DNA from: Oscillatoria acuminata PCC 6304
Lineage (GTDB): Bacteria > Cyanobacteriota > Cyanobacteriia > Cyanobacteriales > Laspinemataceae
Length of the DNA stretch: 64,000 bases
Assembly (NCBI RefSeq): GCF_000317105.1
Contig: NC_019693.1
Coordinates: forward strand, 3,967,227-4,031,226
Reading direction: 5' to 3'
Shown: one piece after another, positions 1 through 64,000 of the stretch
Layout of the letters: each line of letters begins with the position of its first letter
Position numbering within the stretch: the stretch's first letter is position 1
The notes under the pieces: generated by a model
The model's database searches: none
Told to the model about the DNA's origin: nothing
Seen by the model: only the letters and a program-made list of their open reading frames with translations
Made by a program: the position numbers and the translations under genes

Positions 1-149
1 CTCCTCTTCTATTAATCGATGAAAGGAACAAATAATTAGGGGGAAAGGGCAAACAGTTGAGATAAACAATTATCTCTGTAACTAATGAAATATCCTACCT
101 CTCTCCTATGTGTTGGGAAGGGGACCGGATATTCAGTCAAGGGGATCAT

Positions 150-330
150 CTCAATTTTGAAAAGAGACCTAACCCCCCGGCCCCCTTCCCTAAGAGGGAA
201 GGGGGAGAAAGAGGTAAATTCCCGCTTTAAAAGCAATAAAAAAAGTTCCTTATTCTCCCTCTTTTCTTAGGAGAGTTCAGATCGGTTTTTGGGAACTCCA
301 AAAAATAAAATCTCCAAAACGTTCGTTCGT
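150..330. repeat. MITE-like palindromic element, degenerate right end. Left end 'tctcaattttgaaaagagacctaaccccccggccc', internal hairpin 'cccccttccctaagagggaaggggg'.
   Basis: Near-identical to the element at 63225-63430, which has both TIRs 'gacctaacccccc' and 'ggggggttaggtc'. The same hairpin core recurs at 585-640, 705-760, 28480-28540 and 51040-51130. Confidence 0.6.
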
Positions 331-334
331 AGGA

Positions 335-415
335 TCAACGGTGTAGCCCCGTCAATGTAGGGGCGCAATGCGCAGGCCCTTGGGGCGCAATGCTTGCGCC
401 CCTACAAATAGATAC
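335..415. repeat. GC-rich nested hairpin element. 'ggggcgcaatgc' occurs twice. Hairpin 'ggggcgcaa tgc ttgcgcccc' is flanked by 'gtagggg...cccctac'.
   Basis: Perfect 9-bp stem seen directly. It shares 'gtagcccc' and 'gcgcaggc' with the REP-like elements at 21598-21656, 21766-21818 and 43683-43740. Confidence 0.45.
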
Positions 416-544
416 CTTCCTTTCAGTTGAACGGTTGGATGATTTATATTTTGCAATCCCCTTTAGGCAAAATTGAGATGCTCCCGAGTCAAACTCTTTA
501 TCAAAAAATTAAACGGGTTAGGCGGGTTCGATAATATCAAATCT

Positions 545-770
545 GGTCGATTAACCTAAAAAACTATTTCTCCTCCATCCCTCTCTTCTCCCCCTTCCCT
601 CTTAGGGAAGGGGGCTGGGGGGTTAGGTCAATCCCCCTACTCAAACCAACCTAATATAACCAATCTTTGATTCGTTCCCATCCCTCTCTTCTCCCCCATC
701 CCTCTCTTCTCCCCCTTCCCTCAGAGGGAAGGGGGTTGGGGGGTTAGGTCAATCTTCGTTAACTGGACAA
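545..770. repeat. Two tandem right-half copies of the MITE-like family ('ccatccctctcttctcccccttccctcNNagggaagggggNtggggggttaggtcaat').
   Basis: Direct repeat of ~120 bp at 565-645 and 685-765, each with a hairpin and 'ggggggttaggtc' end. It abuts or overlaps the 3' end of the minus-strand CDS 759..2456. Confidence 0.6.
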
Positions 771-2456
771 ATTAAACACAGAATTCGCCATAGATTTGAC
801 TGAATTGGTCGCATCTTTTAAAGTTTGGCTCATGGGTTGCTGTTGGAATAAAAAGACCCGGGCACAGTTCCGTCCAGGCATTCCGGAAATTGAACCCCCT
901 GGATGAGTGCCAGCGCCGGTTAAAAATAACCCATCAATGGGGGTTTTGTAGTTAGCAATTTCTGGGAGAGGACGGAAGAAAATCATCTGGTCTAAGGTCA
1001 TGTCAATATGGTAGTGATTCCCCTTATAAGACCCAAGGCGAGCGCTCAGTTCCGGTGGACTTTCTACCCGGCGCGCAATAATGGAATTTTTGATATTCGG
1101 CGCATAATCGGACAGTTTATCAATCAGGCGATCGGCCACTTTGTTTTTGAGTTCGTCGGTCCATCCGGTACCATTTTGTCCGGTTCCTTCTGCGCCATGA
1201 ATTTGATAGGGGGCGAAGAATTCCACCCAGAGGGTATGCTTTCCTTCCGGGGCCATTGAGGGGTCAAGAACTGTCGGAACTACTACATACAGGGAGGGAT
1301 TTTCATCAGGAATCTTGCCGAGTTGGCAGAAACTATGACCTTCTTCCACATGATGAACAGAATCGGCGATTACCACCGACCCAATTAAATACTCATCTTG
1401 GTGATTGTAGGCTTCAAATCGGGGCATTTCTGAAAGGGCACAATCCAGTTTAAGGATGCTTTCATTGTTGTTAACAATGCGGCGGTCTACCCGTTCGCGT
1501 AAGTTGGGGTCGCTGGAATCAACATCTCCCGGATTGACTAAATCTAAGAAGACTCGTTTGGCATCAATATTGGAAATCACGCCTTCTTTGGCGCGGTATT
1601 CTTGGCCTCCGTCCACGCGGACACCAACGGCGCGACCATTATCGACTAAAATGCGTTCAACACCCCGATCGCACAAAATTTCACCCCCCAGACTGGTGAC
1701 TCGATTCACTAACGCTTGGGTGAGTGCGCCGGTTCCGCCTCGGGGTCTTGCCATCCCAGGATTGTGCCGCATTGCCATCATAATTGCACCGACAGACATC
1801 CCTTTTTGTGAGGGTGGAATGCTCATTTCTGCGGCAAGTCTAGCTAAGGGTCCTTTGACGACTTCGGTATCAAACCATTCCTCTAACATATCTTGAGGAC
1901 TACTGAGCATGGTTCGGACAAAATCTAGGATTTTATCGGGGGTTCCCAGTAAGGATAACAGGTCTTTAATTTTATCAAAATTATAATTGCCGGTGATATC
2001 GATAATCGATTTAGGCGGGGCGTTGAAGATGGGGGCGATCGCATTCAAAACTCGCTGCCAATAGTGAACAAATTCTCCATATTTCTGGGCGTCACGCTCA
2101 CTGTAGCGGGCAATTTCACCACAGGTTTTGTCTACGGATTTATGTCCGAGGAAATACTTCCCATCGGGTTGAGGACAAAACAGGACCGGATCGCAATACA
2201 GATAATCTAATCCGTATTTTTTCAGTTCTAATTCTTCCACCACGGGCCCGAGATGGATAAATTCATGGTCGATCGCACAGAGGTTAAATTTAAACCCCGG
2301 TGCTTCTTCCGGTAAAGATTCTTCCGTCGTTGCGGCACCCCCGGGAACGGAGCGTTTTTCTAATAGTAAAACACTTTTACCCGCTTTTAAAAGGTAAGCC
2401 GCACAAACTAGGCCGTTATGACCGGCCCCAATGATAATTACATCGTACTGGGACAT
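759..2456 (-). CDS. FAD-dependent oxidoreductase, phytoene desaturase/CrtI superfamily (COG1233-like)
   Basis: N-terminal dinucleotide-binding motif 'DVIIIGAGHNGLVCAAYLLKAGKSVLLLEKRSVPGG'. 565 aa, typical for CrtI/carotene-isomerase-like amine oxidoreductases. Confidence 0.6.
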   Translation of the reverse strand: MSQYDVIIIGAGHNGLVCAAYLLKAGKSVLLLEKRSVPGGAATTEESLPEEAPGFKFNLCAIDHEFIHLGPVVEELELKKYGLDYLYCDPVLFCPQPDGKYFLGHKSVDKTCGEIARYSERDAQKYGEFVHYWQRVLNAIAPIFNAPPKSIIDITGNYNFDKIKDLLSLLGTPDKILDFVRTMLSSPQDMLEEWFDTEVVKGPLARLAAEMSIPPSQKGMSVGAIMMAMRHNPGMARPRGGTGALTQALVNRVTSLGGEILCDRGVERILVDNGRAVGVRVDGGQEYRAKEGVISNIDAKRVFLDLVNPGDVDSSDPNLRERVDRRIVNNNESILKLDCALSEMPRFEAYNHQDEYLIGSVVIADSVHHVEEGHSFCQLGKIPDENPSLYVVVPTVLDPSMAPEGKHTLWVEFFAPYQIHGAEGTGQNGTGWTDELKNKVADRLIDKLSDYAPNIKNSIIARRVESPPELSARLGSYKGNHYHIDMTLDQMIFFRPLPEIANYKTPIDGLFLTGAGTHPGGSISGMPGRNCARVFLFQQQPMSQTLKDATNSVKSMANSVFNLSS

Positions 2457-2810
2457 AAAAAAAACTCCTGTAAAATTCCCGCGTAATTGTGCTAATTTTA
2501 CAAAACTTAATCCTCCAGTGGATTCTACCTCCAGAAAGAGATTGTGCCAGGGTGAGGCTGATTTTTACTCTTTCTGCCCGGGGAAAAAATTCGGACAATC
2601 TCTGGGATAAACCTAAAATTTATGCTATATTAAGTGCTGATTTAAGATTGAAGGCGATGGAGCTCGCCATAACCGCCGATTCAGCGATCCCGATGGGAGG
2701 CTGAAGGGCTGATGGCTCCTACCTGTCCGGGCTGAATGCTTAGGAGGTAGGGCGATCGCATCAATCCACTCCTGGACCAGCCACTGCACACCTGTTCAGG
2801 AGTATGAGCA

Positions 2811-4457
2811 ATGTTAATCAGTACAATTTGGATCCTCGGGATGGGCTTTTTTGCGGGTCAATTCGCCCGTCGCCTCGGTGCACCCCCGCTCATTGGCATG
2901 ATTTTGGTCGGAGTCATCCTCGGTCCGGAAGTGGGAAATCGCCTAGAACCGGGAATTCTTGCCGCTGCGGATGATTTACGAACCCTGGCGGTGATGATTA
3001 TCCTCATGAAAGCGGGACTCGGACTCGATCGCGAAAAGTTGGCGGAACAGGGAACCGTGGCCCTGCGATTAGGCATTTTACCCGCTATCCTGGAAGCTGG
3101 GGCGATCGCCATTGCCGCGATGTTTCTCTTCCAGTTTGACCTATTCACCGGATTGCTCCTCGGTTGCATTATTGCCGCCGAATCTCCCGCCGTGATTGTC
3201 CCGGGAATGTTGCGTCTCAAAAGGTTGGGTTGGGGGGTCAAAAAAGGCATTCCTGATGCCATTTTAACCGGGTCTGCCCTCTCCGATGTTGTCCTCTTAC
3301 TCGGGTTTAGTTTACTCTTAAATTTCCTCCAACAAGGGGAAAGGTCTCAGGAAATTATCCTGTTCGGTCTGGCATTACATCCGCTGATTTTACTTCCCCT
3401 GCAAGCCATTATGCAGGTCATTTTAGGAACCCTGGCCGGTTATTTAGCCGCCCAATTATTAGTCTCCCTCCTGGAACGGCAAAGCTGGAGTAAAAATCCC
3501 GTCCAAGATGTCTTAATTGCCGCAGTTGTGGCCGCATTTGCCGTAATTGCTGCCCGCGAATTCCCTTACTTTTCTGGGTATTTAGCGGTGATGTCGATGG
3601 GATTCTTTTTAATCGAACTGGATGCACCCTTGGCCCGCCGACTCCGCAATGGATTTAATACCCTATGGATTGTGGCGGAAATTGTCTTATTTGTGTTAAT
3701 GGGAGCGAGTATTCAGCTTCAAGTTTTGGGAGAGATGTTGTTACCGGGCTTGACTATTTTAGCGGTGGGTTTATTAATCGGACGCACCATTGGTTGGACA
3801 CTTTCTACAGCAGGGAGTAATTGGAATTGGCAAGAAAAACTGTTTCTATTACCGGGAAATTCGGCGAAAGCAACAGTGCAGGCGGCCTTGGGTGCGTTAC
3901 CGTTAGCTTATGGCATTGAAGGGGGTGAAATTATTTTAGCCATTGCTGCCTTGTCCATTTTAGTGACGGCTCCTTTGGGGGCTTGGGCAATTCCAACTTT
4001 TGCTCCAAAATTGCTACAAAAAGGAGAAGTAGACCCAACAAAAGTAACCGTTGATGCTCGGACTCTGTTTTTGGCAGTGGTGGATAGTTCCCCGGGAGCA
4101 ATGGCCGTATTAAAACAAACGGCAGAGTTAGCTCGGCGTAGTCATGGAGAGGCGATGGTTTTATATGTCGTGCAGGAGGACAATTTAGCCGAAATTAAAG
4201 CGATTCAGGAGATGACTCAGGCAGTTTTAGCGGATATTCGCCATCAGTTTATAACAGAAAAAGGTGCAGTGGTGGAGACCATTTTGGCCTGTTCGCAAGC
4301 TCATCCCGTCACGGTAATTATTGTGGGAAACCGCCATAATTCAGACGAAAAAGGGGCGGCAGTGGGAGCGGTTTCTCAAGGGGTTTTAGCAGGGAGTCTC
4401 GTTCCTGTTTTGGTGGTAAAAACCCAGGATATAGCCGTGGAAACTGCTCAGAACTAG
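2811..4457 (+). CDS. Cation:proton antiporter (CPA/Na+-H+ exchanger family) with C-terminal universal stress protein (UspA) domain
   Basis: About 400 aa of polytopic membrane domain ('GMILVGVILGPE...') followed by a Usp-like domain ('AVVDSSPGAMAVLKQTAELARRSHGEAMVLYVVQE ... VTVIIVGNRHNSDEKGAAVGAVSQGVLAGSLVPVLVV'). Confidence 0.65.
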   Translation: MLISTIWILGMGFFAGQFARRLGAPPLIGMILVGVILGPEVGNRLEPGILAAADDLRTLAVMIILMKAGLGLDREKLAEQGTVALRLGILPAILEAGAIAIAAMFLFQFDLFTGLLLGCIIAAESPAVIVPGMLRLKRLGWGVKKGIPDAILTGSALSDVVLLLGFSLLLNFLQQGERSQEIILFGLALHPLILLPLQAIMQVILGTLAGYLAAQLLVSLLERQSWSKNPVQDVLIAAVVAAFAVIAAREFPYFSGYLAVMSMGFFLIELDAPLARRLRNGFNTLWIVAEIVLFVLMGASIQLQVLGEMLLPGLTILAVGLLIGRTIGWTLSTAGSNWNWQEKLFLLPGNSAKATVQAALGALPLAYGIEGGEIILAIAALSILVTAPLGAWAIPTFAPKLLQKGEVDPTKVTVDARTLFLAVVDSSPGAMAVLKQTAELARRSHGEAMVLYVVQEDNLAEIKAIQEMTQAVLADIRHQFITEKGAVVETILACSQAHPVTVIIVGNRHNSDEKGAAVGAVSQGVLAGSLVPVLVVKTQDIAVETAQN

Positions 4458-5253
4458 AGCAATTTTTCTCTGAAATTTTCCTGTTGAAAACGGGAGGGAG
4501 GGATTCTCACCGGGGGAGTTTTTGACTTGAGCAAACGGTCAGAAGTCTGGGTAATCTCCACCCAACTTTTGACCCGATGGGAACATTGAAAAACCTTTTC
4601 CGTAAAAAAAATCAAAAAAGAGCTTGACCTGTTTTCTGAAGAGTGGTATAAGAAAAAAGGGCTTTCAGACTCCTCTGAACTGCCCAGTCTTAAACGCAAC
4701 TTAAACAAGTAAGGAATAATCAAGTGGAAAGCTCTGGTAGTAGTTGTATTGCAACGATTACTCAGGCAGACTCAATGGCTGACGAGCCTTTAGACGAACC
4801 TCGACCGTTTCCCCACAACCGGGCGGTTTAGTCAGTGAAATGACCTAGGGTGACTCCATCTGGGAGTTTTCATAGTTCATCTCGTGACCCCCGGGAAGAG
4901 GGCGGTCATGTTAGGAATGGAGATGAACTTATGAATCACCGAACGCTTGACGATTTAAACGAAGGGTGAAGGTTAGGCTAACCCAAAGTTAGACTAACCC
5001 AATCCCGAATCCAAATTTAAAGTCCCTGTTGCTGATTTCGGTTAGCGTTTTGGGTCGCGATCGCCAATGGAAACAAACCCTGGATCAATCGCGAACTGGA
5101 TGCGCTTGGGACTATTTATGAATGGAAATTTTGCAACAAAATCTCTACAAACCAGCGATTCTGTTGCCTGATTTCGGCTGCATTAGACTCTATAGATTGG
5201 GGAAAAATCCCCCAACCACACTCGGAAATATAGAACCGATTAGAGAGTGGATC

Positions 5254-6657
5254 ATGACCGATCATAATACTGAATTGCCGTCCGTCCAGCCGACGACCCG
5301 AGAAGCATTACGCCAACTCGTGCGATCGCAATTGCAAGCCTTACTCGAACAAAATAACCTCCAAGGCGCTAAAGCCTTGCTCGTTCCAGTCCAACCCGCA
5401 GATATCGCCGAGGCGATTGAAGGATTACCGCAAACCATGCAAGCCATCGCCTTTCGTTTGTTATCCAAAGAAGAGGCGATCGAGGTTTATGAATATCTGG
5501 ACTCTAGTGTTCAATATGCCTTAATTGAAGAATTTAAACGCCAGGATGTTCTGGATATTGTCGATAAAATGTCCCCAGATGACCGCGCCCGGTTATTTGA
5601 TGAATTGCCAGCCAAAGTGGTCAAGCGTATCCTCGAACAACTCAGTCCCGAAGAACGTCAAACCACCTCTTTGCTGTTAGGCTATCCCCTGGATAGCGCC
5701 GGGAGAATGATGACCCCGGAATATATTGCGGTCAAAGAAAATATGACCATCAAAAATGCCCTAGACCGAATTAGGAACTTAGCCAATGTCAGTGAAATCA
5801 TTTATTATCTTTATGTCACCGATGCCTTTCGTCATTTAATCGGCACGATTTCCCTGCGGGATTTAGTTGTCTCGGAACCGGAACAACTCTTATCAGAAAT
5901 TACCCGGCGAGAACCCGTGTTTGTTTCCACGGAAACCGATCGCGAGGAAGCAGCGCGATTAATTCAGCGTTATGATTTTCTAGCCTTACCCGTGGTCGAT
6001 AGCGAACAACGTCTCGTGGGCATTATCACCGTGGATGATGTCATGGATGTGGTGGAAGCGGAAACCACGGAAGATATTTACGCCCTCGGTGGGGTGGAAA
6101 GTGGGGGAGAAAACTATTTTCAAACTAACTTATTCACCGTGGCGCGCAAGCGGGTGGTTTGGTTGTTTATTTTATTAATTACCAATACCGCCACCTCAGC
6201 AGTGATTCGCGCTAGAGAAGATATTCTCGAACAAGTGGTGGCACTGGCGGCATTTATTCCCTTACTCATTGACACCGGGGGGAACGTGGGTGCACAGTCC
6301 TCAACGGTGGTGATTCGCGGGTTAAATCTTAATGCCATTCGGGAAGGAAAAGCCTGGAGAATTATTGGACGGGAGACGACTGCCGGGGCTTTATTAGGAG
6401 TAATGCTCTCCATTGTTGTCACCATTTGGGCTTATTTCCTGGCGGGAAATCTGCTGGTTGCTATTTCCGTGGGAGTGAGTTTGCTGGCGATTACCATCAT
6501 TGCCTCCTTCGCCGGGTCCGCCCTACCGTTTTTATTCTATCGGGTGGGATTTGACCCGGCATTAATGTCAGCGCCCTTTATTACCACCGCTGTGGATGTC
6601 CTGGGGGTGTTAATTTATTTAACGGTGGCACAGCAGCTTTTGGGAGGTGCTGAGTGA
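5254..6657 (+). CDS. mgtE: Magnesium transporter MgtE (MgtE-N, tandem CBS, MgtE membrane domain)
   Basis: The ORF is open from 5122 but the ATG at 5254 (MTDHNTEL...) is the likely start. Motifs 'DIAEAIEGLP', CBS pair, 'GGNVGAQSSTVVIRGL'. ~70% identical to the downstream paralog. Confidence 0.8.
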   Translation: MTDHNTELPSVQPTTREALRQLVRSQLQALLEQNNLQGAKALLVPVQPADIAEAIEGLPQTMQAIAFRLLSKEEAIEVYEYLDSSVQYALIEEFKRQDVLDIVDKMSPDDRARLFDELPAKVVKRILEQLSPEERQTTSLLLGYPLDSAGRMMTPEYIAVKENMTIKNALDRIRNLANVSEIIYYLYVTDAFRHLIGTISLRDLVVSEPEQLLSEITRREPVFVSTETDREEAARLIQRYDFLALPVVDSEQRLVGIITVDDVMDVVEAETTEDIYALGGVESGGENYFQTNLFTVARKRVVWLFILLITNTATSAVIRAREDILEQVVALAAFIPLLIDTGGNVGAQSSTVVIRGLNLNAIREGKAWRIIGRETTAGALLGVMLSIVVTIWAYFLAGNLLVAISVGVSLLAITIIASFAGSALPFLFYRVGFDPALMSAPFITTAVDVLGVLIYLTVAQQLLGGAE

Positions 6658-6772
6658 CTGGGAACCCACTGGAGAGGTCCCGTTCGACTCGCCCGGTTTC
6701 GCCTGGGGTGACGAGTTCGTGTCCCCTTAAATTGTATAGAATAGTTATCGGACTGGATCCAGGGAGTTAAAA

Positions 6773-8173
6773 GTGACTGAACCTCAACCGATACCCTCTC
6801 CCCTCGGGACCCTGTCGCGGAGAGAAATACCTGACTTAGTGCGATCGCAACTGGAGGCCCTTCTCAAACAGGGGGACCTCCAGGGGGCTAAAGCGATTTT
6901 AATCCCGGTTCAACCTGTGGATATCGCCGAAGCGATCGAAGGAATGCCTGAAGCGATGCAGGCGATCGCCTTTCGCTTGTTGTCCAAACAGGAAGCAACA
7001 GAAGTTTACGAACATCTCGATACCAGCGTCCAACAGGTGCTTTTAGAAGACTTCAAGCGCCAGGACGTTCTGGATATCATTGGCAATATGTCCCCGGACG
7101 ATCGCGCCCGACTGCTGGATGAGTTGCCCTCGAAAGTGGTGCGCCGATTGCGTGCTCAACTGTCTCCCACAGAATGGCAGTCCACCGCCCTACTGATGGG
7201 CTATGAATCGGGAACTGCCGGGAGAATCATGACCCCGGAATATATTTCCGTCCGGGAAAATATGAGCGTCTCCCAAACCCTAGAACGGATTCGCACCCTG
7301 TCGCCAGTCGCGGAAATTATTTATTACCTCTACGTCATGGATAGCGAACGCCGGTTAACCGGAATCGTTTCCCTGCGGGACTTGGTGATTAGTTCCCCCG
7401 AGGAACAAATTAGTGAAATCATGACTCGGGATGTGGTGTTCGTCCATACGGATACCGACGGCGAGGAAGTCTCGCGCCTGATTCAGCGCTATGATTTCCT
7501 GGCGATCCCCGTGGTCGATCGCGAGCAACGCTTAGTTGGGGTCATCACCATCGATGATGCGATCGACATCATGGAACAGGAAACCACTGAGGATATTTAT
7601 GCCTTGGGTGGACTTCAGTCCGATGGGGATAATTATTTTGAAATGAGTTTATGGACAGTGGCGCGACGGCGTGTCGTCTGGCTATTTGTCTTATTGCTCA
7701 CCAATACCGTTACCGGATCAATTATTAACTCCCAAAAAGACCTATTGCAGCAAGTCGTCGTCCTCACCGCCTTTATCCCCCTGCTTACGGGTACTGGAGG
7801 GAATGTCGGTGCACAGTCTTCCACTGTGGTGATTCGCGGGATGAATACCGATGAAATTCGCTTACTCGGACCGCTCAAAGTAATCTGGCGAGAAGGAATT
7901 GCCGGTGCATTACTGGGAACAATTTTGGGAACCCTCGCCACCATCTGGGCTTATTTCCTGTTGCAAGTCGAGCTTTGGGTGGCGGTTTGTGTCGGGATCT
8001 CTCTGATCGCCATTTCAATTTTGGCATCAGTATCCGGTTCGGCCCTGCCGTTTTTATTCCGCGCCATCAAGTTAGATCCCGCCCTGATGTCAGCGCCGTT
8101 TATTACGACTGCTGTCGATGTTTTGGGGGTTCTCATTTACTTTAATATTGCAAGGCTATTTCTAGGATTGTAA
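6773..8173 (+). CDS. mgtE: Magnesium transporter MgtE, tandem paralog (GTG start)
   Basis: Same domain order and motifs as 5254..6657 ('DIAEAIEGMP', 'GGNVGAQSSTVVIRGM'). Confidence 0.8.
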   Translation: MTEPQPIPSPLGTLSRREIPDLVRSQLEALLKQGDLQGAKAILIPVQPVDIAEAIEGMPEAMQAIAFRLLSKQEATEVYEHLDTSVQQVLLEDFKRQDVLDIIGNMSPDDRARLLDELPSKVVRRLRAQLSPTEWQSTALLMGYESGTAGRIMTPEYISVRENMSVSQTLERIRTLSPVAEIIYYLYVMDSERRLTGIVSLRDLVISSPEEQISEIMTRDVVFVHTDTDGEEVSRLIQRYDFLAIPVVDREQRLVGVITIDDAIDIMEQETTEDIYALGGLQSDGDNYFEMSLWTVARRRVVWLFVLLLTNTVTGSIINSQKDLLQQVVVLTAFIPLLTGTGGNVGAQSSTVVIRGMNTDEIRLLGPLKVIWREGIAGALLGTILGTLATIWAYFLLQVELWVAVCVGISLIAISILASVSGSALPFLFRAIKLDPALMSAPFITTAVDVLGVLIYFNIARLFLGL

Positions 8174-8176
8174 TCT

Positions 8177-8212
8177 TCCCCACTCCACTGCTTCTAGAGT
8201 GGGGATTTTTTC
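8177..8212 (+). terminator. Rho-independent terminator after the mgtE paralog
   Basis: Stem 'tccccactc'/'gagtgggga' with an 11-nt loop, followed by 'ttttttc', starting 4 nt after the TAA. Confidence 0.6.
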
Positions 8213-8491
8213 TTGTCACAGCAGATTGAATCAATGACAATGACGCCAAACCCTAAATATGGGATTAATTCAACGCTTTGGGCATCTTTTACCCAAATTT
8301 TAAGGCTCAAATGGTCCGGGTTGAAACTAGAGCAATCCTTGTTAGTCAGGATGAGAATTTTTGGGGTAATTCATGATCAATGGTGTCCGGTTTGACTGAA
8401 AACTTTTCCCCCCCCTTATATCAACATTTCTCCATAAAATAGAAAGATAAGGTGGATTTTTGATAAAATGGTAATTGTAATATAGGCTCCG

Positions 8492-10093
8492 GTGGGTGGG
8501 AAGGACTCCATGTCAAATCACCGTCATTGGCTAGAAACCGCAGAATATGCTTCCTTGTTCACGTCATTGGTGGCGTCGATAGTGGCGGTCTTTTTTAATG
8601 GGGCCATCTATGTAGCCGCCCCTCTGATTTGTATTGCCCTGATTCTGAATGCGATCGTCCGCTATCGCCTGGAACACCAAACTCGCCGAGTCAGTGGCAC
8701 CACAAATCGACTGCATCGCCAATTGGCGGAAGAACTGGAGATGCTCACCCAACGAGTGGAAGCGCAAAAGCAATTTCCCCTCCCTCAAGTCGAAGGGGAG
8801 GAAGGCACTCGCCCGCCCGTAGCTACGGGGTCCCCAGAGGAACTCGCCCGGTTGCAAACCCGGTTGGCGAAGTTAGAATCGGTAGAACTCTCCCAGATCC
8901 AGGGCGAAATCGCGGGGTTGAAAGAGCAATATGCGCTTTTGGACGAAAGTCTGGGCAATGCGATCGCCTATCTGAATCGGTCATCCTTTGCCTACCGCTT
9001 AGAACGAGTGGAGGAGGCGATTTCGCAATTGACCTCGCAAATCGTGGTCCCCTCGCCCCCACCTCGCCCGCAACCGGAACCGGCGACGCCGGAACCGGCA
9101 ACCCAGGAACCCTCCAAATCGGCAACCCCTTCTCCACCCGCCAAATCCAAACCGCCCTCGTCGAAAATCGTCCTGCCTTCATTCACGGGACCCTCGGAAC
9201 CCACGGCACAGAATTGGATCTGTCGCCACAGTTTGCCCGCCCATGCGGATTGGGTGCGATCGCTAGGGATTACCCCCGATGGCCAAATATTGGCAACCGG
9301 CAGTTTTGACACCAGTATTAAACTCTGGAAACTCGCTACCGGCGAACTGTTGCAAGTGCTTGCAGAACACAAACGCGGGGTATTTGCCATTGCGATCGCC
9401 CCTGATGGCAAAACCCTCGCCTCTGCCAGTTGGGATAAAACCATCAAACTTTGGGAACTCCCGACAGGAATTCCCAAAGAAACCCTCACGGGACATGGAG
9501 GTTCCGTCCGCGCCTTGGCGATCGCCCCCGATGGCAACACCCTGGTGAGTGGCAGTTTTGACGAGACAATTAAATTGTGGGATTTGTCCAAAGCGGAATT
9601 AATCGATACCCTCACGGACTATACCGGACCCATCTTTTCCCTCGCCATTTCCCCCGATGGTCAAATTCTCGCCCGAGGCGGTGGGGATGGCACGATTACC
9701 CTGTGGCAGTTCCAAACCAAACAGCCAATGTCGGTCCTTAATGGCAGTCTAGAGGCGGTAGAAGCGATCGTCATTTCTCCCCAACAACTGCTGATCGGAG
9801 GCAGTGGCGATGGCAGTATTCAACTCTGGAATTTAGAAACCGGAGAACTGGTGTGGAGTCTGAGCGCCCATTTAGGACCCGTCACCGCAGTTGCGATCGC
9901 CCCAGATGGCAACAGTGTTGCCACCGGCAGCGCTGATGGGACGGTCAAAATTTGGCATTTACCCACGGGTAAATTAGTCTGTGCTTTGACGGAAGAAAGT
10001 GGGGCGGTGATGTCTTTAGTTTATAGTCCCAATGGACAATTTCTGGTGAGTGGCAGTGCCAAAGGGATGGTGAGGATTTTGGAACGGGAGTAG
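8492..10093 (+). CDS. Membrane-anchored WD40-repeat protein (N-terminal TM helix, coiled coil, Pro-rich linker, ~7 WD40 repeats)
   Basis: Repeated 'GH..V.SLAISPDGQ.LASGS.D.TIKLW' units. Hydrophobic N-terminus, 'PPPRPQPEPATPEPATQEP' linker. ATG at 8510 is a possible true start. Confidence 0.7.
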   Translation: MGGKDSMSNHRHWLETAEYASLFTSLVASIVAVFFNGAIYVAAPLICIALILNAIVRYRLEHQTRRVSGTTNRLHRQLAEELEMLTQRVEAQKQFPLPQVEGEEGTRPPVATGSPEELARLQTRLAKLESVELSQIQGEIAGLKEQYALLDESLGNAIAYLNRSSFAYRLERVEEAISQLTSQIVVPSPPPRPQPEPATPEPATQEPSKSATPSPPAKSKPPSSKIVLPSFTGPSEPTAQNWICRHSLPAHADWVRSLGITPDGQILATGSFDTSIKLWKLATGELLQVLAEHKRGVFAIAIAPDGKTLASASWDKTIKLWELPTGIPKETLTGHGGSVRALAIAPDGNTLVSGSFDETIKLWDLSKAELIDTLTDYTGPIFSLAISPDGQILARGGGDGTITLWQFQTKQPMSVLNGSLEAVEAIVISPQQLLIGGSGDGSIQLWNLETGELVWSLSAHLGPVTAVAIAPDGNSVATGSADGTVKIWHLPTGKLVCALTEESGAVMSLVYSPNGQFLVSGSAKGMVRILERE

Positions 10094-10106
10094 ATTGGGG
10101 TGGTGA

Positions 10107-10557
10107 AGGGGAGACCTAACCCCCCAACCCCCTTCCCTGGGAGGGAAGGGGGAGCCGGAACGCCCCTTTCGTTGTAGGGGATTGGAGAGTATCAAAGCCC
10201 CTCCCCTCTTAGGGGAGGGGTTTGGGGAGAGGTCCTCCGGCAGAGGTCCCGACCTAAAGGGGAGACCTAACCCCCCAACCCCCTTCCCTAGGAGGGAAGG
10301 GGGAGCCGGAGCGCCCCTTTCTTCCTAGGGAAGGGGGAGAATCAAAGCCCCTCCCCTCTTAGGGGAGGGGTTTGGGGAGAGGTCCTCCGGCAGAGGTCCC
10401 GACCTAAAGGGGAGACCTAACCCCCCAACCCCCTTCCCTAGGAGGGAAGGGGGAGCCGGAGCGCCCCTCCCCTCAGAGGGAAGGGGGAGAATCAAAGCCC
10501 CTCCCCTCTGAGGGGAGGGGTTTGGGGAGAGGTCCTCCGGCAGAGCCCCCGACCTAA
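10107..10557. repeat. Tandem array of three 150-bp units between convergent genes, built from the MITE-family hairpins
   Basis: Unit starts at 10111, 10261 and 10411 are almost identical ('gagacctaaccccccaacccccttccctaggagggaagggggagccggagcgcccc...cccctcccctcttaggggagggg...gacctaaag'). Exact 150-bp period. Confidence 0.8.
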
Positions 10558-11471
10558 AGTCGATACTGGCGATACACTTGAGCGGCAGCACGATGTAAGA
10601 GCGAATGACGATACACCAACCCGCGCATATCCTCGCAATATCCACCCCCAATTACACAGGCAACGGGATATCTTGCGGCAAGACAGGTACTTAATACTTG
10701 CATATCCCGTCGAAAAATCCCGGTATCACTTAGGGCTAATTTGCCCAGACGATCGCCGGCATGAACATCAACTCCCGCGTCATACAAGACTAAATCGGGC
10801 TGGAATTGGCTGAGTAAATCCGGTAAATAATGGGCTACAGTTTGCAGATATTCATCATCCTCCATTCCTACGGGTAAAGGCACATCTAAATCACTGGCTT
10901 GTTTTCGCCCGGGGAAATTAGCCTCACAGTGTAGAGAGAACGTAAATACATCTGGGTCATTTTTAAAAATAAACGCTGTCCCATCCCCTTGATGAACGTC
11001 CAAATCCACAATTAAGACTTTGCGAATCCCAGCTAATTTTTGAATCATCCGCGTGGCGATCGCCAAATCATTGAAAATGCAAAACCCTGACCCAAAATCT
11101 GGAAAGGCATGATGGGTTCCTCCGGCGGTGTTGCAAGCTAATCCATGCTCTAATGCCAGTTTTGCGGTCAAAATTGCCCCACCAATGGAGATACAAGTGC
11201 GATGGGCGATCGCCTCAGTCCAGGGTAATCCAATCCGACGCTGTGCTTTGGGGTCGAGAGTGCCTTGGCAGTACGCCTGGACATAGGCGGGGTCATGAAC
11301 CGATTCAATCCAGTCCTGGGGTGGCAATTCGGGCGTGTGACACTGTTCGGGAGTGACTACGCGATCGCCTAACAGCATTTCATAGAGTAACCGAAACTTT
11401 TCCATCGGGAAACGATGGGACGGAGGCAGAGGGGCCACATAGTCAGGATGATAAACGATGGGTAAGTCCAT
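10554..11471 (-). CDS. Histone deacetylase-family amidohydrolase (AcuC/HDAC-like)
   Basis: 'GGTHHAFPDFGSGFCIFNDLAIA', 'LIVDLDVHQGDGT', 'FSLHCEANFPG' class I/II HDAC active-site motifs. Confidence 0.75.
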   Translation of the reverse strand: MDLPIVYHPDYVAPLPPSHRFPMEKFRLLYEMLLGDRVVTPEQCHTPELPPQDWIESVHDPAYVQAYCQGTLDPKAQRRIGLPWTEAIAHRTCISIGGAILTAKLALEHGLACNTAGGTHHAFPDFGSGFCIFNDLAIATRMIQKLAGIRKVLIVDLDVHQGDGTAFIFKNDPDVFTFSLHCEANFPGRKQASDLDVPLPVGMEDDEYLQTVAHYLPDLLSQFQPDLVLYDAGVDVHAGDRLGKLALSDTGIFRRDMQVLSTCLAARYPVACVIGGGYCEDMRGLVYRHSLLHRAAAQVYRQYRL

Positions 11472-11543
11472 GTCAGGGAAGATTTAGCGTTGCCGGTGTG
11501 CAGTCCACTTTAAAATCTAATTTAAACTCTAAAATGGGGATTA

Positions 11544-12074
11544 TTGATAGCAATTAGGAGGGCAGTCGTGCAATTCATCACGTGGCAGTCTGGGAATAGC
11601 AATTCCGAGATGCTGGAAAATTTTGAGACAATCCGGCAATGGTGGCGCAATCTCAATGGCAAAGAGATCCACTTGCGCCAGCGTATCCTCCCGGAAAACG
11701 GCGATGTTCGAGAATTGGATTGGGAACCCCAACGCTTTGACGAAACCTTTGCGATCGCCAATCCCGATGTGCGCGGCATTACCCTCTATTGGACAAAACC
11801 AGGAATGTCAGATGAACGGAGTACCACCGTCCGACAACTGGAACTCGACCCCAAACGGCAGCAACTCTACATTTATCCCCAATCCCAACCCACTCTCGTC
11901 ATGCAGATCGGAGTCGCTGCCTTGAAATATCAAACCTTAACCTTGAGAGAAGCCGAAATTTTTGTAGAAGACAATCAAACTTTAATTTTACGAGATACAA
12001 CCCGATTAATTGAAGTCAAACTCAAACTGGATTCTCAGATGATTTCTTCCCTGAAAGAACAATTGCCCGAATAA
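11544..12074 (+). CDS. Hypothetical protein (no recognisable domain)
   Basis: ORF from a TTG at 11544. A more plausible start is the GTG at 11568, 7 nt after AGGAG (11555-11559), or the ATG at 11610. Confidence 0.4.
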   Translation: MIAIRRAVVQFITWQSGNSNSEMLENFETIRQWWRNLNGKEIHLRQRILPENGDVRELDWEPQRFDETFAIANPDVRGITLYWTKPGMSDERSTTVRQLELDPKRQQLYIYPQSQPTLVMQIGVAALKYQTLTLREAEIFVEDNQTLILRDTTRLIEVKLKLDSQMISSLKEQLPE

Positions 12075-12159
12075 AATAACCAGGCACTCTGGTCTAACAG
12101 TCTCAATTTGTAATACTGCAAAGGTTTTTTGTAAATTTATCCCATTCATAACTGGCATT

Positions 12160-13212
12160 ATGTCTTTAGAAACTCCTCCTGTCAAAACTGATACTCTTCC
12201 GACAAAAGGGAAAAAACTGCCCTCAAAAGTTATTATTAAACTAGGCAAATTTGTCTGGACTACCCTCTGGCAATTGATGATGTCCAAACTTGCTCCCCCC
12301 AATCGGACGGGGGAATATATTCGTCCCCTCAGCGAGTTTAGAAATTCCGTAGGAACCCAACCGGATAACCCCTATTCCCCGGCAAAGGAACGCTATCGTC
12401 TGTATGTAGGACTAGGCTGTCCTTGGGCGCATCGGACCCTGGTGGTGCGATCGCTCAAAGGATTAGAATCGGCCATTTCCGTGGCGATCGTCTCCCCCTC
12501 TCCCGATGCCGGAATCTGGGTCCTGGACGAACCGGAATATGGCTGTCAAACCCTCCCGGAATTGTATGCGATCGCCCGTCCCGGATATCAAGGACGCTCC
12601 ACCGTTCCAGTCCTGTTTGACACCCAAACTCAGACAATCGTCAACAATGAAAGTGCTGAAATTATCATCATGCTCAATTCGGAATTTAACGAATTTAGCA
12701 CCCATCCTGACCTGGATTTATATCCCGAACCTTTGCGCGAAAAAATAGAATATTGGAACGATAAAATTTACTCTGCGATTAACAATGGCGTTTATCGCTG
12801 CGGATTTGCTCAAAGTCAAACGGCGTATGACGCTGCCTGTAATGAACTGTTTACCACCCTTGATAAAATCGATACCGTCCTAGAAACAAATCGATACTTA
12901 TGCGGAAACCAAATAACCCTAGCCGATGTTCGCCTCTTTACCACCATATTTCGCTTTGATATCGTCTATCACGGCCTCTTTAAATGCAATAAACGCCGCA
13001 TCCAAGACTATCAAAACCTCGGACCCTATCTCCGGGATATCTATCAACTTCCAGGAGTAACAGACACCTGCGACCTTGATAGTATTAAACGCGATTATTA
13101 CGGCAACCTCTTCCCCTTAAATCCCGGAGGAATCATTCCATTAGGACCCACTATCACCAACTTAAATCAACCCCATCATCGCGAGGGTTTAAGCTATTCT
13201 ATCAGTTCTTAG
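12160..13212 (+). CDS. Xi-class glutathione S-transferase / glutathionyl-hydroquinone reductase (YqjG/ECM4 family)
   Basis: 'YRLYVGLGCPWAHRTLVVRSLKGLE' contains the CPWA active-site motif of Xi GSTs. 350 aa. Confidence 0.75.
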   Translation: MSLETPPVKTDTLPTKGKKLPSKVIIKLGKFVWTTLWQLMMSKLAPPNRTGEYIRPLSEFRNSVGTQPDNPYSPAKERYRLYVGLGCPWAHRTLVVRSLKGLESAISVAIVSPSPDAGIWVLDEPEYGCQTLPELYAIARPGYQGRSTVPVLFDTQTQTIVNNESAEIIIMLNSEFNEFSTHPDLDLYPEPLREKIEYWNDKIYSAINNGVYRCGFAQSQTAYDAACNELFTTLDKIDTVLETNRYLCGNQITLADVRLFTTIFRFDIVYHGLFKCNKRRIQDYQNLGPYLRDIYQLPGVTDTCDLDSIKRDYYGNLFPLNPGGIIPLGPTITNLNQPHHREGLSYSISS

Positions 13213-13236
13213 TAACGCCTTCAGGCGTTATTTTCC
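13213..13236 (+). terminator. Rho-independent terminator directly after the GST stop codon
   Basis: 'taacgcc ttca ggcgtta ttttc': perfect 7-bp stem, 4-nt loop, T-run. Confidence 0.65.
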
Positions 13237-13238
13237 CC

Positions 13239-13358
13239 TGTAGCAACACCCGGCGGGGGATCAATCCCCCGCCTAACAACTTAAGTCGGTTAAAACCGAC
13301 TGAAAATCTTATGAATTAAGGTCTTGAGTCGATTTTAACCCCTGCCGGGTGTTGCTTT
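13239..13358. repeat. Nested inverted repeats between convergent genes (possible bidirectional terminator or small structured element)
   Basis: Outer IR 'gtagcaacacccggc' (13239-13253) / 'gccgggtgttgc' (13343-13354). Inner hairpins 'ggcggggga tcaa tcccccgcc' and 'gtcggtt aaa accgac'. Confidence 0.5.
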
Positions 13359-14111
13359 TATTCTTCCTGTGAGTTTTTGCTGGATTGATGACAAAATTGA
13401 AAAGGGTTGAGATTTGATAAAAAAGTGATCACCGGGAACCATCATTAAGGTAAATTCCTGAAGGGTTTCTTGACTCCAACCCTCTAGGCTTTCCTGAGTC
13501 GCTTCGGCATCATCTAATCCTCCAAACGCAGAAATTGGATAATCAAAAGGTGTTTCTGAGGAGTAATCATAAATTTCATTAATTGCCAAATCTGCCCTCA
13601 GAATGGGCAGAAATAATTCCATAAGTTCGGAACTTTGAAGAAGAGTATCTGGCATTCCATTGTACCGACATAATTCGGCGATAAATTCGGGTTCGGGCAG
13701 TTGATGAATGGGGGATGATGAAACACCCAGATGAGGAGCCTCACGACCGGAAACAAACAGATATATTGGTTGAGGATAATCATGGCGACGGAGGTAGCGG
13801 GCCAACTCAAATGCAACTAATGCACCGACACTATGGCCGAATAATGCAAAGGGGCGATCGCAATAGGGAAGTAAATTAGTGCTGAGGGCTTTAATTAACG
13901 ATGAAATATCGGTAAAAGGGGGTTCACTGAGGCGATTTTCTCGTCCAGGAAGTTGCACGGGACAAACTTCGATATCCGGTGCTAGTTGAGCCGTCCAGGG
14001 ACAAAAAATGGAAGCTCCTGCACCGGCGTAGGGAAAGCAAAACAAGCGGAAATTAGCGTGATTATTTGGTTTGGAATAGGGAATCCAAGGATTAGCAAGA
14101 GTTCGGTTCAT
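13335..14111 (-). CDS. Type II thioesterase (editing TE of NRPS/PKS clusters)
   Basis: 'FCFPYAGAGASIFCPW' and 'GHSVGALVAFELARYL' (GxSxG), 258 aa. Last gene of the biosynthetic operon. Confidence 0.8.
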   Translation of the reverse strand: MNRTLANPWIPYSKPNNHANFRLFCFPYAGAGASIFCPWTAQLAPDIEVCPVQLPGRENRLSEPPFTDISSLIKALSTNLLPYCDRPFALFGHSVGALVAFELARYLRRHDYPQPIYLFVSGREAPHLGVSSSPIHQLPEPEFIAELCRYNGMPDTLLQSSELMELFLPILRADLAINEIYDYSSETPFDYPISAFGGLDDAEATQESLEGWSQETLQEFTLMMVPGDHFFIKSQPFSILSSIQQKLTGRIKATPGRG

Positions 14112-14300
14112 TTTTACAAATTCAGCTTACAATCAATAGGTTATAGAGATAAGGCAATGCTTTTTTACATTGATTTGGACGGATAGCGGTTTCCCGTCGA
14201 ATGAGGTAAACAGATGATGATAATTATTAAGAGTGCGTTGGCACTCCCTAAAACTGTACCTCATAACCCTGGGAAACGCTATCAATAAATCTTGAATGGG

Positions 14301-15704
14301 TTAACTTTTAGTTGCGGTTAACTCATTAGGATGCACTGCGGAGGCGGGTAAAAAACCACCTTTTTGCAATTGAGCGACGCTGTTTTTAACTGCCGTAATG
14401 ATAAATTGGACATCATCATCACTATGAGCGGTAGATAATAATCCATTGCCACCGCGAATCATTACCCCTTGATAAAACAGGTGATAAGTGAGTAATTGCA
14501 TCGCCATTGAAGGTCCTGAATTGGTTGTATTTCCGCCGGAAACTGGGCCGAAAAGCGAGCCAAAATTGGCCATCCGAATGGGGACGGCATCCTTGATAAA
14601 GTAGGCATTTAATTCAGACACAAAGTCCGAAGTGCGTTGATTTAAACGGTCCTGAAGGGCTGACCCTTCTGCTTTGAGATGGGTTAAGACTGCTTTTGCT
14701 GCGGCGATCGCCAGGGGATGTTTGCAAAAGGTTCCAGCAAAAAAGGTGGTTTCCACAGACGGATAGGAATCATCGCCATAGTTCCAGGTTCCCCCATCAA
14801 TTCGGTCTAAATACTCGGCTTTTCCGGCAATAATTCCAATTGGCATTCCTCCCCCCACGATTTTACCATAAGTGGCGATATCCGCTTGAACTCCGAACCA
14901 GGCTTGTGCGCCGCCCGGATGAATCCGAAATCCGGTGACCATTTCATCAAAAATCAACGCAATTCCTGCTTCTTGGGTCACCTGCCGAAGTTCTTGTAAA
15001 AAGGCTTTGGGTTGCAATTCAGGACGGCGACTTTGAACGGGTTCGACGAGAACAGCGGCTAATTCGTGAGCGTAATTTTTGATAATTTCTAAGGAGTCAG
15101 GATGGTCATATTCTAAGACTAAAACATCGGCGATAAAGTTAGAAAGAATACCGGGAGAGAAGGGTGCAACATGAGGGGGAGAATCCGGGGAAGCAATGGC
15201 AAGCGTGCCATCAAAATGACCATGATAGGAACCGGAAAACAGGGCAATTTTAGGACGTCCCGTTTGCGATCGCGCTAACCGAATAGCAGTCATCACAGCT
15301 TCGGTGCCAGTATTACTAAAAGCAACTCGTTCAGTTTGGGTCATTTCGGCAATCATTTCCGCCACGATTCCTACCTCTTCAGATTGGGGACCGAGTTGTA
15401 TTCCTTTAGCGAGTTGTTCTTGAATAGCGGATTGGATAAAGGGAGGATTGTGACCGAATAAATTCACCCCAAATCCCATTGTCAAGTCTACATATTCATT
15501 ATCATCTACATCCCAAATCCGGCAACCTTGGGAGCGTTTAGCGACAATGGGATAAAAGATTTCTTTAAACGGCATAGGAAACTGACCCCCGGCCCGAATA
15601 TCGGCTAAAACAGGGCGATAGGTTTGGGCCATTTTTTTAGAAGTATGGGTGCGCTGAATGTAGTTTTGAGCGAAGGTTTTTAGATACTGTTGTTGTTCGT
15701 TCAT
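14301..15704 (-). CDS. Class III (PLP) aminotransferase, glutamate-1-semialdehyde aminomutase-like
   Basis: 467 aa, 'SGSYHGHFDG', 'IFDEMVTGFR' (class-III fold motif). Immediately downstream of the R-domain NRPS. Confidence 0.75.
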   Translation of the reverse strand: MNEQQQYLKTFAQNYIQRTHTSKKMAQTYRPVLADIRAGGQFPMPFKEIFYPIVAKRSQGCRIWDVDDNEYVDLTMGFGVNLFGHNPPFIQSAIQEQLAKGIQLGPQSEEVGIVAEMIAEMTQTERVAFSNTGTEAVMTAIRLARSQTGRPKIALFSGSYHGHFDGTLAIASPDSPPHVAPFSPGILSNFIADVLVLEYDHPDSLEIIKNYAHELAAVLVEPVQSRRPELQPKAFLQELRQVTQEAGIALIFDEMVTGFRIHPGGAQAWFGVQADIATYGKIVGGGMPIGIIAGKAEYLDRIDGGTWNYGDDSYPSVETTFFAGTFCKHPLAIAAAKAVLTHLKAEGSALQDRLNQRTSDFVSELNAYFIKDAVPIRMANFGSLFGPVSGGNTTNSGPSMAMQLLTYHLFYQGVMIRGGNGLLSTAHSDDDVQFIITAVKNSVAQLQKGGFLPASAVHPNELTATKS

Positions 15705-15785
15705 GATGGTTTGGATAGGATAATTTAAGGGGGATAACCAGCGAGAATTATATCCCGCTGGTTGGTTGAAGAATGAGGCGTTCGG

Positions 15786-18700
15786 TTAAACTCGCGCCAG
15801 TTTTTGAGTGGTTGGTAGATAACCGGAATGGACCAAATAGCTGAAGTAAGTGGTTAGCAATTTTTCACTCACGGGAGGACAGGTAATATCCGTTCCTTGC
15901 AGTGCAGTTTGAGTATAACGATCGCCGATTTCCAAGGGAGAGGAAGTGGCAGTGCGATCGCCGCTTCCGCTATCAGAGAACACCGACAGCAGGGGATAGA
16001 GTGCATTATCGGTGGAATTTGCTGCCTGTTGATGCAACTGTTCCCGCCATTGGGGATAAGTTACGGGTTCTAAGGGATAACCTTGCGATCGCACCCAGGA
16101 GACAAATTCCCCCCAAGGTAGGGTTTGGGAATTGACCAGATGGAAGTTTTTTCCCATAGATTGCGGTTGTTGGGAGAGGTGAACAATCGCCCGACTCACA
16201 TAGTCCACGGGCACCATTTCCACTTCTGTATTCCAGTTGGGTGCACTTCCGAGTTGGATACAACCTCCGATAATCCGATGGACAAAATCATTGACATTAC
16301 AAGCGCCGGTTTGACTATGACCCGTAATCCGTCCGGGTCGATAAATATTAATGGGGAACCCGCGATCGCGTGCCGCCATTAACAGTTTTTCTGCCACCCA
16401 CTTACTCTGAATGTAACCTCCCTCTAAATGGTCTATATTCGCCAGCTCATCTTCTTCTGTTGCCGTTGAATCAAACACTCCTACTGTGGAAATAAAATGC
16501 AGAGGTTTGAGATGAACTTGATTGGATAATTTCAACAAGTCTAGGGTGCTTGCTACGTTGGCTGCTTTTACCGCTGAGTAAGGATAGGTGAAATTGACCA
16601 ATGCCCCGTTATGATAAATCACATCAATTTGATGAGCAAGGGCCTGGAATTGTTCCGCAGATAATCCTAAACGCGGTTTAGCTAAATTACCGACTAGGGG
16701 AATAATTCTTTCCCCTAGGGAATTTCGCCATAATCCATAGGTTTCCAGATTGCTTTGAATCCGTTTTTTCGCTTCTGCTGCATTAGAAGCACGAACTAAG
16801 CAATAAATTTCGGTGCTGGTTTTTTGCAGCAGTTCTTCTAGCAAAAATGCCCCTAAAAATCCGGTGGCTCCCGTTAAGAGAATATGAGCCGGATTGGGAT
16901 TGAATTGGAACGTACCCAGGGGAGAAAAACTGCCATTAAGTACGATTTCTGCTTGAAAATCTACGGAACTGATATTGACTACTGGGGACTCTTGTTGAGT
17001 GGCCCGTTCAATTTGTTGAGCTAATCCGGCAACAGTTGGGACGGCAAATAAATCCCGCAAAGGAAGGTCTACGGTAAAGGTATCTCGCACCCGGGAGGAG
17101 AGTTGGGTAATCAGTAAAGAATGTCCCCCTAAATCGAAGAAATTATCCTCAATTCCGACTTTTTCCAAGCCTAAAATTTCACTCCAAATTTGGGCAATTT
17201 TCTCCTCTAAAATTGTGCGGGGGGCAACAAATGTGCCTTGCATATCCGGTCGAGAAGTATCAGGGGCCGGGAGTGCCTTGCGATCGACTTTGCCATTGGG
17301 AGTTAGAGGGAGGTGTTCTAAAATTACAAAGGCGGAAGGAACGGCATATTCGGGGAGTTTTTGTTGCAAGTATTGGCGCAATTCTCCCACCAAGTGACGC
17401 CGCTGTTGTCCCTGGAGGGGATTGTTGGTATAACGGTTCCAGGGTTGGATAGAAAGGGGGTAATTTTCATAGAGAAAATCTCCCCAACACCCCTTAATCA
17501 TGGGGACGTTATTGGGGTGGATAAATAGGGTATCGTAGCTGCCATCAAGACTGGAATTCAGCCAACTGAAGATTGTTACATACCCTAATTCTGTCCCTAA
17601 TTTTGCTAAGTTTTCCGGGTCGATACCGATGCCGGAGATGGCCTGTTTTACGGCTTTTTGTAACCCGTCAACGGTTTGAATGTCCGATGAGGTGGCAAGG
17701 AGTTGAACCGCTTTGACATCGGCTAAAACCCGCGCGTTGGGGATACTCCGGAGGGCGAGAATATTGGGCCGATCGCAGTGGAGGCGATCGCGTAGGGAAT
17801 CCAAGGTTAAATGCTCTTGCTGCCAATCCCACTCGGAATACTCAGGAACTGCCGAAATTTCCGGACCTAAATGCAGGGTGACATCATAACGAAACTTGTT
17901 CAGTTCGTTGTGATAAATCCCCTGTTTGGGTTGAATTTCTACCCGGCTAATTTGGGGAAACTGCTGCTTCAGTGCGCGGAAAAATTCCGGAGAAATTGCC
18001 AGTTCTTCCTCTTCAATTAGGCGCTTTTTGATACGCTGTTGCAGCTTATCAATGGAAAGGGAAGCGGGAGCTTGATAAAGCTCAATCGAGGTATGAAAGG
18101 CTTCTAACAGCGGGTAGCTTCGCAAGTCTCCCAGGAAAATCATCCCACCCGGGGCCACAGCATCCAGAGACCCTTCAATCACCTGCAACAGATAATCAAC
18201 GGTGGGGAAATATTGGATAACCGAGTTAATAATGACCGCATCAAAACTATGAGATTCAATGCCGTCAAAATTATCCGCCATCCGTTCTAATAACTTGACT
18301 TGCGGCAAGTTTTGACCGGGTTGGGCCAACTGCTGCCGGATATGATTGAGGGAAGCGGGGGAGAAGTCACTACCCCAATATTGGCTGCAATGGGGTGCAA
18401 TTTTGAACAGCATTAATCCCGTACCGCATCCGATTTCCAGGACGCGATTGGGCTTTAAATCCAGAATACGACTGACGGTATTGTTCACCCATTCTCGCAT
18501 TTCTAGTTCGGGAATGGGTAGGCCGGTATAACTGCTATTCCAGCCACTAATATTAAAGGTTGAATCCCACTGAGAATCGGTTTCGTTGAAGTTTTCATCA
18601 TCATGGACGACTTGCCATTGGGAAAGGCGTTCCTCAATGAGAGTAGAGACTTGGGACTCAAAATTGAACTGGGGGTTCAGAACGAAATAACTCACCAATT

Positions 18701-21566
18701 GTTGCAAATTCGGGCTATCTTCACGGACCATCGTCACAGTTTCCCAAACGGCGGGATGTTGGGCTAAAGTGGCTTCAATTTCTGAGAGTTCAATTCGATA
18801 TCCCCGCAGTTTAACTTGGCGATCGCTACGTCCAATTACCTCCAATTTGCCATCCGGTAACCATCGCCCTAAATCCCCAGTTTTATAAAGGCGATCGCCT
18901 GGAGAATTGCTAAACGGATGGGGTATAAATTTCTCGTGTGTGAGTTCGGGACGGTTGAGATAGCCTCGTGCCAAACCTTTCCCCCCGATATGCAGTTCCC
19001 CGGGAACACCGATGGGAACAGGTTGCAAGTGAGAATCCAGAACATAGATTTCCGTATGGGGGAGGGGATAGCCGATGGGGACTTCTCGACCATTGCCAGC
19101 TTCTACCTGGGACAAATCGCACTTCGTCGCCGCGATGGTGGTTTCGGTGGGTCCGTAGGCGTTGAGCAGTTGTACCCCCTTACCCACTTGGTGATGCCAA
19201 GTTTTTAGGCGATCGGGCAGTGCTTTTTCGCTACCAATGATCGCCAGTCGCACCGATGGGGGTAAGCTCAGTTTCTCCACCGCCATCCGTGCGGTTAGTT
19301 CATGCCAGTAAGCTGTCGGCAAGTTTAGGACGGTAATTCTCCACTCTTGGCACTGTTGCAAGAATCCGGTGATGGATTGGATCATAGTATCGGTTCGCAG
19401 CACTAGGGTCGCGCCACAAGTGAGACTAGTGTAAATTTCCTCAGCGCTGGTATCGAAACTGATGGAAGCAAATTGCAACGGGCGATCATGACGGGTAATT
19501 CCGTATTCTATTTGAGCTACTTGAGTATAAGTGACTAAACCCCGATGAGGAATAGCGACCCCTTTCGGTTTGCCCGTTGATCCCGAAGTATAAATTACAT
19601 ACGCCAAATGGTCTGGGGTGACTCCGCTGGTAGGATTTTCGGTGCTACATTGGGAAATTGCCTGCCAATCAGCATCTAAAGCAAGGGACTGGGTAACGAA
19701 GGGGGTAAATTTATCCCGGATCTGCTGCTGGGTGAGCAAAATCGGCACTGCGGCATCTTCTAACATCCCCTGCAAGCGATCGCGAGGATAGGCAGGGTCG
19801 AGGGGTAAATAAGCACCGCCTGCTTTGAGAATGCCTAAGAGTCCCACGAGCATTTCTAAGGAGCGATCGCAGCATAACCCGACCAAAATATCCGGTCCAA
19901 CCCCTAACCCTTGTAAGTAATGCGCCAGTTGATTGGCTTTGGCGTTCAGTTCGCGATAAGTGAGATGAGCATCTTGATACTGGACGGCTACCGCATCCGG
20001 GGACTGGTTCACCTGGGTTTCAAATAAGTGATGAACGCACCGATTTTCCAAGGGTTCAGGCTGCGATCGCCACCGTCCGGCATTACTCCAGTCCATCAGA
20101 AGTTGATGCCGTTCCCCCTCGGTTAATAAAGAAATCTCACCAATTCGGCGGATCGGGTCCGCCACCATTGCTTCTAAAACGGTTTTTAAATACCCGAGCA
20201 TTCTCACAATACTCTCCCGTTCAAACAAATCCGTACTATACTCAATGGAAGCCGCCAGTCCGTCGGTATATTCCGTGACGCTCAAACTCAGGTCAAATTG
20301 AGTCGTGCCTCGTTCAACGGCGAGGGATTGTAAGGTGAGTCCGGGTAGTTCCAGGGTGGCGGTCGGTGCATTTTGTAAGACAAACATCACCTGGAAGATC
20401 GGCGATCGGCTCAAATCTCGTTCCGGGTGTAATTCTTCCACTAATTTTTCAAAAGGCAGATCCTGATGGCTGTAAGCCCCCAGAGAGACATCGCGCACCC
20501 GATGCAGCAATTCTTGAACCGTGGGGTTGCCTCCGAGGTCCGTATGCAGGGCCAGGGAATTGACAAAAAAGCCGATTGCCTCTTCAATTTCCGCCCGGTT
20601 ACGGTTGGCGATCGGTGAACCTACCACAATGTTTTCCTGGCCGGAATAACGGTAGAGTAAAGTTTTGAACCCTGCCAACAGGGTCATAAACAAGGTCACC
20701 CCTTCGGCTTTGGAAAGGGCTTTCAGGGCTTCCGTAAGGGATTTGGACAGGCGGGTTGATTCCGTCGCCCCTTGATAGGTTTGCACCGCCACCCGGGGGC
20801 GATCGCTGGGTAAATCCAGGGCTGCCGGTGCATTCTTTAAGTGTTGTTTCCAGTATGACAACTGGGCATCTAACACCTCACCTTGTAAATAACCACGCTG
20901 CCAGACGGCAAAATCAGCGTATTGGATGGGTAATTCCGGCAGTGGAGAAGGTTTACCTTGGGAGAAGGCTTGATACAAGGCGGCTAACTCCCGGATAATT
21001 ATGCCGGTAGACCAGCCATCGGAGACGATATGATGGAGGGTAAATAAAACAATATATTCTGTATCTTCTAGCTGCAATAACGTCGATCGCAGCAATGGCC
21101 CGGTCGTGAGGTTAAAAGGAGTCTGGGCTTCCCGAGTGGCAAGGCGCAACGCTTCCCCTTCCCGTTCCGAAGGGGGAACCTGGCGCAGGTCAATCCGTGG
21201 CAAGGGGACAGGTTGCGCGGGGTTGAGCATTTGCATGGGCTCCCCTGCCACTTCTTTAAACGTAGTGCGAATCACTTCATGCCGTCTGACAATTTCGGTG
21301 AGACTCTGTTCTAAGGCGGGGATATGGAGAACTCCTGTCAGACGGATGGCGTAAGGCAGGTTATAAAACGAACTGTTGGGTTCCAGGCGATCGAGAAACC
21401 ACAACCGCGCTTGAGAGAAGGAAGAGATAAAGGTATCGGTCGATCGCGGTTGACAGGCGATCGTATTAGTTGATGCCGTTCTCGGCTTTTTCTGTTGCAA
21501 TCGTTGCAGCAATAACGCTCGTTTTTCAGGAGAAAGAGAGGCAATGCGTTGAGAAATATCGCTCAT
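15786..21566 (-). CDS. NRPS termination module C-A(N-methyltransferase)-T-R. ORF open to 21662, probable ATG start at 21566.
   Basis: C domain ('HHIVSDGWS'). A domain ('LAYVIYTSGSTGKPKGV', 'NAYGPTETT'). SAM MT insert between A8 and A10 ('VLEIGCGTGLMLF', ~17350-18650). T domain ('FFDLGGHSLL'). C-terminal SDR thioester reductase ('LLTGATGFLG...YIQSKWVAEKLL', ~15789-16890). The first 32 codons of the 21662 ORF are encoded by a repeat element. Confidence 0.85.
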   Translation of the reverse strand: MSDISQRIASLSPEKRALLLQRLQQKKPRTASTNTIACQPRSTDTFISSFSQARLWFLDRLEPNSSFYNLPYAIRLTGVLHIPALEQSLTEIVRRHEVIRTTFKEVAGEPMQMLNPAQPVPLPRIDLRQVPPSEREGEALRLATREAQTPFNLTTGPLLRSTLLQLEDTEYIVLFTLHHIVSDGWSTGIIIRELAALYQAFSQGKPSPLPELPIQYADFAVWQRGYLQGEVLDAQLSYWKQHLKNAPAALDLPSDRPRVAVQTYQGATESTRLSKSLTEALKALSKAEGVTLFMTLLAGFKTLLYRYSGQENIVVGSPIANRNRAEIEEAIGFFVNSLALHTDLGGNPTVQELLHRVRDVSLGAYSHQDLPFEKLVEELHPERDLSRSPIFQVMFVLQNAPTATLELPGLTLQSLAVERGTTQFDLSLSVTEYTDGLAASIEYSTDLFERESIVRMLGYLKTVLEAMVADPIRRIGEISLLTEGERHQLLMDWSNAGRWRSQPEPLENRCVHHLFETQVNQSPDAVAVQYQDAHLTYRELNAKANQLAHYLQGLGVGPDILVGLCCDRSLEMLVGLLGILKAGGAYLPLDPAYPRDRLQGMLEDAAVPILLTQQQIRDKFTPFVTQSLALDADWQAISQCSTENPTSGVTPDHLAYVIYTSGSTGKPKGVAIPHRGLVTYTQVAQIEYGITRHDRPLQFASISFDTSAEEIYTSLTCGATLVLRTDTMIQSITGFLQQCQEWRITVLNLPTAYWHELTARMAVEKLSLPPSVRLAIIGSEKALPDRLKTWHHQVGKGVQLLNAYGPTETTIAATKCDLSQVEAGNGREVPIGYPLPHTEIYVLDSHLQPVPIGVPGELHIGGKGLARGYLNRPELTHEKFIPHPFSNSPGDRLYKTGDLGRWLPDGKLEVIGRSDRQVKLRGYRIELSEIEATLAQHPAVWETVTMVREDSPNLQQLVSYFVLNPQFNFESQVSTLIEERLSQWQVVHDDENFNETDSQWDSTFNISGWNSSYTGLPIPELEMREWVNNTVSRILDLKPNRVLEIGCGTGLMLFKIAPHCSQYWGSDFSPASLNHIRQQLAQPGQNLPQVKLLERMADNFDGIESHSFDAVIINSVIQYFPTVDYLLQVIEGSLDAVAPGGMIFLGDLRSYPLLEAFHTSIELYQAPASLSIDKLQQRIKKRLIEEEELAISPEFFRALKQQFPQISRVEIQPKQGIYHNELNKFRYDVTLHLGPEISAVPEYSEWDWQQEHLTLDSLRDRLHCDRPNILALRSIPNARVLADVKAVQLLATSSDIQTVDGLQKAVKQAISGIGIDPENLAKLGTELGYVTIFSWLNSSLDGSYDTLFIHPNNVPMIKGCWGDFLYENYPLSIQPWNRYTNNPLQGQQRRHLVGELRQYLQQKLPEYAVPSAFVILEHLPLTPNGKVDRKALPAPDTSRPDMQGTFVAPRTILEEKIAQIWSEILGLEKVGIEDNFFDLGGHSLLITQLSSRVRDTFTVDLPLRDLFAVPTVAGLAQQIERATQQESPVVNISSVDFQAEIVLNGSFSPLGTFQFNPNPAHILLTGATGFLGAFLLEELLQKTSTEIYCLVRASNAAEAKKRIQSNLETYGLWRNSLGERIIPLVGNLAKPRLGLSAEQFQALAHQIDVIYHNGALVNFTYPYSAVKAANVASTLDLLKLSNQVHLKPLHFISTVGVFDSTATEEDELANIDHLEGGYIQSKWVAEKLLMAARDRGFPINIYRPGRITGHSQTGACNVNDFVHRIIGGCIQLGSAPNWNTEVEMVPVDYVSRAIVHLSQQPQSMGKNFHLVNSQTLPWGEFVSWVRSQGYPLEPVTYPQWREQLHQQAANSTDNALYPLLSVFSDSGSGDRTATSSPLEIGDRYTQTALQGTDITCPPVSEKLLTTYFSYLVHSGYLPTTQKLARV

Positions 21567-21597
21567 GAGTTTTAGGGGATAAATACTGGTATGTGGA

Positions 21598-21656
21598 ACA
21601 CCCGCAGGCTGAAGCCTGGGGCTATACGGACGAAGCCTGCCTGCGCAGGCTGAAGA
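21598..21656. repeat. REP-like double-hairpin element, reverse orientation ('cccgcaggctgaagcctggggctatacggacgaagcctgcctgcgcaggctg')
   Basis: Reverse-complement homolog of 21766-21818 and 43683-43740, with compensatory stem changes. Confidence 0.6.
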
Positions 21657-21765
21657 GTACAATAGGTTTTTAACAACCGAATTGGGATGATTTATTTTTT
21701 GAAATATCCTAACTAGACTGGGCCATAATACCCAATTCGGCTGTTAACAGTTAGCTTTCTCTATT

Positions 21766-21818
21766 AGCCCGCGCAGGCGGGCTTTGTCTGTGTAGCCCCA
21801 CCCTTTAGGGTGCGGTTT
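21766..21818. repeat. REP-like double-hairpin element ('agcccgc gcag gcgggct' + 'gccccaccc ttta gggtgcgg'), forward orientation
   Basis: About 90% identical to 43685-43737. It forms an inverted pair with 21598-21656 across the NRPS intergenic region. Confidence 0.65.
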
Positions 21819-21819
21819 T

Positions 21820-24800
21820 TTATGCTAACAGAGATTGCACCTCGTCATCGGAGAGTTGCTCTAATTCTGCTAGGGTTTGGGCCAATAAATCGCTATCGGC
21901 TTGTTCTGCTAATTTCTGAGTAATAATTAAGGAAAAATCCTCAATCGTGGGAGTTTCAAAAAAGTGCATTAACGGCACATCAACTTCAAAAGATTGACGG
22001 ACCCGTGACATGACTTGAGTGGCTAATAAAGAATGTCCCCCCAAATCGAAAAAGAAATTATCTCGAATTCCCACGCGATCGCAATTCAAAACCTCGCGCC
22101 AAATTTGAGCCAATTGTTCCTCAGTCGCCGTCCGAGGGGGCATAAAAGTATTCCCAGGTTCCAGATGTTCGGGGGTGGGTAATCCCCGGCGATCGACCTT
22201 GCCATTGGGGGTTAAGGGTAGCGCCTCTAGGACCATCACTGACACAGGCACCATATAAGGCGGCAGTTTCTCACTCAGATACTGGCGCAGTTCCTCCGCT
22301 AGTTCCGGAGTAGGCGCATCTTCGGGAACCACATAGGCGACTAATTGCTTGTGATCAGCTTGATCGCCAACCGCCACAACCACCGATGCGCGCACCGCAG
22401 GATGTTGCATCACCGTCGCTTCGATTTCCCCGGGTTCGATGCGATGTCCGCGAATCTTCACCTGGAAGTCTACACGGCTCAAAAATTCGATATTGCCATC
22501 GGGTAAATAGCGCCCCATATCTCCTGTGCGATACAGTTGTTCGCCGGTTCGAGGATGAGTAATGAAATTTTCCCGGGTCTTTGCTTCATTGCGCCAGTAC
22601 CCTTGGGCAAGTCCAACCCCGGCACAATACATTTGACCCGGAACCCAAACCGGGCGGTCTTCTAAAGCGTCATTTAAGATGTAATACCGATTATTGGCGA
22701 TGGGTTTGCCGTAGGGAATACTTTTTTGGTGGGGAGAAATCACCTTTACTGGATAATAGATGTTCCATAGGGTTGTCTCAGTAGGTCCACCAACACTGAC
22801 TAATTGCACATTCGGGGCAGTTGCTTTCAGACGACTGGGAAGGGAGACGGGTATCCAATCTCCCCCCAAAAAAGCTAAACGCAAATGAGGGAATGTAAGG
22901 TGAAGATCAGGCGTGAGATATTCGAGTAACATTTCCATCATTGCCGGGACGGAATTCCAGAGTGTCACCTGTTCCTGTTGCAGCAACTGTGTCCAATGGG
23001 CCGGATCTCGCCGCGCTGCTGCATCGGGAATCACCAGAGTACCTCCGGCAGCTAGAATGCCGAAGATATCGAAGACAGACATATCGTGATGTAGGGCGGT
23101 TAAGGCGATCGCCCGGTCGGAGGCGGTAATCTCAAAGCGCTGGTTTGTCGCAATGACCGTATTTACAACGGACCGATGGGCGATTGCCACCCCTTTCGGT
23201 AAGCCTGTAGACCCAGAGGTATAAATCACATAAGCTAAGTCATCCCCTGTATTCACCGAGGGTAAGGGTGCAGAATTGGCACTGGATAACTCTTGTCCAT
23301 CCACACAAATCGGCTGAATTCCCGCAGGTAACACCCGAGTCCCCAGGAGTTTAGACTGAGTGAGTACCTGCTGCACTCCCCCATCCTGTAACAGATAGTC
23401 GAGGCGTTCTTGGGGTAATTCCGGGTCGAGGGGTAAATAAGCCGCCCCTGCCGCTAGAATGCCCAATACAGCGACGATTTGCTCCCATCCCTTTTCCATG
23501 AATACCGCGACTAGGGTATTGGGACGCGCCCCTAACTCCCGCAAGCGATATCCCAAATGTTGCGATCGCTCATAGACTTCCCTGTAAGTGAGAGTACAAT
23601 CGGAGGTGGTGATAGCCACTTGTTCCGGCGCTTCCTGGAGGCGATCGCAAAACAACTGATACAGGGTTGTATCAGGCATGGGGGCATCGGTGGCGTTGAT
23701 GGCAGCGCGTTGCTGGAGTTGTTCTTCGGGAACCAGCGACTGGCCAATTTCCTGCCAGCCTCCCTCTCCCTCAGCGAGGCGACTGAGTAGCTGGCTATAG
23801 GCTTGAAACATCGCTTCTACCACCCCAGGGGCGAACCGATTCTCTACTGCGTCAAAGTTAAAAATTAATGCGCCGTTGCTCTCACGATACATAAAATCGA
23901 GCCAGACTTGCGGGGTTTGAGCCAGACTGTAGGCGATCGCCCCCAAGTCCACCGGGGCATCAACGGGGGTAGTTTCCTTCCCGTTCACATCTTGGGGAGA
24001 ACTGGTAAACACAATCGGCATGGTGACCCCGAGGGTATTCCCTTGATACCTTGCCAGTTCTCGTAGGACCCGCACCCCACTCACATATTGATGTTCCAAA
24101 TCTTGCCAGAGTTGCTGTTGTAGGCGCTTTGCTCTCACTTCAAAGGAGTTGGGTTCGGAAAAATCCACCTCCAACAGGGTAAAGGAGGCAAATTCACCGA
24201 TCAGGTGATTGACTTGGGGATGGAGAGGAAAGCGATCGAACCGGGGCACATTAATCGTAAATCGGGGATTTTTGCTCCAGGTGGCCAAAACTTCCGCATA
24301 GGCAGCTAGTAACAATCCGGCAGGGGTAACATTTGCTCGTGCCGCCCGGGTTTTGAGTTTTTGCCAAATCTCTGCATCTAATGTGGACCGACGGCGCACA
24401 AACTGGGAGCCCTGGGGCGCTGCGCCAGTGTTGGCAAGGGGGAGTTCTGGGGCCGGGGGTAAAGTGGGGATACGTTGTTGCCAATAAGTCAGAGATTTCT
24501 GATAAATCTCCGAAGTTTGCAGGTCTAGCAATCCTTGCACATAATCTCGGAATGACAGGTCTAGGGGAGGGAGTGTACAGTCCGGGTCTTGGTAGAGTTG
24601 GATCAGTTCTTTGGATAAGATTTGGTAACTGCGGGCATCGAAGAATATACCGTCGATACTGATATGAAGACGATAGTGGCGATCGCCTAGGTGGGAGGCG
24701 CAAATTTCGTATAAGGGCCAGCGGTCCGAGGGAATGACTTGATGAGAGAGGCGATCGCGCACCGCTTGCAATTCAGCCGCAATCACCTCCTCAGATTTGC

Positions 24801-25269
24801 CCCGTAAATCCCCGACTTTAATCTCGTAAGGGGGCAGATTTTCTAAGATTTGTTGTTGACCATCCGGCAGTACAATGGCCTTGAGCATATCATGACGCTC
24901 AATCAACCGTTGCCATGCCCGATTAAAGCGGTCTAAATCTAAATTTTGGCTCTCGGTTTCAAAATAAGTATGAATCGACACATTGCCCGATTCAAAAAAG
25001 CTATTTCTGCCAATCCAATAGGCTTGCTGCATATCCGTCAACGGAAAAGGCAGATGCCGCATTTCCGGATTTTGGGCAATTTGAGGCAGGGAATACACAG
25101 CCTCTCGTTCCTGATTTTTTGATTTATTAACCGCAGCCAATTGACCGCGCAACCGCTGGGATAATAAGGCTTGTTTCGCGGCAGAGAGTTGAGAGCGTTT
25201 TTCGGCGTTGATGGGTTCAGACATGAATTTGAGTTTACGAATAAAACAGGACAACTTTCGCAGGGACAA
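21820..25269 (-). CDS. NRPS heterocyclisation module Cy-A-T (thiazoline/oxazoline-forming)
   Basis: Cy signatures 'FPLTDMQQAYWIGR' and 'DGIFFDARS' (DxxxxDxxS in place of HHxxxDG). A domain 'LAYVIYTSGSTGLPKGV'. T domain 'FFFDLGGHSLLATQV'. The ORF begins at a TTG at 25269; the ATG at 25224 (MSEPINAEK) is more likely. Confidence 0.85.
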   Translation of the reverse strand: MSLRKLSCFIRKLKFMSEPINAEKRSQLSAAKQALLSQRLRGQLAAVNKSKNQEREAVYSLPQIAQNPEMRHLPFPLTDMQQAYWIGRNSFFESGNVSIHTYFETESQNLDLDRFNRAWQRLIERHDMLKAIVLPDGQQQILENLPPYEIKVGDLRGKSEEVIAAELQAVRDRLSHQVIPSDRWPLYEICASHLGDRHYRLHISIDGIFFDARSYQILSKELIQLYQDPDCTLPPLDLSFRDYVQGLLDLQTSEIYQKSLTYWQQRIPTLPPAPELPLANTGAAPQGSQFVRRRSTLDAEIWQKLKTRAARANVTPAGLLLAAYAEVLATWSKNPRFTINVPRFDRFPLHPQVNHLIGEFASFTLLEVDFSEPNSFEVRAKRLQQQLWQDLEHQYVSGVRVLRELARYQGNTLGVTMPIVFTSSPQDVNGKETTPVDAPVDLGAIAYSLAQTPQVWLDFMYRESNGALIFNFDAVENRFAPGVVEAMFQAYSQLLSRLAEGEGGWQEIGQSLVPEEQLQQRAAINATDAPMPDTTLYQLFCDRLQEAPEQVAITTSDCTLTYREVYERSQHLGYRLRELGARPNTLVAVFMEKGWEQIVAVLGILAAGAAYLPLDPELPQERLDYLLQDGGVQQVLTQSKLLGTRVLPAGIQPICVDGQELSSANSAPLPSVNTGDDLAYVIYTSGSTGLPKGVAIAHRSVVNTVIATNQRFEITASDRAIALTALHHDMSVFDIFGILAAGGTLVIPDAAARRDPAHWTQLLQQEQVTLWNSVPAMMEMLLEYLTPDLHLTFPHLRLAFLGGDWIPVSLPSRLKATAPNVQLVSVGGPTETTLWNIYYPVKVISPHQKSIPYGKPIANNRYYILNDALEDRPVWVPGQMYCAGVGLAQGYWRNEAKTRENFITHPRTGEQLYRTGDMGRYLPDGNIEFLSRVDFQVKIRGHRIEPGEIEATVMQHPAVRASVVVAVGDQADHKQLVAYVVPEDAPTPELAEELRQYLSEKLPPYMVPVSVMVLEALPLTPNGKVDRRGLPTPEHLEPGNTFMPPRTATEEQLAQIWREVLNCDRVGIRDNFFFDLGGHSLLATQVMSRVRQSFEVDVPLMHFFETPTIEDFSLIITQKLAEQADSDLLAQTLAELEQLSDDEVQSLLA

Positions 25270-25293
25270 GGCAATGCCTTGCCCTTCTGCGCT

Positions 25294-28200
25294 TTAGGCT
25301 TGAAGCAGCAATCGTTCCGCTTCCTCTTCGCTTAACCCTTCCATTTCGGCAATCAATTCTTCTTCAATGGCTACCGCTAACTCAGCAATGGTGGCGGTTT
25401 CCATTAACCGCCGCATGGGGACTTTTACATCTAAGGTGGTAGCAATTCGAGACAGAACTTGGGTTGCTAACAGAGAATGACCTCCGAGTTCAAAGAAGTT
25501 ATCATTAATCCCGACTTTCTCGATTCCCAGCAATTCTTGCCAAATTTCAGCTAAGGCTTGTTCGAGGTCATTTCGGGGAGCAATATAACTAGAACTCAGG
25601 ACCGTTTCGGAATCAGTTTCTCCATCCTGAATGGTCTCAGAATGGGCTGGAAATTTGGGGAGTTCTCTGGTAGTATTTTGCCGGGTAAATTGGGGCGGAT
25701 CAATCCAGTAGCGCTGCCGTTGAAAAGGATAGGTGGGTAATGGAATGCGGCGGGGGCTTTCCTGTGGAGAGAATGCCATCCAATCAATTTCAACCCCGGA
25801 CAACCAGAGGCGGCCTGCGGTTGCTAAAAGAAAGGCTAAGTCCGATTGTTCATCCCGGGGATGACGCAGAGAACTGAGAATTGTTCGGGACGATTTGGGA
25901 TGAACTTGTTGTTGGGTTAAGGTACTCAGAGTCCATCCCGGTCCGACTTCCAAAAAAATAGAATATCCTTGGTTCAATACTTCAGTAATTCCATCAGAAA
26001 ACTGCACAGGCTGACGCAAATGATTGGCCCAATAGTCGGGGTCAATGGCCTCCTCTGGGGTGATCCAAGTGCCGGTGAGGTTAGAGATAAACGGGAGTTG
26101 CGGCGCATTTCGTCTCACTTGGGCGACGCGATCGCGAAATTCATCTAAAATCGGTTCCATCATCGGGGAATGGAAGGCATGAGAAGTATGCAGACGGCGA
26201 CAGGTGATGCCGGTTGCGGTGAGTTGTCGTTCCAATTGGGCGATCGCCTCGGTCTTGCCAGAAACCGCGCACAGAGAGGGACTGTTGATGGTTGCTAGGG
26301 AAAGGCTGTCCTCCAGGTGCGATCGCACTTCCTCCGCCGATAAGCAGACGGCCAACATCGACCCCCCCGGCAATTGCTGCATCAGTCGTCCTCGGACTGC
26401 CACTAACCCTAAGGCATCCTCAAAGGAGAACACTCCCGCAAGACAGGCAGCAACATATTCCCCGATACTATGCCCGATCGCCGCAGTGGGTTGAATTCCC
26501 CACGATTGCCAGAGTTGCGCCGTAGCATATTCAATGACAAATAAAGCCGGTTGGGTGAATTGGGTTTGTGCCAGTTGTTCCGTTGTTGCTGCTTCGCGAT
26601 CGGGTTCGGGATAGAGTAACGTCCGTAAATCTAGTCCCAAGTGCGGTAACAGCAGTTCACAAGCGCGGTCCACCCATTCCCGAAAAATCGGCTGATTGTC
26701 ATACAGTCCCTGTCCCATGTTCACATATTGCGACCCTTGTCCCGGGAACATAAACGTAACAGGAGGGTTAACGGTAGTACATTCGCCGCTAAACACAGAT
26801 TGGGGTTCCCGACTAGAAAGGGCAATTGCTGCCGCTTCCGCTGTTTCAGCGACGACCACCCGGCGATAATTAAATCCCTGCCGTCCCACTTGCAAGGTGT
26901 AGGCAACATCGGCTAAATTGCAGTCGGAATGGATTTTTAAATACTGCCCTAAATTCTGGGTTGCTTGTTCTAAGGCAGATGCAGTTTTGGCGGAAATAGC
27001 TAACAGTTTAGGGTCGCGGCTATTGGTTCTGGGTTGACTTAAAATAGGCGCTTCTTCCAAGACAACATGAGCGTTTGTTCCGCCAATGCCAAAAGAACTG
27101 ACTCCCGCCCGACGGGGGGTTTCTCCCTCTGGCCATTCTGACAGTTTGGCATTGAGATAAAAGGGACTATTCTCAAAGTCAATTTGAGGATTGGGGGATT
27201 CAAAATGCAAAGTGGGGGGAATCGCTTGATGTTCGAGGGCTAAAACCGTTTGAATCAATCCAGCGATTCCCGCAGCAGCATCCAAATGGCCAATATTGCT
27301 CTTAACTGAACCAAGTGCACAGCAGGCTTTTTTATCCGTATAGCGGGAGAAAACTTGGGTGAGGGCGGCGATTTCAATCGGGTCTCCCAAGGCGGTCCCA
27401 GTCCCGTGGGTTTGGATATAACTGACGGTTTCTGGATTAACATTAGCCACCGCCATTGCTTCAGCGATCGCCTCTGCTTGACCTGCGACACTGGGGGCGG
27501 TATAACCCACTTTTAAATGACCATCATTATTAATGGCAGACCCTTTAATAATGGCCCGAATTGTATCTCCATCTGCGATAGCATTGTCCAATCGTTTTAA
27601 GACAACAATTCCCGCGCCATTTCCGAATACTGTTCCTTGGGCATTAGCATCAAAAGGCCGACAATGGCCATCGGGGGAGAGAATACTTTCCTCTTGATAT
27701 AAATAACCCGATTGTTGCGGAACTCGAATGCTGGCAGCCCCTGCTAATGCCATATCGCATTCCCCATTCAGCAAACTTTGGCAGGCGATATGCACCGCTA
27801 CCAAGGAGGTAGAGCAAGCAGTTTGGACGTTAACGCTAGGACCGCGTAAATTCAATTGATAAGAAATCCGCGTGGGCAGAAAATCTTTATCATTGCTAAT
27901 TAAGGTTTGAAATACTCCCACAGATTCAATTAAATCCCGGTTGGGATATAAATTAAATAAGGAATAACTGCTTAATCCCATCCCCGCATATACCCCTATG
28001 CGTCCGGGGTAGGTTTCGCTATTATATCCGGCATTTTCTAGGGATTCCCAAGCGCATTCCAGCAGGATGCGATGTTGGGGGTCTGTGATAGCCGCTTCTC
28101 GGGGCGTAAATCCAAAAAATTTCGCGTCAAATTGTTCGACATTTTCTAAGATAGAACGGGCTTTGACATAGCGGGGATTTTGGATTAATTCTGGGTTTAA

Positions 28201-28383
28201 TCCCGCTGCAATCATATCCGCGTCGGAGAAAAAGGAGATAGATTCTACTCCTTGTTGTAAATTTTGCCAAAATTGTTCAACAGAATCGGCCCCGGGAAAG
28301 CGAATTGCCATACCAACAATCGCTATGGCATCTAGGTTTTCTATGGGTTCGGAAAAGTTATTCATGGGTTCTACTTGTGGCAA
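25294..28383 (-). CDS. Type I PKS module KS-AT-ACP (malonyl-specific AT, no reductive domains)
   Basis: KS 'QTACSTSLVAVH', 'HGTGTALGDP', 'NIGHLDAAAG'. AT 'GHSIGEYVAA' plus 'HAFH' (malonyl). Carrier 'FFELGGHSLLATQV'. Confidence 0.85.
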   Translation of the reverse strand: MPQVEPMNNFSEPIENLDAIAIVGMAIRFPGADSVEQFWQNLQQGVESISFFSDADMIAAGLNPELIQNPRYVKARSILENVEQFDAKFFGFTPREAAITDPQHRILLECAWESLENAGYNSETYPGRIGVYAGMGLSSYSLFNLYPNRDLIESVGVFQTLISNDKDFLPTRISYQLNLRGPSVNVQTACSTSLVAVHIACQSLLNGECDMALAGAASIRVPQQSGYLYQEESILSPDGHCRPFDANAQGTVFGNGAGIVVLKRLDNAIADGDTIRAIIKGSAINNDGHLKVGYTAPSVAGQAEAIAEAMAVANVNPETVSYIQTHGTGTALGDPIEIAALTQVFSRYTDKKACCALGSVKSNIGHLDAAAGIAGLIQTVLALEHQAIPPTLHFESPNPQIDFENSPFYLNAKLSEWPEGETPRRAGVSSFGIGGTNAHVVLEEAPILSQPRTNSRDPKLLAISAKTASALEQATQNLGQYLKIHSDCNLADVAYTLQVGRQGFNYRRVVVAETAEAAAIALSSREPQSVFSGECTTVNPPVTFMFPGQGSQYVNMGQGLYDNQPIFREWVDRACELLLPHLGLDLRTLLYPEPDREAATTEQLAQTQFTQPALFVIEYATAQLWQSWGIQPTAAIGHSIGEYVAACLAGVFSFEDALGLVAVRGRLMQQLPGGSMLAVCLSAEEVRSHLEDSLSLATINSPSLCAVSGKTEAIAQLERQLTATGITCRRLHTSHAFHSPMMEPILDEFRDRVAQVRRNAPQLPFISNLTGTWITPEEAIDPDYWANHLRQPVQFSDGITEVLNQGYSIFLEVGPGWTLSTLTQQQVHPKSSRTILSSLRHPRDEQSDLAFLLATAGRLWLSGVEIDWMAFSPQESPRRIPLPTYPFQRQRYWIDPPQFTRQNTTRELPKFPAHSETIQDGETDSETVLSSSYIAPRNDLEQALAEIWQELLGIEKVGINDNFFELGGHSLLATQVLSRIATTLDVKVPMRRLMETATIAELAVAIEEELIAEMEGLSEEEAERLLLQA

Positions 28384-28427
28384 CGGTAAGGGATAAAATG
28401 ACTAATTTAGGCTAAATTTAAGGGAGC

Positions 28428-28566
28428 ATCTCAATTTTGCCTACCAACCGAATTGACCTCTCCCCCCTACCCCCCTCCCCTGCAAGGGGAGGGGGAAATT
28501 TATGTCTTTCTCCCCCTTCCCTCGTAGGGAAGGGGGCTGGGGGGTTAGGTCTCTTTTCAAAATTGA
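28428..28566. repeat. MITE-like element copy ('gacctctcccccctacccccctcccctgcaaggggaggggg...cccccttccctcgtagggaagggggctggggggttaggtctcttttcaaaattgagatc')
   Basis: Same family as 150-330, 51000-51150 and 63225-63430. Its right end supplies the last codons and stop of the decarboxylase gene. Confidence 0.65.
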
Positions 28567-30188
28567 GATCCTCCCAAATTCAATTGGGTAGCGAGGGCAA
28601 TTTGGTCGTCTAATACCGCATCGATATCGGCTTCAGTGGTGAGGGGATTGGCAAGGGCGGCCCGTAATGCCACGATCGCCATCGGTCCATATCGAGTGGT
28701 CTGAGTAATCGTGCGGGCGATAAACGTTTTTCCCGCGTGACGTTGGGCTTTTTGTAGCTGTTCGTTGACTAAATCAATGGCTTGATTTTGGGTTTCGGTT
28801 AACTCTCCTTTAGCGACAAATTCTCGCAATTGTTCGGGAATGTAACGATAAATCAGCAGATTAATTTCCGGTTCGGCTAACAGTTCAAATTCCGGACTTA
28901 AGCGAACCTGTTCAGCCATATACTGAGTTTTGCGAATCCCTTCATCAATTAAAAATTCATAGCCTTTCAGCCCGATCGCGTGCAAGCCAGCGTGCAGAAA
29001 CAGGGACATAGCAGGGCGCGACCCTTCTAGCGATCGCTGACCCAAATCTGCCGACCCTTCCCGGACTGTATAACAGGCGTGTTTTTCGATTGCTTTTGCC
29101 AGTTGGGGGTTCTGGAACATCACCATACCAATTCCCATCGGTGCATACAGTTGTTTGTGAGCATCGATTGTGACCGAATCCGCCTGTTCAATTCCTGCTA
29201 ACTTATGGCGATGTTGTTGGGAAAAGATTAACGGTCCTCCCCAAGCGGCATCAACGTGAAAATGTACCCCCGCTGCTTGGGCGATCGCTGCCATTTCTTC
29301 TATGGGGTCGATTCCCCCTGAGTCGGTGGTTCCGGCAATGCCAACAATGGCGATAATATGTTGCTTTTGGGCGCGACATTCGGCAACGGTTTCCCGCAGG
29401 CAGTCCAAATCAATTCGGTTGTGGCGACTGGCAGGAATTTTAATTAATCCTTGACTGCCTATTCCTAATAAATCCGCTGCCTTTTCAAAAGAATAGTGCA
29501 TCAAACTCGACCCGATAATCACTTGTCCTTGGTATCCATAGAACTCCAAAGCAGCAGCTAACCCTTCTTTTTCAATGCCTTTAAAATCACCCTTCGGCCC
29601 CAATGAGCTATTACGGGCGCACCAAATTGCGGTGAAATTAGCGCTAGTTCCCCCGGAAACCACCATCCCCAGAGTGCTATGGGAATTTTGCAGATGGTAG
29701 TCGTAAAATTCATCGGGAAATTGATACAGCGATCGATGTAAAATGCCTAACGCTTGGCGTTCATAAGGGGTAAAGGCTTTCGCGGTTTCTGTCTTCACCA
29801 AATTTTGATTCAATGCCGTCATTAGTTTAGCGAGGGGACGCATAAAATGAGGCAATGCTGAGGTCATGTGACCGATAAAACGAGGAGATGAAGTATGAAT
29901 AGAATGGGGAATGAGGGTTTTTGTTAAACTCTCCAAGTAAGTATCAAAACTTGAGGCATCATCTGGGAGGTGAAACTCCTGAAATTGAGCCATCAAATCA
30001 GGAAGCTCAATGTCGCTGCTGGCTTCAATTTGGCGCAAAAATTGATAGGCAATTTTTAAAATTTGTTGATCAACATTTTTTTCCCAGTTTTCCGCCTGGG
30101 GTGAGGGGTCAAAGAGGCTGAGGATAGTCCCTTCAATAGAAGGATTCCAAGTCTCAATAGAGGAATTAACGGGATGAATTTGAAGCAT
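28557..30188 (-). CDS. PLP-dependent group II amino-acid decarboxylase (glutamate/DABA decarboxylase-like)
   Basis: 543 aa, 'HVDAAWGGP', 'DAHKQLYAPMGIGMV' (PLP lysine region), 'SGGTSANFTAIWCARN'. Confidence 0.75.
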   Translation of the reverse strand: MLQIHPVNSSIETWNPSIEGTILSLFDPSPQAENWEKNVDQQILKIAYQFLRQIEASSDIELPDLMAQFQEFHLPDDASSFDTYLESLTKTLIPHSIHTSSPRFIGHMTSALPHFMRPLAKLMTALNQNLVKTETAKAFTPYERQALGILHRSLYQFPDEFYDYHLQNSHSTLGMVVSGGTSANFTAIWCARNSSLGPKGDFKGIEKEGLAAALEFYGYQGQVIIGSSLMHYSFEKAADLLGIGSQGLIKIPASRHNRIDLDCLRETVAECRAQKQHIIAIVGIAGTTDSGGIDPIEEMAAIAQAAGVHFHVDAAWGGPLIFSQQHRHKLAGIEQADSVTIDAHKQLYAPMGIGMVMFQNPQLAKAIEKHACYTVREGSADLGQRSLEGSRPAMSLFLHAGLHAIGLKGYEFLIDEGIRKTQYMAEQVRLSPEFELLAEPEINLLIYRYIPEQLREFVAKGELTETQNQAIDLVNEQLQKAQRHAGKTFIARTITQTTRYGPMAIVALRAALANPLTTEADIDAVLDDQIALATQLNLGGSQF

Positions 30189-30241
30189 GATAGTGACTCA
30201 ATCCAAATACTTTTACAAAGGGTTAGGGTTGTGATGAGGGA

Positions 30242-33200
30242 TTAACTGTTAGAATAGGGGTCACTATTTTTAATAGAATTTCGCCGTTGTTTGCGCCGAT
30301 TCATGGCTGCAATTCGATGAGTTGCCCGGTCTTCACTGGGATGATGAATCGTCGCCGAGTCTGCTGGGGGGACAAAATAGTTGGCTAAAGTGGCGATGGT
30401 GGGATATTGAAACAGGATGACCAGAGGAAATTCACGGTTTAAGGTTTTTTGTAATTGATGGTGAACTTGCATCAGCAGCAATGAATGACCGCCCATTTCA
30501 AAAAAGTTATCGTGAATTCCCACTCGTTCCGCCGACAGCAACTGTTTCCAAACCGAGGCAATAGTTTCCTCGATTTTGGTCCGGGGTTTTTGATAGTTTA
30601 CCCCAGAATTAATAGTTGGGTGACTCGGTTTGGGTAAGGCATGACGGTCAACTTTGCCGTTGGGATTTAACGGCAGGACTTCTAGGGGAACAAAGGCAGT
30701 GGGAACCATGTACTCCGGTAATTTATTCAGGAGGAATTCCCGCCAAGCATTGCTACTCAAATTCCTCCCGGTTTCCCGACAAACTAGATAGGCAACTAAT
30801 CGTTGATTCCCCGGTTCATCTTCCCGGACTATCACCACTGCATTCTGAATTTCGGGATGGGTTCTTAAGGCGGCTTCGACTTCTGCCAATTCAATACGGA
30901 ATCCGCGAATTTTGACTTGATTATCTTGCCGTCCTAAGTATTGAATATTGCCATCGGGGAGATATCGACCTAAGTCCCCAGTTTTATAAAGACGCACTCC
31001 AGGAGAATCATTCCCCGGCATTTTAATAAACCGTTCTGCGGTGAGTTCGGTACGGTTGAGATATCCTCTCGCCAGTCCTTCTCCCCCCACATAAATTTCG
31101 CCCCGGACTCCGATGGGTACAGGCTGAAATGCTTCATCTAAAATGTAAATTTGAGTGTTAGCAATCGGACGACCAATACTCACTTTGTCTGGAATAATTT
31201 CCCCGGGGTGACTCGCATAACAAGTCACATCCGCAGAAACTTCCGAAGACCCATATAAATTCAATAATAGTCTATTTGGCAGACTATTGTGAAAATGTTG
31301 TAATAAATCTACAGAAAGGGCTTCTCCACTGGTGACCCACAAGTTTAAGGCGCTCAATCGTTGGGATAAGTCGGGATAAGTTTCTAACAAGACGCTCAAG
31401 AAAGCTGGGACCAAAACTAAGCGAGTGACTTGTTCTTGGGCCAAAACTTCGATAAATTTCTGGGGATTTTTAACAATTTTATCGGGAATAATGACGGTTT
31501 TAATTCCTTGCAGGAGGGGTCCAAATAGTTCCCAAACAGAATCCACAAAATTTAAGGAAGTTTTCTGACAACAGACCTCTTTTAGAGCAAAAGGATAGGT
31601 CTTCCACATCCAAGCAAATCGATTAATCGCCCCGCGATGGAGACCTTGGACCGCTTTCGGGGTTCCGGTAGACCCGGAGGTATAAATAATGTAGGCGATC
31701 GCATCAGGAGTGAGTTGACGTTGGGGGTTTTCTGGACTCTGGTTCCCTAACCGTTCTCCTTCACTATCCAGACAAATTGTCGGAATGGAATGAGAGGGGA
31801 AAATAGTTAATAAATGCTGCTGAGTCACTAACAGAGAGACTCCCGCATCTTTTAACATAAAGCCCAAGCGTTCTTGGGGATAGGCGGGGTCAAGGGGGAG
31901 ATATGCGCCCCCGGCTTTGAGAATCCCCAGAATCCCGACGGCAGCTAACAGCGATCGCTCAATGGCAATCCCCACAATCGTCTCATTTGTAACTCCCGAC
32001 TGCTGTAAAACATGGGCGAGTTGATTCGCCTGACGGTTGAGTTCTCGATAGGTCAAGGTGCGATCGCCACAAACGAAGGCAACAGCATCGGGAGTCCGTT
32101 CTACTTGTGCCTCGAAGAGGTCAGGAATCGTGCAGTGACGCGGATAATCCGCCTTTGTGCGATTCCACTCCGTCAATAGAGCTTGTTCTGCGGGACTCGC
32201 TAATGGCAACGCGGAGACACGCTGCTGGGGATTCGCGGCGATCGCGGTTAGCAGGTTGTGGAAATGTTCCCCCATCCGGGCCACCGTTGCCGGGGTAAAC
32301 AAGTCCCGATTGTATTCTAAATTGGCCTTGAGTCCCCCCTCCGTCTCCGTGACATATAAGGTTAAATCAAACTTAGCGGTCCCACTATGGAGTTCCACGG
32401 GCGTCATACAGACTCCCGGTAACTGCACCACCGACATCGGCGCATTTTGTAAGACAAACATCACTTGAAATAAGGGAGTCCGACTCAAGTCGCGTTCAGG
32501 CTGCAACGCTTCCACCAGTTTCTCAAAGGGTAAATCCTGATGGGCAAAGGCATCCAGGGCAATATTTCGCACCCGCGCCAACAAATCTACAACGGAGGAA
32601 TTGTCCGATACATCCGTCCGTAAGACAAGGGTATTCACAAAAAAGCCGATCAGCGGTTCGAGTTCCTGGCTGGTGCGGTTGGCAATGGGGGAACCGATGA
32701 GGATATCCCCCTGCCCCGAATACCGCCCCAACAGGATATTAAATGCTGCCAGCAGGGTCATATATAAAGTAACCCCCTGTTGCTGACTCAATGCCTGGAG
32801 GGAGTCCGAGAGAGCTTTGGGTAACCGGAAACTGTGACTCGCCCCGGGGAACGTTTGAACTGGGGAACGGGGACGATCGCCGGGTAAGTCCAACATCGGC
32901 AGAGTGCCACCGAGTTGCTGTTTCCAATAGCTTAATTGTGCCTCTAACACCTCTCCCTGTAACCAGTCACGCTGCCACAGGGCAAAATCGGCATACTGAA
33001 TCGGGAGTTCGGGCAACGGAGAGGGTTTGCCTTGGGAAAAGGCAGCATACAAGGTGCTGAGTTCGCGAATCAAGACGCCAATCGACCAACCATCGGAAAT
33101 AATATGGTGCATCGTGAGAAGGAGTATCCAATCGCAACGGTCCAGTTGGATTAATGTCCCTCGCAACAAAGGTGGACGCGACAAATCAAACCCTTGACTG

Positions 33201-33559
33201 GCATCAGTTTCAGCCAGTTGTCGCCCTTGAGCTTCGCGGCTGGATTCCGGGAGATGCTGAAGGTTGATCCGGTTGAGGGTGAACTCCACGGTTGGGGCGA
33301 TCGCCTGAACCAATTCCCCCTCAGCGAGGGCAAATCCGGTCCTGAAGACTTCATGGCGATCCACGATCGCTTGCAGGCTGTTTTCCAGTGCCAGCACATC
33401 CAGTTCCCCGGTGAGTCGCACTGCTGCGGGGATATTATATACGGCTTTTGTCACCCCTAGGCGATCGATAAACCACAGTCGCTGTTGGGCGAAAGAGGGC
33501 GGAAAAATTGTCACCTCTTCGTCTAACTGTTGTATCTGTTGATTCAATTCCATGACCAT
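30242..33559 (-). CDS. NRPS single module C-A-T with basic C-terminal tail
   Basis: C 'HHIISDGWS'. A 'YIIYTSGSTGTPKAV', 'NLYGSSEVS', 'YKTGDLGRYLPDGNIQYLGRQDNQVKIRGFRIEL'. T 'FFEMGGHSLL'. Ends in a ~45-aa Arg/Lys-rich tail (possible docking). Confidence 0.85.
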   Translation of the reverse strand: MVMELNQQIQQLDEEVTIFPPSFAQQRLWFIDRLGVTKAVYNIPAAVRLTGELDVLALENSLQAIVDRHEVFRTGFALAEGELVQAIAPTVEFTLNRINLQHLPESSREAQGRQLAETDASQGFDLSRPPLLRGTLIQLDRCDWILLLTMHHIISDGWSIGVLIRELSTLYAAFSQGKPSPLPELPIQYADFALWQRDWLQGEVLEAQLSYWKQQLGGTLPMLDLPGDRPRSPVQTFPGASHSFRLPKALSDSLQALSQQQGVTLYMTLLAAFNILLGRYSGQGDILIGSPIANRTSQELEPLIGFFVNTLVLRTDVSDNSSVVDLLARVRNIALDAFAHQDLPFEKLVEALQPERDLSRTPLFQVMFVLQNAPMSVVQLPGVCMTPVELHSGTAKFDLTLYVTETEGGLKANLEYNRDLFTPATVARMGEHFHNLLTAIAANPQQRVSALPLASPAEQALLTEWNRTKADYPRHCTIPDLFEAQVERTPDAVAFVCGDRTLTYRELNRQANQLAHVLQQSGVTNETIVGIAIERSLLAAVGILGILKAGGAYLPLDPAYPQERLGFMLKDAGVSLLVTQQHLLTIFPSHSIPTICLDSEGERLGNQSPENPQRQLTPDAIAYIIYTSGSTGTPKAVQGLHRGAINRFAWMWKTYPFALKEVCCQKTSLNFVDSVWELFGPLLQGIKTVIIPDKIVKNPQKFIEVLAQEQVTRLVLVPAFLSVLLETYPDLSQRLSALNLWVTSGEALSVDLLQHFHNSLPNRLLLNLYGSSEVSADVTCYASHPGEIIPDKVSIGRPIANTQIYILDEAFQPVPIGVRGEIYVGGEGLARGYLNRTELTAERFIKMPGNDSPGVRLYKTGDLGRYLPDGNIQYLGRQDNQVKIRGFRIELAEVEAALRTHPEIQNAVVIVREDEPGNQRLVAYLVCRETGRNLSSNAWREFLLNKLPEYMVPTAFVPLEVLPLNPNGKVDRHALPKPSHPTINSGVNYQKPRTKIEETIASVWKQLLSAERVGIHDNFFEMGGHSLLLMQVHHQLQKTLNREFPLVILFQYPTIATLANYFVPPADSATIHHPSEDRATHRIAAMNRRKQRRNSIKNSDPYSNS

Positions 33560-33590
33560 TGCACCCTCTCCTAAATGTTACCTGATACCC

Positions 33591-36500
33591 TTAGTTCAAT
33601 TCGGAACGCTTCACCTGCCGTCCCTGACGCGATGCCCGGGCGATCGCTGGTACTTTCACCGGGGCTTGTCCCTGGGCGACTGCTTCCCCCAATTGGGCGA
33701 TCGTTGTGGCTTCAAATAGGGTTTTTAGGGGTAATTCCACCTGAAACACTTCCCGGATTCGCGAAATCAGTTGGGTTGCTAACAATGAATGTCCCCCCAA
33801 TTCAAAGAAGTTGTCATACAGCCCAATCCGCTCAATTCCTAGCACTTCTGACCATAATTCAGCGAGTTGCTGTTCTAGGGCTGTGCGCGGTGCCACCCAG
33901 GTTTCCTGGGGTCCGGTGAAGTCCGGTTCTGGCAGTGATTTGCGGTCAATTTTGCCATTGGGAGTCAGAGGCAGGGTCTCTAATTCCACGAAGGCAGTAG
34001 GCACCATGTAGGCTGGTAATTTGGTTTTTAGAAACCCTTTTAAATCGGGGAAAATTAGCTCGGTTGAGGCTTTCACCCAATAGGCGACAAGACGTTCCTC
34101 CCGCAAAGTTACCACCGATTGCTGGACTTGGGGATGTTGTGCGAGGACTGCTTCAATTTCCCCCAACTCAATGCGATAGCCTCGGAGTTTGACCTGGTTA
34201 TCGATGCGTCCTAGGTAATCGATATCGCCGTTGGGCAGATACCGCACTAAGTCGCCGGTTTTATACAAACGTTGGCCGGGTTCGTCAAACGGATTCTGGA
34301 TGAATTTTTCAGCCGTTAATTCGGGACGGTTGAGATATCCCCGGGCCAATTGAACACCACCGATGTAGAGTTCGCCTTTAACGCCGATGGGGACGGGTTG
34401 AAGACTGGGGTCTAAAATATAAATTTGGGTGTTAGCAACGGGACGCCCGATGGGAACGATGTTTAGCGGGCTGGCGCGATCGCACTCCCAGAAGGTGACA
34501 TCCACCGCTGCCTCGGTTGGACCATAGAGGTTATGTAATTTGGCTCCCAACCGAGCCAAAAAGCGATCGGCCAGTTCCTTTGGCAGTGCCTCTCCACTGC
34601 AAAATACTTGTCTGAGACTGTGGCAATTTTCAAGACCCCGCTCCTCCAAGAACACCTGGAGCATTGAGGGGACAAAATGAACCGTAGTAATCTGACTCTC
34701 GGCGATCAGCTTGACCAAATAAGTGCTATCTTTATGCCCATCGGGTTGGGCAACAATCAGCCTTGCTCCCGTTAACAACGGCCAGAAAAACTCCCATACG
34801 GATACGTCGAAGCTGAAAGGAGTCTTCTGGAGAACGCGATCGCTTGCCGTTAACTCATAGCTATCCTGCATCCAGAGCAAGCGATTACAAATTCCCCGGT
34901 GGGTGTTCATCGCTCCTTTTGGCTTTCCTGTAGACCCGGAGGTATAAATTACATAGGCTAAGTTGTCCGGTTCAATCCCACTGACGGGATTCTCATCGCT
35001 TTGGTGAGCAATGGCTGACCATTCCGTATCCAGGCACAATACAAGCGCCTGATTTTCTGGAAGCTCAGACAGCAGTTGCTCGGTGGTCAACAGTATCGGC
35101 ACCTGAGAATCGGACACCATGAACTCCAAGCGTTCCGGTGGATAGGAGGGGTCTAACGGCACATAAGCGCCACCGGCTTTGAGAATGCCCAACAGTGCGA
35201 TTACCATTTCAACGGAGCGATCGATACATAGACCGACTAACCGCTCTGGCTCCACACCCAATCCCTGTAAGTAATGCGCCAACTGATTGGCTTTGGCATT
35301 CAGTTGGCGATAAGTGAGATGCACTCCTGCAAATTCTACCGCGACTTCCTCGGGAGTCAGTTCGACTTGTGCCTCAAATAACTGATGCAGGCAGGCCGTT
35401 TGAGGATAATCTGCCTGGGTTTGATTCCACTGTCCGAGTAACTGCTGTTCCTCGGTAGGAGTCAACAAAGGCAGGTGAGAAATCGGGGTTTCTGGGGCGG
35501 TGGCAACGGCCTCCAGCAAGGTTTGCCAATGTCCCTGCATCCGTTGAATGGTGGCAGGTTCAAATAAATCGGTGTTGTATTCCCAGGTGGCTTGCAGTCC
35601 GCTCTCGGTTTCTCGCACATACAAACTTAAATCGTATTTTGCCGTACCATTGCGATGTTCTAAGGGTTCCAGGGTCAGACCCGGTAATTCCAGGGGAGTG
35701 ACGGGGGCATTCTGGAAGATAAACATCACCTGGAACAAGGGCGAACGACTCAAATCCCGTTCAGGCTGTAACGCTTCTACCAGCTTTTCAAAGGGTAAGT
35801 CTTGGTGTGCATAAGCGCCAAGGGTGACATCTCGCACTCGGGTCAGCAGTTGGGAGAAGCTGGGACTGTCTGACAGATTCGTTCGTAAGACAAGGGTATT
35901 CACAAAGAAGCCGATGGACTGTTCTATTTCCCCGTGGTTGCGGTTGGCAATGGGAGAACCGACCAGAATATCTTCTTGTCCACTATAGCGATACAGCAGG
36001 GTTTTGAATGCTGCCAACAGGGTCATATACAGAGTAACCCCTTGCCGCCCCGATAGCTGCTTGAGTGACTCACTCAATGGATAAGGAAGGGTGAGAGATT
36101 CGCTGTTCCCTCGGAAGGTTTGGACTGGGGGACGGGGTTTATCCGTAGGCAACTCCAACACCGGCAGACTGCCTCCGAGTTGCTGTTTCCAATACCCCAA
36201 CTGGGTTTCCAGAACCGCACCTTGTAACCAGTTTTTCTGCCACAGGGCAAAATCCGCATACTGGATCGGAAGTGCAGGCAGGGGAGAGGGCTTACCTTCA
36301 GAAAATGCCGGATATAGGGCGGCAAGTTCGCGAATTAGGACCGCTGTAGACCAGCCATCGGAGACAATGTGATGCAGGGTAAACAGCAATACCCATTCGG
36401 TTGCACTCAATTGTAACAGTTGACCGCGAAGGAGGCGACTGCTCTCTAAGTTAAAGCCTTGACCCGCTTCTGCTTCTGTAAGACGTCGCACTTCTGCCTC

Positions 36501-39500
36501 GCAATCCTCTGGGGATAAGCCTTGTAGGTCAATCACCGGGAGGGTAAAGGGAGTTGCGGGGATGATCTGCTGCACCGGATGTCTGTTAACCGTGACAAAT
36601 TGAGTTCTCAGGATTTCGTGACGGCGCACAATTTCCGTGAAACACTGTTCTAAGGCGGTAGGGTTCAGTTTTCCGGTAATTCTAACGGCGCGAGGCAGGT
36701 TGTATGACGGGCTGCCCGGGTCGAGGCGGTCCAAAAACCAGAGTCGTTGTTGGGCAAAGGATAGAGGCGCAGTTTCACCCCGAGAGGTGGGAACAATGGC
36801 GGGAATTTCTAAGCCCAGTTCCGCCTGAATTGCCTGTTCGATCCGTTCGGCGAGAGTGCCGAGGGTGGTGGCTTCAAAGAGGGTTTTCAGGGGTAATTCC
36901 ACCTGGAATGTCGCCCGTAATCGGGAAATTGCCTGGGTTGCCAGCAGGGAATGACCTCCGAGGGCAAAAAAGTCATCGTGGATGCTGATCGCCGGGCAAT
37001 GTAACAGTTCCGCCCAAATCCCGGCGATCGCAGCTTCCACAGGGGTGCTTGGGGCGATATACTCCGTCGCTGTTGCTAACTGAGTATCCGGGGTAGGGAG
37101 GGCGCGGCGATCGCGTTTACCGTTGGCAGTCAAGGGTAAGCTATCCATCGCCACAAATGCTGTCGGTATCATATACTCCTGCAACCGTTGTGCTAGAAAC
37201 TCCCGAATTGCCTCAGTGTCCAGCTTCCCAGATGGGACTATATAGGCGACGAGGCGGGGGTTTCCCGGTTCATCTTCTCGCAATGTGACCACCGTTTCGC
37301 GGACTGTGGGATGCTGGGCGAGGACTGTTTCAATTTCCCCTAATTCAATCCGGAACCCGCGAATTTTCACCTGTTCGTCTACCCGTCCCAGAAATTCAAT
37401 GGTCCCGTCGGGGAGATAGCGGGCGCGATCGCCGGTTTTGTAGAGGCGATTTTCTGGGGAAGTCTGGAAGGGATTCGGGATAAATTTATCTTGAGTGAGT
37501 TCGGGACGGTTAAGGTAACCCCGGGCTACTCCGGCCCCTCCGATATACAATTCTCCGGTGACACCAATGGGGACAGGTTGCTGATGCTGATCCAGGATAT
37601 AAATTTGGGTATTCGCAATGGCACTCCCCAGAGGGACTGTTTTCGCGTAGGGAGGATGAGTTTGGGGTACTTCGTAAGTCAGGACCCCGACGGTGGTTTC
37701 TGTGGGTCCGTAATGGTTGAAAATCCGGCAATTGGGAGCCGATTCGCGGATGGTGGCGACTGCCTCCCAAGTTGCGGTTTCCCCACCCAGGACCAAACAA
37801 TGCCGAGGTAGGATATCACTGGGGCGATCGCCGCCTAACAGGGCCATTAAATGACTGGGGACAATTTTCAGGCAGTCGATGGGATGCTGCCGGAAGTATT
37901 CTGCAAGTGCCTCGGGGTCTGAGGACCGCATTTTAGAAATAATATGCAAAGTTCCGCCACATAATGCTGGAAAAATTACTGTATTTCCCAAGTCTGCTGA
38001 CAAGGTGGAGACTAAGGCAAAACTCCCGGGAGTGGGTAAGTTCAGCCGGTCCTGAATGGCGTAACAATAATTCAAAATTTGCCGATGGGCGATCGCCACT
38101 GCTTTCGGTTGTCCAGTCGAACCGGAGGTAAACAGAATATAGGCTAAGTTGTTTTCCGTCGCACTTGGGGCTAAATTTTCGGCACTTTCTCCCTGGAGGG
38201 TATCTCCATCCAGACAGACAAAGGGACAGTTTGGTAAGCGATGGGAGAGGCTTTGTTCTGTTACCACAGCCACAGGCTGAATGTCCTGCAAGCGCAGGGA
38301 TAGAGCTTCCAAAGGCAATTCGGCATCTAAGGGGAGATACGCGCCCCCGGCTTTGAGAATCCCCAGCATGGCGACGAGGGAGAGGTGAGAACGATGGGTC
38401 AAAATGCCAACCACGGCATCGGGACCGACTCCCAATTTCTTTAGGTAATGTGCCAGTTGATTGCTTTGTTCATTTAACTGGCGATAGGTGAGGTGGGTTT
38501 CTTCAAAGACTAAGGCGATCGCATCCGGACTATTGTTAACTGCTTCCTCAAATAGTTGATGCATCCCCTCTTTGATGGGGTAAGACTTCTCGGTTTGATT
38601 CAGTTGAAAGAGAAACTGCCGCTGGGGTTCCGGGAGAATCGGTAACTGAGAAATACCTTGAGTGGGATGGGCGATCGCCTGAATTAGCAGAGTCTCGAAT
38701 TGTTCGGCTAACTGTTGGATATAGTCGTTTGAATAGTGATTTTTATCATAACTTAATTCAGCCTTTAATCCATGAGTCAAAGCTGTAACAGTTAATTTAA
38801 CTTGAAATGGCTCACTGTGGGTAAACGGCTGAGTAATAGAAAAGGAAATTCCATCCACCGACTGAGGTCCCGGGAGGCTGATAAACTCAAATCCGATGGG
38901 AAACCCTACCCGATGGAATTCTAAGGACTCGCTATGAATATAGTCTTGCCATTCCACCGATTCAGTTAAAGATTTCGTCGTTAAATTCACGGCTTTTTTT
39001 AGAGACAATTCTCCCGCCAGATGCAAACGAACCGGCAGGCAATGGCTCAATAATCCAAAGACTGATTCTAATTCTTCATAATCATCGCGGATATTATAAA
39101 TCGTCCCCACAATAAGTTCTGATTCCCCTGAGATTCGATGGAGGAGAATCTGCCAACAAGTCAGCAACAAGACGGCAGGAGAAATTTCCCACTGTTGCGC
39201 TAAGGTTTGAAGTTGGGTTCCCCCTTGAGAGTCAATCGTCCAGGAATAACTCTCGGGAGTAAAAGGTTCCTGAATAGGGGTGAGGATTTGTAACGGCAGT
39301 TTCATCCGTTCTAAGGCAGAGAAATCTTGTTGTTGCCAATAGGCTAAACCAGATTCCACTTCCCCTGCTTCCCCTAATAATTCATGTTGCCATTCGGAGA
39401 ATTGAACATATTGCACCCCCTCTTCCTCGGAGGCATCATCCAATTGACCGGAATAGGCGAGACTAACTTCGGCTACCCAATTTTTGAGAGTGCCATTATC

Positions 39501-39932
39501 CCCACATAAAGCCGGTATGCTAACTATTAACAGCAGTTGATTCGCTGCCAGAGTGATAGCCAAAACTCGCAGGTTAGAATCCTTTTCTCCATCAAAAGAG
39601 ATAGATTTTTCTGTGGTAAAAATAGCTTGAATTTTGCCTTGGACATCTTCAGGAGAAACCGCATTAAAATCAAGGGTTTGCCAATAAAACCCACTTTGAT
39701 TGTCAATTACCATCACCGGGGTTTTCATCCCCGGGATGCGACGAAATTGGGTCCTCAAAATATCGTGGCGATTCACCACCGTTTGGATGGCAGATTGTAA
39801 CCGTTCGAGGTCAACTTTTCCGGAAATGAGAACGCTACATTGAGCGCGATAAGCTGGATTTTCTGCCTGATAGGACCACAAGCGTTTTTGTTGGGGGGAA
39901 AGCCGAAAACCGGCTTGATGATTACTGTGCAT
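33591..39932 (-). CDS. NRPS, two modules: N-terminal C-like domain lacking HHxxxDG, then A-T-C-A-T
   Basis: N-terminal domain has 'GFRLSPQQKRLW...' with 'VSIPALCGDNGTL' at the HHxxxDG position. A1 'LAYILFTSGSTGQPKAV' with 'LSADLGNT' (Asp-like D235/L236/T239 by eye). Canonical C 'HHIVSDGWS'. A2 'LAYVIYTSGSTGKPKGA'. Two T domains. Confidence 0.85.
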   Translation of the reverse strand: MHSNHQAGFRLSPQQKRLWSYQAENPAYRAQCSVLISGKVDLERLQSAIQTVVNRHDILRTQFRRIPGMKTPVMVIDNQSGFYWQTLDFNAVSPEDVQGKIQAIFTTEKSISFDGEKDSNLRVLAITLAANQLLLIVSIPALCGDNGTLKNWVAEVSLAYSGQLDDASEEEGVQYVQFSEWQHELLGEAGEVESGLAYWQQQDFSALERMKLPLQILTPIQEPFTPESYSWTIDSQGGTQLQTLAQQWEISPAVLLLTCWQILLHRISGESELIVGTIYNIRDDYEELESVFGLLSHCLPVRLHLAGELSLKKAVNLTTKSLTESVEWQDYIHSESLEFHRVGFPIGFEFISLPGPQSVDGISFSITQPFTHSEPFQVKLTVTALTHGLKAELSYDKNHYSNDYIQQLAEQFETLLIQAIAHPTQGISQLPILPEPQRQFLFQLNQTEKSYPIKEGMHQLFEEAVNNSPDAIALVFEETHLTYRQLNEQSNQLAHYLKKLGVGPDAVVGILTHRSHLSLVAMLGILKAGGAYLPLDAELPLEALSLRLQDIQPVAVVTEQSLSHRLPNCPFVCLDGDTLQGESAENLAPSATENNLAYILFTSGSTGQPKAVAIAHRQILNYCYAIQDRLNLPTPGSFALVSTLSADLGNTVIFPALCGGTLHIISKMRSSDPEALAEYFRQHPIDCLKIVPSHLMALLGGDRPSDILPRHCLVLGGETATWEAVATIRESAPNCRIFNHYGPTETTVGVLTYEVPQTHPPYAKTVPLGSAIANTQIYILDQHQQPVPIGVTGELYIGGAGVARGYLNRPELTQDKFIPNPFQTSPENRLYKTGDRARYLPDGTIEFLGRVDEQVKIRGFRIELGEIETVLAQHPTVRETVVTLREDEPGNPRLVAYIVPSGKLDTEAIREFLAQRLQEYMIPTAFVAMDSLPLTANGKRDRRALPTPDTQLATATEYIAPSTPVEAAIAGIWAELLHCPAISIHDDFFALGGHSLLATQAISRLRATFQVELPLKTLFEATTLGTLAERIEQAIQAELGLEIPAIVPTSRGETAPLSFAQQRLWFLDRLDPGSPSYNLPRAVRITGKLNPTALEQCFTEIVRRHEILRTQFVTVNRHPVQQIIPATPFTLPVIDLQGLSPEDCEAEVRRLTEAEAGQGFNLESSRLLRGQLLQLSATEWVLLFTLHHIVSDGWSTAVLIRELAALYPAFSEGKPSPLPALPIQYADFALWQKNWLQGAVLETQLGYWKQQLGGSLPVLELPTDKPRPPVQTFRGNSESLTLPYPLSESLKQLSGRQGVTLYMTLLAAFKTLLYRYSGQEDILVGSPIANRNHGEIEQSIGFFVNTLVLRTNLSDSPSFSQLLTRVRDVTLGAYAHQDLPFEKLVEALQPERDLSRSPLFQVMFIFQNAPVTPLELPGLTLEPLEHRNGTAKYDLSLYVRETESGLQATWEYNTDLFEPATIQRMQGHWQTLLEAVATAPETPISHLPLLTPTEEQQLLGQWNQTQADYPQTACLHQLFEAQVELTPEEVAVEFAGVHLTYRQLNAKANQLAHYLQGLGVEPERLVGLCIDRSVEMVIALLGILKAGGAYVPLDPSYPPERLEFMVSDSQVPILLTTEQLLSELPENQALVLCLDTEWSAIAHQSDENPVSGIEPDNLAYVIYTSGSTGKPKGAMNTHRGICNRLLWMQDSYELTASDRVLQKTPFSFDVSVWEFFWPLLTGARLIVAQPDGHKDSTYLVKLIAESQITTVHFVPSMLQVFLEERGLENCHSLRQVFCSGEALPKELADRFLARLGAKLHNLYGPTEAAVDVTFWECDRASPLNIVPIGRPVANTQIYILDPSLQPVPIGVKGELYIGGVQLARGYLNRPELTAEKFIQNPFDEPGQRLYKTGDLVRYLPNGDIDYLGRIDNQVKLRGYRIELGEIEAVLAQHPQVQQSVVTLREERLVAYWVKASTELIFPDLKGFLKTKLPAYMVPTAFVELETLPLTPNGKIDRKSLPEPDFTGPQETWVAPRTALEQQLAELWSEVLGIERIGLYDNFFELGGHSLLATQLISRIREVFQVELPLKTLFEATTIAQLGEAVAQGQAPVKVPAIARASRQGRQVKRSELN

Positions 39933-42900
39933 GAGCTTCCTCCATAACTGGGAATTGAATATCTGCTCGCTGCACCATTTCCCCCATTGCTACGACAATT
40001 TTCCGGGGTCCGACGAAGGGGTTACGACTATGAGCAGCCAGCATATTATCTAACATGACCACATCTCCTTGTTGCCAGGAAAATGTGACGGCGAGGTTTT
40101 CATAGAGAGTGGCAATTTCAGCGATGGTTTCCTCTTCTATTGCCGAACCATCTCCATAATAAACGTTGCGGGGTAATTTATTTTCTCCAAACAAAGAAAG
40201 TAATGATTCCCGCACAGAAACATCCAAACAGCCAATGTGATGTAACAGGATTTGATTGAAAAATACCCATTCTCCGGTTTGCGGATGCTTGGCGATCGCC
40301 GGTTGAATTTTTTCCGTTCTTAATCCATTATCGGGCAACCATTGGCAGCGAATTCCCGCTTGATTGCAATAGTTTTCAACCACGGCGCGCTCATCGGTAT
40401 GGAAAAATTCTTGCCAACTGACATCTAATCCTTCCGTAAAAGTCCGGACATACATTAGCTGCTTTTGAGCTAATTTTTCTCGGATTTGAGGGTTGAGATA
40501 TTGATAGACTTTCCGACAATCCACAATCGGGGTTTCGCCCCCTTCCTGCGCCGGTTGAGCACAGAAAAACCAGATTTTTAAGGGCCAACAATGGAGATGA
40601 GAACTTTCATTATGAAAGAGAATGGCTTTATCCGCTGGATAGGGAGTCGAACCATAAACTTTACCGCTGATTCCCTCCCGAGGCAAATCTCCATATTCGC
40701 CAAATAGTTGGGGACAAATTCCTTGGGCGAATTGCTCAAAATTCCCCGGAGTTTGCAATCCAAAATTGCGGAATAAAATACCACCATGCTGCTGCAACTG
40801 GGTTTGGATAAACTCGCGGTTATGAGTCGCCCATTCCACGGCATCTAGTTCGGAAACACGGGGGGTAATGACCAGGGGAAAGGTTTCACCGGGGGTTAAA
40901 TACTCGGTGTTGATTAATCGTTCTGGGGATAAATCAACGGTTTGCGCTTGCACCGCTTTAAAGGTTTTTAATTTCAGGGACTTACGCGCTTGTTTTTGCA
41001 TAGCTTGTTGTTCTCGTTCGGATTCCGGGATGAAGTCGAGGGCGTCCAGGCGACTATCGGATTGGGTGGAAATATTGCTGAGTAAGGTGACAAAATGATG
41101 GGAAAACTTGACAATTGCACCCTCCTCAAATTTGTCAGCATTGTACTGCCATTTTCCCGCAATTCCCGATTCAGTTTCCGTTAGAAATAGGGCGATATCA
41201 AAGCGGGCGATGCCGGTATCCACTGCCACGGGTTCCAGGGTTAACCCGGACAGTTCTAAGGGCGGCATGGGTGCATTTTGTAAGACAAACAGCACTTGGA
41301 ATAAGGGATTGGCAGTAGACTGGCGATCGGGACGCAAGGTTTCTACCAATTTCTCAAACGGAACATCCTGATGGGCGTAAGCATCTAAGGTGACTTGTTT
41401 CACCCGGGTTAACAGTTCCCGAAATGAAGGATTTCCTGACAAATTCGTGCGTAAGACGAGGAGATTTATGAAAAATCCGATTAATCCCTCGGTTTCCAGG
41501 GAACTGCGGTTGGCGAGGTCCGTTCCCACCACTACATCATCACATTGAGTATAGCGGTAGAGGAGGGTCTGGAATCCTGCCAACAGGGTCATAAACAGGG
41601 TGACATTTTCTTGGTGACTGAGGACCTGCACCCCACGGGCCACCTCTGCCGGAATTTGGAAGGTATAGGTTGCCCCTTTTCGGCTGCTGATGGGCAGTTG
41701 GGAACGAGAACCGGGCAAGTTGAGGACCGGGAGAGTTCCCCCTAACTGCTGCTTCCAGTATGCCAATTTATGCTCTAATATTTCCCCTTGTAAGACATGA
41801 CGCTGCCATACCGCAAAATCAGCATACTGGATGGGCAGTTCCGGAAGGGCTACGGATTTTCCGGTGGAAAAGGCGTCATACAGGGTTGCTATTTCTCGAA
41901 TCAATACCCCCATTGACCAGCCATCGGCAATAATGTGGTGTAAGACGAGAACCAACAGGCGATCGCCCTCATGTTGGATCAGGGTAACTCGCAATAGCGG
42001 AAGCTGTTCTAAATCAAAGGGTTTGAGGGATTCTGCTACAGCAGTTTTCACCCCCTCTGCCTCCCAGTCTTCCGAGGCAACTTCGGACAAATCCAGAGTC
42101 ACGATGTTTACCCGCAATTGCGGCGCAATGGCTTGGATCGGTTGTCCGTCAATAGCGGGAAAGCTCGTCCGTAGGGCTTCGTGACGGTCAATTACCGCAT
42201 TGAGACTTGCCTCCAATGCTGCTTCATCCAAGTTCCCCGTCAGCCGCAGGACCGCCGGTATATTATAGGTTGCCGTTCCGGGTTCCAATTGTTCCAGGAA
42301 CCACAAGCGTTGCTGGGCAAAGGATAGCGGTAAATTCTGATTCCGAGAGACGGGCATCAGGGGGAAGCTGGCGGTTACGGTTGCACCTGAAATCCGGGAT
42401 GCAAACTCTCTCACTGTGGGCGATTCAAACAAACTCCGCAGGGGGAGTTCCACCTGGAATGTATGAGGAATCCGGGATATCAGTTGAGTTGCCAGTAAGG
42501 AATGACCCCCTAACTCGAAGAAATTCTCCTCAACCCCGACTTGTTCTAACCCCAGAACCTGCGCCCAAATCTCGGTTAACTGTTGTTCTAGGGGAGTTGC
42601 CGGGGCAATGTGAGCCTCTTTTCCTTGGCGACTGGGGGCAGGAAGGGCTTTCCGGTCAATTTTACCATTGGGGGTTAATGGCAAAGTGTCTAAGACGACA
42701 AAAGCCGCTGGAATCATGTAATCGGGCAATTGTTGCTTGAGAAGCTGTCGCCATTGAGAACTATTCGGTTCTGCTTGGGGATGTAATACCACATAAGCGA
42801 CTAACCACGTATCTCCCGGGGTATCTTCTCGGGCAATCACGACCCCTTGGCGCACCTCGGGATTCTTTGCCAATACCGACTCTATCTCACCGAGTTCAAT

Positions 42901-45900
42901 CCGGAATCCCCGAATTTTGACTTGATTATCGACCCGTCCGATATATTCTAACGTGCCATCCGGACGATACCGCGCTACATCCCCTGTTTTATAGAGTTTC
43001 ACCTCGGGATTTTCGGCAAAAGGACTGGGGATAAATTTCTCAGAGGTTAATTCCGGCTGATGCAGATATCCGGCTGCCAATCCTGCGCCTCCAATATATA
43101 AATCTCCGGGGATGCCGACAGGAACTGGCTGCAATGCCTGATCCAAGAGGTAAATTTGGGTATTCGCGACTGCCCGTCCGATGGAAACAGTCTCCTCCCC
43201 CGGAGTCACCGGATACAGAGTAGACCAAATGGTAGTTTCCGTCGGTCCATATAAATTCCAGACGGAACCTGCCCGATTACACAACTCATCCGCCAGCAGT
43301 CGCGGCAGGGCTTCCCCGCCACAGAGGATTTTAAGCTGCGGGCGACCCTGCCATCCGCTTTCGATTAACATCCGCCAAGTTGATGGCGTTGCTTGCATGA
43401 CAGTTATCTGTTGCGAGTCCAAAAGTGAGGCTAATTGCTGCCCGTCTGTCGCCACTTCGCGACTGGCAATAATCACGCAAGCGCCTACGGTGAGGGGGAG
43501 AAACAGTTCTAATGCGGCAATATCAAAAATCAGCGTTGTCACCGCTAACAGGCGATCGCCACAAGTTATGCCCGGTTCCCGCTTCATCGAAGTGAGAAAA
43601 TTAACCACACTCCGATGCCGCAATTGCACCCCTTTCGGTCGCCCCGTAGACCCCGACGTATAAATAATATACGCCAAATCCTCAGCCCGCGCAGGCGGGC
43701 TTTGTTCGTATAGCCCCACCCTTCCAGGGTGCGGGTTCATAGCATCCAAACACACCACCCGCGCCTGATGACTGGGTAACGTCGAAATCAGATGCTGCTG
43801 AGTGAGAATCACCCCCGCTTGGGAATGTTCCAGCATATATTGAAGCCGATCGCCCGGAAGTGCAGGGTCCAGAGGAAGATAGGCAGCCCCAGATTTGAGA
43901 ATTCCCAACAGTCCCACCAGCATTTCTAACGAGCGATCGACGTAAAGCGCCACTGCCTGATTCCGTTGTACGCCTATGGATTGCAAATATTGGGCTAACT
44001 GACTGGCGCGATCGCTCAACTCCTGATAAGTGAGAGATTGCCCCTCAAAAACTGCCGCCACTGCATCCGGGGTTTTGGCAACTTGCGCCTCAATTAATTC
44101 ATGAATACAGGCAGTTTCTGGATACTCTGCTGCCGTATCATTCCACTGGTGCAAGAGTTGTGCCTGTTCATTTGCAGTCAACATCGGCATTTCCGATATC
44201 CGGGCGTCGGGACCGGCAACCGCACTTTCTAGCAGGGTTTGGAAATGTCCTAGCATTCGTGAGATTGTCCCTGCCTCGAACAAATCTGTACTATATTCCA
44301 GAGTCGCCAACAATCCTTGACGGGTTTGGGCGATCGCCAGGGTGAGGTCAAACCGGGATTTTTTGCTGTCCAACTCCAGCAGATTTAACCGCAATCCGGG
44401 CAGTTCCAACTCCGCCATTGGGGCATTCTGGAGGACAAACATCACCTGAAAAATTGGACTATGACTCAAAGTGCGACTGGGCTGTAATGCTTCCACAAGT
44501 TGCTCAAAGGGCAAGTCTTGATGAGCATAAGCCCCCAAAGCTACCTCACGCACCCGTCCCATCAACTCCCGAAAACTGGGGGTTCCGGATAAGTCCGTTC
44601 GTAAGACAAGGGTATTGACAAAACAGCCGATTAGCCCTTCAATTTCCCCACGATTCCGGTTAGCGATGGGAGTTCCCACCCGAATATCACTTTGTCCACT
44701 ATAGCGATACAACAAGGTTTGGAACGCCGCCAGGAGGGTCATATACAGAGTCACGCCGGATTGCTGAGAGAGGGTGTTTAGGGCCTCACTCAGTTCAATC
44801 GGCAGGGTGAGAGATTGGGTCGCCCCCCGGAAGGATTGCACCCCTGGACGAGGGTAATCCGTGGGCAAGTCTAATCCGGGCAAATCTCCCCCCAGTTGGC
44901 GCTTCCAATAGTCCATCTGCGCCCCTAACCTGGCCTGATTCAGCCATTGGCGCTGCCACAGGACAAAATCGGCATATTGTACTGCCAGGGCGGGCAAGGG
45001 GGAAATCCTGCCGGTAGAATAGGCACCGTATATCGTCCCTAATTCCTGAATCAGCACCCCCATTGACCAGCCATCGGAAACAATGTGATGAATGACAAAC
45101 AGGAGAATAAATTCATCCGGTTGTAATTGGAACAGGGTCAAGCGGACTAGGGGAGGCTGGGTTAAATCAAAGGGTTGTTGCACCCAGGCAACTGCTAGGG
45201 ATGGTACTTGGGACTCCTCACAGGAAATGACCGGCAGGGTAATTCTCACCTCGGGCATAATTTCCTGGATGACGCAGCCCTCGCCCTCGACAAACCGAGT
45301 CCGTAAGGTGTCGTGACGGCGAGCAATTTCGTTAAAACTCTCTTCTAGGGCGGGAATATTTACCTGACCCTGTAATCGCACAGCAGCCGCACTGTTATAG
45401 GTTCCGGGTTCCAATCCTTCCAAAAACCATAACCGTTCCTGAGAGAAGGAAAGGGGAACTGCGCCGGTTTTGGATACTGGAACGATCTCCGGTATATCCA
45501 GCTTTTCTCCTGCGGCAAGGGAGGTTTCGATGCAGTCGGCTAATTGTGCGAGAGTGGGGGTTTCAAATAGACTCCGCAGGGGCAACTCTACCCCAAATGT
45601 ATCTCGAATTTGAGAGACGAGTTGGGTTACCAGGAGAGAATGTCCCCCGACTTCAAAGAAATTATCTTCTCTGCTAATCGGATGGCGCTGCAACAGTTGC
45701 GCCCAAATCCCTGCCAGCAGTTCTTCTACGGGAGTTCGGGGTGCGATCGCCTCAGACTGACCCTGTAATTCCTCCGGTGTGGGAAGTGCCTGCCGGTTCA
45801 CCTTGCCATTGGGGGTGAGAGGGAAACTGTCCAAGACAGCGAAGGTGCTAGGAATCATGTAATCTGGTAAGCGTTGACTGGCAAACTGCCGCAACTCCCG

Positions 45901-48663
45901 CCCTAGTTCTCCTGGGCGATCGCTCGTCACATAAGCAACTAAACGCTTTTCCCCGCCTTCTTCCCGCGCCACAACCACGGCATCGCGGACCGCAGGATGT
46001 TCACTCAGAACGGATTCAATCTCACCTAATTCAATCCGAAATCCGCGAATTTTGACTTGATAATCCCGGCGTCCGACAAATTCGATTGTGCCATCGGGGA
46101 GATAGCGAGTTAAGTCCCCAGTTTTATACAGTTTGCCATCTGGGTGATAGGGGTCGGGAATAAATTTTTCAGCCGTGAGTTCCGGGCGATTAAGGTACCC
46201 TTGCCCGACGCCCCAACCCCCGACATACAGTTCCCCCGTCACCCCAATGGGGACAGGCTGCTGAAACTCATCCAGGATATAGAGTTGAGTATTGGCGATT
46301 GCGCGTCCCAGTGGCACAATTTGTATCCCCTCACTCAGGGTATCCGGGATTGGATAGGTGGCAACAATCCCGCAGGTTTCCGTTTGTCCGAACATATTGA
46401 TAAACTGTGCCGGATGCTGGAACTCCTGCCGCCAAATTTGAGGCAAATCGGACCGTAAGGGTTCGCTGGCAGAGACAATCAGGCGCAAATTATTCACCAA
46501 CAGGTGCGATCGCCCTTGTGCCTCTAAGTGACTCAAGGCATAAGTGCTATTCCGCCAAAATGACGGGACAATATCAATGACAGTCACATTTCGGTCCTTG
46601 ACTTCCTGGAACAGGGCGAGGGGGTCTTGCCGCTGTTGTGAGGTGGCAATATTCACCGTTGCCCCTGCTGCCAAGGGGACCATCAACTGTCTAACGGAGG
46701 AGGAAAAGGCGATGGAAGCGGTATGCAGGTAAATGTCATCCCTTTGGATACCCAAAGCATGACCCATCGCCTGTACATAGTGGCAAAGGTTGCGATGGCT
46801 GATTTTCACCCCTTTGGGTTTGCCCGTAGAACCAGAAGTATAAATAATGTAGGCAATCTCTCCCCCCGGGGTAGTCGCATTTTCTGCGGATTGGGCAGCA
46901 ATGGCATCCCTGTCGCTATCGAGACAGACAATTTTTGCCGGAATTTCTGACAGTTCTGCGGTCAAACTAGCCTGAGTGAGTAAAACTGAAGGTTGGGCAT
47001 TTTCTAACATGAACCCTAGTCGTTCTTTCGGATAGGCTGGGTCCAGGGGAACATAAGCCGCCCCTGCTTTGAGGATGCCTAAAATTGCGACAACCATTTC
47101 CAGCGATCGCTCTAAATACAGTCCGACTAAATCCTGAGAATTTACCCCTAATTGTTGTAAGTAACCCGCCAATTGATTGGCGCGGGCATTGAGTTCGCCG
47201 TAGGTTAGGGTTTCCTGACTAAAAATTAGAGCAATTTTATCTGGGGTAGCCGTTGCTCGTTCTTCAATAAATTGATGAATCGTCTCGTAACCGTTATAAT
47301 CCCGATGGGTTGCATTAAATTGAACTAACAACTGATGCCGTTCAGTTTCGGTTAAAAGATTGAGCTGAGACAGGGGCTTTTCAGGTGTCGCAATAATGCT
47401 TTCTAATAAGCAAATCAGTTGGTTACCGAATCGCTGAATCGTCTCTATTTGAAACGCATTGGTATCATAGTCAAAGACTAGAATTAAACCCTCTTTGTCC
47501 GGTTGAACTGAGAGTTTTAGCTTAAAGCGACTGCCAACCCACCAAGGGCGATCGCAAGTCAAGGAAAGCTGCGAATCCCCGTAGGTTTGCGCCTTGCTTC
47601 GCCCTTCAAAAGCCAGAGGGAAAAACGGTGCCGTTTCTGGGGGTAATCCCGATAGAGTTTCCCAAGTAAAATACTCCTGCCACTTTTCCCCTTCTGCGAC
47701 TGCCTGATGCACCACCGGCAGAATTCCTGCAAAAGTTGCCGATTCTCCTGCGGAATAATTTAGGGGTAAAACTTTAGCAAAAGCACCTATTGCCGTTGAT
47801 AATTCTGCGTATTTTCGACCCTCTGCTAAAACGCCAATGGTAAAAGTTTCCTGTCCCGTGAATCTTTGGATTAAACCTAGCCAAGCGGTTAACAAAACCG
47901 TTTGAGTTTTAACTTCATAGTTGTCAGCAAATTGAGCAATTTTTTCGGTTAATTCTCCCGAGAGTTTTACTGCATAATCTTGAGGCTGAAATCTCGAAGA
48001 ATTTCCCTCCAGTTCCCCGGGCAATTTCAGGGTTCCTAGACCCGCAACCTCTAGTTGACGCCAATAATTAGCCCCAATTTCGGTTTCTGGCGATTCTAAT
48101 AATTGATTTTGCCATTCGGCTAAATCCGCATATTGCAAGGGTTCATCAGATAAGGTTTCCCCTTGACAAATTGCCCGATAAGTAGTGGCAATTTCTGACC
48201 CTAAATTCTCCAGAGATTGAGCATCGGCACAAACTGCCGGTAAGCGAATTATTAATACAGACTGTTCCACACCTAGGGAAACCCAGGCGGCGTGAAATAA
48301 TGGCCCTTGTTCCCAATTAAAGGGCTGTTGTCCGATTTCCTGGATGTAAGCGGCAAGTTTACTGTCCCTGTCTTCCGGTAAACAGGAACTTAAATCTAAG
48401 GGGTCATGCCATTGGAACTCCCCTGTCGTAATTGCTTGAACCGGCAGGGTCATTCCCGGTAGACAGGGAAAGGTGGTCCGCAGGATTTCATGGCGTTGTA
48501 TGACAGTGCCGATCGCGGTTTTTAAAATCCCAGAATCGCACTTTCCGGCAATCTGCACCATTCCCTGACAACAATAGGCAAAGTTATCAAGCTGTTGCAG
48601 TTGCCACACCTGTTTTTGCTGGGGAGAAAGTCGAAACCCCTCAATCTCGTTGATCATGCTCAA
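39922..48663 (-). CDS. NRPS, 2913 aa: HH-less C-like domain, then A-T-C-A-T-C, then a fused TauD/TfdA-family Fe(II)/2OG dioxygenase domain
   Basis: N-terminal C-like domain with 'IIRLPAVCADAQS' in place of HHxxxDG. A1 ('IAYIIYTSGSTGKPKGV', A4 region 'IAFSSSV'). T. C 'HHIVSDGWS'. A2 'LAYIIYTSGSTGRPKGV'. T. Third C domain with intact 'HHIIADGWS' (~41915-41940). C-terminal ~336 aa TauD-like domain (39925-40935; 'GGILFRNFG', 'HNE...H', 'AHSRNPF'). The stop overlaps the next gene's ATG by 11 nt. Confidence 0.85.
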   Translation of the reverse strand: MSMINEIEGFRLSPQQKQVWQLQQLDNFAYCCQGMVQIAGKCDSGILKTAIGTVIQRHEILRTTFPCLPGMTLPVQAITTGEFQWHDPLDLSSCLPEDRDSKLAAYIQEIGQQPFNWEQGPLFHAAWVSLGVEQSVLIIRLPAVCADAQSLENLGSEIATTYRAICQGETLSDEPLQYADLAEWQNQLLESPETEIGANYWRQLEVAGLGTLKLPGELEGNSSRFQPQDYAVKLSGELTEKIAQFADNYEVKTQTVLLTAWLGLIQRFTGQETFTIGVLAEGRKYAELSTAIGAFAKVLPLNYSAGESATFAGILPVVHQAVAEGEKWQEYFTWETLSGLPPETAPFFPLAFEGRSKAQTYGDSQLSLTCDRPWWVGSRFKLKLSVQPDKEGLILVFDYDTNAFQIETIQRFGNQLICLLESIIATPEKPLSQLNLLTETERHQLLVQFNATHRDYNGYETIHQFIEERATATPDKIALIFSQETLTYGELNARANQLAGYLQQLGVNSQDLVGLYLERSLEMVVAILGILKAGAAYVPLDPAYPKERLGFMLENAQPSVLLTQASLTAELSEIPAKIVCLDSDRDAIAAQSAENATTPGGEIAYIIYTSGSTGKPKGVKISHRNLCHYVQAMGHALGIQRDDIYLHTASIAFSSSVRQLMVPLAAGATVNIATSQQRQDPLALFQEVKDRNVTVIDIVPSFWRNSTYALSHLEAQGRSHLLVNNLRLIVSASEPLRSDLPQIWRQEFQHPAQFINMFGQTETCGIVATYPIPDTLSEGIQIVPLGRAIANTQLYILDEFQQPVPIGVTGELYVGGWGVGQGYLNRPELTAEKFIPDPYHPDGKLYKTGDLTRYLPDGTIEFVGRRDYQVKIRGFRIELGEIESVLSEHPAVRDAVVVAREEGGEKRLVAYVTSDRPGELGRELRQFASQRLPDYMIPSTFAVLDSFPLTPNGKVNRQALPTPEELQGQSEAIAPRTPVEELLAGIWAQLLQRHPISREDNFFEVGGHSLLVTQLVSQIRDTFGVELPLRSLFETPTLAQLADCIETSLAAGEKLDIPEIVPVSKTGAVPLSFSQERLWFLEGLEPGTYNSAAAVRLQGQVNIPALEESFNEIARRHDTLRTRFVEGEGCVIQEIMPEVRITLPVISCEESQVPSLAVAWVQQPFDLTQPPLVRLTLFQLQPDEFILLFVIHHIVSDGWSMGVLIQELGTIYGAYSTGRISPLPALAVQYADFVLWQRQWLNQARLGAQMDYWKRQLGGDLPGLDLPTDYPRPGVQSFRGATQSLTLPIELSEALNTLSQQSGVTLYMTLLAAFQTLLYRYSGQSDIRVGTPIANRNRGEIEGLIGCFVNTLVLRTDLSGTPSFRELMGRVREVALGAYAHQDLPFEQLVEALQPSRTLSHSPIFQVMFVLQNAPMAELELPGLRLNLLELDSKKSRFDLTLAIAQTRQGLLATLEYSTDLFEAGTISRMLGHFQTLLESAVAGPDARISEMPMLTANEQAQLLHQWNDTAAEYPETACIHELIEAQVAKTPDAVAAVFEGQSLTYQELSDRASQLAQYLQSIGVQRNQAVALYVDRSLEMLVGLLGILKSGAAYLPLDPALPGDRLQYMLEHSQAGVILTQQHLISTLPSHQARVVCLDAMNPHPGRVGLYEQSPPARAEDLAYIIYTSGSTGRPKGVQLRHRSVVNFLTSMKREPGITCGDRLLAVTTLIFDIAALELFLPLTVGACVIIASREVATDGQQLASLLDSQQITVMQATPSTWRMLIESGWQGRPQLKILCGGEALPRLLADELCNRAGSVWNLYGPTETTIWSTLYPVTPGEETVSIGRAVANTQIYLLDQALQPVPVGIPGDLYIGGAGLAAGYLHQPELTSEKFIPSPFAENPEVKLYKTGDVARYRPDGTLEYIGRVDNQVKIRGFRIELGEIESVLAKNPEVRQGVVIAREDTPGDTWLVAYVVLHPQAEPNSSQWRQLLKQQLPDYMIPAAFVVLDTLPLTPNGKIDRKALPAPSRQGKEAHIAPATPLEQQLTEIWAQVLGLEQVGVEENFFELGGHSLLATQLISRIPHTFQVELPLRSLFESPTVREFASRISGATVTASFPLMPVSRNQNLPLSFAQQRLWFLEQLEPGTATYNIPAVLRLTGNLDEAALEASLNAVIDRHEALRTSFPAIDGQPIQAIAPQLRVNIVTLDLSEVASEDWEAEGVKTAVAESLKPFDLEQLPLLRVTLIQHEGDRLLVLVLHHIIADGWSMGVLIREIATLYDAFSTGKSVALPELPIQYADFAVWQRHVLQGEILEHKLAYWKQQLGGTLPVLNLPGSRSQLPISSRKGATYTFQIPAEVARGVQVLSHQENVTLFMTLLAGFQTLLYRYTQCDDVVVGTDLANRSSLETEGLIGFFINLLVLRTNLSGNPSFRELLTRVKQVTLDAYAHQDVPFEKLVETLRPDRQSTANPLFQVLFVLQNAPMPPLELSGLTLEPVAVDTGIARFDIALFLTETESGIAGKWQYNADKFEEGAIVKFSHHFVTLLSNISTQSDSRLDALDFIPESEREQQAMQKQARKSLKLKTFKAVQAQTVDLSPERLINTEYLTPGETFPLVITPRVSELDAVEWATHNREFIQTQLQQHGGILFRNFGLQTPGNFEQFAQGICPQLFGEYGDLPREGISGKVYGSTPYPADKAILFHNESSHLHCWPLKIWFFCAQPAQEGGETPIVDCRKVYQYLNPQIREKLAQKQLMYVRTFTEGLDVSWQEFFHTDERAVVENYCNQAGIRCQWLPDNGLRTEKIQPAIAKHPQTGEWVFFNQILLHHIGCLDVSVRESLLSLFGENKLPRNVYYGDGSAIEEETIAEIATLYENLAVTFSWQQGDVVMLDNMLAAHSRNPFVGPRKIVVAMGEMVQRADIQFPVMEEAHAQ
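43683..43740. repeat. REP-like double-hairpin element lying in-frame inside the A2 domain coding sequence
   Basis: 'agcccgcgcaggcgggctttgttcgtatagccccacccttccagggtgcgggtt' is ~90% identical to the intergenic 21766-21818. On the minus strand it encodes 'PHPGRVGLYEQSPPARAE' just upstream of core motif A3. Confidence 0.6.
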
Positions 48664-48722
48664 TCTCCGATTCTAGTAAATGCACCCCTAAGCGGGGTAA
48701 ACGTAGCGTATAAAGTTCTGTA

Positions 48723-49775
48723 TTACAAGTTTTGGGAAAACAATTCTGACATCCCGACAACGATTTTCCTGGGTCCTGAAAAGGGTTGTCGTCCGTGGGC
48801 TGTCAGCATATTATCTAACATTAGAATATCTCCGGTTTCCCAGGGAAATAATACCGTTTCTGCCCGATAAGCGGCGCGGATTTCTTCTAAAACCTCGGGT
48901 TCAATGGGTGACCCGTCTCCATAATAAGTATTATGGGGTAAATCCTCTTCAGAAAATGCCTTTAATAACGCCTCTCGAATCGGGGGTTCCAAGGTGGATA
49001 CATGGAAGAATACCCCATGATTAAACCAGACAGCTTCCCCGGTAATAGGATGGTGGGCGATCGCCTGCCGGACTTGACGGGTACGCAGGCGATTTTGCCC
49101 TTTCCATTCCCACTCTATCCCATTTTTGCGACAAAAATCTACCACTTGGGAGGTATTTTCTGTTTGGAATACAGTTTGCCAGGGCAACCCAAACCCATCG
49201 CCAAAATTGCGGACATACATCACCTGTTTTTCAGCAAAACGGCGGCGAATTTCAGGGGGAATCCGTTGCAATAACTTGCGGGTGTCGGCGATAGGAGTTT
49301 CGCCTCCTTCTGTGGGGGGAATCAAACAGCAAAAGAAGATTTTTAAGGGCCAACTGGCTGCATAAGAGTTCTCGCTATGGAGAAAAATGGTTTGATTCGC
49401 GGGATGATCCGTCGAGGTATAAATATTACCATTGACGGGACTCCGAGGGGATGAGCGATCGCGATAATCCAGCAACTCCCCCGATACGGTTTGAATCAAC
49501 TCCTCAAACTCTTCCACATCCCGAATCCCAAAGTTTCGGAATAGAATGCCCCCATGTTTTTGCAACGCCGTTTGAATAAAATCTCGGTTTGTATTCGCCC
49601 AAACGGTTAAATTCACCCCCTCGATTTGGGGCTGAATTAACAAAGGTAAAGACTGGTCCAAAAACATCGGCTTGGCTTCGACCAATTTGGTCGTTTCCAC
49701 GCTAACGGAACGCCGTTTGACGGCACCGAATGTCGTTAGATTAGGAGTGGAGGAGTCTGAAAATTTCATGACCAC
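48723..49775 (-). CDS. Standalone TauD/TfdA-family Fe(II)/2-oxoglutarate dioxygenase (SyrP-like amino-acid beta-hydroxylase)
   Basis: 350 aa, paralogous to the fused C-terminal domain of the 2913-aa NRPS ('GGILFRNFG', 'HSENSYAASWPLKIFF', 'GGETPIADTRK', 'LDNMLTAHGRQPF'). Confidence 0.8.
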   Translation of the reverse strand: MVMKFSDSSTPNLTTFGAVKRRSVSVETTKLVEAKPMFLDQSLPLLIQPQIEGVNLTVWANTNRDFIQTALQKHGGILFRNFGIRDVEEFEELIQTVSGELLDYRDRSSPRSPVNGNIYTSTDHPANQTIFLHSENSYAASWPLKIFFCCLIPPTEGGETPIADTRKLLQRIPPEIRRRFAEKQVMYVRNFGDGFGLPWQTVFQTENTSQVVDFCRKNGIEWEWKGQNRLRTRQVRQAIAHHPITGEAVWFNHGVFFHVSTLEPPIREALLKAFSEEDLPHNTYYGDGSPIEPEVLEEIRAAYRAETVLFPWETGDILMLDNMLTAHGRQPFSGPRKIVVGMSELFSQNL

Positions 49776-49782
49776 AGGAGGG

Positions 49783-52700
49783 CTAAACTGTACGGGTTGC
49801 TTGCCGTTTGGTGAGCTTTAGTTTTTGTAAGCTAACGGCTTGTAAAGATTCGGCTTGGCGTTGTCGTTGTTGATGGCAACTGCCATAAACGTTTAATTCA
49901 GTTAATCGCAGGTGAGGTTGAGTCACAACTTGGTGCAATACCCCTTCATAATCCTCAACCATCTGGGCTATTGTCTCTGGGTTAAATAAATCCGTTTGAT
50001 ACTCAAAGGACCCTTTAAATCCCGCTGGATCGTCCCAAATACTGACCTTTAAATCAAACTTGGAAGTCCCTAAATCAACTTCCTGGGACTCAAAACTGAG
50101 TCCAGGAATTTCCACCGTGGGAATCGGCGCGTTTTGCAGAATAAACATCACCTGGAATAACGGATTATAACTTAAATTTCGTTCCGGCTGCAACTCTTCC
50201 ACTAATTTATCAAACGGTAACGCCTGATGAGCATAAGCCCCCGATGCTACAGCCCGGACTCGCTGCAAAACTTCTCTAAAATTGGGATTTCCTGACAAAT
50301 CAGTTCGTAAAACGAGAGTATTAATAAAAAAGCCAATTAATCCTCTAGTTTCAGGCTTTTCCCGCCCTGCTACCGGCGAACCGACTGCAATATCCTCTTG
50401 CTGACTGTAACAGCATAACAGGATTTTAAACCCTGCCAACAGGGTCATAAATAAGGTGACTTCTTCTTGGCGATTCAACTCCCGAACTGCCTCAGACAAG
50501 GTGGGAGAAAATTGGAAAAAGCACTTTTGACCGGCAAAGGTGGGAATTTCAGGACGAGGGCGATCGCAAGGTAAGTTCAACCGAGATAAATTCCCCTGAA
50601 GTTGCTGCTTCCAGTAATCTAATTCCCGTTGTAATCCCTCAGTTTGTAGCTGTTGCCGTTGCCATGCCGCAAAATCAGCATATTGGATGGGTAAGTTTCC
50701 TAAATTCGGGGCTTGACCCGCTGTCAATGCTTCATAAATGGCGGCAATTTCGCGCACCATGACCCCAACGGACCAGCCATCAGAAATAATATGATGGAGG
50801 ACAATCGATAAACAATGGCGCTGGTCCTGAACTCGGAATAAATGGACTCGCAATAAAGGCGCTTGCGAGAGATTAAACGGGGTTTTAGCTTCCTGTTGCA
50901 ACCGGGTGGATACTTCCGTTTCCAATACCTCAGAGATTGGCAATTTTACCGTTACCGGGAGCATCTCTATTTGTCCTAAAAACAAGTGGGACCTCTCCCC
51001 CCTGCCCCCCTCCCCTACAAGGGGAGGGGGGAATAAATCTCTTTCTCCCCCTTCCCTCTTAGGGAAGGGGGCTGGGGGGTTAGGTCTTTCTCCCCCTTCC
51101 CTCGCAGGGAAGGGGGCTGGGGGGTTAGGTCTCTTTTCAAAGTTGAAATCCCCCCCCATCACCGAGGCTTGAATCTGCTGAATGGGCCGCCCTTTAACTT
51201 CTGGAAATCCAGTCCTCAACCCTTCGTGACGGTTCACCAATTCTTGGAGGCTGGACTCTAAAATCTTGGTGTCCAGTTTCCCGACAATATTCAGGCAAAA
51301 TGCCACATTATAAAACGGATTTCCCGGTTCCAAGCGGTCCAAAAACCATAACCGTTCCTGGGCGAGTCCCACGGGCAATTCTGCCGTGCGAGAAACAGGC
51401 TCAATTGGGTCAATCGGCTGCTGAGTTTCCAGCAGATTGTCCGCTTTTTGGGCCAACTCTACTAAACTGATACCCTCGAAAAAGTCTACTACATCAATGT
51501 TGACACCCCATGCTAATTCAAGCTGATTTTTGAGGTCAAATGCCATCAACGAATCGAGTCCAAACCGACTGAGGGGCTGTTTCGGGTCAATGTCTACAAC
51601 CGAAACATTCAATAAGCTAGAGACTCGGCTGGTTAAATCAGCAATTAGCTCAGTTTGTCGCTGTTCCGGTGCAAGGTTGAGTAGACTTTCTCGGTCCCAA
51701 TTTTTCTCTAATTTCCCGGACATTGATGACGCTACCAGACTTTGATCCACCACTTGCAGTTCACCATTAAGGAAGCGATCGCGACAGGCACGGCGTTGAA
51801 TTTTTCCACTCGAAGTTTTGGGAATCGTACCCGGTTTAATCAGCACAACTCCATACACTTGCACCTCAAATTCCTCTGCGACTGCCTGCCGAATAGCGGC
51901 GATCGCCTCGGATAAATTCGGTTTAGCGCGAAACTCCAATTCTTGCACCACCACCAGCCTTTCTTCCCCTGCCACCTCCACGGTAAAAGCAGCAGTTCCC
52001 GTCAACCGAAATGCCCGATGACTCGACTCCGTAGCGCGTTCGATATCCTGGGGATATAAATTACGTCCCCGAATCAGAATTAAATCCTTAACCCGACCCG
52101 TAATATACAGTTCCCCATCCTCTAGGAAACCCAAATCCCCGGTGCGTAAAAATGGCCCTTCTCCACTGTCAGCCAGGAATGCTTGAAATGTATGACGACT
52201 CTCTTCCGGACGATTCCAATAGCCTTGGCAGACACTGGGTCCAGACACCCACACTTCTCCCACTTCGTTCCCTGCACAACGAGCACCCGTTTCCGGATGG
52301 GCGATCGCAATCTGCATATCCGGAACCGCAGAACCACATCCCACCAAGGTTACAGCATTTTCCCCTGAGTCCGAATCGGTAATCTGATTCCGTTCAAATG
52401 CACCTTTATCGATCGCCTTCCAAGGATAGGGAACCGATGTCATACTCCCCGACACCATCAACGTTGTTTCTGCCATCCCATAACAGGGATAAAAGGCTTC
52501 CGGTTGAAATCCACAGTCCGCAAAGGCTTCCTGAAATCGCACTAACGTCTCATGGCGAATCGGTTCAGCGCCATTAAATGCCACCTGCCACCGACTCAAA
52601 TCCAGGGTTGCCTTTTGTTCCGGCGTAATCTTACTCACACATAAGTCATAGGCAAAATTAGGTGCACCACTTGTCGTCCCCCCATAATCGGAAATCGCTT

Positions 52701-53475
52701 TCAGCCAACGATAGGGACGTTGTAGAAACGAAGCCGGAGACATTAACGTGCAGGGAAAACCCCCATAAAGGGGCTGTAAAATCCCCCCAATCAGTCCCAT
52801 ATCGTGATACGTTGGTAGCCACGAAATAAATTGACTCTCAGGATGATGATCCATCACTTTGTAGGTAATTGCCGCATTATGCAGCAAGTTCCCCTGGGAT
52901 ACCATCACCCCTTTTGGCGTTCCCGTAGAACCCGAGGTGTATTGCAAAAAAGCTAAACTGTCTGACGTAACCCCCGGATCCTGCCATTGGCTGTCCAACG
53001 CTGGATCTAACCGATCCGTACACACCCATTGCAACCCACTCCCTGCTGTTTTTTCGCTCAACAAGGATTGAACTTGGGCTGCAATTTGGCTGGTAGTGAG
53101 GGCGACTGCTGCTTTTGCATCTGCCAAGACTGCCAAAATTCTCGGTGTATTACGCTGATTTCGGGGCGGATAGGCAGGAACGGCAACAACTCCGGCATAC
53201 AGGCAGCCGAAAAAGGCAATCAAATAGTCGAGTCCCGGAGGATACAGCAGTAATGCCCGTTCCCCACCCAACCCCATTGCTTGCAATTGAGCGGCGATCG
53301 CCCGACTGCCTCGGTCTAATTCCCGATAGGTAAGGGTTTCCCCAAGGATTTCCCCATCGATTAAAAACCGAAAAGCGAGATTATCCGGCTGTTGGATTGC
53401 TCTCCCGCGCAGGATTTCTACAAAAGTAGAACAACGGCGATCGAGTTGTGGAACGGTGTACTCTGCGTAATTCAT
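49783..53475 (-). CDS. Lipoinitiation protein: fatty acyl-AMP ligase (FAAL) - ACP - condensation domain
   Basis: FAAL N-terminus 'LTYRELDRGSRAIAAQLQAMGLGGERALLLYPPGLDYLIAFFGCLYAGVVAVPAYPP', 'YTSGSTGTPKGV'. ACP 'LSRFGLDSLMAFDL'. C domain 'LWFLDRLEPGNPFYN', 'RHEGLRTGF', 'HHIISDGWS'. The C domain carries a ~55-aa Pro/Gly-rich insertion encoded by a repeat element. Confidence 0.85.
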   Translation of the reverse strand: MNYAEYTVPQLDRRCSTFVEILRGRAIQQPDNLAFRFLIDGEILGETLTYRELDRGSRAIAAQLQAMGLGGERALLLYPPGLDYLIAFFGCLYAGVVAVPAYPPRNQRNTPRILAVLADAKAAVALTTSQIAAQVQSLLSEKTAGSGLQWVCTDRLDPALDSQWQDPGVTSDSLAFLQYTSGSTGTPKGVMVSQGNLLHNAAITYKVMDHHPESQFISWLPTYHDMGLIGGILQPLYGGFPCTLMSPASFLQRPYRWLKAISDYGGTTSGAPNFAYDLCVSKITPEQKATLDLSRWQVAFNGAEPIRHETLVRFQEAFADCGFQPEAFYPCYGMAETTLMVSGSMTSVPYPWKAIDKGAFERNQITDSDSGENAVTLVGCGSAVPDMQIAIAHPETGARCAGNEVGEVWVSGPSVCQGYWNRPEESRHTFQAFLADSGEGPFLRTGDLGFLEDGELYITGRVKDLILIRGRNLYPQDIERATESSHRAFRLTGTAAFTVEVAGEERLVVVQELEFRAKPNLSEAIAAIRQAVAEEFEVQVYGVVLIKPGTIPKTSSGKIQRRACRDRFLNGELQVVDQSLVASSMSGKLEKNWDRESLLNLAPEQRQTELIADLTSRVSSLLNVSVVDIDPKQPLSRFGLDSLMAFDLKNQLELAWGVNIDVVDFFEGISLVELAQKADNLLETQQPIDPIEPVSRTAELPVGLAQERLWFLDRLEPGNPFYNVAFCLNIVGKLDTKILESSLQELVNRHEGLRTGFPEVKGRPIQQIQASVMGGDFNFEKRPNPPAPFPAREGGERPNPPAPFPKREGGERDLFPPPLVGEGGRGERSHLFLGQIEMLPVTVKLPISEVLETEVSTRLQQEAKTPFNLSQAPLLRVHLFRVQDQRHCLSIVLHHIISDGWSVGVMVREIAAIYEALTAGQAPNLGNLPIQYADFAAWQRQQLQTEGLQRELDYWKQQLQGNLSRLNLPCDRPRPEIPTFAGQKCFFQFSPTLSEAVRELNRQEEVTLFMTLLAGFKILLCCYSQQEDIAVGSPVAGREKPETRGLIGFFINTLVLRTDLSGNPNFREVLQRVRAVASGAYAHQALPFDKLVEELQPERNLSYNPLFQVMFILQNAPIPTVEIPGLSFESQEVDLGTSKFDLKVSIWDDPAGFKGSFEYQTDLFNPETIAQMVEDYEGVLHQVVTQPHLRLTELNVYGSCHQQRQRQAESLQAVSLQKLKLTKRQATRTV
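50989..51152. repeat. MITE-like element (partially duplicated) lying in-frame within the condensation-domain coding sequence
   Basis: 'gacctctcccccctgcccccctcccctacaaggggagggggg...cccccttccctcttagggaagggggctggggggttaggtc' x2 '...tcttttcaaagttgaaatc'. It closely matches the intergenic copy at 28428-28566. It translates to 'EKRPNPPAPFPAREGGERPNPPAPFPKREGGERDLFPPPLVGEGGRGERS' between the C2 and C3 (HHxxxDG) motifs. Confidence 0.7.
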
Positions 53476-53937
53476 CCTTAACTCCTACTGAGTTTTTGAC
53501 CCCTAAACGGCGTAATTGCCCTCTCCTTTTTCTGGAGGTCAGTCCTTCTGCTTATTGAGAATCTTTTATAATAAGCAATGATTTGCATCCTATAGCTTCT
53601 GAATAGCCTTGTCAATAGGGCAAGGGAAATTTTTTAGGGTTTTCTGTGTTGATTGCTACAGGGTAGGCCGCAAATCTCCGAAAATTGGGCCTAAAAGCGA
53701 GGGTTGATGGGGAGTTTAGAGAAATTTCAGGACCGTGGACTCCTAATTTTTCAGTCAAAAGATTGGCATTTAGTCTACCTTTAATGAGAATATCTTTAAA
53801 TAAGTAGAAAGAATCTATCCCAACTTATTGATAAGATTCTCAATTACTTGAGACTAAGGGGGACCTATGATGACAAGCTGAGGGAGAAATCCACCGCCTC
53901 GATTCATCCCTCCTCGATTCTGTTACTCTAGATCACC
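53476..53937. promoter_or_regulatory. Divergent intergenic promoter region between the biosynthetic operon (-) and the MFS/uptake genes (+), with inverted-repeat candidate operator sites
   Basis: 462 bp AT-rich non-coding region. It contains 'cttattgagaatcttttataataagcaatgatttgc' (53550-53585) and 'cttattgataagattctcaattac' (53829-53852), which hold inverted copies of 'ttgagaatctt'/'aagattctcaa' and GATAAT-like hexamers. Confidence 0.4.
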
Positions 53938-55212
53938 ATGCGTACTTTTCTGATTGTTTGGCTGGGTCAGTTGGTCTCTACCTTCGGGAGTCGAATGACC
54001 AACTTTGCCCTAATTGTTTGGACTTGGGAAGTGACCGGATCAGCCACTGCCCTGGGTTTGGTGACCGTCTTTACTCAACTGCCCGGTTTAGCAGTCGCCT
54101 TATTTGCCGGGGCGCTCATCGATCGCAGCGATCGCAAAGTCGCGATCATTGTGGGAGATTCCATTGCCGCACTTTCAACCTTGACCATTTTATTGTTAGC
54201 GGCAGTCGGGCAACTGCAACTCTGGCATCTGTTCGTGATTAATGGCATCAATGGCATTTTCGGGGAAATCCAACAATTGGCGTATTCGGCGTCAGTGAGT
54301 TTGATGGTTCCGAAACAGCACTATGTCCGGGTCAGCAGCCTCAAATCCATGCTGCATTACGCCCCAAATATTTTATCCCCCGCCTTTGCCGGTGCCCTGT
54401 ACCCCATTACCGGACTGGTGGGAATTGCCGCTATCGACTTACTCACCTTTGCGGTGGGGGTGAGTACGGTGCTTTTGGTTAAGATCCCCCAGCCTCCCCG
54501 AAGTGAGTTAACGTCTAATCAGCCGAAACTCTGGCAGGAACTCACCTTGGGCTGTCGTTATATTATGGCCCGTTCCTCCTTAATGGGATTTTTCGCTTTA
54601 GAGTTACTCTTTTGGTTTGGGCATGATTTGGGCGCAGTGATGCATCGGTCTACTATTTTAGCCCGGACCGATGGGAATGCCGAAGTGCTCGGGATGGTGA
54701 GTGCAGCAGCGGGAATTGCCGGAATTATTGGGGCAGTTGCTTTGACCGGGTGGGGTGGCCCCAAGCGCCGGATTCAGGGATTTTTAGGGTCAGCGATCGC
54801 CGTGGGGGTGAGTAAAACCCTATTTGCCCTCGGTCAATCCCTATCAATTTGGATCCCCATGCAGTTATGCTCCTCCCTAAATTTTCCCCTGTTAACCAGT
54901 TCCAGTACCGCCATTTGGCTGGAAAAAACCCCCCCGGAAGTCCAGGGACGGGTGTTTGCCGCCCAATCCTTCGGCATGGGAGTGGTCTCAACTGTGGCAA
55001 CGGCAGTCGCCGGTCCCTTAGCCGACGGCTTCTTTGAACCCGCCATGCGACCCGGTGGCGTCTTAAGCCCCTGGTTTGGCAGCCTCTTCGGCACAGGTCC
55101 CGGTTCCGGGATGGCCCTGTTATATGCCGTCACCTCCCTGGGTTTGATTCTCGTCGGAATTCGGGGATACTGTTGGCCCCTGGTGCGCCAGATAGAAAAG
55201 AGTAGCGTCTAG
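53938..55212 (+). CDS. MFS transporter, EntS-like (candidate siderophore exporter)
   Basis: 424 aa, ~12 TM segments. N-terminus 'LIVWLGQLVSTFGSRMTNFALIVW...LFAGALIDRSDRK' resembles the enterobactin-exporter MFS subfamily. Confidence 0.6.
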   Translation: MRTFLIVWLGQLVSTFGSRMTNFALIVWTWEVTGSATALGLVTVFTQLPGLAVALFAGALIDRSDRKVAIIVGDSIAALSTLTILLLAAVGQLQLWHLFVINGINGIFGEIQQLAYSASVSLMVPKQHYVRVSSLKSMLHYAPNILSPAFAGALYPITGLVGIAAIDLLTFAVGVSTVLLVKIPQPPRSELTSNQPKLWQELTLGCRYIMARSSLMGFFALELLFWFGHDLGAVMHRSTILARTDGNAEVLGMVSAAAGIAGIIGAVALTGWGGPKRRIQGFLGSAIAVGVSKTLFALGQSLSIWIPMQLCSSLNFPLLTSSSTAIWLEKTPPEVQGRVFAAQSFGMGVVSTVATAVAGPLADGFFEPAMRPGGVLSPWFGSLFGTGPGSGMALLYAVTSLGLILVGIRGYCWPLVRQIEKSSV

Positions 55213-55431
55213 TTGAAAGTTTTCCGCATTATTTGCTAAGAATTGTCAAGAAAAGTTGCTATTTTGATAAACAGCACCAGCCCCAGTCAACCCTGAATTC
55301 TCCAAAGTCCAGGGTTGAGAACCTTGATAAATCAAGCAGAACTTCCGCTCAATCCGGACTTGAGGAGGGGTTTGGCAGAAATTTTCCGCCCCCATTTCCT
55401 CCGGTTACCAAAAAATTTTAGCAATTACCTA

Positions 55432-55460
55432 TTGACAGTCATAGACCACTTAGGGTAAAT
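55432..55460 (+). promoter_or_regulatory. Candidate sigma70-type promoter for the TonB-receptor/ABC operon
   Basis: 'ttgaca' (55432-55437), 17-nt spacer, 'gtaaat' (55455-55460), ~85 nt upstream of the TTG start. Confidence 0.3.
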
Positions 55461-55545
55461 TGACTTGGCTAATGCAAATTACTATCAATAACTGAGATGA
55501 ATTGCAAAAACTTCTATTGTATAGATTGGGACTGAGGAAAGGAAA

Positions 55546-58185
55546 TTGAGAGTTGAATCGTTCTTGCCCGGAGTATTGTTATCGGGTGCAACTGTATTGG
55601 TATTGGCTTCTCCAGCGACTGCCCAAGTCGTAGAAGTAACCGGAGTGCGAGTGGAATCTACCTCCACTGGGTTACAAATTATCTTGGAAACAACCGGCGA
55701 TCGCGTTCCCCAAGTCTTTACCTCTAGTTTTGGTGAGACCACAATTGTTGACATTACCAACACTCAACTGCGATTGACCCAGGGGAGTTCCTTTCGCCAG
55801 GACAACCCTGCCGAGGGAATCGAGTCAATCGCCGTCACGAGTTTAGATTCCAACAGCATTCGCCTCACCGTTACCGGAACTAGCGCAATGCCAATGGTAC
55901 AGGCAACTGACCCGGCGAATCCACTCACCTTTGAAGTGATGACCTCGACGGATGTTGCCGAGGACCCCTTCCCAGATAGTGAACCCGAAGCCGTTCCTGA
56001 ACCTGAAACGCCTACCACATCAGAGACTCAAGAAGACTCCCTTCCAGAGATTGAACCCGAAGTGGTTCCCGACCCTGAAACGCCTACCACACTAGAGACT
56101 CAAGCGGATCAGGAACTGGATATCCTAGAAATTATTGTCACCGCCACGCGAACGGCTGAACGGTTGATTAAAGTGCCGCGATCGATCACCGTCCTTGATC
56201 GCCAAGATATTGATGAGCAGACCACAGTTTCCACAGACTTGGGGGATGTTTTAGCCAAAACAGTCCCTGGATTGGGACCCCCGACCAGTGGCAGTTCCGC
56301 GAGATCCATTGTCCAAAACTTACGGGGTCGAGAGGTTGCCATTTTAATCGATGGCGTTCCCCAAACCTCCAATTACGGGCTGACTCGGGACCTTCGGATG
56401 ATCGACCCCAACATCGTAGAACGAGTGGAAGTAGTCCGAGGACCCAGCGCAATTTATGGAAGTCAGGCAACCGGGGGAGCCATTAATATCATTACCCGAA
56501 GCCCGACACAAGATGCCTTTAGCATTGATACCGGAGTCAGCTTTACAGGTTCTCTCACCCATTTATCCGATAGTATCAGCAACCGGCAATATTTCGGACT
56601 TTCGCAAAAAGAGGGAATCATTGACTATAGCGTATCTGTCGTCCGGGAAGATAATGGGGCAATTTTTGATGCGTCTGGCGATCGCATTCCCGACGTCGGT
56701 GGGGGTGGGACACTTGAGGCCCGAGAATACAGCGCTTTGGGTAAATTGGGATTAGATATCACCGATACCCAACGCCTGCAACTCACCGCCAACTATTTTG
56801 TGGGAAGGCAAGACACCAGCTATATTTCTGATCCCATTGTTCTAGAGCTAGAGGGTCGGCCAAAAGCCCGTGCTTTGAGGGCAGTTAACGGCAATTATGA
56901 AGGCACCGTTGATGCCGGAGACGAAAATTTGGTCATCAGCTTGCGCTATACCAATGATGACATTCTCGGGAGTCAATTACAAGCCCAAACCTACTACCAG
57001 GAATATACCTCAGCCATCGGTGGTACGGATTTTCGCGGTGGATTTTTTGATATCATCGCCCGTCAGCGTGCTCAAGGAGACAAATGGGGTGGGCAACTTC
57101 AAGTAGAAACACCCCTCACCTCATCAGGAAGCGCTCGTCTGCTGTGGGGAGTAGATTATGTCGATGAGAACAATGTAGCCCCTTTTGATGAATTCGACCC
57201 TGTGGCGTTTGATGAGCGCGGTGTGTTTAGAAAAATCGCCACCCGGACTTTTGTTCCGGCTTATAGTCTCAGCCAACTCGGCTTATTTGCTCAAGGTAAC
57301 TGGGATCCCACGGACTGGTTGAGACTCACTGGAGGGGTACGTCATGAACGAATTGCCCTGAGTGTTGACGATTACACCTCGTTTTTTGGAAGAGACATTG
57401 AAGGGGGCGATGTAGACTTGAACGGCACCGTATTTAATGCGGGTTCAGTGGTCAATTTAACCCCTGAGTTTGGGATATTTGCCAACTTTGCTCAAGGGTT
57501 TTCAATTCCTTCCCCTGGGGGAGTTCTTCGCAATCCTCCCGAGGATTTCAACAATGTTGGAAGGGATCTAACCATTACGGAACCCATCAAGGTGAACAAC
57601 TATGAAATCGGGGTGCGTGGACTCTGGCCACAAATCCAGGTTTCTTTGGCTGGATTTTATAACTACTCGGATTTAGGGGCAGGGTTTATCTTTGTGGATG
57701 GGATTTCTCGGCTGGTCCGTGCGCCGGAACGGAGGTATGGGGTTGAGGCAACGGCAGATTGGCAACCGGGATGGAATTTGAGCTTAGGGGGAACTCTAAG
57801 CTGGACCGAAGGAGAAAGTGACCTGGAAGATTCGGGAGATTATCTGGCGGCTTCCAGCTTTGATATTACTCCGTTAAAAGCCACAGCTTACCTCGAACAT
57901 CAAACGACGCCAAGCTGGTCAAATCGCTTGCAATTTCTCTACTCCGGTAACCGCAACCGTGCCTTTGATGATGAGGTAGACAACACTGCAATTGATGCCT
58001 ACTTTCTGGTAGACTATGTTGGCAGCATCCAACTTGGGGCAGGCACTTTAAACTTTGGGGTCGAAAATCTATTAAACGCCCAATATTTTACGGCTCAATC
58101 TCAAGTGTTGGCGGGCTTTGTTGGTACCTCTAATACCGCAGGAGAGGGGCGGACGTTAAGAATTGGGTATTCGTTGAGGTTTTAA
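55546..58185 (+). CDS. TonB-dependent outer-membrane siderophore receptor with N-terminal extension domain
   Basis: Signal peptide 'LLSGATVLVLASPATAQ'. N-terminal ~90-aa extra domain. Two tandem Pro/Glu-rich ~22-aa repeats. Plug 'IIVTATRTAERLIKVPRSITVL'. Beta-barrel ending in the aromatic C-terminus '...RIGYSLRF'. TTG start. Confidence 0.85.
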   Translation: MRVESFLPGVLLSGATVLVLASPATAQVVEVTGVRVESTSTGLQIILETTGDRVPQVFTSSFGETTIVDITNTQLRLTQGSSFRQDNPAEGIESIAVTSLDSNSIRLTVTGTSAMPMVQATDPANPLTFEVMTSTDVAEDPFPDSEPEAVPEPETPTTSETQEDSLPEIEPEVVPDPETPTTLETQADQELDILEIIVTATRTAERLIKVPRSITVLDRQDIDEQTTVSTDLGDVLAKTVPGLGPPTSGSSARSIVQNLRGREVAILIDGVPQTSNYGLTRDLRMIDPNIVERVEVVRGPSAIYGSQATGGAINIITRSPTQDAFSIDTGVSFTGSLTHLSDSISNRQYFGLSQKEGIIDYSVSVVREDNGAIFDASGDRIPDVGGGGTLEAREYSALGKLGLDITDTQRLQLTANYFVGRQDTSYISDPIVLELEGRPKARALRAVNGNYEGTVDAGDENLVISLRYTNDDILGSQLQAQTYYQEYTSAIGGTDFRGGFFDIIARQRAQGDKWGGQLQVETPLTSSGSARLLWGVDYVDENNVAPFDEFDPVAFDERGVFRKIATRTFVPAYSLSQLGLFAQGNWDPTDWLRLTGGVRHERIALSVDDYTSFFGRDIEGGDVDLNGTVFNAGSVVNLTPEFGIFANFAQGFSIPSPGGVLRNPPEDFNNVGRDLTITEPIKVNNYEIGVRGLWPQIQVSLAGFYNYSDLGAGFIFVDGISRLVRAPERRYGVEATADWQPGWNLSLGGTLSWTEGESDLEDSGDYLAASSFDITPLKATAYLEHQTTPSWSNRLQFLYSGNRNRAFDDEVDNTAIDAYFLVDYVGSIQLGAGTLNFGVENLLNAQYFTAQSQVLAGFVGTSNTAGEGRTLRIGYSLRF

Positions 58186-58186
58186 G

Positions 58187-59191
58187 TTGCAGATGAGGGA
58201 AGCAGTCGCCAGGGTACTCTATTCCGGGTTATTAATCACCGTTTTAATGGCCTGTCGGGGGACTTTTGTCCCTCACTATTCCGTGGGAAATCGATCCGGG
58301 GTTAACCCAGCCTTACCCACACAGCGGGTTCAAACGTTTACCGATGTCACCGAAACTGTGGTACAGGTGAGGGAATCTCCTGAGCGCATAGTTTGCTTAC
58401 ATTTAATGTGTATTGACATCTTGGCGGAACTCGATCTCGAACCCGTGGGGATGAATGGGGGTTTAGTAGAGATGGCCATGAATTCAGTGTACTTTGGCGA
58501 TCGCGCTCGTAGTTTCGGCCAAATTGGTGGTCACGGGGAACCGAATTTAGAACAGTTACTCATCCTAGAACCGGATGTAACCATCGGACATCAGATCCAG
58601 CTTTCCCATCAACGTCAAACCCTCGAAACGATTACCCCCCTGTATCTGATGAAGGTGGAAACCTACACCGAGGCAGTCTCCAATCTCCAGGCAGTGGGTA
58701 AAATGTTGGGGTCCGAAGAAAAGGCCGAAGCAGCAGCTTGGCACTTTTTAGATAAATTCAGGGCTTATCGGGCCAAATCCCCGCGAACTCACAGCGTGAT
58801 GGTAATGCAAGGGAGCCCGAGTAGATATTTTGTTGCTACAAACCAATCCCTCGTGGGTTCCACCCTGGCCGAACTCACACCCTATCCCTGGCGTCTGGGG
58901 TATAACTCGGCGAGCGCTATTAATTGGACAACTTATTCCTTTGAGGAAATCCTCTCCGTCGATCCGGATTTCATTTTCATCATCAACAGTTCCCGCGCCC
59001 CGGATTTGATTTCGGGGTTAAAAACCCATCGTCTGTGGCAAACGCTCACCGCAGTAAAACGGAGTCAGGTCTTTGCCCTGGAGGAAGACCAAATTGGCGG
59101 GTTGTCGAGTGGCACTCGGTCCCTGGGCCAGTTACTGGATGACATTATGACCACCATGTATCCTGACGTTTTTCCGGAACCCTTACCATGA
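58187..59191 (+). CDS. Periplasmic Fe3+-siderophore binding lipoprotein (FecB/FhuD family)
   Basis: Lipobox 'VLMAC'. 334 aa. ATGA overlap with the downstream permease gene. Confidence 0.75.
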   Translation: MQMREAVARVLYSGLLITVLMACRGTFVPHYSVGNRSGVNPALPTQRVQTFTDVTETVVQVRESPERIVCLHLMCIDILAELDLEPVGMNGGLVEMAMNSVYFGDRARSFGQIGGHGEPNLEQLLILEPDVTIGHQIQLSHQRQTLETITPLYLMKVETYTEAVSNLQAVGKMLGSEEKAEAAAWHFLDKFRAYRAKSPRTHSVMVMQGSPSRYFVATNQSLVGSTLAELTPYPWRLGYNSASAINWTTYSFEEILSVDPDFIFIINSSRAPDLISGLKTHRLWQTLTAVKRSQVFALEEDQIGGLSSGTRSLGQLLDDIMTTMYPDVFPEPLP

Positions 59192-60216
59192 GTGCGACTC
59201 ACCCGGACCCCCTGATCCTGAGAGCTTCCCGATTTTGGGTGGCACTGATCTCACTGACGGCAATGCTTCTGGCCCTTGGCCTCCTGTCTCTGCAATTGGG
59301 AAAACCGACCCTCAACTTATCCCAGTTGTGGGAGATTGCCATTTCTGGACAAGGGGAACCGATTCAGCGCTTGGTGTTTTGGGAAATCCGCTTGCCCCGC
59401 CTGATTCTCGGCACCCTCACTGGCGCAATCTTAGCCCTGGCCGGAGTCCTCCTCCAGAATGCCTTGCGGAATGTTCTGGCAGGGCCGGAATTGTTGGGAG
59501 TTCAGTCGGGGGCAGCAGCAGTGATGGCGGCGATCATTGTCTTACAACTACCTGTGCCTATTTCGGTCTATCCCTTACTGGCGTTGGTCGGGGGTATGGT
59601 GGGAGGGGCGATCGTCTTAATCTCCTCCAAACGCACATCAGACCCGGTCCGGCTAGTCTTGATTGGTGCTGCCATGACCGCCCTATTGAACTCCATAACG
59701 ATCGCCTTAATTAGTCTAGGGACTGCCAACAATGTCAGTCTGCTTTTTTTATACTTATTGGGTTCTCTCGCCGGTCGCACTTGGGACGAAGTGCAGATCG
59801 TGGTATCTTGGGCCATTGTGGGCATTCCCCTCGCCCTGCTGTGCGCCCGTCCCCTGAATATCTTGCAACTGGGGGATGAACTGGCTGAAGGACTGGGGTT
59901 AAAAGTGTTACCCACCCGCTTTGCCATTGGGGTATTGAGTGTCGTCCTGGTCGCCCCGGCGATGGCTACCTGTGGCCCGATCGCCTATATCGCCTTACTC
60001 GCCCCCCACCTCGCCCGCAATCTCTTAGGCACCACCGATGCAAAGCAAGTTCTGGTCCTGGCGATTCCCATCGGTGCGCTCTTGCTCGTGGGTGCAGATT
60101 TGGTGGCAAGGGAAGCGTTTGCACCGATGGAAATACCTGTGGGAGTCTGGACCACCCTCCTCGGTGGACCGGCTTTATTAGTGCTGCTGCAAAAACAAAT
60201 TCGGAGTCGAGGATAA
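59188..60216 (+). CDS. Fe3+-siderophore ABC permease (FecCD family)
   Basis: 342 aa polytopic protein. 'GAALAGVLLQ...LLGVQSGAA' FecCD signature region. Confidence 0.8.
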   Translation: MSATHPDPLILRASRFWVALISLTAMLLALGLLSLQLGKPTLNLSQLWEIAISGQGEPIQRLVFWEIRLPRLILGTLTGAILALAGVLLQNALRNVLAGPELLGVQSGAAAVMAAIIVLQLPVPISVYPLLALVGGMVGGAIVLISSKRTSDPVRLVLIGAAMTALLNSITIALISLGTANNVSLLFLYLLGSLAGRTWDEVQIVVSWAIVGIPLALLCARPLNILQLGDELAEGLGLKVLPTRFAIGVLSVVLVAPAMATCGPIAYIALLAPHLARNLLGTTDAKQVLVLAIPIGALLLVGADLVAREAFAPMEIPVGVWTTLLGGPALLVLLQKQIRSRG

Positions 60217-61283
60217 TGACGGTCTTACCCGGAAGGAGAATTCAGACCCCGCAAGCGGGTCAACTCACATTTGCTCAGAGCATGACTGCGGTCATCCTCG
60301 TTCTGGGGGTCGTCTTTGTCTTGCACGTTTGTGTTGGCAGTGGTACCCTTTCCCCCGAGGAAGCCGTCGCCGCTTTGGTGAATCACCCGCTCCAAGCGGT
60401 ACATGGCCGGATTGTCTGGGAATTGCGCGTCCCCAGGGCAGCAGTTGCTACCCTGGCCGGGTCTTTATTTGGACTCTCCGGGGCCATGCTCCAGGCAATT
60501 ATCCGCAACCCTTTAGCAGAACCCAGTCTCACGGGGGTGACCTCTGGGGCGGTATTGTTTTTAATCCTCTCCCTGACGTTCTTACCTTTTGGGGAAATTC
60601 CTCCCATCTGGTTCCCGGCGATCGCATTGGTGGGAGGATGTCTGACCAGCAGTATGGTGTACTTCCTGAGTCGGCAACCCAATCGCCCGAGTGACCCTTT
60701 ACAACTGGTCTTAAATGGGGCCGTTGTAGCGGCGATCGTTCAATCCATTAACTCTTTACTATTATTAAGAGATCAAGAATCCCTCGGCATCATTTTATTC
60801 TGGCTGGTTGGCTCCTTGCACGGGCGCACCTGGGTGCATTGGCAGGGGATTTGGGCAGTCGCCCTGATTGCCTTACCCTGTGGACTCGCCTGCGCCCGAG
60901 TTGCCAATCTGCTCCATCTCGGCGATGATGTTGCCGCCGGATTGGGAGTCCCCGTGGGTCAAGCGAGAGCCACTTTATTTTTTATTGCGGTTTGGTTAAG
61001 TGCCACGGCGGTTTCTGTCGTTGGTGCCGTCGGATTCATTGGCTTAATCGGCCCCCATTTAGCCCGTCAATGGGTCGGAAACGATGCCCGTCGCTTGTTT
61101 CCCCTGAGTACCGCCATTACTGCCCTGTTACTGTTAGGATCTGATTTATTCGCCCAAGTGCTCACCCTCACCTTTGGCAATAATAGAGCCACCCTCCCGG
61201 TTGGGGCTGTTACCGCCCTGTTAGGTGCACCCTTCTTTTTATATCTAGTTTTAAGAAAAAACCCGATGGGTTCCAGATCATAA
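60216..61283 (+). CDS. Fe3+-siderophore ABC permease (FecCD family), second subunit
   Basis: 355 aa, paralog of 59188..60216 ('LAGSLFGLSGAMLQAIIRNPLAEPSLTGV'). Confidence 0.8.
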   Translation: MTVLPGRRIQTPQAGQLTFAQSMTAVILVLGVVFVLHVCVGSGTLSPEEAVAALVNHPLQAVHGRIVWELRVPRAAVATLAGSLFGLSGAMLQAIIRNPLAEPSLTGVTSGAVLFLILSLTFLPFGEIPPIWFPAIALVGGCLTSSMVYFLSRQPNRPSDPLQLVLNGAVVAAIVQSINSLLLLRDQESLGIILFWLVGSLHGRTWVHWQGIWAVALIALPCGLACARVANLLHLGDDVAAGLGVPVGQARATLFFIAVWLSATAVSVVGAVGFIGLIGPHLARQWVGNDARRLFPLSTAITALLLLGSDLFAQVLTLTFGNNRATLPVGAVTALLGAPFFLYLVLRKNPMGSRS

Positions 61284-61285
61284 TT

Positions 61286-62116
61286 ATGTCAGTAAACTCC
61301 CCGATTCTCGCCGCTGAAGATTTACAAGTTGGTTACAGTCACCAGACTATCCTCAAGAACCTGTCCATCGAGATTGAACGGGGGAGAGTTACGGCATTAG
61401 TCGGACCCAATGGGTCGGGCAAATCTACCCTTTTAAAAACTTTAGCTCGATTGTTGTCCCCGAGTAGCGGACAAGTTTATTTGAATGGGGTGGCACTCAC
61501 GCGCCTTGCCACCCGAGATATCGCCCGTCAAATGGCTATTCTGCCTCAAAATCCAGTCGCCCCTCCGGGATTAACGGTCGCTGAATTAGTGGAACAGGGC
61601 CGGTTTCCTCATGTGGGACCTTTAGGGATGTTACGTCGCCAGGACCGGGAGGCGATCGCCGAGGCCCTGACTCTTACCGCCATGACCGAATTTGCCCATC
61701 GCCGTCTGGATAATCTCTCCGGAGGAGAACGACAACGGGCCTGGATTTCTCTAGCTTTAGCTCAAGAAACGCCTTTATTATTATTAGATGAACCGACGAG
61801 CTTTTTAGATATTGGACATCAGCTAGAAGTGTTAGAAATTGTCCGTCACCTGAATCGCGATCGGGGGATGACAATTATTTTAGTCCTCCATGACTTAAAT
61901 CAAGCCGCCCGTTACAGCGATCGCATGGTGGTTCTCAAACGGGGACGAATTATAGCCGATGGAACTCCCCGTCGCGTCTTAACCCCGGACCTTTTAGCCG
62001 AAGCCTTCGGAGTCCGCGCCCGAGTCACCCTGGAACCGGAAACCGGAATTCCCTTATGTTTTCCCTATGCCTATATTGGCAATGCTCCCCTGCCTGTAGA
62101 TGCTCCTCAATCTTAG
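61286..62116 (+). CDS. Fe3+-siderophore ABC transporter ATPase (FecE/FhuC family)
   Basis: Walker A 'GPNGSGKST', ABC signature 'LSGGERQR', Walker B 'LLLLDEPTSFLD', H-loop 'LHDL'. Confidence 0.9.
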   Translation: MSVNSPILAAEDLQVGYSHQTILKNLSIEIERGRVTALVGPNGSGKSTLLKTLARLLSPSSGQVYLNGVALTRLATRDIARQMAILPQNPVAPPGLTVAELVEQGRFPHVGPLGMLRRQDREAIAEALTLTAMTEFAHRRLDNLSGGERQRAWISLALAQETPLLLLDEPTSFLDIGHQLEVLEIVRHLNRDRGMTIILVLHDLNQAARYSDRMVVLKRGRIIADGTPRRVLTPDLLAEAFGVRARVTLEPETGIPLCFPYAYIGNAPLPVDAPQS

Positions 62117-62122
62117 CTGACT

Positions 62123-63100
62123 ATGAGCCATATTTCTTGTTCAGAATTAACTCGCCAATCTGGTAATTCCCTCAGTGGCACTGCATTAACCTACGAAAAT
62201 TATCTCTTAGTTGAATGTCCTCCTCCTTGGAACTCTTATGATTTAGAAACGCCAAGAATTCCCGATAATCTTCGGGCAGTCGGGAATGAAATTTATGGGA
62301 ATAAGCCCGTTAAAAATAGAATTCTGCTCATTTATAATCCCCTGTATCACCAGGAAAATACTCTCCGTGTCTTAACCTTTCGGAAACCCGGAGGGTCTGT
62401 TCTAGGATATGTGGGTCAAGAATTCTTTGTTTCTGATATCAATGAAGTTGCCTCCCTTGCTCACCACTGCTTTACCAGTCCCCGGGAAAAATTAGAAAAA
62501 AATCATCTCAAAACCCGAGATATTTTAATCTGTACCCACGGCCAAAATGACCGATGTTGTGCCAGATATGGCAATCCATTATATCGCCAAGCCTTAAAGA
62601 TAATTGAGGATTTATCATTAACCAATCTAAGAATTTGGCAAACCAGCCATATCGGGGGCCATCGCTTTGCACCGATTGCAGTCGCCTTTCCCGATGGCCG
62701 ATATTATGGTCAAATTGACTCCAGTGCTTTACAACCTTTACTGATGCAGTCCGGTTCGCTTCATGACTTATCCCGTGCCTATCGCGGTTGGGGAATTTTA
62801 CCCAAACCCGTGCAACTGTTAGAAAAAACACTGTTACAAGAATGGGGATGGCAGGGATTAAACTATAAAATGACAGGGCGAATTGTCACTGAAAATCCGG
62901 AGGCTTTTTATTACCGAGTTGAATTGGAAGTGAAAAGGGAAGGAAAGGTGATAATTTATCAAGCTGATGTAATTGGGGATAAACAAACCCGGATAGAGTT
63001 ACCGGAATCTTGTGTGGGAAATTGGCAAGAAACCGTCATGAATTATCAGGTCCAAGGAATAGAAGTGATAGCCCAGCAGGAATCACTTTCTCTCCCCTAA
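62123..63100 (+). CDS. Sucrase/ferredoxin-like (thioredoxin-fold, CxxH...DxCCxR motif) protein
   Basis: 'ILICTHGQNDRCCARYG' matches the Suc_Fer-like family cysteine motif. 325 aa. Co-directional and 7 nt downstream of the ABC ATPase. Confidence 0.55.
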   Translation: MSHISCSELTRQSGNSLSGTALTYENYLLVECPPPWNSYDLETPRIPDNLRAVGNEIYGNKPVKNRILLIYNPLYHQENTLRVLTFRKPGGSVLGYVGQEFFVSDINEVASLAHHCFTSPREKLEKNHLKTRDILICTHGQNDRCCARYGNPLYRQALKIIEDLSLTNLRIWQTSHIGGHRFAPIAVAFPDGRYYGQIDSSALQPLLMQSGSLHDLSRAYRGWGILPKPVQLLEKTLLQEWGWQGLNYKMTGRIVTENPEAFYYRVELEVKREGKVIIYQADVIGDKQTRIELPESCVGNWQETVMNYQVQGIEVIAQQESLSLP

Positions 63101-63224
63101 AAAAATGATTCAGAGAAAGCAGCATTAGCCGGTTACCGAAGTTAAATTTTCGCTTCAGTTTTAAAATATTGTTATTTCTAATGGATGGTCTAACTTTCAA
63201 TTACATCAAACAGAAATTCAGAGA

Positions 63225-63430
63225 GCATCTCAATTTGAAAAAGAGACCTAACCCCCCAGCCCCCTTCCCTACAAGGGAAGGGGGAGAAAGACATAAATTC
63301 CCCCCTCCAGCAATAAAAAAATTTCCTTATTCTCCCTCTCCTCTTAGGAGAGGGCCGGGGAGAGGTGGGAAGGGGGGAGGGGGGTTAGGTCAGACTGGTT
63401 TTTAAGAAAAATTGAAATGCTCCCAAAAAT
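63225..63430. repeat. Complete MITE-like element with terminal inverted repeats
   Basis: Left 'catctcaatttgaaaaagagacctaaccccccagcccccttccctacaagggaaggggg', right 'ggggggaggggggttaggtcagactggtttttaagaaaaattgaaatgctccc'. Internal 'agcaataaaaaaatttccttattctccctct' shared with the copy at 150-330. Confidence 0.7.
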
Positions 63431-64000
63431 CCGCCTGTTTTTATTATTTTTATTCAGCCTAATTTTTGCAATGATTATCAGACCTGCTACTCCAGAAACT
63501 CATATAAAATCCCCAGAAATTCTTTGGGATACTTATGGAATTCCTCATATTTACGCGGCGAATCACCCCGAATTATTTTATGCCTTTGGTTGGGCGCAAA
63601 TGCAGAGTCATGGCAACTTACTGTTAAGATTATATGGTCAAGCCCGAGGACGGGGGGCAGAATATTGGGGAGAAACCTATTTAGAGGGCGATCGCTGGAT
63701 ACATACAATGGGAGTTCCCCGGCGCGCCCAAGACTGGTATAGGGCCCAAACCCCAGAATTTCGCACCTATCTCGATGCTTTTGCGGCTGGAATTAATGCC
63801 TACGCCGAACAACAGGGCGATCGCCTCGATGAAGCAGTCAAAGTCGTACTACCTGTCTCCGGAGTGGATATTTTAGCCCATCTTCAGCAAGTCCTCAATT
63901 TTACCTTTGTCGTCAATCCCGAAAAAATTAAGGAACTGCTACCAACCCCAGAAGAGACCCCGGGTTCCAATGCCTGGGCGATCGCACCAGCGCGATCGCA
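63417..64000 (+). CDS. Penicillin-amidase family Ntn-hydrolase (PvdQ / AHL-acylase-like), 3'-truncated by the window end
   Basis: Signal peptide 'MLPKIRLFLLFLFSLIFAMII'. Alpha-subunit motifs 'GIPHIYAANHPELFYAFGWAQMQSHGNLLL'. 'GSNAWAIAP' at ~aa 185 matches the autoproteolytic Ser-Asn N-terminus of the beta subunit. This frame is open to the end of the window and is not in the supplied ORF list. Confidence 0.7.
   Translation, partial: MLPKIRLFLLFLFSLIFAMIIRPATPETHIKSPEILWDTYGIPHIYAANHPELFYAFGWAQMQSHGNLLLRLYGQARGRGAEYWGETYLEGDRWIHTMGVPRRAQDWYRAQTPEFRTYLDAFAAGINAYAEQQGDRLDEAVKVVLPVSGVDILAHLQQVLNFTFVVNPEKIKELLPTPEETPGSNAWAIAPARS

Follow-up and report, generated by a model that had tools for sequence, protein, structure and literature searches.

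The 64,000-nucleotide stretch of Oscillatoria acuminata PCC 6304 analysed here (GCF_000317105.1 NC_019693.1:3967227-4031226; the window) carries a cyanochelin-type lipopeptide siderophore cluster, a further member of an already known type. The nearest genome is the MAG Cyanophyceae Co_metawrap_1029. The best explanation of the genes considered below, which we regard as highly probable, is that they encode the front half of such an assembly line, organised into two split units composed of a catalytic C domain, a TauD hydroxylase and an interface (I)-A-T module. The open reading frames and the domain order were as originally described. On the minus strand, a FAAL-ACP-C lipoinitiation protein (49783..53475; Pfam AMP-binding, PP-binding and Condensation matches) is followed 7 nt further on by a stand-alone TauD gene, then by a 2913-aa NRPS (39922..48663) with the order I-A-T-C(HHIVSDG)-A-T-C(HHIIADG)-TauD, and by a 2113-aa NRPS (33591..39932) with the order I-A-T-C-A-T, whose gene overlaps the preceding one by 11 nt. 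A domain map made with our own HMMs placed the FAAL domain at about 51736..53418 and the ACP at about 51436..51663; the catalytic C domain that closes the protein spans about 49840..51408 and carries HHIISDG (aa 894). The larger NRPS contains a C(HHIVSDG)-A(Gly, DILQLGLIWK)-T elongation module (42376..45480) and the catalytic C domain (HHIIADG; 40984..42354) fused upstream of the second hydroxylase. In the smaller one, the A(Asp, DLTKVGHVGK)-T of the module belonging to the fused TauD (36825..38561) precedes a C-A(Ser, DVWHFSLVDK)-T remainder (33591..36800). This domain anatomy, like the family membership and clade placement described below, is a direct observation.

The rest of the assembly line covers positions 13335..33559 of the minus strand, with C-A(beta-Ala)-T (30242..33559), a PLP decarboxylase (28557..30188), KS-AT-ACP (25294..28383), Cy-A-T (21820..25269), C-A(MT)-T-R (15786..21662), a class-III aminotransferase (14301..15704) and a type II thioesterase (13335..14111). 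Divergent transport genes occupy 53938..63100 on the plus strand and encode an MFS exporter, an AMIN-domain TonB-dependent receptor, a periplasmic binding protein, two FecCD permeases, an ABC ATPase and a Suc_Fer-like protein. They include an uptake cassette at 55546..62116 (AMIN+Plug+barrel, Peripla_BP_2, two FecCD, ABC ATPase), and the same transport genes border the orthologous clusters L006 and L007. Preprint 10.64898/2026.07.30.741596 describes the AMIN-domain class of TonB-dependent transporters. The cyanochelin-type traits of the window are the FAAL-ACP-C protein, the two TauDs, KS-AT-ACP, a Cy domain ('DGIFFD') and a terminal R domain; the FAAL start, the Cy module, the reductive release and the AMIN-type TonB receptor with FecCD/ABC uptake genes make up its siderophore context. 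The product of such a cluster would be a photoreactive beta-OH-Asp lipopeptide formed when iron is limiting. A third interface domain, considered in H_1149, was ruled out, as the N-terminal C-like domain there has the Cy motif DxxxxD, in the form 'DGIFFD'.

Interface domain 1 (aa 1-445 of the 2913-aa NRPS; 47329..48663, minus strand) shows 'RLPAVCADAQS' in place of HHxxxDG, and interface domain 2 (aa 1-441 of the 2113-aa NRPS; 38610..39932, minus strand) shows 'SIPALCGDNGT'. When the nine C-like domains that the cluster contains were aligned, both segments fell exactly under 'xxHHxxxDGWS'; the two domains thus lack the His-His motif, as had been claimed. The 'GFRLSPQQKxxW' string noticed in both is indeed present, and corresponds to the family-wide form of the C-motif C1, with the consensus 'ieGfrLSPQQk.LW' in 79 HH-less N-terminal domains. 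Pfam PF00668 matched three stretches in the larger NRPS and two in the smaller one, the N-terminal domains counted. The best PDB sequence matches of interface domain 1 were condensation domains (Txo1, 5.9e-37, residues 13-445), the PDB sequence search finding no solved interface domain, and NCBIfam returned only generic NRPS and adenylation models for the interface domains, the TauDs and A domain 1. In related loci, HHxxxDG was missing from all 89 picks of our interface model, with one internal epimerase-like domain retaining His-His; the other picks had the consensus 'sLPALCAD'. The HH-less N-terminal domains split exactly from catalytic C, E and Cy domains in 98 of 100 neighbour-joining bootstraps, a figure that leaves out the internal E-like HH domain, which was a mis-call of the two-sequence interface HMM and with which monophyly dropped to 0/100. 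All trees were neighbour-joining trees built with our own HMMs, and the references, also for the interface clade, were cyanobacterial ones; CucE/F/G, AltH and DelD of Proteobacteria lay outside the set. CcsI/CcsL of cyanochelins B and C fall inside the 98/100 clade. The C-superfamily membership, the missing His-His, the location between hydroxylase and A-T and this clade support the assignment of both N-terminal domains to the interface-domain family, for which they had been put forward as candidates.

The genomic distribution points in the same direction. Among 106 TauD homologues from 84 related loci, 85 had an HH-less N-terminal domain at the start of the next gene, and in 72 of these 85 pairs a catalytic C domain preceded the TauD or was fused to it; two TauD-interface pairs were present in 15 of the 84 loci. 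Because of this pairing across the homologues, the arrangement is not a chance one. Retention of the interface domain after TauDs spans Cyanobacteria, Acidobacteriota, Chloroflexota and others. The HH-less domains might nevertheless be condensation domains in decay, relics of a module split that have lost their function and take no part in hydroxylation. The domains of the window share only 38-42% identity with their Nostocales counterparts, compared with 52-59% for the catalytic C domains and 60-69% for the TauDs, and the interface domain of MxgB was dispensable in vitro for coupled hydroxylation and chain extension, two facts which would suit a remnant. However, the family keeps motifs of its own over the full length ('GfrLSPQQk.LW', 'RhEILRT.F..LpgmPlQ', 'LPALCAD', 'QYaD.aeWQNeL', 'dGR.yeeL..alGLfakyLP'), it is monophyletic at the bootstrap value given above, it has been kept after most TauDs in several phyla, and no frameshifts or stops were seen in the interface domains. 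We therefore consider decay very unlikely, and retain these domains as interface domains.

The stand-alone enzyme, a TauD-family Fe(II)/2-oxoglutarate hydroxylase of 350 aa (48723..49775, minus strand; Pfam TauD 7e-52), keeps the HxE...H iron triad and the conserved Arg residues (H133/E135/H327/R336). The fused C-terminal TauD domain of the 2913-aa NRPS (39925..40956, minus strand; Pfam TauD 1.6e-44) also keeps the triad (H2684/E2686/H2878) and the conserved Arg residues. The triad columns were invariant in the 106 homologues, and the two enzymes of the window are 45% identical. Their context and relatives rule out an identity as taurine/sulfonate dioxygenases and support, as was expected, their prediction as NRPS-associated amino-acid hydroxylases. 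The fused TauD formed one clade with CcsFGH and CcsJK, the fused TauDs of cyanochelins B and C (100/100 bootstraps, cyanobacterial references only), which are assigned to L-threo beta-OH-Asp4 and threo DHABA, respectively. It also has the layout of the fused 3S type, C(HHIIADG)-TauD followed by I-A(DLTKVGHVGK)-T, and thus this pair fits the formation of L-threo-beta-OH-Asp. The stand-alone TauD belonged to a third clade, with no characterised member. It grouped at 100/100 with enzymes whose partner A domains are His-, Asn-like-, Gln- or SSRD-coded, and at 0/100 with CcsK or CcsH2/2, the cyanobacterial 3R references. Its 120 nearest database relatives were all stand-alone, and the enzyme closest to each of them was of the window type or of the Nostoc UHCC 0926 type, never of the CcsK type. 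The phylogeny proposed as a check therefore placed the fused enzyme with fused L-threo enzymes, and the stand-alone one outside the cyanobacterial 3R clade.

The original prediction had read the two gene organisations as two known types, possibly giving two beta-hydroxy residues of opposite configuration, as in cupriachelin. Spelled out, this would mean one L-erythro (3R, stand-alone) and one L-threo (3S, fused) beta-hydroxy-Asp, as in cupriachelin or potashchelin. The stand-alone enzymes of cyanochelins B and C are assigned 3R products and the fused ones 3S, potashchelin follows the same rule, and the window has one enzyme of each organisation with an E domain after neither module. Against this reading, the 0/100 grouping with CcsK or CcsH2/2 means that an opposite configuration is not inferable from gene organisation. 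Fusion state is moreover labile, and therefore an unreliable marker: the "fused" clade contains many stand-alone proteins, while a few clades that are otherwise stand-alone contain fused ones. In the Reitz 2019 scheme, the interface domain is reportedly a companion of the interface-associated enzymes; the classical T-associated type, encoded by a stand-alone gene, is said to have a partner module that begins with an ordinary C domain and has no interface domain. The enzyme of the window resembles the classical T-associated 3R type (CucE, DelD, PtcA) in being encoded by a separate gene (350-aa ORF). It departs from that type in that its partner module begins with an interface domain, which argues against the classical assignment, in that the partner A domain is not Asp-coded, and in its 0/100 clustering with 3R enzymes (cyanobacterial references only). 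On balance, the pair of opposite configurations appears somewhat doubtful, and the inference from fused versus stand-alone organisation did not hold.

The partner A domain itself raises the question of the substrate. A domain 1 (45769..47277, minus strand) has intact core and catalytic motifs and the non-canonical code SSRDVAMGIK, with R239 and D278 but no Asp235, and as it has no Asp235 it is not predicted to be Asp-specific. Two beta-hydroxy residues had been anticipated; the second pair agrees with this, whereas the A domain of the first is not Asp-coded. The adjacent T domain 1 (GGHS; 45514..45735, minus strand) is the presumed carrier of the substrate of the stand-alone TauD. R239 and D278 were invariant in 92 Asp235-less homologues of A domain 1, most of them free-standing A-T loading proteins, and the SSRD type recurred in eight interface-partnered modules from several lineages, usually directly after FAAL-ACP-C. 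Unit 1 might then make no beta-hydroxy-Asp, with A domain 1 loading another acid (for instance an alpha-hydroxy or alpha-keto C4 diacid, or side-chain-activated Asp), so that residue 1 would be a new hydroxylated building block. This is rather unlikely in our opinion: TauDs with SSRD- and Asp-coded partners are interleaved in one subclade (94/100; 69-73% identity), we found no TauD alignment column separating the two groups, and in the clusters L010-L012, collinear in other respects, an Asp code stands where the window has SSRD. Taken together, these three observations point to an identical or closely similar substrate on the T domain. A more specific proposal is less likely still, namely that unit 1 loads a non-L-Asp substrate through a conserved Asp235-less A family (S235 S236 R239 D278) and uses a TauD of a third interface-associated clade; if true, the siderophore would bind iron next to its lipid through a hydroxylated building block of a new kind. 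A domain 1 may also load a substrate that escapes hydroxylation. The homologues P0126, P0129 and P0143 are loading A-T proteins in exopolysaccharide or PKS/NRPS loci, whose genomic context gave no clue to the substrate. A literature search on Asp235-less A domains with Arg239 returned nothing matching and the PDB sequence search no close structure for A domain 1; LgrA was rejected as such, its strong score being the sum of two A domains.

We propose the following functioning of the two split units. The A domain would load its substrate on the T domain of the same module, and the residue held there would receive a hydroxyl group at C-beta from the Fe(II)/2-oxoglutarate TauD. The catalytic C domain directly upstream of the TauD, located on the preceding protein in unit 1 and fused to the TauD in unit 2, would join the incoming acyl or peptidyl chain to the hydroxylated residue. 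The HH-less domain would act as a non-catalytic interface: it would leave the A domain with a C-like neighbour to pack against, and may hold the C-TauD unit in place at the T domain. This positioning role is a proposal from the literature, and the domain was dispensable in vitro in MxgB (PMC13638107). That hydroxylation takes place on the T domain, that it is coupled to condensation and which stereochemistry results are points that we infer. In unit 2 (fused TauD with I-A(Asp)-T), residue 3 would become L-threo-(2S,3S)-beta-hydroxy-Asp. In unit 1 (FAAL-ACP-C, stand-alone TauD and I-A-T), residue 1 would be hydroxylated and carry the fatty acyl group; as the A domain has no Asp235 and the TauD clade no characterised member, neither the kind of residue nor its C3 configuration is predicted. 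The C domain upstream of the stand-alone TauD is interrupted by a 207-nt in-frame insertion (50956..51162, minus strand; aa 772-840) made of three palindromic dispersed repeats in tandem, located between motifs C2 and C3. The region corresponds to a gap in all other C domains of the alignment, and the insertion is absent from the 89%-identical FAAL-ACP-C orthologue of L007. These 69 aa might impair unit 1.

The closest published systems are the cyanochelins. The cyanochelin B cluster (Leptolyngbya sp. NIES-3755 plasmid 2, AP017310.1; L003/L004; PMC12628792) similarly has a stand-alone CcsK and a C-fused CcsFGH, with an HH-less interface-type domain and A-T at the start of the NRPS after each TauD (CcsK before I-A(Asp)-T-E, CcsFGH before I-A(Asp)-T). 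It shares with the window the segment A(Gly)-T-C-TauD / I-A(Asp)-T / C-A(Ser), a lipid start, a Cy module, reductive release and nearby TonB/ABC uptake genes, and the fused TauDs are 61% identical and of the same clade. However, the two TauD-interface pairs are in reversed order, CcsL is Asp-coded and includes an E domain where the first module of the window is SSRD-coded and lacks one, CcsK is only 51% identical to the stand-alone TauD of the window and in a different clade, and the lipid start is PKS-based instead of FAAL-ACP-C. The cyanochelin C cluster (Myxacorys chilensis ATA2-1-KO14, L055, JAHHHP010000001.1; preprint 10.64898/2026.07.24.740629) has the FAAL start and the order of the window, C / stand-alone TauD / I-A-T and then C-A(Gly)-T-C-TauD / I-A-T, as well as a beta-Ala module with its supply enzyme and an AMIN-type transporter cassette. 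Its stand-alone enzyme, CcsH2/2, differs in falling into the CcsK clade, in having an Asp-coded partner module and in yielding an L-erythro product. The cluster also differs by a separate gene for the C domain before the stand-alone TauD, and by an Ntn acylase which was not seen in the window.

In the proteobacterial siderophores of Reitz 2019 (cupriachelin, alterobactin, delftibactin, potashchelin), with hydroxylases called IbetaH_Asp, IbetaH_His and TbetaH_Asp, a C-superfamily domain without HHxxxDG is said to stand at the N-terminus of the module of the hydroxylated residue, and the NRPS before it reportedly ends in a C domain with the hydroxylase fused behind, both as in the window. The stand-alone TauD of the window is interface-associated, unlike what is reported for the classical T-associated stand-alone type. 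For the proteobacterial enzymes, C3 configuration is predicted by clade, not by gene organisation; the cyanobacterial enzymes form clades of their own, CyanoBH_Asp1/2 (PMC12971057). The layout of unit 1, except for the gene break, is that of MxgA (ACP-C-Ox) and MxgB (I-A-PCP) of myxoglucamide, reconstituted in vitro, in which the oxygenase hydroxylates PCP-bound Glu, the C domain upstream ties the completion of hydroxylation to condensation, and the coupling to lipoinitiation was shown experimentally (PMC13638107). The Mxg system differs by its Glu substrate, its fused oxygenase, its non-siderophore product and the in vitro dispensability already mentioned.

The arrangement had thus already been described in published clusters, and its novelty is lower than first implied: cyanochelins B and C already show both gene organisations of the hydroxylase-interface pair within one cluster, and antiSMASH 8 detects such pairs. 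For beta-hydroxy stereochemistry in cyanobacteria, fused versus stand-alone organisation is a poor predictor, and clade membership is to be used instead. The A domains partnered with interface domains and hydroxylases in the related loci carry Asp, Asn-like, His, Gln and Glu codes, in Cyanobacteria and Acidobacteriota. The Asp235-less A-domain family recurs in these hydroxylase-interface modules and could hide a new siderophore building block.

On the minus strand, an ORF map and a Pfam scan placed the FAAL-ACP-C gene (49783..53475), 7 nt further downstream the gene of the 350-aa stand-alone TauD (48723..49775), and then the genes of a 2913-aa NRPS ending in the fused TauD (39922..48663) and of a 2113-aa NRPS (33591..39932), the last two overlapping by 11 nt. 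The HHxxxDG motif was found at aa 894 in the C domain of the FAAL-ACP-C protein, at aa 1192 and aa 2242 in C domains two and three of the 2913-aa NRPS, and at aa 1187 in the internal C domain of the 2113-aa NRPS; a motif search did not find it in the N-terminal C-like domains of these two NRPSs. When all nine C-like domains of the cluster were aligned, the segments "RLPAVCADAQS" and "SIPALCGDNGT" fell directly below "xxHHxxxDGWS", so that both N-terminal domains have Pro-Ala in place of His-His and retain the motif Asp. The layout originally described, two TauDs each followed by an NRPS with an HH-less N-terminal C-like domain, was thus borne out by the ORF map, Pfam and the motif alignment. 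The stand-alone and fused TauDs share 45% identity; in each of them the HxE...H triad and the conserved Arg residues, invariant across 106 homologues, are intact.

The family of the HH-less domains was delimited in 86 fetched loci, 84 of them non-redundant (five plasmid regions found by tblastn, two near relatives and 79 loci that came from scanning genomes with a TauD alignment), in which domains were called with small home-made HMMs derived from the window's own domains. None of the 89 domains for which the interface model gave the best score has HHxxxDG; among them is one internal epimerase-like domain with His-His retained, and the consensus of the others is "sLPALCADxxT". The interface family possesses its own conserved variants of the C motifs along the full domain length, and the segment "GFRLSPQQKxxW", noticed earlier in both N-terminal domains, turned out to be the C1 motif of the whole family. 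In a tree leaving out this internal domain, an E-like one mis-called by the interface model, 98 of 100 bootstraps separated the N-terminal HH-less domains exactly from every catalytic C, E and Cy domain; this tree and that of the TauDs were made by neighbour-joining only, with characterised references from cyanobacteria only. The original observation was right and its interpretation mostly so; two parts of it, on configuration and on Asp at the first module, are treated below. Interface domains evolve faster than the neighbouring domains: identity to the Nostocales orthologues was 38-42% for the window interface domains, 52-59% for the catalytic C domains and 60-69% for the TauDs.

Across the related loci, the gene following a TauD homologue begins with an HH-less interface domain in 85 of 106 cases, and for 72 of these 85 TauDs a catalytic C domain also stands before the TauD or is fused to it. 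Two TauD-interface pairs are present in fifteen loci. These co-occurrence counts indicate that the functional unit is C | TauD | I-A-T (I, interface domain), with variable gene breaks. Apart from those with the code of the first window module (see below), the A domains partnered with interface domains read Asp (35), DLTKxGEVC (9), His-like DSAxIAEVW (4), Gln-like DAWQFGLID (4) and Glu-like DAKDLGVVD (2). The pairs occur in Cyanobacteria, Acidobacteriota and other phyla, with partner codes for His, Gln and Glu besides Asp: the His-like partners belong to the fetched loci L027, L028, L030 and L034, the Gln-like ones to L031, L036, L038 and L077, and the Glu-like ones to L032 and L078. The partner A code is tracked by TauD clades.

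Two characterised relatives carry such pairs. In the cyanochelin B cluster of Leptolyngbya sp. NIES-3755 (L003/L004), the stand-alone CcsK is followed by CcsL, with organization I-A(Asp)-T-E, and the fused TauD of CcsFGH by CcsI, I-A(Asp)-T. Marfey analysis of cyanochelin B revealed threo-beta-OH-Asp in both the L-(2S,3S) and the D-(2R,3R) form, and its authors assigned the L form to the fused-enzyme position and the D form to the position with the stand-alone enzyme and the epimerase (PMC12628792). The cyanochelin C cluster of Myxacorys chilensis (L055) reads C | TauD | I-A-T, then C-A(Gly)-T-C-TauD | I; its stand-alone enzyme yields beta-OH-Asp of the L-erythro form, its fused enzyme threo DHABA (preprint 10.64898/2026.07.24.740629). 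The arrangement, including the presence of both gene organizations in one cluster, has therefore already been published. Profiles for NRPS beta-hydroxylases and for interface domains exist in antiSMASH 8, and two clades of hydroxylases from cyanobacteria have received the names CyanoBH_Asp1 and CyanoBH_Asp2 from Reitz and co-workers (PMC12971057).

In the neighbour-joining tree of the 106 TauDs from the related loci (100 bootstraps), the window fused TauD grouped in all replicates with CcsFGH, with CcsJK of cyanochelin C and with the fused TauDs from Nostoc UHCC 0926 and Leptolyngbya boryana. A second clade (93/100), with CcsK and CcsH2/2 of cyanochelin C, contained mostly stand-alone enzymes with Asp-coded partners. 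The window stand-alone TauD lay outside both, never grouping with CcsK (0/100); it fell with stand-alone enzymes having His, Asn-like and other partner codes (100/100), in a subclade of its own with seven members (94/100). Its 120 nearest database relatives were all stand-alone, and closest to the window or the Nostoc UHCC 0926 type. The 120 nearest relatives of the fused TauD were all in the fused clade, yet many are stand-alone proteins, such as one of 359 aa encoded in the complete Nostoc cf. commune SO-36 genome. Fusion state is therefore labile, and prediction is better made from clade membership, a view shared by the authors of the potashchelin work. In three loci otherwise collinear with the window (L009, Amazonocrinis nigriterrae CENA67; L010, Nostoc sp. 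T09; L013, Nostoc sp. LEGE 06077), the second hydroxylase is a separate gene, at approximately 18900..20300 in each, and comes from another TauD clade than the window fused enzyme; in these close relatives it was therefore replaced as well as split. The proposal that the two hydroxylated residues have opposite configurations is not supported by the available evidence: it was based on gene organization, and the clade for which 3R products are known does not include the stand-alone TauD. In the window, neither of the hydroxylated modules is followed by an E domain.

The substrate of the first module is a separate matter. Stachelhaus positions were read by alignment to a GrsA fragment and checked for agreement with the offsets of the A4, A5 and A10 motifs. 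The A domain of the module after the fused TauD has the Asp code DLTKVGHVGK. A1, the A domain of the module after the stand-alone TauD (45769..47277, minus strand), has the code SSRDVAMGIK, without Asp235, the residue which normally binds the substrate alpha-amino group. For this module it is unsafe to take the hydroxylated residue for beta-hydroxy-Asp. In A1 the motifs A3, A7, A8 and A10 are intact, and TIGR01733 was passed. Asp235 is missing from 92 of its 120 best database matches, all 92 having R239 and D278. Most of these homologues are free-standing A-T, A-T-TE or MbtH-A-T proteins; the family consists mostly of loading proteins from Cyanobacteria and Acidobacteriota, and some of them are encoded in exopolysaccharide loci. 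The A1-type code stands behind an interface domain in eight cases among the related loci, usually in the first module after FAAL-ACP-C. An Asp-like substrate for A1 is mildly favoured by the sequence comparison, since SSRD-partnered and Asp-partnered TauDs are interleaved in the tree and no column of the 106-TauD alignment separates them.

The FAAL-ACP-C gene also contains a 207-nt in-frame insertion (50956..51162, minus strand) made of three copies of a palindromic dispersed repeat, CCCCCTTCCCT-NNN-AGGGAAGGGGG, and encoding 69 aa ("RPNPPAPFPAREGGE...") in the C domain preceding the stand-alone TauD. The insertion is missing from the 89%-identical orthologue in the MAG Cyanophyceae Co_metawrap_1029 (JBBQFN010000002.1), the nearest genome, where gene order is identical and domains are 88-92% identical. 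The window has 14 repeat copies versus 0 expected by chance, with others at 181, 590, 711, 10128-10487, 28471-28536 and 63260.

The best experimental model for the window units is MxgA/MxgB, in which an ACP-C-Ox protein works together with an I-A-PCP protein: the oxygenase hydroxylates the PCP-bound amino acid, hydroxylation is completed only jointly with condensation by the upstream C domain, and the MxgB interface domain is unnecessary in vitro (PMC13638107). By analogy, we propose that A1 would load T1, the first T domain of the 2913-aa NRPS, that the stand-alone TauD would hydroxylate the tethered residue, and that the C domain of the FAAL protein would attach the fatty acyl chain to that residue. 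Asp at the first T of the 2113-aa protein may later be treated likewise by the C-TauD end of the 2913-aa protein. The interface domain would probably keep the C-A platform intact in a module that receives its catalytic C in trans, and offer a docking surface for the C-TauD unit.

Both NRPSs are followed by C-A(beta-Ala)-T, a PLP decarboxylase, KS-AT-ACP, Cy-A-T, C-A(MT)-T-R, a class-III aminotransferase and a type II thioesterase. The Cy-A-T NRPS (21820..25269, minus strand), after the KS-AT-ACP module, has a weak N-terminal "Condensation" match; the heterocyclisation motif "DGIFFD" ruled it out as a third interface domain. Its A-domain code, DMFNFGVLWK, corresponds to no substrate code that we know of. 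A thioester reductase domain ends 15786..21662 (minus strand) and the class-III aminotransferase (14301..15704, minus strand) comes next, which suggests that the product is released as an aldehyde, then converted to an amine. The assembly line is predicted to make acyl-X(OH)-Gly-(L-threo-beta-OH-Asp)-Ser-beta-Ala-C2 unit-heterocycle-X, with reductive release. Outside the cluster, genes for two MgtE-type divalent cation transporters (511 and 466 aa) stand in tandem at 5122..8173 (plus strand). The divergent upstream genes encode an MFS exporter, a TonB-dependent receptor with an N-terminal AMIN domain (55546..58185, plus strand), a periplasmic binding protein, two FecCD permeases and an ABC ATPase. 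A 2026 preprint describes TonB-dependent receptors with an AMIN domain as an exclusively cyanobacterial class of cyanochelin transporters (10.64898/2026.07.30.741596). The window cluster belongs to the cyanochelin kind of cyanobacterial siderophore clusters, and it adds another case to an already described arrangement.

What the first reader, a model, noticed from the sequence alone, without database searches (positions are those of the whole stretch)
50989..51152. A ~165-bp MITE-like palindromic element sits in-frame inside the condensation-domain coding sequence of the FAAL-ACP-C gene
The element, complete with its 'ttgaaaagagacctaacccc' terminus and two hairpin cores, also occurs intergenically at 28428-28566, 63225-63430 and elsewhere. 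At this locus it lies between the C2 ('RHEGLRTGF') and C3 ('HHIISDGWS') motifs and is translated without any stop as a ~55-aa Pro/Gly/Arg-rich insert ('KRPNPPAPFPAREGGERPNPPAPFPKREGGER...'). Either the loop tolerates a disordered insertion, so the gene is still functional, or the initiating C domain is compromised. In either case, a mobile palindromic repeat has colonised an NRPS catalytic domain while preserving the reading frame. The same element type translates to similar low-complexity peptides in the spurious small ORFs at 85-270 and 63169-63405.
Basis: seen in the sequence. Interest (0 to 1): 0.7.

Follow-up and report, generated by a model that had tools for sequence, protein, structure and literature searches.

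The report
Transposon fragment tolerated inside NRPS enzyme
A small non-autonomous transposon (MITE) landed in frame inside the condensation domain of a cyanobacterial siderophore-type peptide synthetase, and the enzyme has stayed under strong purifying selection since, so this is a well-documented case of a known phenomenon, not a new kind of system.

Summary
It is a 199-bp MITE at 50957-51155, with 18-bp terminal inverted repeats and an 8-bp target-site duplication, adding 207 bp or 69 codons. It sits between motifs C2 and C3 of the FAAL-ACP-C gene (49783-53475, minus strand) of Oscillatoria acuminata (100% identical protein in the database).

Four orthologues at 90-95% identity have the empty site GGTAACGG. 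Oscillatoria sp. HE19RPO carries the same insertion at the same site, with a perfect duplication and one extra 45-bp hairpin module (84 codons). This excludes an assembly artefact and dates the insertion to the common ancestor of the two strains.

Since then the condensation domain has evolved at dN/dS of about 0.10. On the window's own branch there are 13 synonymous and 2 non-synonymous changes. The gene is therefore still in use.

AlphaFold predicts the insert to be disordered, between two confidently predicted strands. The MITE family is otherwise intergenic and shows no bias towards lengths divisible by three, so this is a chance survivor and not a Rickettsia-RPE-style coding repeat.

One point is unexplained: the insert core diverges about ten times more slowly than neighbouring neutral DNA.

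It is a new member of a known kind, of moderate interest.

The parts
49783..53475 (-). Host gene: FAAL (AMP-binding) - ACP - condensation domain protein, 1230 aa, 100% identical to a protein named for Oscillatoria acuminata
   Evidence: ORF list and translation. Pfam hits AMP-binding, PP-binding and Condensation, with the Condensation hit split into two stretches by the insert. 100% match to P0001 on a 7.69-Mb contig.
50957..51155 (.). The MITE copy itself, 199 bp: a standard 154-bp element plus one extra 45-bp hairpin module
   Evidence: Aligns end to end with copies at 28422-28575, 63221-63424 and 142-485. Absent from orthologues L001, L002, L029, L030 and L031.
50949..50956 (.). Target-site duplication, copy that still equals the empty-site sequence (CCGTTACC; GGTAACGG in gene sense)
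   Evidence: The empty site in orthologues is GCCTC(A/G)GTAAC(G/A)G. HE19RPO has CCGTTACC on both sides of the element.
51156..51163 (.). Target-site duplication, diverged copy (CCATCACC; 6 of 8 match)
   Evidence: The HE19RPO allele keeps the perfect copy, so the two changes are derived in the window's lineage.
50957..50974 (+). Terminal inverted repeat, GGGAGCATCTCTATTTGT (family consensus GGGAGCATCTCAATTTTG)
51138..51155 (-). Second terminal inverted repeat, degenerate in this strain (CAAAGTTGAAATCCCCCC against consensus CAAAATTGAGATGCTCCC)
   Evidence: Most of the 6 window-specific differences in the first 21 nt of the insert (gene sense) fall here; the first two lie in the adjoining duplication copy.
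51035..51124 (.). Two tandem 45-bp hairpin modules, with hairpin cores at 51048-51070 and 51093-51115. Each encodes RPNPPAPFPxREGGE. HE19RPO has three.
   Evidence: the repeat finder family D17, spacing 45. Hairpin cores. Module-number difference between the two strains.
51007..51029 (.). Third hairpin core, CCCCTCCCCTACAAGGGGAGGGG
   Evidence: Paired in the RNA minimum-free-energy fold.
50956..51162 (-). The 207 nt (69 codons, residues 772-840) that are extra relative to orthologues, translated as VMGGDFNFEKRPNPPAPFPAREGGERPNPPAPFPKREGGERDLFPPPLVGEGGRGERSHLFLGQIEMLP
   Evidence: AlphaFold pLDDT below 50 and no secondary structure over model residues 185-248.
51205..51231 (-). Condensation motif C2, RHEGLRTGF (aa 749-757), upstream of the insert
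50776..50796 (-). Catalytic motif C3, HHIISDG (aa 894-900), intact, 54 residues after the insert
28422..28575 (.). Reference 154-bp copy of the same MITE family (duplication AAATTTAA / AAATTCAA), inside the same gene cluster
63221..63424 (.). Another full copy of the family (204 bp), in the opposite orientation
142..485 (.). Another full copy (344 bp) with extra nested palindromic DNA

Best explanation
A roughly 154-bp non-autonomous DNA transposon (MITE) transposed into the codon boundary after residue 771 of the FAAL-ACP-C gene. The MITE family has 18-bp terminal inverted repeats and 8-bp target-site duplications, and exact matches to its end were found only in genomes named or placed with the genus Laspinema and in two cyanobacterial metagenome bins.

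The event happened in the common ancestor of the window's strain (Oscillatoria acuminata; its PCC 6304 strain is called Laspinema acuminatum in a recent preprint) and Oscillatoria sp. HE19RPO.

The ORF stayed open for two reasons. The 154-bp subtype plus its 8-bp duplication adds 162 bp, or 54 codons, and this subtype has no stop codon in the orientation and phase it landed in.

The added Pro/Gly/Arg/Glu-rich peptide sits between two beta-strands of the N-terminal lobe of the condensation domain, 54 residues before the catalytic HHxxxDG. It is predicted to be disordered, and the enzyme still works.

Later gain or loss of the 45-bp (15-codon) hairpin module in place produced the 69-aa allele (window) and the 84-aa allele (HE19RPO).

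Shown: the insertion event, family membership, frame preservation, sharing by two lineages, and purifying selection afterwards. Inferred: the transposase that moved it, the surface location of the loop, and continued production of the lipopeptide.
For: - Empty versus filled site: five orthologues (74-95% aa identity, 1159-1165 aa) lack exactly the 69 residues, and two of them were read at DNA level and show a single GGTAACGG-type site.
- Transposon anatomy: terminal inverted repeats are shared with intergenic copies. The flanking 8 bp match perfectly in 11 of 21 elements with both ends found, across the window and 5 other genomes.
- Independent confirmation: HE19RPO contig NZ_JAMXOT010000089.1 (L016) has a 244-bp copy at the identical site and orientation, with a perfect CCGTTACC duplication, inside an intact ORF that gains 84 aa.
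- Phylogeny: the window and HE19RPO are each other's nearest relatives (p-distance 0.051, against 0.068-0.074 to the nearest uninserted orthologue). In the part 3' of the insert, shared-derived sites are 14:2:2 in favour of window + HE19RPO.
- Selection after insertion: between the two insert-bearing alleles the C domain has 41 synonymous and 13 non-synonymous differences, dN/dS 0.10, binomial p = 2e-16. The window branch alone has 13 against 2 (p = 3e-7). Uninserted pairs give 0.14.
- Neutral peptide: within the insert dN/dS is about 1.2.
- Structure: AlphaFold pLDDT is below 50 with no secondary structure over the insert, and the flanking strands are confident. Solved C domains have only about 10-14 residues here. 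71 homologues have 33-49 residues in the surrounding segment, against 104 in the window.
- Chance, not design: (length + 8) mod 3 is 6:5:4 across copies. The 154-bp subtype is usually stop-free in this one frame.
- Cluster state: the catalytic HHIISDG motif and all downstream NRPS ORFs in the cluster are intact.
Against: - No expression, protein or metabolite data exist. Function is inferred from substitution patterns only.
- The gene has a mosaic history: the 5' FAAL part gives 9:13:7 for the three groupings. Some low-dN/dS divergence could therefore have been imported by recombination from uninserted alleles.
- The AlphaFold model is mediocre overall (mean pLDDT 69, TM 0.3-0.4 to solved PCP-C didomains). 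The position of the loop relative to the carrier-protein docking sites could not be determined.
- Only two insert-bearing genomes were found.
- No autonomous element with matching inverted repeats was found.
- The insert core is much more conserved than neutral DNA, which simple 'tolerated junk' does not predict.
Confidence: 0.82

Rival explanations
1. The insertion crippled the starter condensation domain. The gene, and hence lipo-initiation of the siderophore, is non-functional in this strain, and the open frame is only a relic.
For: A 69-aa insertion lies 54 residues from the catalytic motif, in a segment that has 33-49 residues in 71 homologues against 104 in the window. MITE and IS insertions in cyanobacterial NRPS/PKS genes are known mainly as inactivating events, for example in mcy genes (reviews read). 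No expression data exist.
Against: The C domain has dN/dS of 0.10 between the two insert-bearing lineages. There are 13 synonymous against 2 non-synonymous changes on the window branch and 22 against 6 on the HE19RPO branch. The ORF is intact in both lineages after about 15% synonymous divergence and one 45-bp indel that kept the frame. The HHxxxDG motif and all downstream NRPS ORFs are intact.
Confidence: 0.06
2. The insert has been co-opted and is maintained for a function of its own. It could act as a structured mRNA element affecting translation or transcript stability inside the operon, or as a flexible proline-rich loop of variable length used for docking with the trans-acting downstream module or the TauD-type hydroxylase.
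For: The insert core has 4 differences in about 186 aligned nt between the two lineages. Gene dS is about 0.15 and the adjacent spacer differs at 0.185. There is 1 change among 130 predicted paired positions and 3 among 56 unpaired positions. The RNA fold is -119.7 kcal/mol, z = -5. The module number varies in frame.
Against: All four core changes are non-synonymous, and dN/dS within the insert is about 1.2, so no selection on the peptide is seen. The conservation has other possible causes: hairpin-templated self-correction, gene conversion from paralogous copies, or a short recent recombination tract in a gene that does recombine. No promoter-like or terminator-like site is present and no Rfam family reaches its threshold. 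The four closest orthologues (90-95% identity) have intact ORFs without it.
Confidence: 0.1
3. The element is an assembly artefact: a repeat collapsed or misjoined into the gene.
For: The element is a multi-copy repeat, the kind of sequence that assemblers mishandle.
Against: An independently sequenced and assembled genome (HE19RPO, L016) has the element at the same nucleotide position with a perfect duplication. The junctions create a clean 8-bp duplication of the empty-site sequence and keep the frame.
Confidence: 0.01
4. The 69 residues are genuine, conserved protein sequence, and the intergenic repeats merely resemble them.
For: None beyond the open reading frame.
Against: The segment is absent from the 5 orthologues compared closely and from 71 homologues. 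An exhaustive HMMER search with the family peptide against 1.84 billion representatives gave 23 hits, mostly ORFs of 53-150 aa over repeats, or repeat arrays. The word-index search gave 5 tiny ORFs. The DNA has inverted repeats and a target-site duplication.
Confidence: 0.01

Closest known systems
Rickettsia palindromic elements (RPEs; Ogata et al. 2000 and 2002, as summarised in PMC10969869 and PMC1779305)
   Same: Both are palindromic repeats of about 100-200 bp found inside protein-coding genes in frame, adding a peptide while the host gene stays intact. In both cases the insertion is shared by related species (for example the RPE-7 insert in PheT of all Rickettsia, PMC1779305).
   Different: RPE families are characterised by a high proportion of in-frame genic copies and a conserved encoded peptide. 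Here 20 of the 21 elements recovered with both ends (two of them the orthologous genic insertion) lie outside long ORFs. Lengths show no bias to multiples of three (6:5:4), and most copies have stops in most frames. This element has classical inverted repeats and 8-bp duplications.
Cyanobacterial MITEs (Nezha, MaeMITEs, Anabaena PCC 7120 MITEs; PMC3184786, PMC10969869)
   Same: They share the size range (about 120-350 bp), terminal inverted repeats, target-site duplications, strong predicted secondary structure, and empty/filled sites between related genomes. ORF fusions with chromosomal genes have been reported for the Anabaena MITEs.
   Different: This appears to be a different sequence family. 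Exact matches to its end were found only in Laspinema-group genomes and two cyanobacterial metagenome bins. Sequence similarity to Nezha and the other named families was not tested. No autonomous partner has been identified. Here the genic copy is internal to a catalytic domain and is shown to be followed by purifying selection.
MITE and IS insertions in microcystin synthetase genes of Anabaena and Planktothrix (Fewer et al. 2011, cited in PMC3184786 and PMC10969869; PMC4766695)
   Same: A mobile element inserted into a cyanobacterial NRPS/PKS gene, polymorphic among related strains.
   Different: Those insertions inactivate toxin synthesis. This one preserves the frame and the gene remains constrained.
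REP/REPIN-type extragenic palindromes (PMC3116915, PMC3733652)
   Same: The 45-bp hairpin module (invariant 10-11-bp G+C stems, variable 3-4-nt loop, conserved tail GGGGGGTTAGGTC) also occurs on its own (586-629, 707-750) and in tandem arrays (10091-10570). It behaves like a REP-like unit nested in the MITE.
   Different: No RAYT-type transposase association or GTAG/CGTC tag was tested for this module. In the finding it is part of a MITE bounded by inverted repeats.

Membership tests
MITE (miniature inverted-repeat transposable element) | Small (under about 500 bp), with no transposase gene | tested here: met
   The genic copy is 199 bp. Other copies are 123-344 bp with stops in most frames.
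MITE (miniature inverted-repeat transposable element) | Terminal inverted repeats | tested here: met
   GGGAGCATCTCAATTTTG and its reverse complement lie at the ends of the copies in the window and in L003-L028. In the window's genic copy one repeat is degenerate, but it is intact in the HE19RPO allele.
MITE (miniature inverted-repeat transposable element) | Target-site duplication of fixed length | tested here: met
   The duplication is 8 bp: 8 of 8 matching in 11 of 21 elements, 7 of 8 in 3 more. At the genic site it is perfect in HE19RPO and 6 of 8 in the window.
MITE (miniature inverted-repeat transposable element) | Many dispersed copies in a genome | tested here: met
   There are 4 full copies in this 64-kb window. 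There are 27 exact matches to a 25-base end pattern in 26 stretches of 5 other genomes. The complete source genome could not be scanned.
MITE (miniature inverted-repeat transposable element) | Empty and filled sites at orthologous positions | tested here: met
   Five orthologues lack the segment, and two alleles are filled.
MITE (miniature inverted-repeat transposable element) | A cognate autonomous IS with the same inverted repeats | tested here: inconclusive
   No pair of inverted repeats enclosing 0.5-4 kb, other than adjacent separate MITEs, was found in the window or the fetched loci. Whole genomes were not available.
RPE-like protein-coding palindromic repeat | A large fraction of family members inserted in frame within ORFs | tested here: not met
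   Only one orthologous locus (window and L016) lies inside a long ORF, out of 21 elements with both ends found. The exhaustive peptide search found mostly short spurious ORFs.
RPE-like protein-coding palindromic repeat | Element length and sequence adapted to translation (multiple of three, open frame) | tested here: not met
   (length + 8) mod 3 is 6:5:4. The gene's frame is stop-free in only 5 of 21 copies, although the 154-bp subtype usually is and 154 + 8 = 162.
RPE-like protein-coding palindromic repeat | The insert lies outside the folded core and the host protein keeps its function | tested here: inconclusive
   The insert is predicted disordered and lies between two confident strands. 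dN/dS of 0.10 after the insertion argues for retained function. There is no biochemical test, and the global model is poor.
Lipo-initiation (starter) condensation domain | C domain directly downstream of FAAL-ACP, with an intact HHxxxDG | tested here: met
   Pfam domain order is AMP-binding, PP-binding, Condensation. HHIISDG is at aa 894-900.
Lipo-initiation (starter) condensation domain | Placement in the starter-C phylogenetic subtype and demonstrated acyl transfer | not tested
   No subtype phylogeny or assay was done. The best solved-structure matches are ordinary PCP-C and C-A fragments.

The most novel reading that the evidence does not exclude
The MITE-derived segment is no longer passive. 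Its hairpin-forming core has been held almost unchanged (1 change in 130 predicted paired positions) while neighbouring neutral DNA diverged by 15-18%, and its 15-codon module number varies in frame between species. It would then be a domesticated element, acting either as an mRNA structure inside the operon or as a tunable flexible loop on a trans-acting starter condensation domain.
Probability: 0.1. Interest if true: 0.65.

Novelty: new member of a known kind. Interest (0 to 1): 0.42.

Why it matters
This case has a complete evolutionary record. The empty site, two filled alleles, the duplication, the age of the event and the selection afterwards are all documented. Together they show that a catalytic NRPS condensation domain can absorb a 69-84-residue disordered insertion between two beta-strands close to its active-site motif and remain under constraint.

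That is useful in three ways:
- The site is a candidate permissive site for engineering or tagging condensation domains.
- It is a caution for genome mining: a repeat inside a biosynthetic gene does not by itself mean a dead cluster.
- It is a non-Rickettsia example of transposon DNA becoming protein sequence.

The slow evolution of the inserted hairpins is a small open question about how palindromic repeats persist.

Tried and rejected
- **Word-index protein search with the 69-aa insert.** It gave only 5 tiny ORFs and did not even return the host protein, so it is weak as a negative result. An exhaustive HMMER scan with the 50-aa standard translation replaced it. That gave 23 hits, mostly short ORFs, and no set of conserved proteins with internal inserts.
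- **Metagenome scan for the gene/MITE junction ATAGAGATGCTCCCGGTAAC.** It gave three hits, all unrelated sequence, so no further filled alleles were found.
- **Rfam at a permissive threshold.** Only generic hairpin hits to miRNA models appeared, far below their gathering scores.
- **Promoter and terminator scan of 50700-51400.** Nothing was found.
- **Search for an autonomous element bounded by the same inverted repeats.** Only adjacent separate MITEs were found.
- **Comparison of an orthologous intergenic MITE pair, L003 and L025.** The aim was to see whether MITE cores generally evolve slowly. The two genomes differ by only about 2% in the flanks, so the test has no power.
- **AlphaFold model to place the loop relative to the carrier-protein docking sites.** Local confidence is informative, but the global geometry is unreliable (TM 0.3-0.4), so no claim is made.
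- **'Designed' in-frame element.** Rejected on length and stop-codon statistics.
- **Shared variant inverted repeat (CTCTATTTGT) as proof of a single event.** Dropped, because the encoded ending SDWFLGQIEMLP also appears in an unrelated short ORF (P0130). The single-event inference rests on identical site, orientation and duplication.
Full report
**What is in the sequence**

The window carries a long minus-strand ORF, 49783-53475, of 1230 aa. Pfam finds AMP-binding (FAAL-type), PP-binding and Condensation domains, and the Condensation match is split into two stretches. The protein is 100% identical to a database protein that NCBI names as from Oscillatoria acuminata, on a 7.69-Mb contig. Strain PCC 6304 of that species is called Laspinema acuminatum in a recent preprint.

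Between motif C2 (RHEGLRTGF, aa 749-757) and the catalytic motif C3 (HHIISDG, aa 894-900) lies a Pro/Gly/Arg/Glu-rich stretch. Its DNA is a G+C-rich multi-hairpin repeat. The hairpin core occurs 34 times in the window against 0 in shuffles, and the tail GGGGGTTAGGTC 12 times against 0.5.

**True boundaries**

Aligning the genic copy with the copies at 28422-28575, 63221-63424 and 142-485 shows shared terminal inverted repeats, GGGAGCATCTCAATTTTG and its complement. The element is 50957-51155 (199 bp).

Protein alignment with the closest orthologues (P0002-P0005, 90-95% identity, 1159-1161 aa, and P0006 at 74%) shows that they lack exactly 69 residues, 772-840. At DNA level, two orthologues read there have GCCTC(A/G)GTAAC(G/A)G once. 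The window has GGTGATGG, then the 199-bp element, then GGTAACGG. This is an 8-bp target-site duplication, 6 of 8 matching, plus the element, or 207 bp in total.

The genic copy equals the standard 154-bp element plus one extra 45-bp hairpin module. The tandem modules are at 51035-51079 and 51080-51124 (D17).

**It is a MITE family**

A scan of one genome per species for a 25-base end pattern found 27 matches in 26 stretches of five genomes:
- Phormidium pseudopriestleyi FRX01
- Laspinema palackyanum D2a
- Oscillatoria sp. HE19RPO
- an Oscillatoria metagenome-assembled genome
- an uncultured cyanobacterium

FRX01 and L. palackyanum group with PCC 6304 in the genus Laspinema.

Where both ends could be located, elements are 123-344 bp, with common sizes near 154 and 207 bp. 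Eleven of 21 have perfect 8-bp flanking duplications. No autonomous partner was seen in the DNA available.

**A second, independent filled allele**

One of the hits, L016 (Oscillatoria sp. HE19RPO), is the orthologous gene. It carries a 244-bp copy at the identical position and orientation. It has a perfect CCGTTACC duplication and a consensus inverted repeat at the end that is degenerate in the window. It lies inside an intact ORF that gains 84 residues: three RPNPPAPFPxREGG modules instead of two. This excludes an assembly artefact.

The two insert-bearing genes are each other's closest relatives. Their nucleotide p-distance is 0.051, against 0.068-0.074 to the nearest uninserted orthologue and about 0.10-0.12 to the others. 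In the region 3' of the insert, shared-derived sites favour window + HE19RPO by 14:2:2. The 5' FAAL part is mosaic (9:13:7), which indicates recombination among these lineages.

The simplest history is one insertion in the common ancestor of the two alleles, followed by gain or loss of one 45-bp module.

**Is the domain still in use?**

All divergence between the two insert-bearing C domains accumulated after the insertion.

| Comparison | Synonymous | Non-synonymous | dN/dS | p |
|---|---|---|---|---|
| C domain, window vs HE19RPO (426 codons) | 41 | 13 | 0.10 | 2e-16 |
| C domain, window branch only | 13 | 2 | about 0.05 | 3e-7 |
| C domain, HE19RPO branch only | 22 | 6 | about 0.08 | 7e-10 |
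| C domain, uninserted orthologue pairs | | | 0.14 | |

These figures come; branch changes were polarised with the nearest uninserted orthologue. The catalytic motif and all other NRPS ORFs of the cluster are intact. Within the insert dN/dS is about 1.2, so the peptide itself is not under selection.

One caveat applies. Because the gene recombines, part of the low-dN/dS divergence could have been imported from uninserted alleles.

**Structural context**

An AlphaFold model of residues 590-1230 was built with 72 aligned sequences and has mean pLDDT 69. It gives pLDDT below 50 and no secondary structure for model residues 185-248, which lie within the insert (model 183-251). Confident strands lie on both sides, at 174-179 and 258-260.

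HMMER alignments to solved C domains break at the insert, and those structures have only about 10-14 residues there. In 71 homologues the surrounding segment is 33-49 residues, against 104 here.

The global model superposes poorly on solved PCP-C didomains (TM 0.3-0.4). I therefore make no claim about how close the loop lies to the carrier-protein docking sites.

**Chance or design?**

Across family members, (length + 8) mod 3 is 6:5:4, and most copies have stops in most frames. The 154-bp subtype, however, is usually stop-free in exactly the orientation and phase found in the gene, and 154 + 8 = 162 is a multiple of three. About one in six insertions of that subtype into a gene would therefore keep the ORF open.

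All other elements recovered with both ends lie outside long ORFs. An exhaustive peptide search found mainly short spurious ORFs.

This is a chance survivor filtered by selection. It is not an RPE-style coding repeat. RPEs are described as frequently in frame in genes.

**Unexplained observation**

Between the two lineages, the spacer upstream of the gene differs at 18.5% (85 of 460 sites) and synonymous sites at about 15%. The insert core has only 4 differences in about 186 aligned nt: 1 among 130 predicted paired positions and 3 among 56 unpaired positions, including two in hairpin loops.

In contrast, 6 differences cluster in the first 21 nt of the insert in gene sense. These are the window's diverged duplication copy and inverted repeat, at 51140-51163.

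Candidate causes are hairpin-templated self-correction, conversion from paralogous copies, selection at the DNA or RNA level, or a short recent recombination tract. The one orthologous intergenic MITE pair available had too little divergence to test this.

**Genomic context**

The gene heads a roughly 38-kb NRPS cluster. It is followed by a TauD-family gene, and then by an NRPS whose first C-like domain lacks HHxxxDG. It is flanked by genes for an MFS exporter, an AMIN-domain TonB-dependent receptor and iron-siderophore ABC transport.

This resembles the FAAL-NRPS, beta-hydroxy-aspartate 'cyanochelin-like' siderophore clusters described in recent preprints. That assignment is an inference and was not tested.

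**Comparison with the literature**

In-frame insertion of palindromic repeats into genes is known from Rickettsia RPEs and from ORF fusions of Anabaena MITEs. MITE and IS insertions in cyanobacterial NRPS/PKS genes are known as inactivating events. I found no report of a MITE retained inside a condensation domain under purifying selection, but the full-text library searched is incomplete.

**Verdict**

The open question it left is resolved in favour of a tolerated insertion. This is a new member of a known kind, of moderate interest.

Noticed in passing
window 28422-28575 and ORF 28557-30188(-): The 154-bp MITE copy inside the same gene cluster overlaps the 3' end of a PLP-dependent decarboxylase ORF. 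It supplies the ORF's last six codons (LGGSQF) and its stop codon, so it is a second fusion of a MITE with a coding sequence in this cluster. It also lies between two co-directional cluster genes.
   Followed up: partly
window 51140-51163 compared with L016: Six of the ten differences between the window and HE19RPO within the insert fall in 21 nt, covering the diverged duplication copy and the adjoining inverted repeat. HE19RPO keeps the consensus, so the window's end is derived and probably no longer recognisable by a transposase.
   Followed up: partly
window 50975-51137 (insert core) compared with L016: The hairpin-forming core differs at about 2% between the two lineages, while the adjacent spacer differs at 18.5% and synonymous sites at about 15%. 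Only one change falls at a predicted paired position.
   Followed up: partly
window 10091-10570: Three tandem 150-nt units built from the same hairpin modules fill the gap between convergent genes for a WD40-repeat protein and a histone-deacetylase-family protein. Solo modules without MITE ends lie at 586-629 and 707-750, just downstream of ORF 759-2456(-). The 45-bp module therefore behaves as a unit of its own.
   Followed up: no
window about 340-410 (inside the MITE at 142-485); L003 1040-1095 against L025: A different palindromic doublet beginning GTAGGGGCGCAATGC... and ending ...GCATTGCGCCCCTAC is nested inside some MITE copies. It is the most variable part between two otherwise about 98% identical orthologous loci. 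It looks like a GTAG-tagged REP doublet.
   Followed up: no
window 39922-48663(-) and 48723-49775(-): The NRPS downstream of the TauD-family gene starts with a C-like domain that has a C2 motif but no HHxxxDG before its first adenylation domain. This resembles the hydroxylase 'interface' domains of beta-hydroxy-aspartate siderophore pathways. Together with the AMIN-domain TonB receptor at 55546-58185, the cluster looks cyanochelin-like.
   Followed up: partly
gene 49783-53475 compared with L001 and L016: The phylogenetic signal is mosaic. The FAAL half groups the window with the uninserted orthologue about as often as with HE19RPO (9:13:7), whereas the C-domain half is 14:2:2. This indicates homologous recombination within the gene among Laspinema lineages.
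   Followed up: partly
P0007 (orthologue, alignment A2 columns about 369-405): A more distant orthologue carries its own low-complexity insertion of about 35 aa (WASQVKGEEGKGKGNALPLPLTFNLSPDNQP...) in the FAAL domain. It may be another repeat-derived in-frame insert.
   Followed up: no
P0133 and P0144 (hits of the exhaustive peptide search): The module peptide (PNPPAPFPxREGG) also appears as a tandem C-terminal extension of an ABC-transporter ATPase. It also flanks both ends of a 237-aa protein. The hairpin module therefore also turns up in at least two proteins of unknown source that are not translations of the TIR-bounded MITE.
   Followed up: no

Follow-up and report, generated by a model that had tools for sequence, protein, structure and literature searches.

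The acylase gene that begins near the end of the 64,000-nucleotide stretch of Oscillatoria acuminata PCC 6304 DNA analysed here (the window) is intact, and its product is probably a secreted Ntn-hydrolase acylase of the CcsQ group that would deacylate, in the periplasm, the lipopeptide siderophore of the neighbouring gene cluster, most likely by clipping off its fatty-acid tail. The arrangement has already been described for cyanobacteria in a 2026 preprint on CcsQ, an acylase encoded in Myxacorys spp. with the cyanochelin C cluster, which follows FAAL-NRPS logic (bioRxiv 10.64898/2026.07.24.740629), and the O. acuminata gene is probably a further member.

The sequence-only reading of this DNA had proposed a frame that starts at ATG 63417 and stays open to the window end, and 194 codons do run from that ATG on the + strand, without a stop, through base 64000. 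The frame was missing from the list of open reading frames of the window only because it continues beyond the last base. The features it holds are the following.

63417-64000, + strand: 5' part of the acylase gene (codons 1-194 of 697), matching PF01804 and AFY82821.1
63417-63485, + strand: signal-peptide-like N-terminus MLPKIRLFLLFLFSLIFAMIIRP, a basic and a hydrophobic segment
63906-63908, + strand: codon of Phe164, aligned with Tyr149-alpha of glutaryl-7-ACA acylase
63963-63971, + strand: Gly183-Ser184-Asn185, predicted autoproteolytic cleavage site, from the alignment to beta-1 of glutaryl-7-ACA acylase

The full product, AFY82821.1 / WP_015149454.1, carries the GenBank label "acylase" and is 679 residues long from the GenBank start at Met19 or 697 residues long from ATG 63417; it was found by a protein search with the orthologue L001 and then confirmed by exact look-up, residues 19-194 of the window frame being identical to it at 176 of 176 positions. 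A scan of the genome collection gave relatives of at most 87% identity, and metagenome contigs scanned for an exact 38-mer gave no match. Followed past base 64000, the gene is complete and uninterrupted, with the entire beta subunit present, and its end should lie near 65510, outside the window. The N-terminus, MLPKIRLFLLFLFSLIFAMII, has basic residues ahead of a hydrophobic run of about 15 residues (maximum 13-residue Kyte-Doolittle mean, 3.1), and an equivalent segment stands just ahead of the conserved EILWD that opens the alpha subunit in all 80 relatives, in agreement with the signal peptide claimed earlier; the GenBank start (63471-63473) would halve this segment.

The penicillin-amidase motifs noted in the sequence-only reading correspond to a match of PF01804 (Penicil_amidase) with residues 34-194 of the window fragment, over profile positions 3-180 of 675 (E=6.8e-30, 105 bits for a cut-off of 21.3), which is far beyond chance; the orthologues L001 and L003, 83-89% identical, reach 455 bits, their matches covering positions 3-673 of the same 675. 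AFY82821.1 aligns end to end with the solved acylases, and its fold is fixed because the full-length match to solved structures reaches E=1e-183. The precursor is laid out as in Pfam PF01804 / MEROPS S45, with a signal, an alpha subunit, a spacer and a beta subunit that opens with Ser after Gly, and the window encodes all of it through residue 11 of the beta subunit. The string 'GSNAWAIAP', which had been assigned to the self-processing site, occupies residues 183-191, and Ser184 (codon TCC, 63966-63968) falls, in the alignment to glutaryl-7-ACA acylase, on the beta-1 nucleophile, as that assignment implies. His beta-23, Val beta-69 and Asn beta-243, which lie past base 64000 and were read from the GenBank product, complete the catalytic set with Ser beta-1, and the catalytic columns are invariant across 77 full-length relatives. 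By these alignments the protein belongs to the penicillin-amidase family of Ntn-hydrolase acylases (PF01804, MEROPS S45), with a predicted autoproteolytic maturation.

The best matches among solved structures are the class I cephalosporin/glutaryl-7-ACA acylases (PDB 4e57, 3s8r, 1keh, 1fm2 and 1or0; 615 bits), with which the O. acuminata protein shares the precursor layout, Ser beta-1, His beta-23, the oxyanion Asn and Arg beta-274, and from which it differs by a one-residue deletion before beta-33 and by a gene context that is a siderophore cluster. The term 'PvdQ-like', under which the gene had first been described, holds as a functional analogy and fails by sequence: AFY82821.1 scores 214 bits against PvdQ (PDB 2wyb, 3sra) and 242.5 bits against the NCBIfam PvdQ equivalog NF051460, whose cut-off is 950 bits, so that a PvdQ orthologue was rejected. 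Against the same profile L001 and L003 score 239 bits and the window fragment 30 bits, and the alpha subunit of L001 is barely alignable to PvdQ (E ~1e-10). What the protein shares with PvdQ of Pseudomonas aeruginosa is the superfamily and the catalytic logic, together with the proposed role, since PvdQ, as cited in the preprint on CcsQ, is encoded with siderophore genes and removes a fatty acyl group from an NRPS siderophore precursor in the periplasm; the acyl chain of the O. acuminata product, in contrast, would be loaded by a FAAL. The marinobactin acylases MhtA/BntA of Marinobacter, as cited in the same preprint, likewise deacylate N-acyl beta-hydroxyaspartate-type peptide siderophores, but are encoded away from the biosynthetic cluster and act late and optionally. 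The preprint places MhtA/BntA in the PvdQ/AHL-acylase lineage (bioRxiv 10.64898/2026.07.24.740629).

A FAAL-ACP-C protein and a set of uptake genes had been recognised in the sequence-only reading, and the domain matches agree with it over 49783-53475 (- strand) and 53938-63100 (+ strand). The features of this region are the following.

13335-49775, - strand: remaining assembly line, with approximate A-domain codes
49783-53475, - strand: FAAL-ACP-starter C protein, predicted to install the N-acyl chain
53938-55212, + strand: MFS transporter (EntS/Mef-like), AFY82814.1
55546-58185, + strand: TonB-dependent siderophore receptor with an N-terminal AMIN domain
58187-62116, + strand: siderophore ABC importer, four genes
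58187-59191, + strand: periplasmic binding protein of the importer
59188-60216 and 60216-61283, + strand: two FecCD permeases of the importer
61286-62116, + strand: ATPase of the importer
62123-63100, + strand: Suc_Fer-like (thioredoxin-like ferredoxin) gene, AFY82820.1, counterpart of CctD in the cyanochelin B transport cassette

The first part of the assembly line reads TauD, I-A-T-C-A(Gly)-T-C-TauD, I-A(Asp)-T-C-A(Ser)-T and C-A(beta-Ala)-T, and the second part a PLP decarboxylase, KS-AT-ACP, Cy-A-T, C-A-MT-T-R, a class III aminotransferase and a type II thioesterase. Asp235 is absent from the first A domain, whose approximate code is SSRDVAMGIK. HHxxxDG is missing from two C-like domains, both of which are paired with a TauD; one of the two comes before the Asp-type A domain. 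The acyl chain of the product would be amide-linked, and hence cleavable, because the C domain fused to the FAAL-ACP has an intact HHIISDG motif. This starter C domain also contains an in-frame insert of about 50 residues derived from a dispersed repeat (50990-51131), which might impair acylation. The MFS transporter is likely the siderophore exporter.

The model we propose combines these elements. The acylase precursor would be exported by means of its N-terminal signal peptide and would cleave itself between Gly183 and Ser184 to give the alpha and beta subunits, after which Ser184 (beta-1) would act as the nucleophile with the help of His beta-23, the backbone of Val beta-69 and Asn beta-243. 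Its substrate would be the amide that joins the fatty acyl chain, put on by the FAAL-ACP-C protein (49783-53475), to the lipopeptide's first residue. The MFS pump would move the acylated precursor across the inner membrane, and the removal of the lipid tail by the acylase in the periplasm would free a hydrophilic beta-hydroxyaspartate siderophore.

The closest precedent for this model is CcsQ, whose product cyanochelin C is found almost exclusively deacylated in the spent medium, the deacylation itself being deduced from the product structure and a model only (bioRxiv 10.64898/2026.07.24.740629). The preprint gives four markers of CcsQ-type loci, an NRPS, a TonB-dependent siderophore receptor, a FAAL and a beta-hydroxy-Asp interface domain (bioRxiv 10.64898/2026.07.24.740629), and all four occur near the O. 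acuminata acylase, within 50 kb on one contig. Both proteins are cyanobacterial Ntn acylases that carry an N-terminal signal sequence and are encoded beside a FAAL-NRPS beta-hydroxyaspartate siderophore cluster with its transport cassette, and the catalytic residues of CcsQ, Ser161, His183, Val229 and Asn403 (bioRxiv 10.64898/2026.07.24.740629), have the identical spacing beta-1, 23, 69 and 243. The two loci differ in their order, since ccsQ has the NRPS genes, from which it is divergent, on one side and the transport cassette on the other, whereas the O. acuminata gene lies downstream of the import genes and on their strand. They also differ in the assembly line, that of O. acuminata having a PKS module, a terminal reductase with an aminotransferase, and no Asp235 in its first A domain. 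The O. acuminata acylase would thus belong to the CcsQ group, an assignment made by shared properties. The species is absent from the text and supplements of the preprint that were searched (bioRxiv 10.64898/2026.07.24.740629).

The association with siderophore genes recurs among the relatives. Siderophore transport or FAAL/NRPS genes lie at most 10 kb away in 62 of 80 species-level cyanobacterial loci, in varied gene orders, and FAAL/NRPS genes within 10 kb in 28 of them. The linkage survives rearrangement: the acylase is at the head of the cluster in O. acuminata and L001 and at its tail in L003, and in Oscillatoria sp. HE19RPO the orthologue is found at the opposite cluster end, behind uvrB, Uma2 and DUF2237 genes. 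The Tildeniella locus (L070) has a PPTase gene, the acylase and the Suc_Fer-like gene spaced by 2-3 bp, and the Microcoleus acylase (L069) stands beside TonB, MFS, PepSY_TM and receptor genes. A neighbour-joining tree of the 77 relatives, built without CcsQ (MBW4537642.1), places the clade of L001 and L003, taken as proxies for the window gene, as sister to the acylases of Tildeniella, Phormidesmidales and Thainema, all of them cluster-linked. In the preprint, the siderophore-associated lineage that holds CcsQ is named 'cyanobacteriota 1' (bioRxiv 10.64898/2026.07.24.740629). A deacylase role would fit both this conserved cyanobacterial linkage and the CcsQ/cyanochelin C precedent.

The specificity pocket offers a further view of the substrate. 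Arg57-beta, Tyr33-beta and Tyr149-alpha are what we take to be the glutaryl-carboxylate ligands of class I glutaryl-7-ACA acylase, roles reportedly set out by Kim and Hol in 2001. At these three positions and at Gln50-beta, the alignment gives Ser, Trp, Phe and Leu for O. acuminata, and across the 77 relatives position 57-beta is Ala, Thr, Asn, Ser or Gly, 33-beta is Trp in every one and 149-alpha is Phe in 76; Phe164, aligned with Tyr149-alpha, is the sole pocket residue within the window. With these ligand roles, the substitutions would fit an apolar acyl chain rather than glutarate. Position 57-beta is also listed as an active-site hot spot, in a list drawn up for a class III enzyme (PMC6712217). 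A bolder reading, which we consider doubtful, would see here a cephalosporin-acylase lineage with its pocket rebuilt for long acyl chains, whose native role would be the deacylation of lipopeptide siderophores, acting in O. acuminata on an undescribed cyanochelin-type siderophore. The enzyme would then act from within the import cassette, and the tail, instead of being a mere biosynthetic handle, would be a switch that sets whether the siderophore stays bound to the cell or can diffuse or be imported. The N-acylated first residue would in this case be a beta-hydroxylated non-standard amino acid, the non-standard character being suggested because its A domain lacks Asp235.

The timing of the reaction could also be placed on the import side: the tail would stay on a secreted, membrane-associated siderophore, and the acylase would trim the incoming ferric lipopeptide, or a foreign acyl-siderophore, in the periplasm, ahead of its capture by the binding protein and the ABC importer. 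The scarcity of acylated cyanochelin C in the spent medium argues instead for maturation before or at secretion, and we think this uptake or recycling role unlikely. It would nonetheless accommodate the position of the gene after the import genes and on their strand, and not after the biosynthetic genes, in O. acuminata and L001, as well as the repeated adjacency, in both orders, to the transport cassette's Suc_Fer-like gene and the company of TonB, PepSY_TM and receptor genes in Microcoleus; the acylase lies, however, outside the import cassette in L003 and in Myxacorys, and in L070 it directly follows the PPTase gene, a biosynthetic accessory. The marinobactin acylases give the uptake role a parallel, being cited in the preprint as acting late and optionally on functional acyl-siderophores (bioRxiv 10.64898/2026.07.24.740629).

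Many members of the family are labelled 'acyl-homoserine-lactone acylase' in the source databases, and PvdQ is bifunctional according to the name of NF051460, so that a general N-acyl amidase or a quorum-quenching AHL acylase has to be weighed, one for which the siderophore adjacency would be incidental or would reflect shared regulation only. These labels are automatic, however, and the linkage to FAAL/NRPS and transport genes, recurring in Oscillatoria, Tildeniella, Thainema, Phormidesmidales, Microcoleus, Calothrix and Nostoc in differing gene orders, is hard to square with chance adjacency, which makes such an activity quite improbable here. The characterised cyanobacterial AHL acylase, AiiC, belongs moreover to the PvdQ/AHL-acylase lineage and not to that of the O. 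acuminata enzyme (bioRxiv 10.64898/2026.07.24.740629). The AHL-acylase reading gains from the 316-bp gap with a repeat that separates the acylase from the operon, and from the 18 of 80 relatives that have no siderophore gene within 10 kb; some members of the family probably have other roles because of these 18, and because the linkage of the lineage to siderophore clusters is only ~47% in the preprint (bioRxiv 10.64898/2026.07.24.740629).

The gap also bears on the expression of the gene.

63101-63416, no strand assigned: 316-bp spacer between the Suc_Fer-like gene and the acylase, scanned for promoters, terminators and Fur boxes
63245-63391, no strand assigned: 147-bp palindromic element of a dispersed repeat family (arms 92% complementary; z=-4.7)

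The element has 25-nt terminal arms, GACCTAACCCCCC.../...GGGGGGTTAGGTC, and two inner hairpins, and stops 25 bp upstream of ATG 63417; its family gives 13 matches where 0.13 are expected. A consensus scan of the spacer gave no + strand promoter and no terminator, and one minus-strand promoter-like site only, and a Fur-box scan gave no site of at least 12/19 with the E. coli consensus, which may not apply to cyanobacteria. With this consensus, and under the same reserve, the best Fur-box-like sites in the window are at 14213-14231 (15/19) and 55468-55486 (14/19). In the closest relative the spacer shows little conservation. The earlier placement of the acylase at the end of a co-transcribed uptake operon thus stands for its position, downstream of the import genes and on the same strand, and loses its force for co-transcription, given the 316-bp gap with its repeat and the other placements of the gene in relatives; the acylase may still be co-regulated with the uptake genes. 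That the inserted repeat has severed the gene from its promoter, leaving it unexpressed or decaying, would be consistent with the closeness of the element to the ATG, with the spacer scans, limited as they are by the E. coli Fur consensus, and with the L002 orthologue, whose reading frame ends early at 433 aa. We hold this to be very improbable: the O. acuminata gene has its full length and all its catalytic residues, the repeat is tolerated inside transcription units, copies of it standing between biosynthetic genes of one orientation and even, in frame, within the FAAL gene, and L002 comes from a metagenome-assembled genome, so that its early end may stem from faulty assembly. It is scarcely credible that the enzyme is a genuine glutaryl-amide or beta-lactam (cephalosporin) acylase, as its closest solved relatives are, since the glutaryl ligands Arg57-beta, Tyr33-beta and Tyr149-alpha, as we take them to be, are replaced by Ser, Trp and Phe, with small or apolar residues throughout the clade, and the neighbourhood has no beta-lactam-related gene.

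In conclusion, the periplasmic deacylation that we favour touches a property on which the behaviour of these molecules depends, since the lipid tail, kept or lost, decides whether a cyanobacterial lipopeptide siderophore stays at the cell surface or diffuses, and its fate bears on the competition for iron and on its sharing in mats and soil crusts. For genome mining, a cluster that has a FAAL may make a product lacking the expected acyl chain, which mass-based screens would then overlook. The pocket substitutions, for their part, suggest a possible natural job for the cephalosporin-acylase lineage, which is used industrially. As a strain kept in a culture collection, and one whose genome is complete, O. 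acuminata PCC 6304 lends itself to a direct test of the CcsQ hypothesis.

The acylase gene opens at ATG 63417 and is read without a stop to base 64000 (194 codons), as the sequence-only reading had claimed; its leaving the window at the end is the sole reason for its absence from the ORF table. The profile search proposed with that reading gave a match of the window fragment to PF01804 (Penicil_amidase; E=6.8e-30), residues 34-194 corresponding to profile positions 3-180 of 675. The N-terminus (MLPKIRLFLLFLFSLIFAMII) is basic over one stretch and has a hydrophobic core, and the equivalent segment is kept in 80/80 related loci, immediately ahead of a conserved EILWD motif, which bears out the signal peptide. 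The supposed self-processing site GSNAWAIAP occupies residues 183-191, and its Ser184 (63966-63968) falls, in the alignment, on the nucleophilic beta-1 residue of glutaryl-7-ACA acylase, so that every detail read from the frame was confirmed. The HIP1 octamer GCGATCGC occurs 88 times in the window, which marks it as cyanobacterial.

Used as the query of a protein search, the closest orthologue (locus L001) led to P0122, "acylase [Oscillatoria acuminata]", identical to window residues 19-194 at 176/176 residues. The following products have exact-sequence matches on the 7.69-Mb O. acuminata PCC 6304 chromosome:
acylase: AFY82821.1 / WP_015149454.1
MFS transporter: AFY82814.1
ABC ATPase: AFY82819.1
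sucrase ferredoxin (Suc_Fer-like): AFY82820.1

The gene is already annotated in GenBank, though from Met19 (63471). This start drops most of the basic and hydrophobic segment (window 63417-63473) kept by 80/80 relatives, and is probably wrong, truncating the signal peptide; ATG 63417 is the better start because most of the conserved signal segment is lost from Met19. Read from ATG 63417, the product has 697 aa and the gene ends near 65510. Internal stops, or the absence of the beta subunit, had been named as grounds for refutation: the full product is uninterrupted and includes the whole beta subunit, with Ser beta-1, His beta-23, Val beta-69 and Asn beta-243 all found in AFY82821.1. Full-length ORFs are present in 77/80 relatives; in a metagenome-assembled one (L002, 10055-11356, 80-83% identical) the frame ends 433 residues from the match start, owing either to pseudogene formation or to a frameshift in the assembly.

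The nearest solved structures to the full-length enzyme are the class I cephalosporin/glutaryl-7-ACA acylases 4e57, 3s8r and 1keh (E ~1e-183, 615 bits, whole length), against 214 bits for PvdQ, and the L001 orthologue is likewise nearer to these acylases than to PvdQ. The earlier term "PvdQ-like" holds as an analogy and fails as orthology, because the enzyme reaches 242 bits on the NCBIfam equivalog model of PvdQ, whose cut-off is 950; a PvdQ orthologue is thereby ruled out in favour of a cephalosporin-acylase-type relative. When 77 relatives were aligned to the glutaryl-7-ACA acylase sequence, the catalytic columns Ser beta-1, Asn beta-2, His beta-23, Val beta-70, Asn beta-244 and Arg beta-274 were invariant. 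The class I residues reported as ligands of the glutaryl carboxylate were found as follows:
Tyr149-alpha: Phe in 76/77 relatives; Phe164 in the window
Tyr33-beta: Trp in 77/77 relatives
Gln50-beta: Leu in 77/77 relatives
Arg57-beta: Ala, Thr, Asn, Ser or Gly in the clade; Ser in the O. acuminata acylase

Since these residues are replaced across the clade, the pocket would be more apolar and no longer suited to a short dicarboxylate, and would fit a fatty acyl chain. Position 57-beta is among the active-site hot spots (PMC6712217).

Siderophore uptake genes and a FAAL-initiated cluster do lie beside the acylase, the former being the same gene set as the cyanochelin B transport cassette cctA-F:
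53938-63100, plus: MFS exporter, TonB-dependent receptor with AMIN domain, periplasmic binding protein, two FecCD permeases, ATPase, Suc_Fer-like ferredoxin
49783-53475, minus: FAAL-ACP-C protein, HHIISDG motif intact
48723-49775, minus: stand-alone TauD
minus, third in the assembly line (first module within 39922-48663): I-A-T-C-A(Gly)-T-C-TauD
minus, fourth: I-A(Asp)-T-C-A(Ser)-T
minus, fifth: C-A(beta-Ala)-T
minus, sixth: PLP decarboxylase
minus, seventh: KS-AT-ACP
minus, eighth: Cy-A-T
minus, ninth: C-A-MT-T-R
minus, last two: class III aminotransferase, then type II thioesterase

The A-domain codes are approximate, being read against a GrsA reference. The C domain fused to the FAAL-ACP is a normal one, so an ordinary amide bond, open to an Ntn acylase, should link the acyl chain to residue 1; for cyanochelins A and B, a PKS is described as incorporating the chain into the backbone, from which it cannot be cleaved (bioRxiv 10.64898/2026.07.24.740629). 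The receptor's AMIN-TonB-dependent fusion (55546-58185) is restricted to cyanobacteria according to a 2026 preprint.

The conserved Asp235 is missing from the first A domain (39922-48663, minus; approximate code SSRDVAMGIK), which has NMFGQTE instead of NxYGPTE and follows the stand-alone TauD gene (48723-49775) and a C-like domain without HHxxxDG, so that an unusual, beta-hydroxylated building block may occupy the acylated first position. Two C-like domains (33591-48663, minus) lack the catalytic HHxxxDG (LPAVCADAQS and IPALCGDNGT), resemble each other most closely (31%), and both come after a TauD, which is stand-alone in one case and fused in the other, the pattern expected of beta-hydroxylase "interface" domains. 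Within 13335-21662 and 28557-30188 (minus), the PLP-dependent decarboxylase adjoins the module with the beta-Ala-type code, and the line ends in a reductase domain and then the class III aminotransferase and type II thioesterase, which suggests that the product is released reductively and transaminated to give a terminal amine. Outside the siderophore region, two adjacent MgtE-type magnesium transporter paralogues (511 and 466 aa) lie at 5122-8173 on the plus strand.

That the acylase belongs to the uptake operon is not established: 316 bp separate the Suc_Fer-like stop from its ATG, the gap holds a 147-bp palindromic element (25-nt terminal arms 92% complementary, two inner hairpins, fold z-score -4.7), and the arrangement is not conserved in locus L003. 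Little of the spacer is conserved in L001, and in the window's 316 bp neither a consensus terminator nor a plus-strand promoter was found, nor a Fur-box-like site by the E. coli consensus, whose relevance to cyanobacterial Fur is uncertain. With the same reservation, the best matches to that consensus in the window score 14/19 at 55468-55486, which is upstream of the receptor gene, and 15/19 at 14213-14231, which lies between the genes for the thioesterase and the aminotransferase. The element's end motif has 13 matches in the window against 0.13 expected, indicating a dispersed family of small, modular, mostly intergenic repeats (ends GACCTAACCCCCC / GGGGGGTTAGGTC, inner hairpins CCCCCTTCCCT..AGGGAAGGGGG):
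166-183
612-750
10113-10431: three copies in a row
28455-28551: between co-oriented biosynthetic genes
50990-51131: in frame in the FAAL-ACP-C gene, about aa 781-830, starter condensation domain N-lobe
63245-63391: acylase spacer

The in-frame copy adds ~50 residues (KRPNPPAPFPAREGGERPNPPAPFPKREGGERDLFPPPLVGEGGRGERSH) absent from homologues (that of L048, for example, has a 50-residue gap). Because copies sit between co-oriented genes and in frame in the FAAL gene, the element need not halt transcription, and co-transcription of the acylase with the uptake genes is possible.

Among 80 species-representative loci encoding acylase relatives of 57-87% identity, 62 have one or more homologues of siderophore genes of the window no more than 10 kb away, a raw count taken without a matched background rate, and 28/80 have FAAL or NRPS genes within that distance. 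The linked loci come from Oscillatoria, Tildeniella, Thainema, Phormidesmidales, Microcoleus, Calothrix and Nostoc, and differ in gene order, for example:
L001 (87% identity): arrangement as in the window
L003, Oscillatoria sp. HE19RPO: acylase convergent with the thioesterase end, behind uvrB, Uma2 and DUF2237; cluster tail genes 94% identical
L070, Tildeniella torsiva, 9132-13105: Sfp-type PPTase, acylase, Suc_Fer-like gene, with gaps of 2-3 bp; looks like an operon
L069, Microcoleus: acylase between TonB/MORN genes and MFS, PepSY_TM and receptor genes

Because the linkage outlasts rearrangement, it argues for a functional tie of the acylase with the siderophore genes. The acylase and Suc_Fer-like gene are also neighbours in L054; their order is reversed in the window and L001.

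A close precedent is cyanochelin C of Myxacorys, whose FAAL-NRPS cluster carries the Ntn acylase CcsQ adjoining a transport cassette, and which was isolated without the predicted acyl group (bioRxiv 10.64898/2026.07.24.740629). According to the same preprint, 22/31 cyanochelin-like clusters have an acylase, these acylases form a cyanobacterial lineage (~47% cluster-linked), and CcsQ is nearer to glutaryl-7-ACA acylases than to PvdQ; that work did not extend to in vitro assays, heterologous expression or a knockout, and O. acuminata is not named in its text or in the supplements searched. Our independent results agree with it on each of these points, and, compared by residue position, AFY82821.1 has the catalytic spacing published for CcsQ.

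In conclusion, the explanation first proposed, an acylase trimming the siderophore's lipid tail, is the one that the comparative evidence and the CcsQ precedent favour. Judged by the properties it shares with CcsQ, the O. acuminata acylase is probably a further example of this recently described kind, with a function that is putative for the whole group, and O. acuminata PCC 6304 is an organism in which the biochemical function of this group could be tested.
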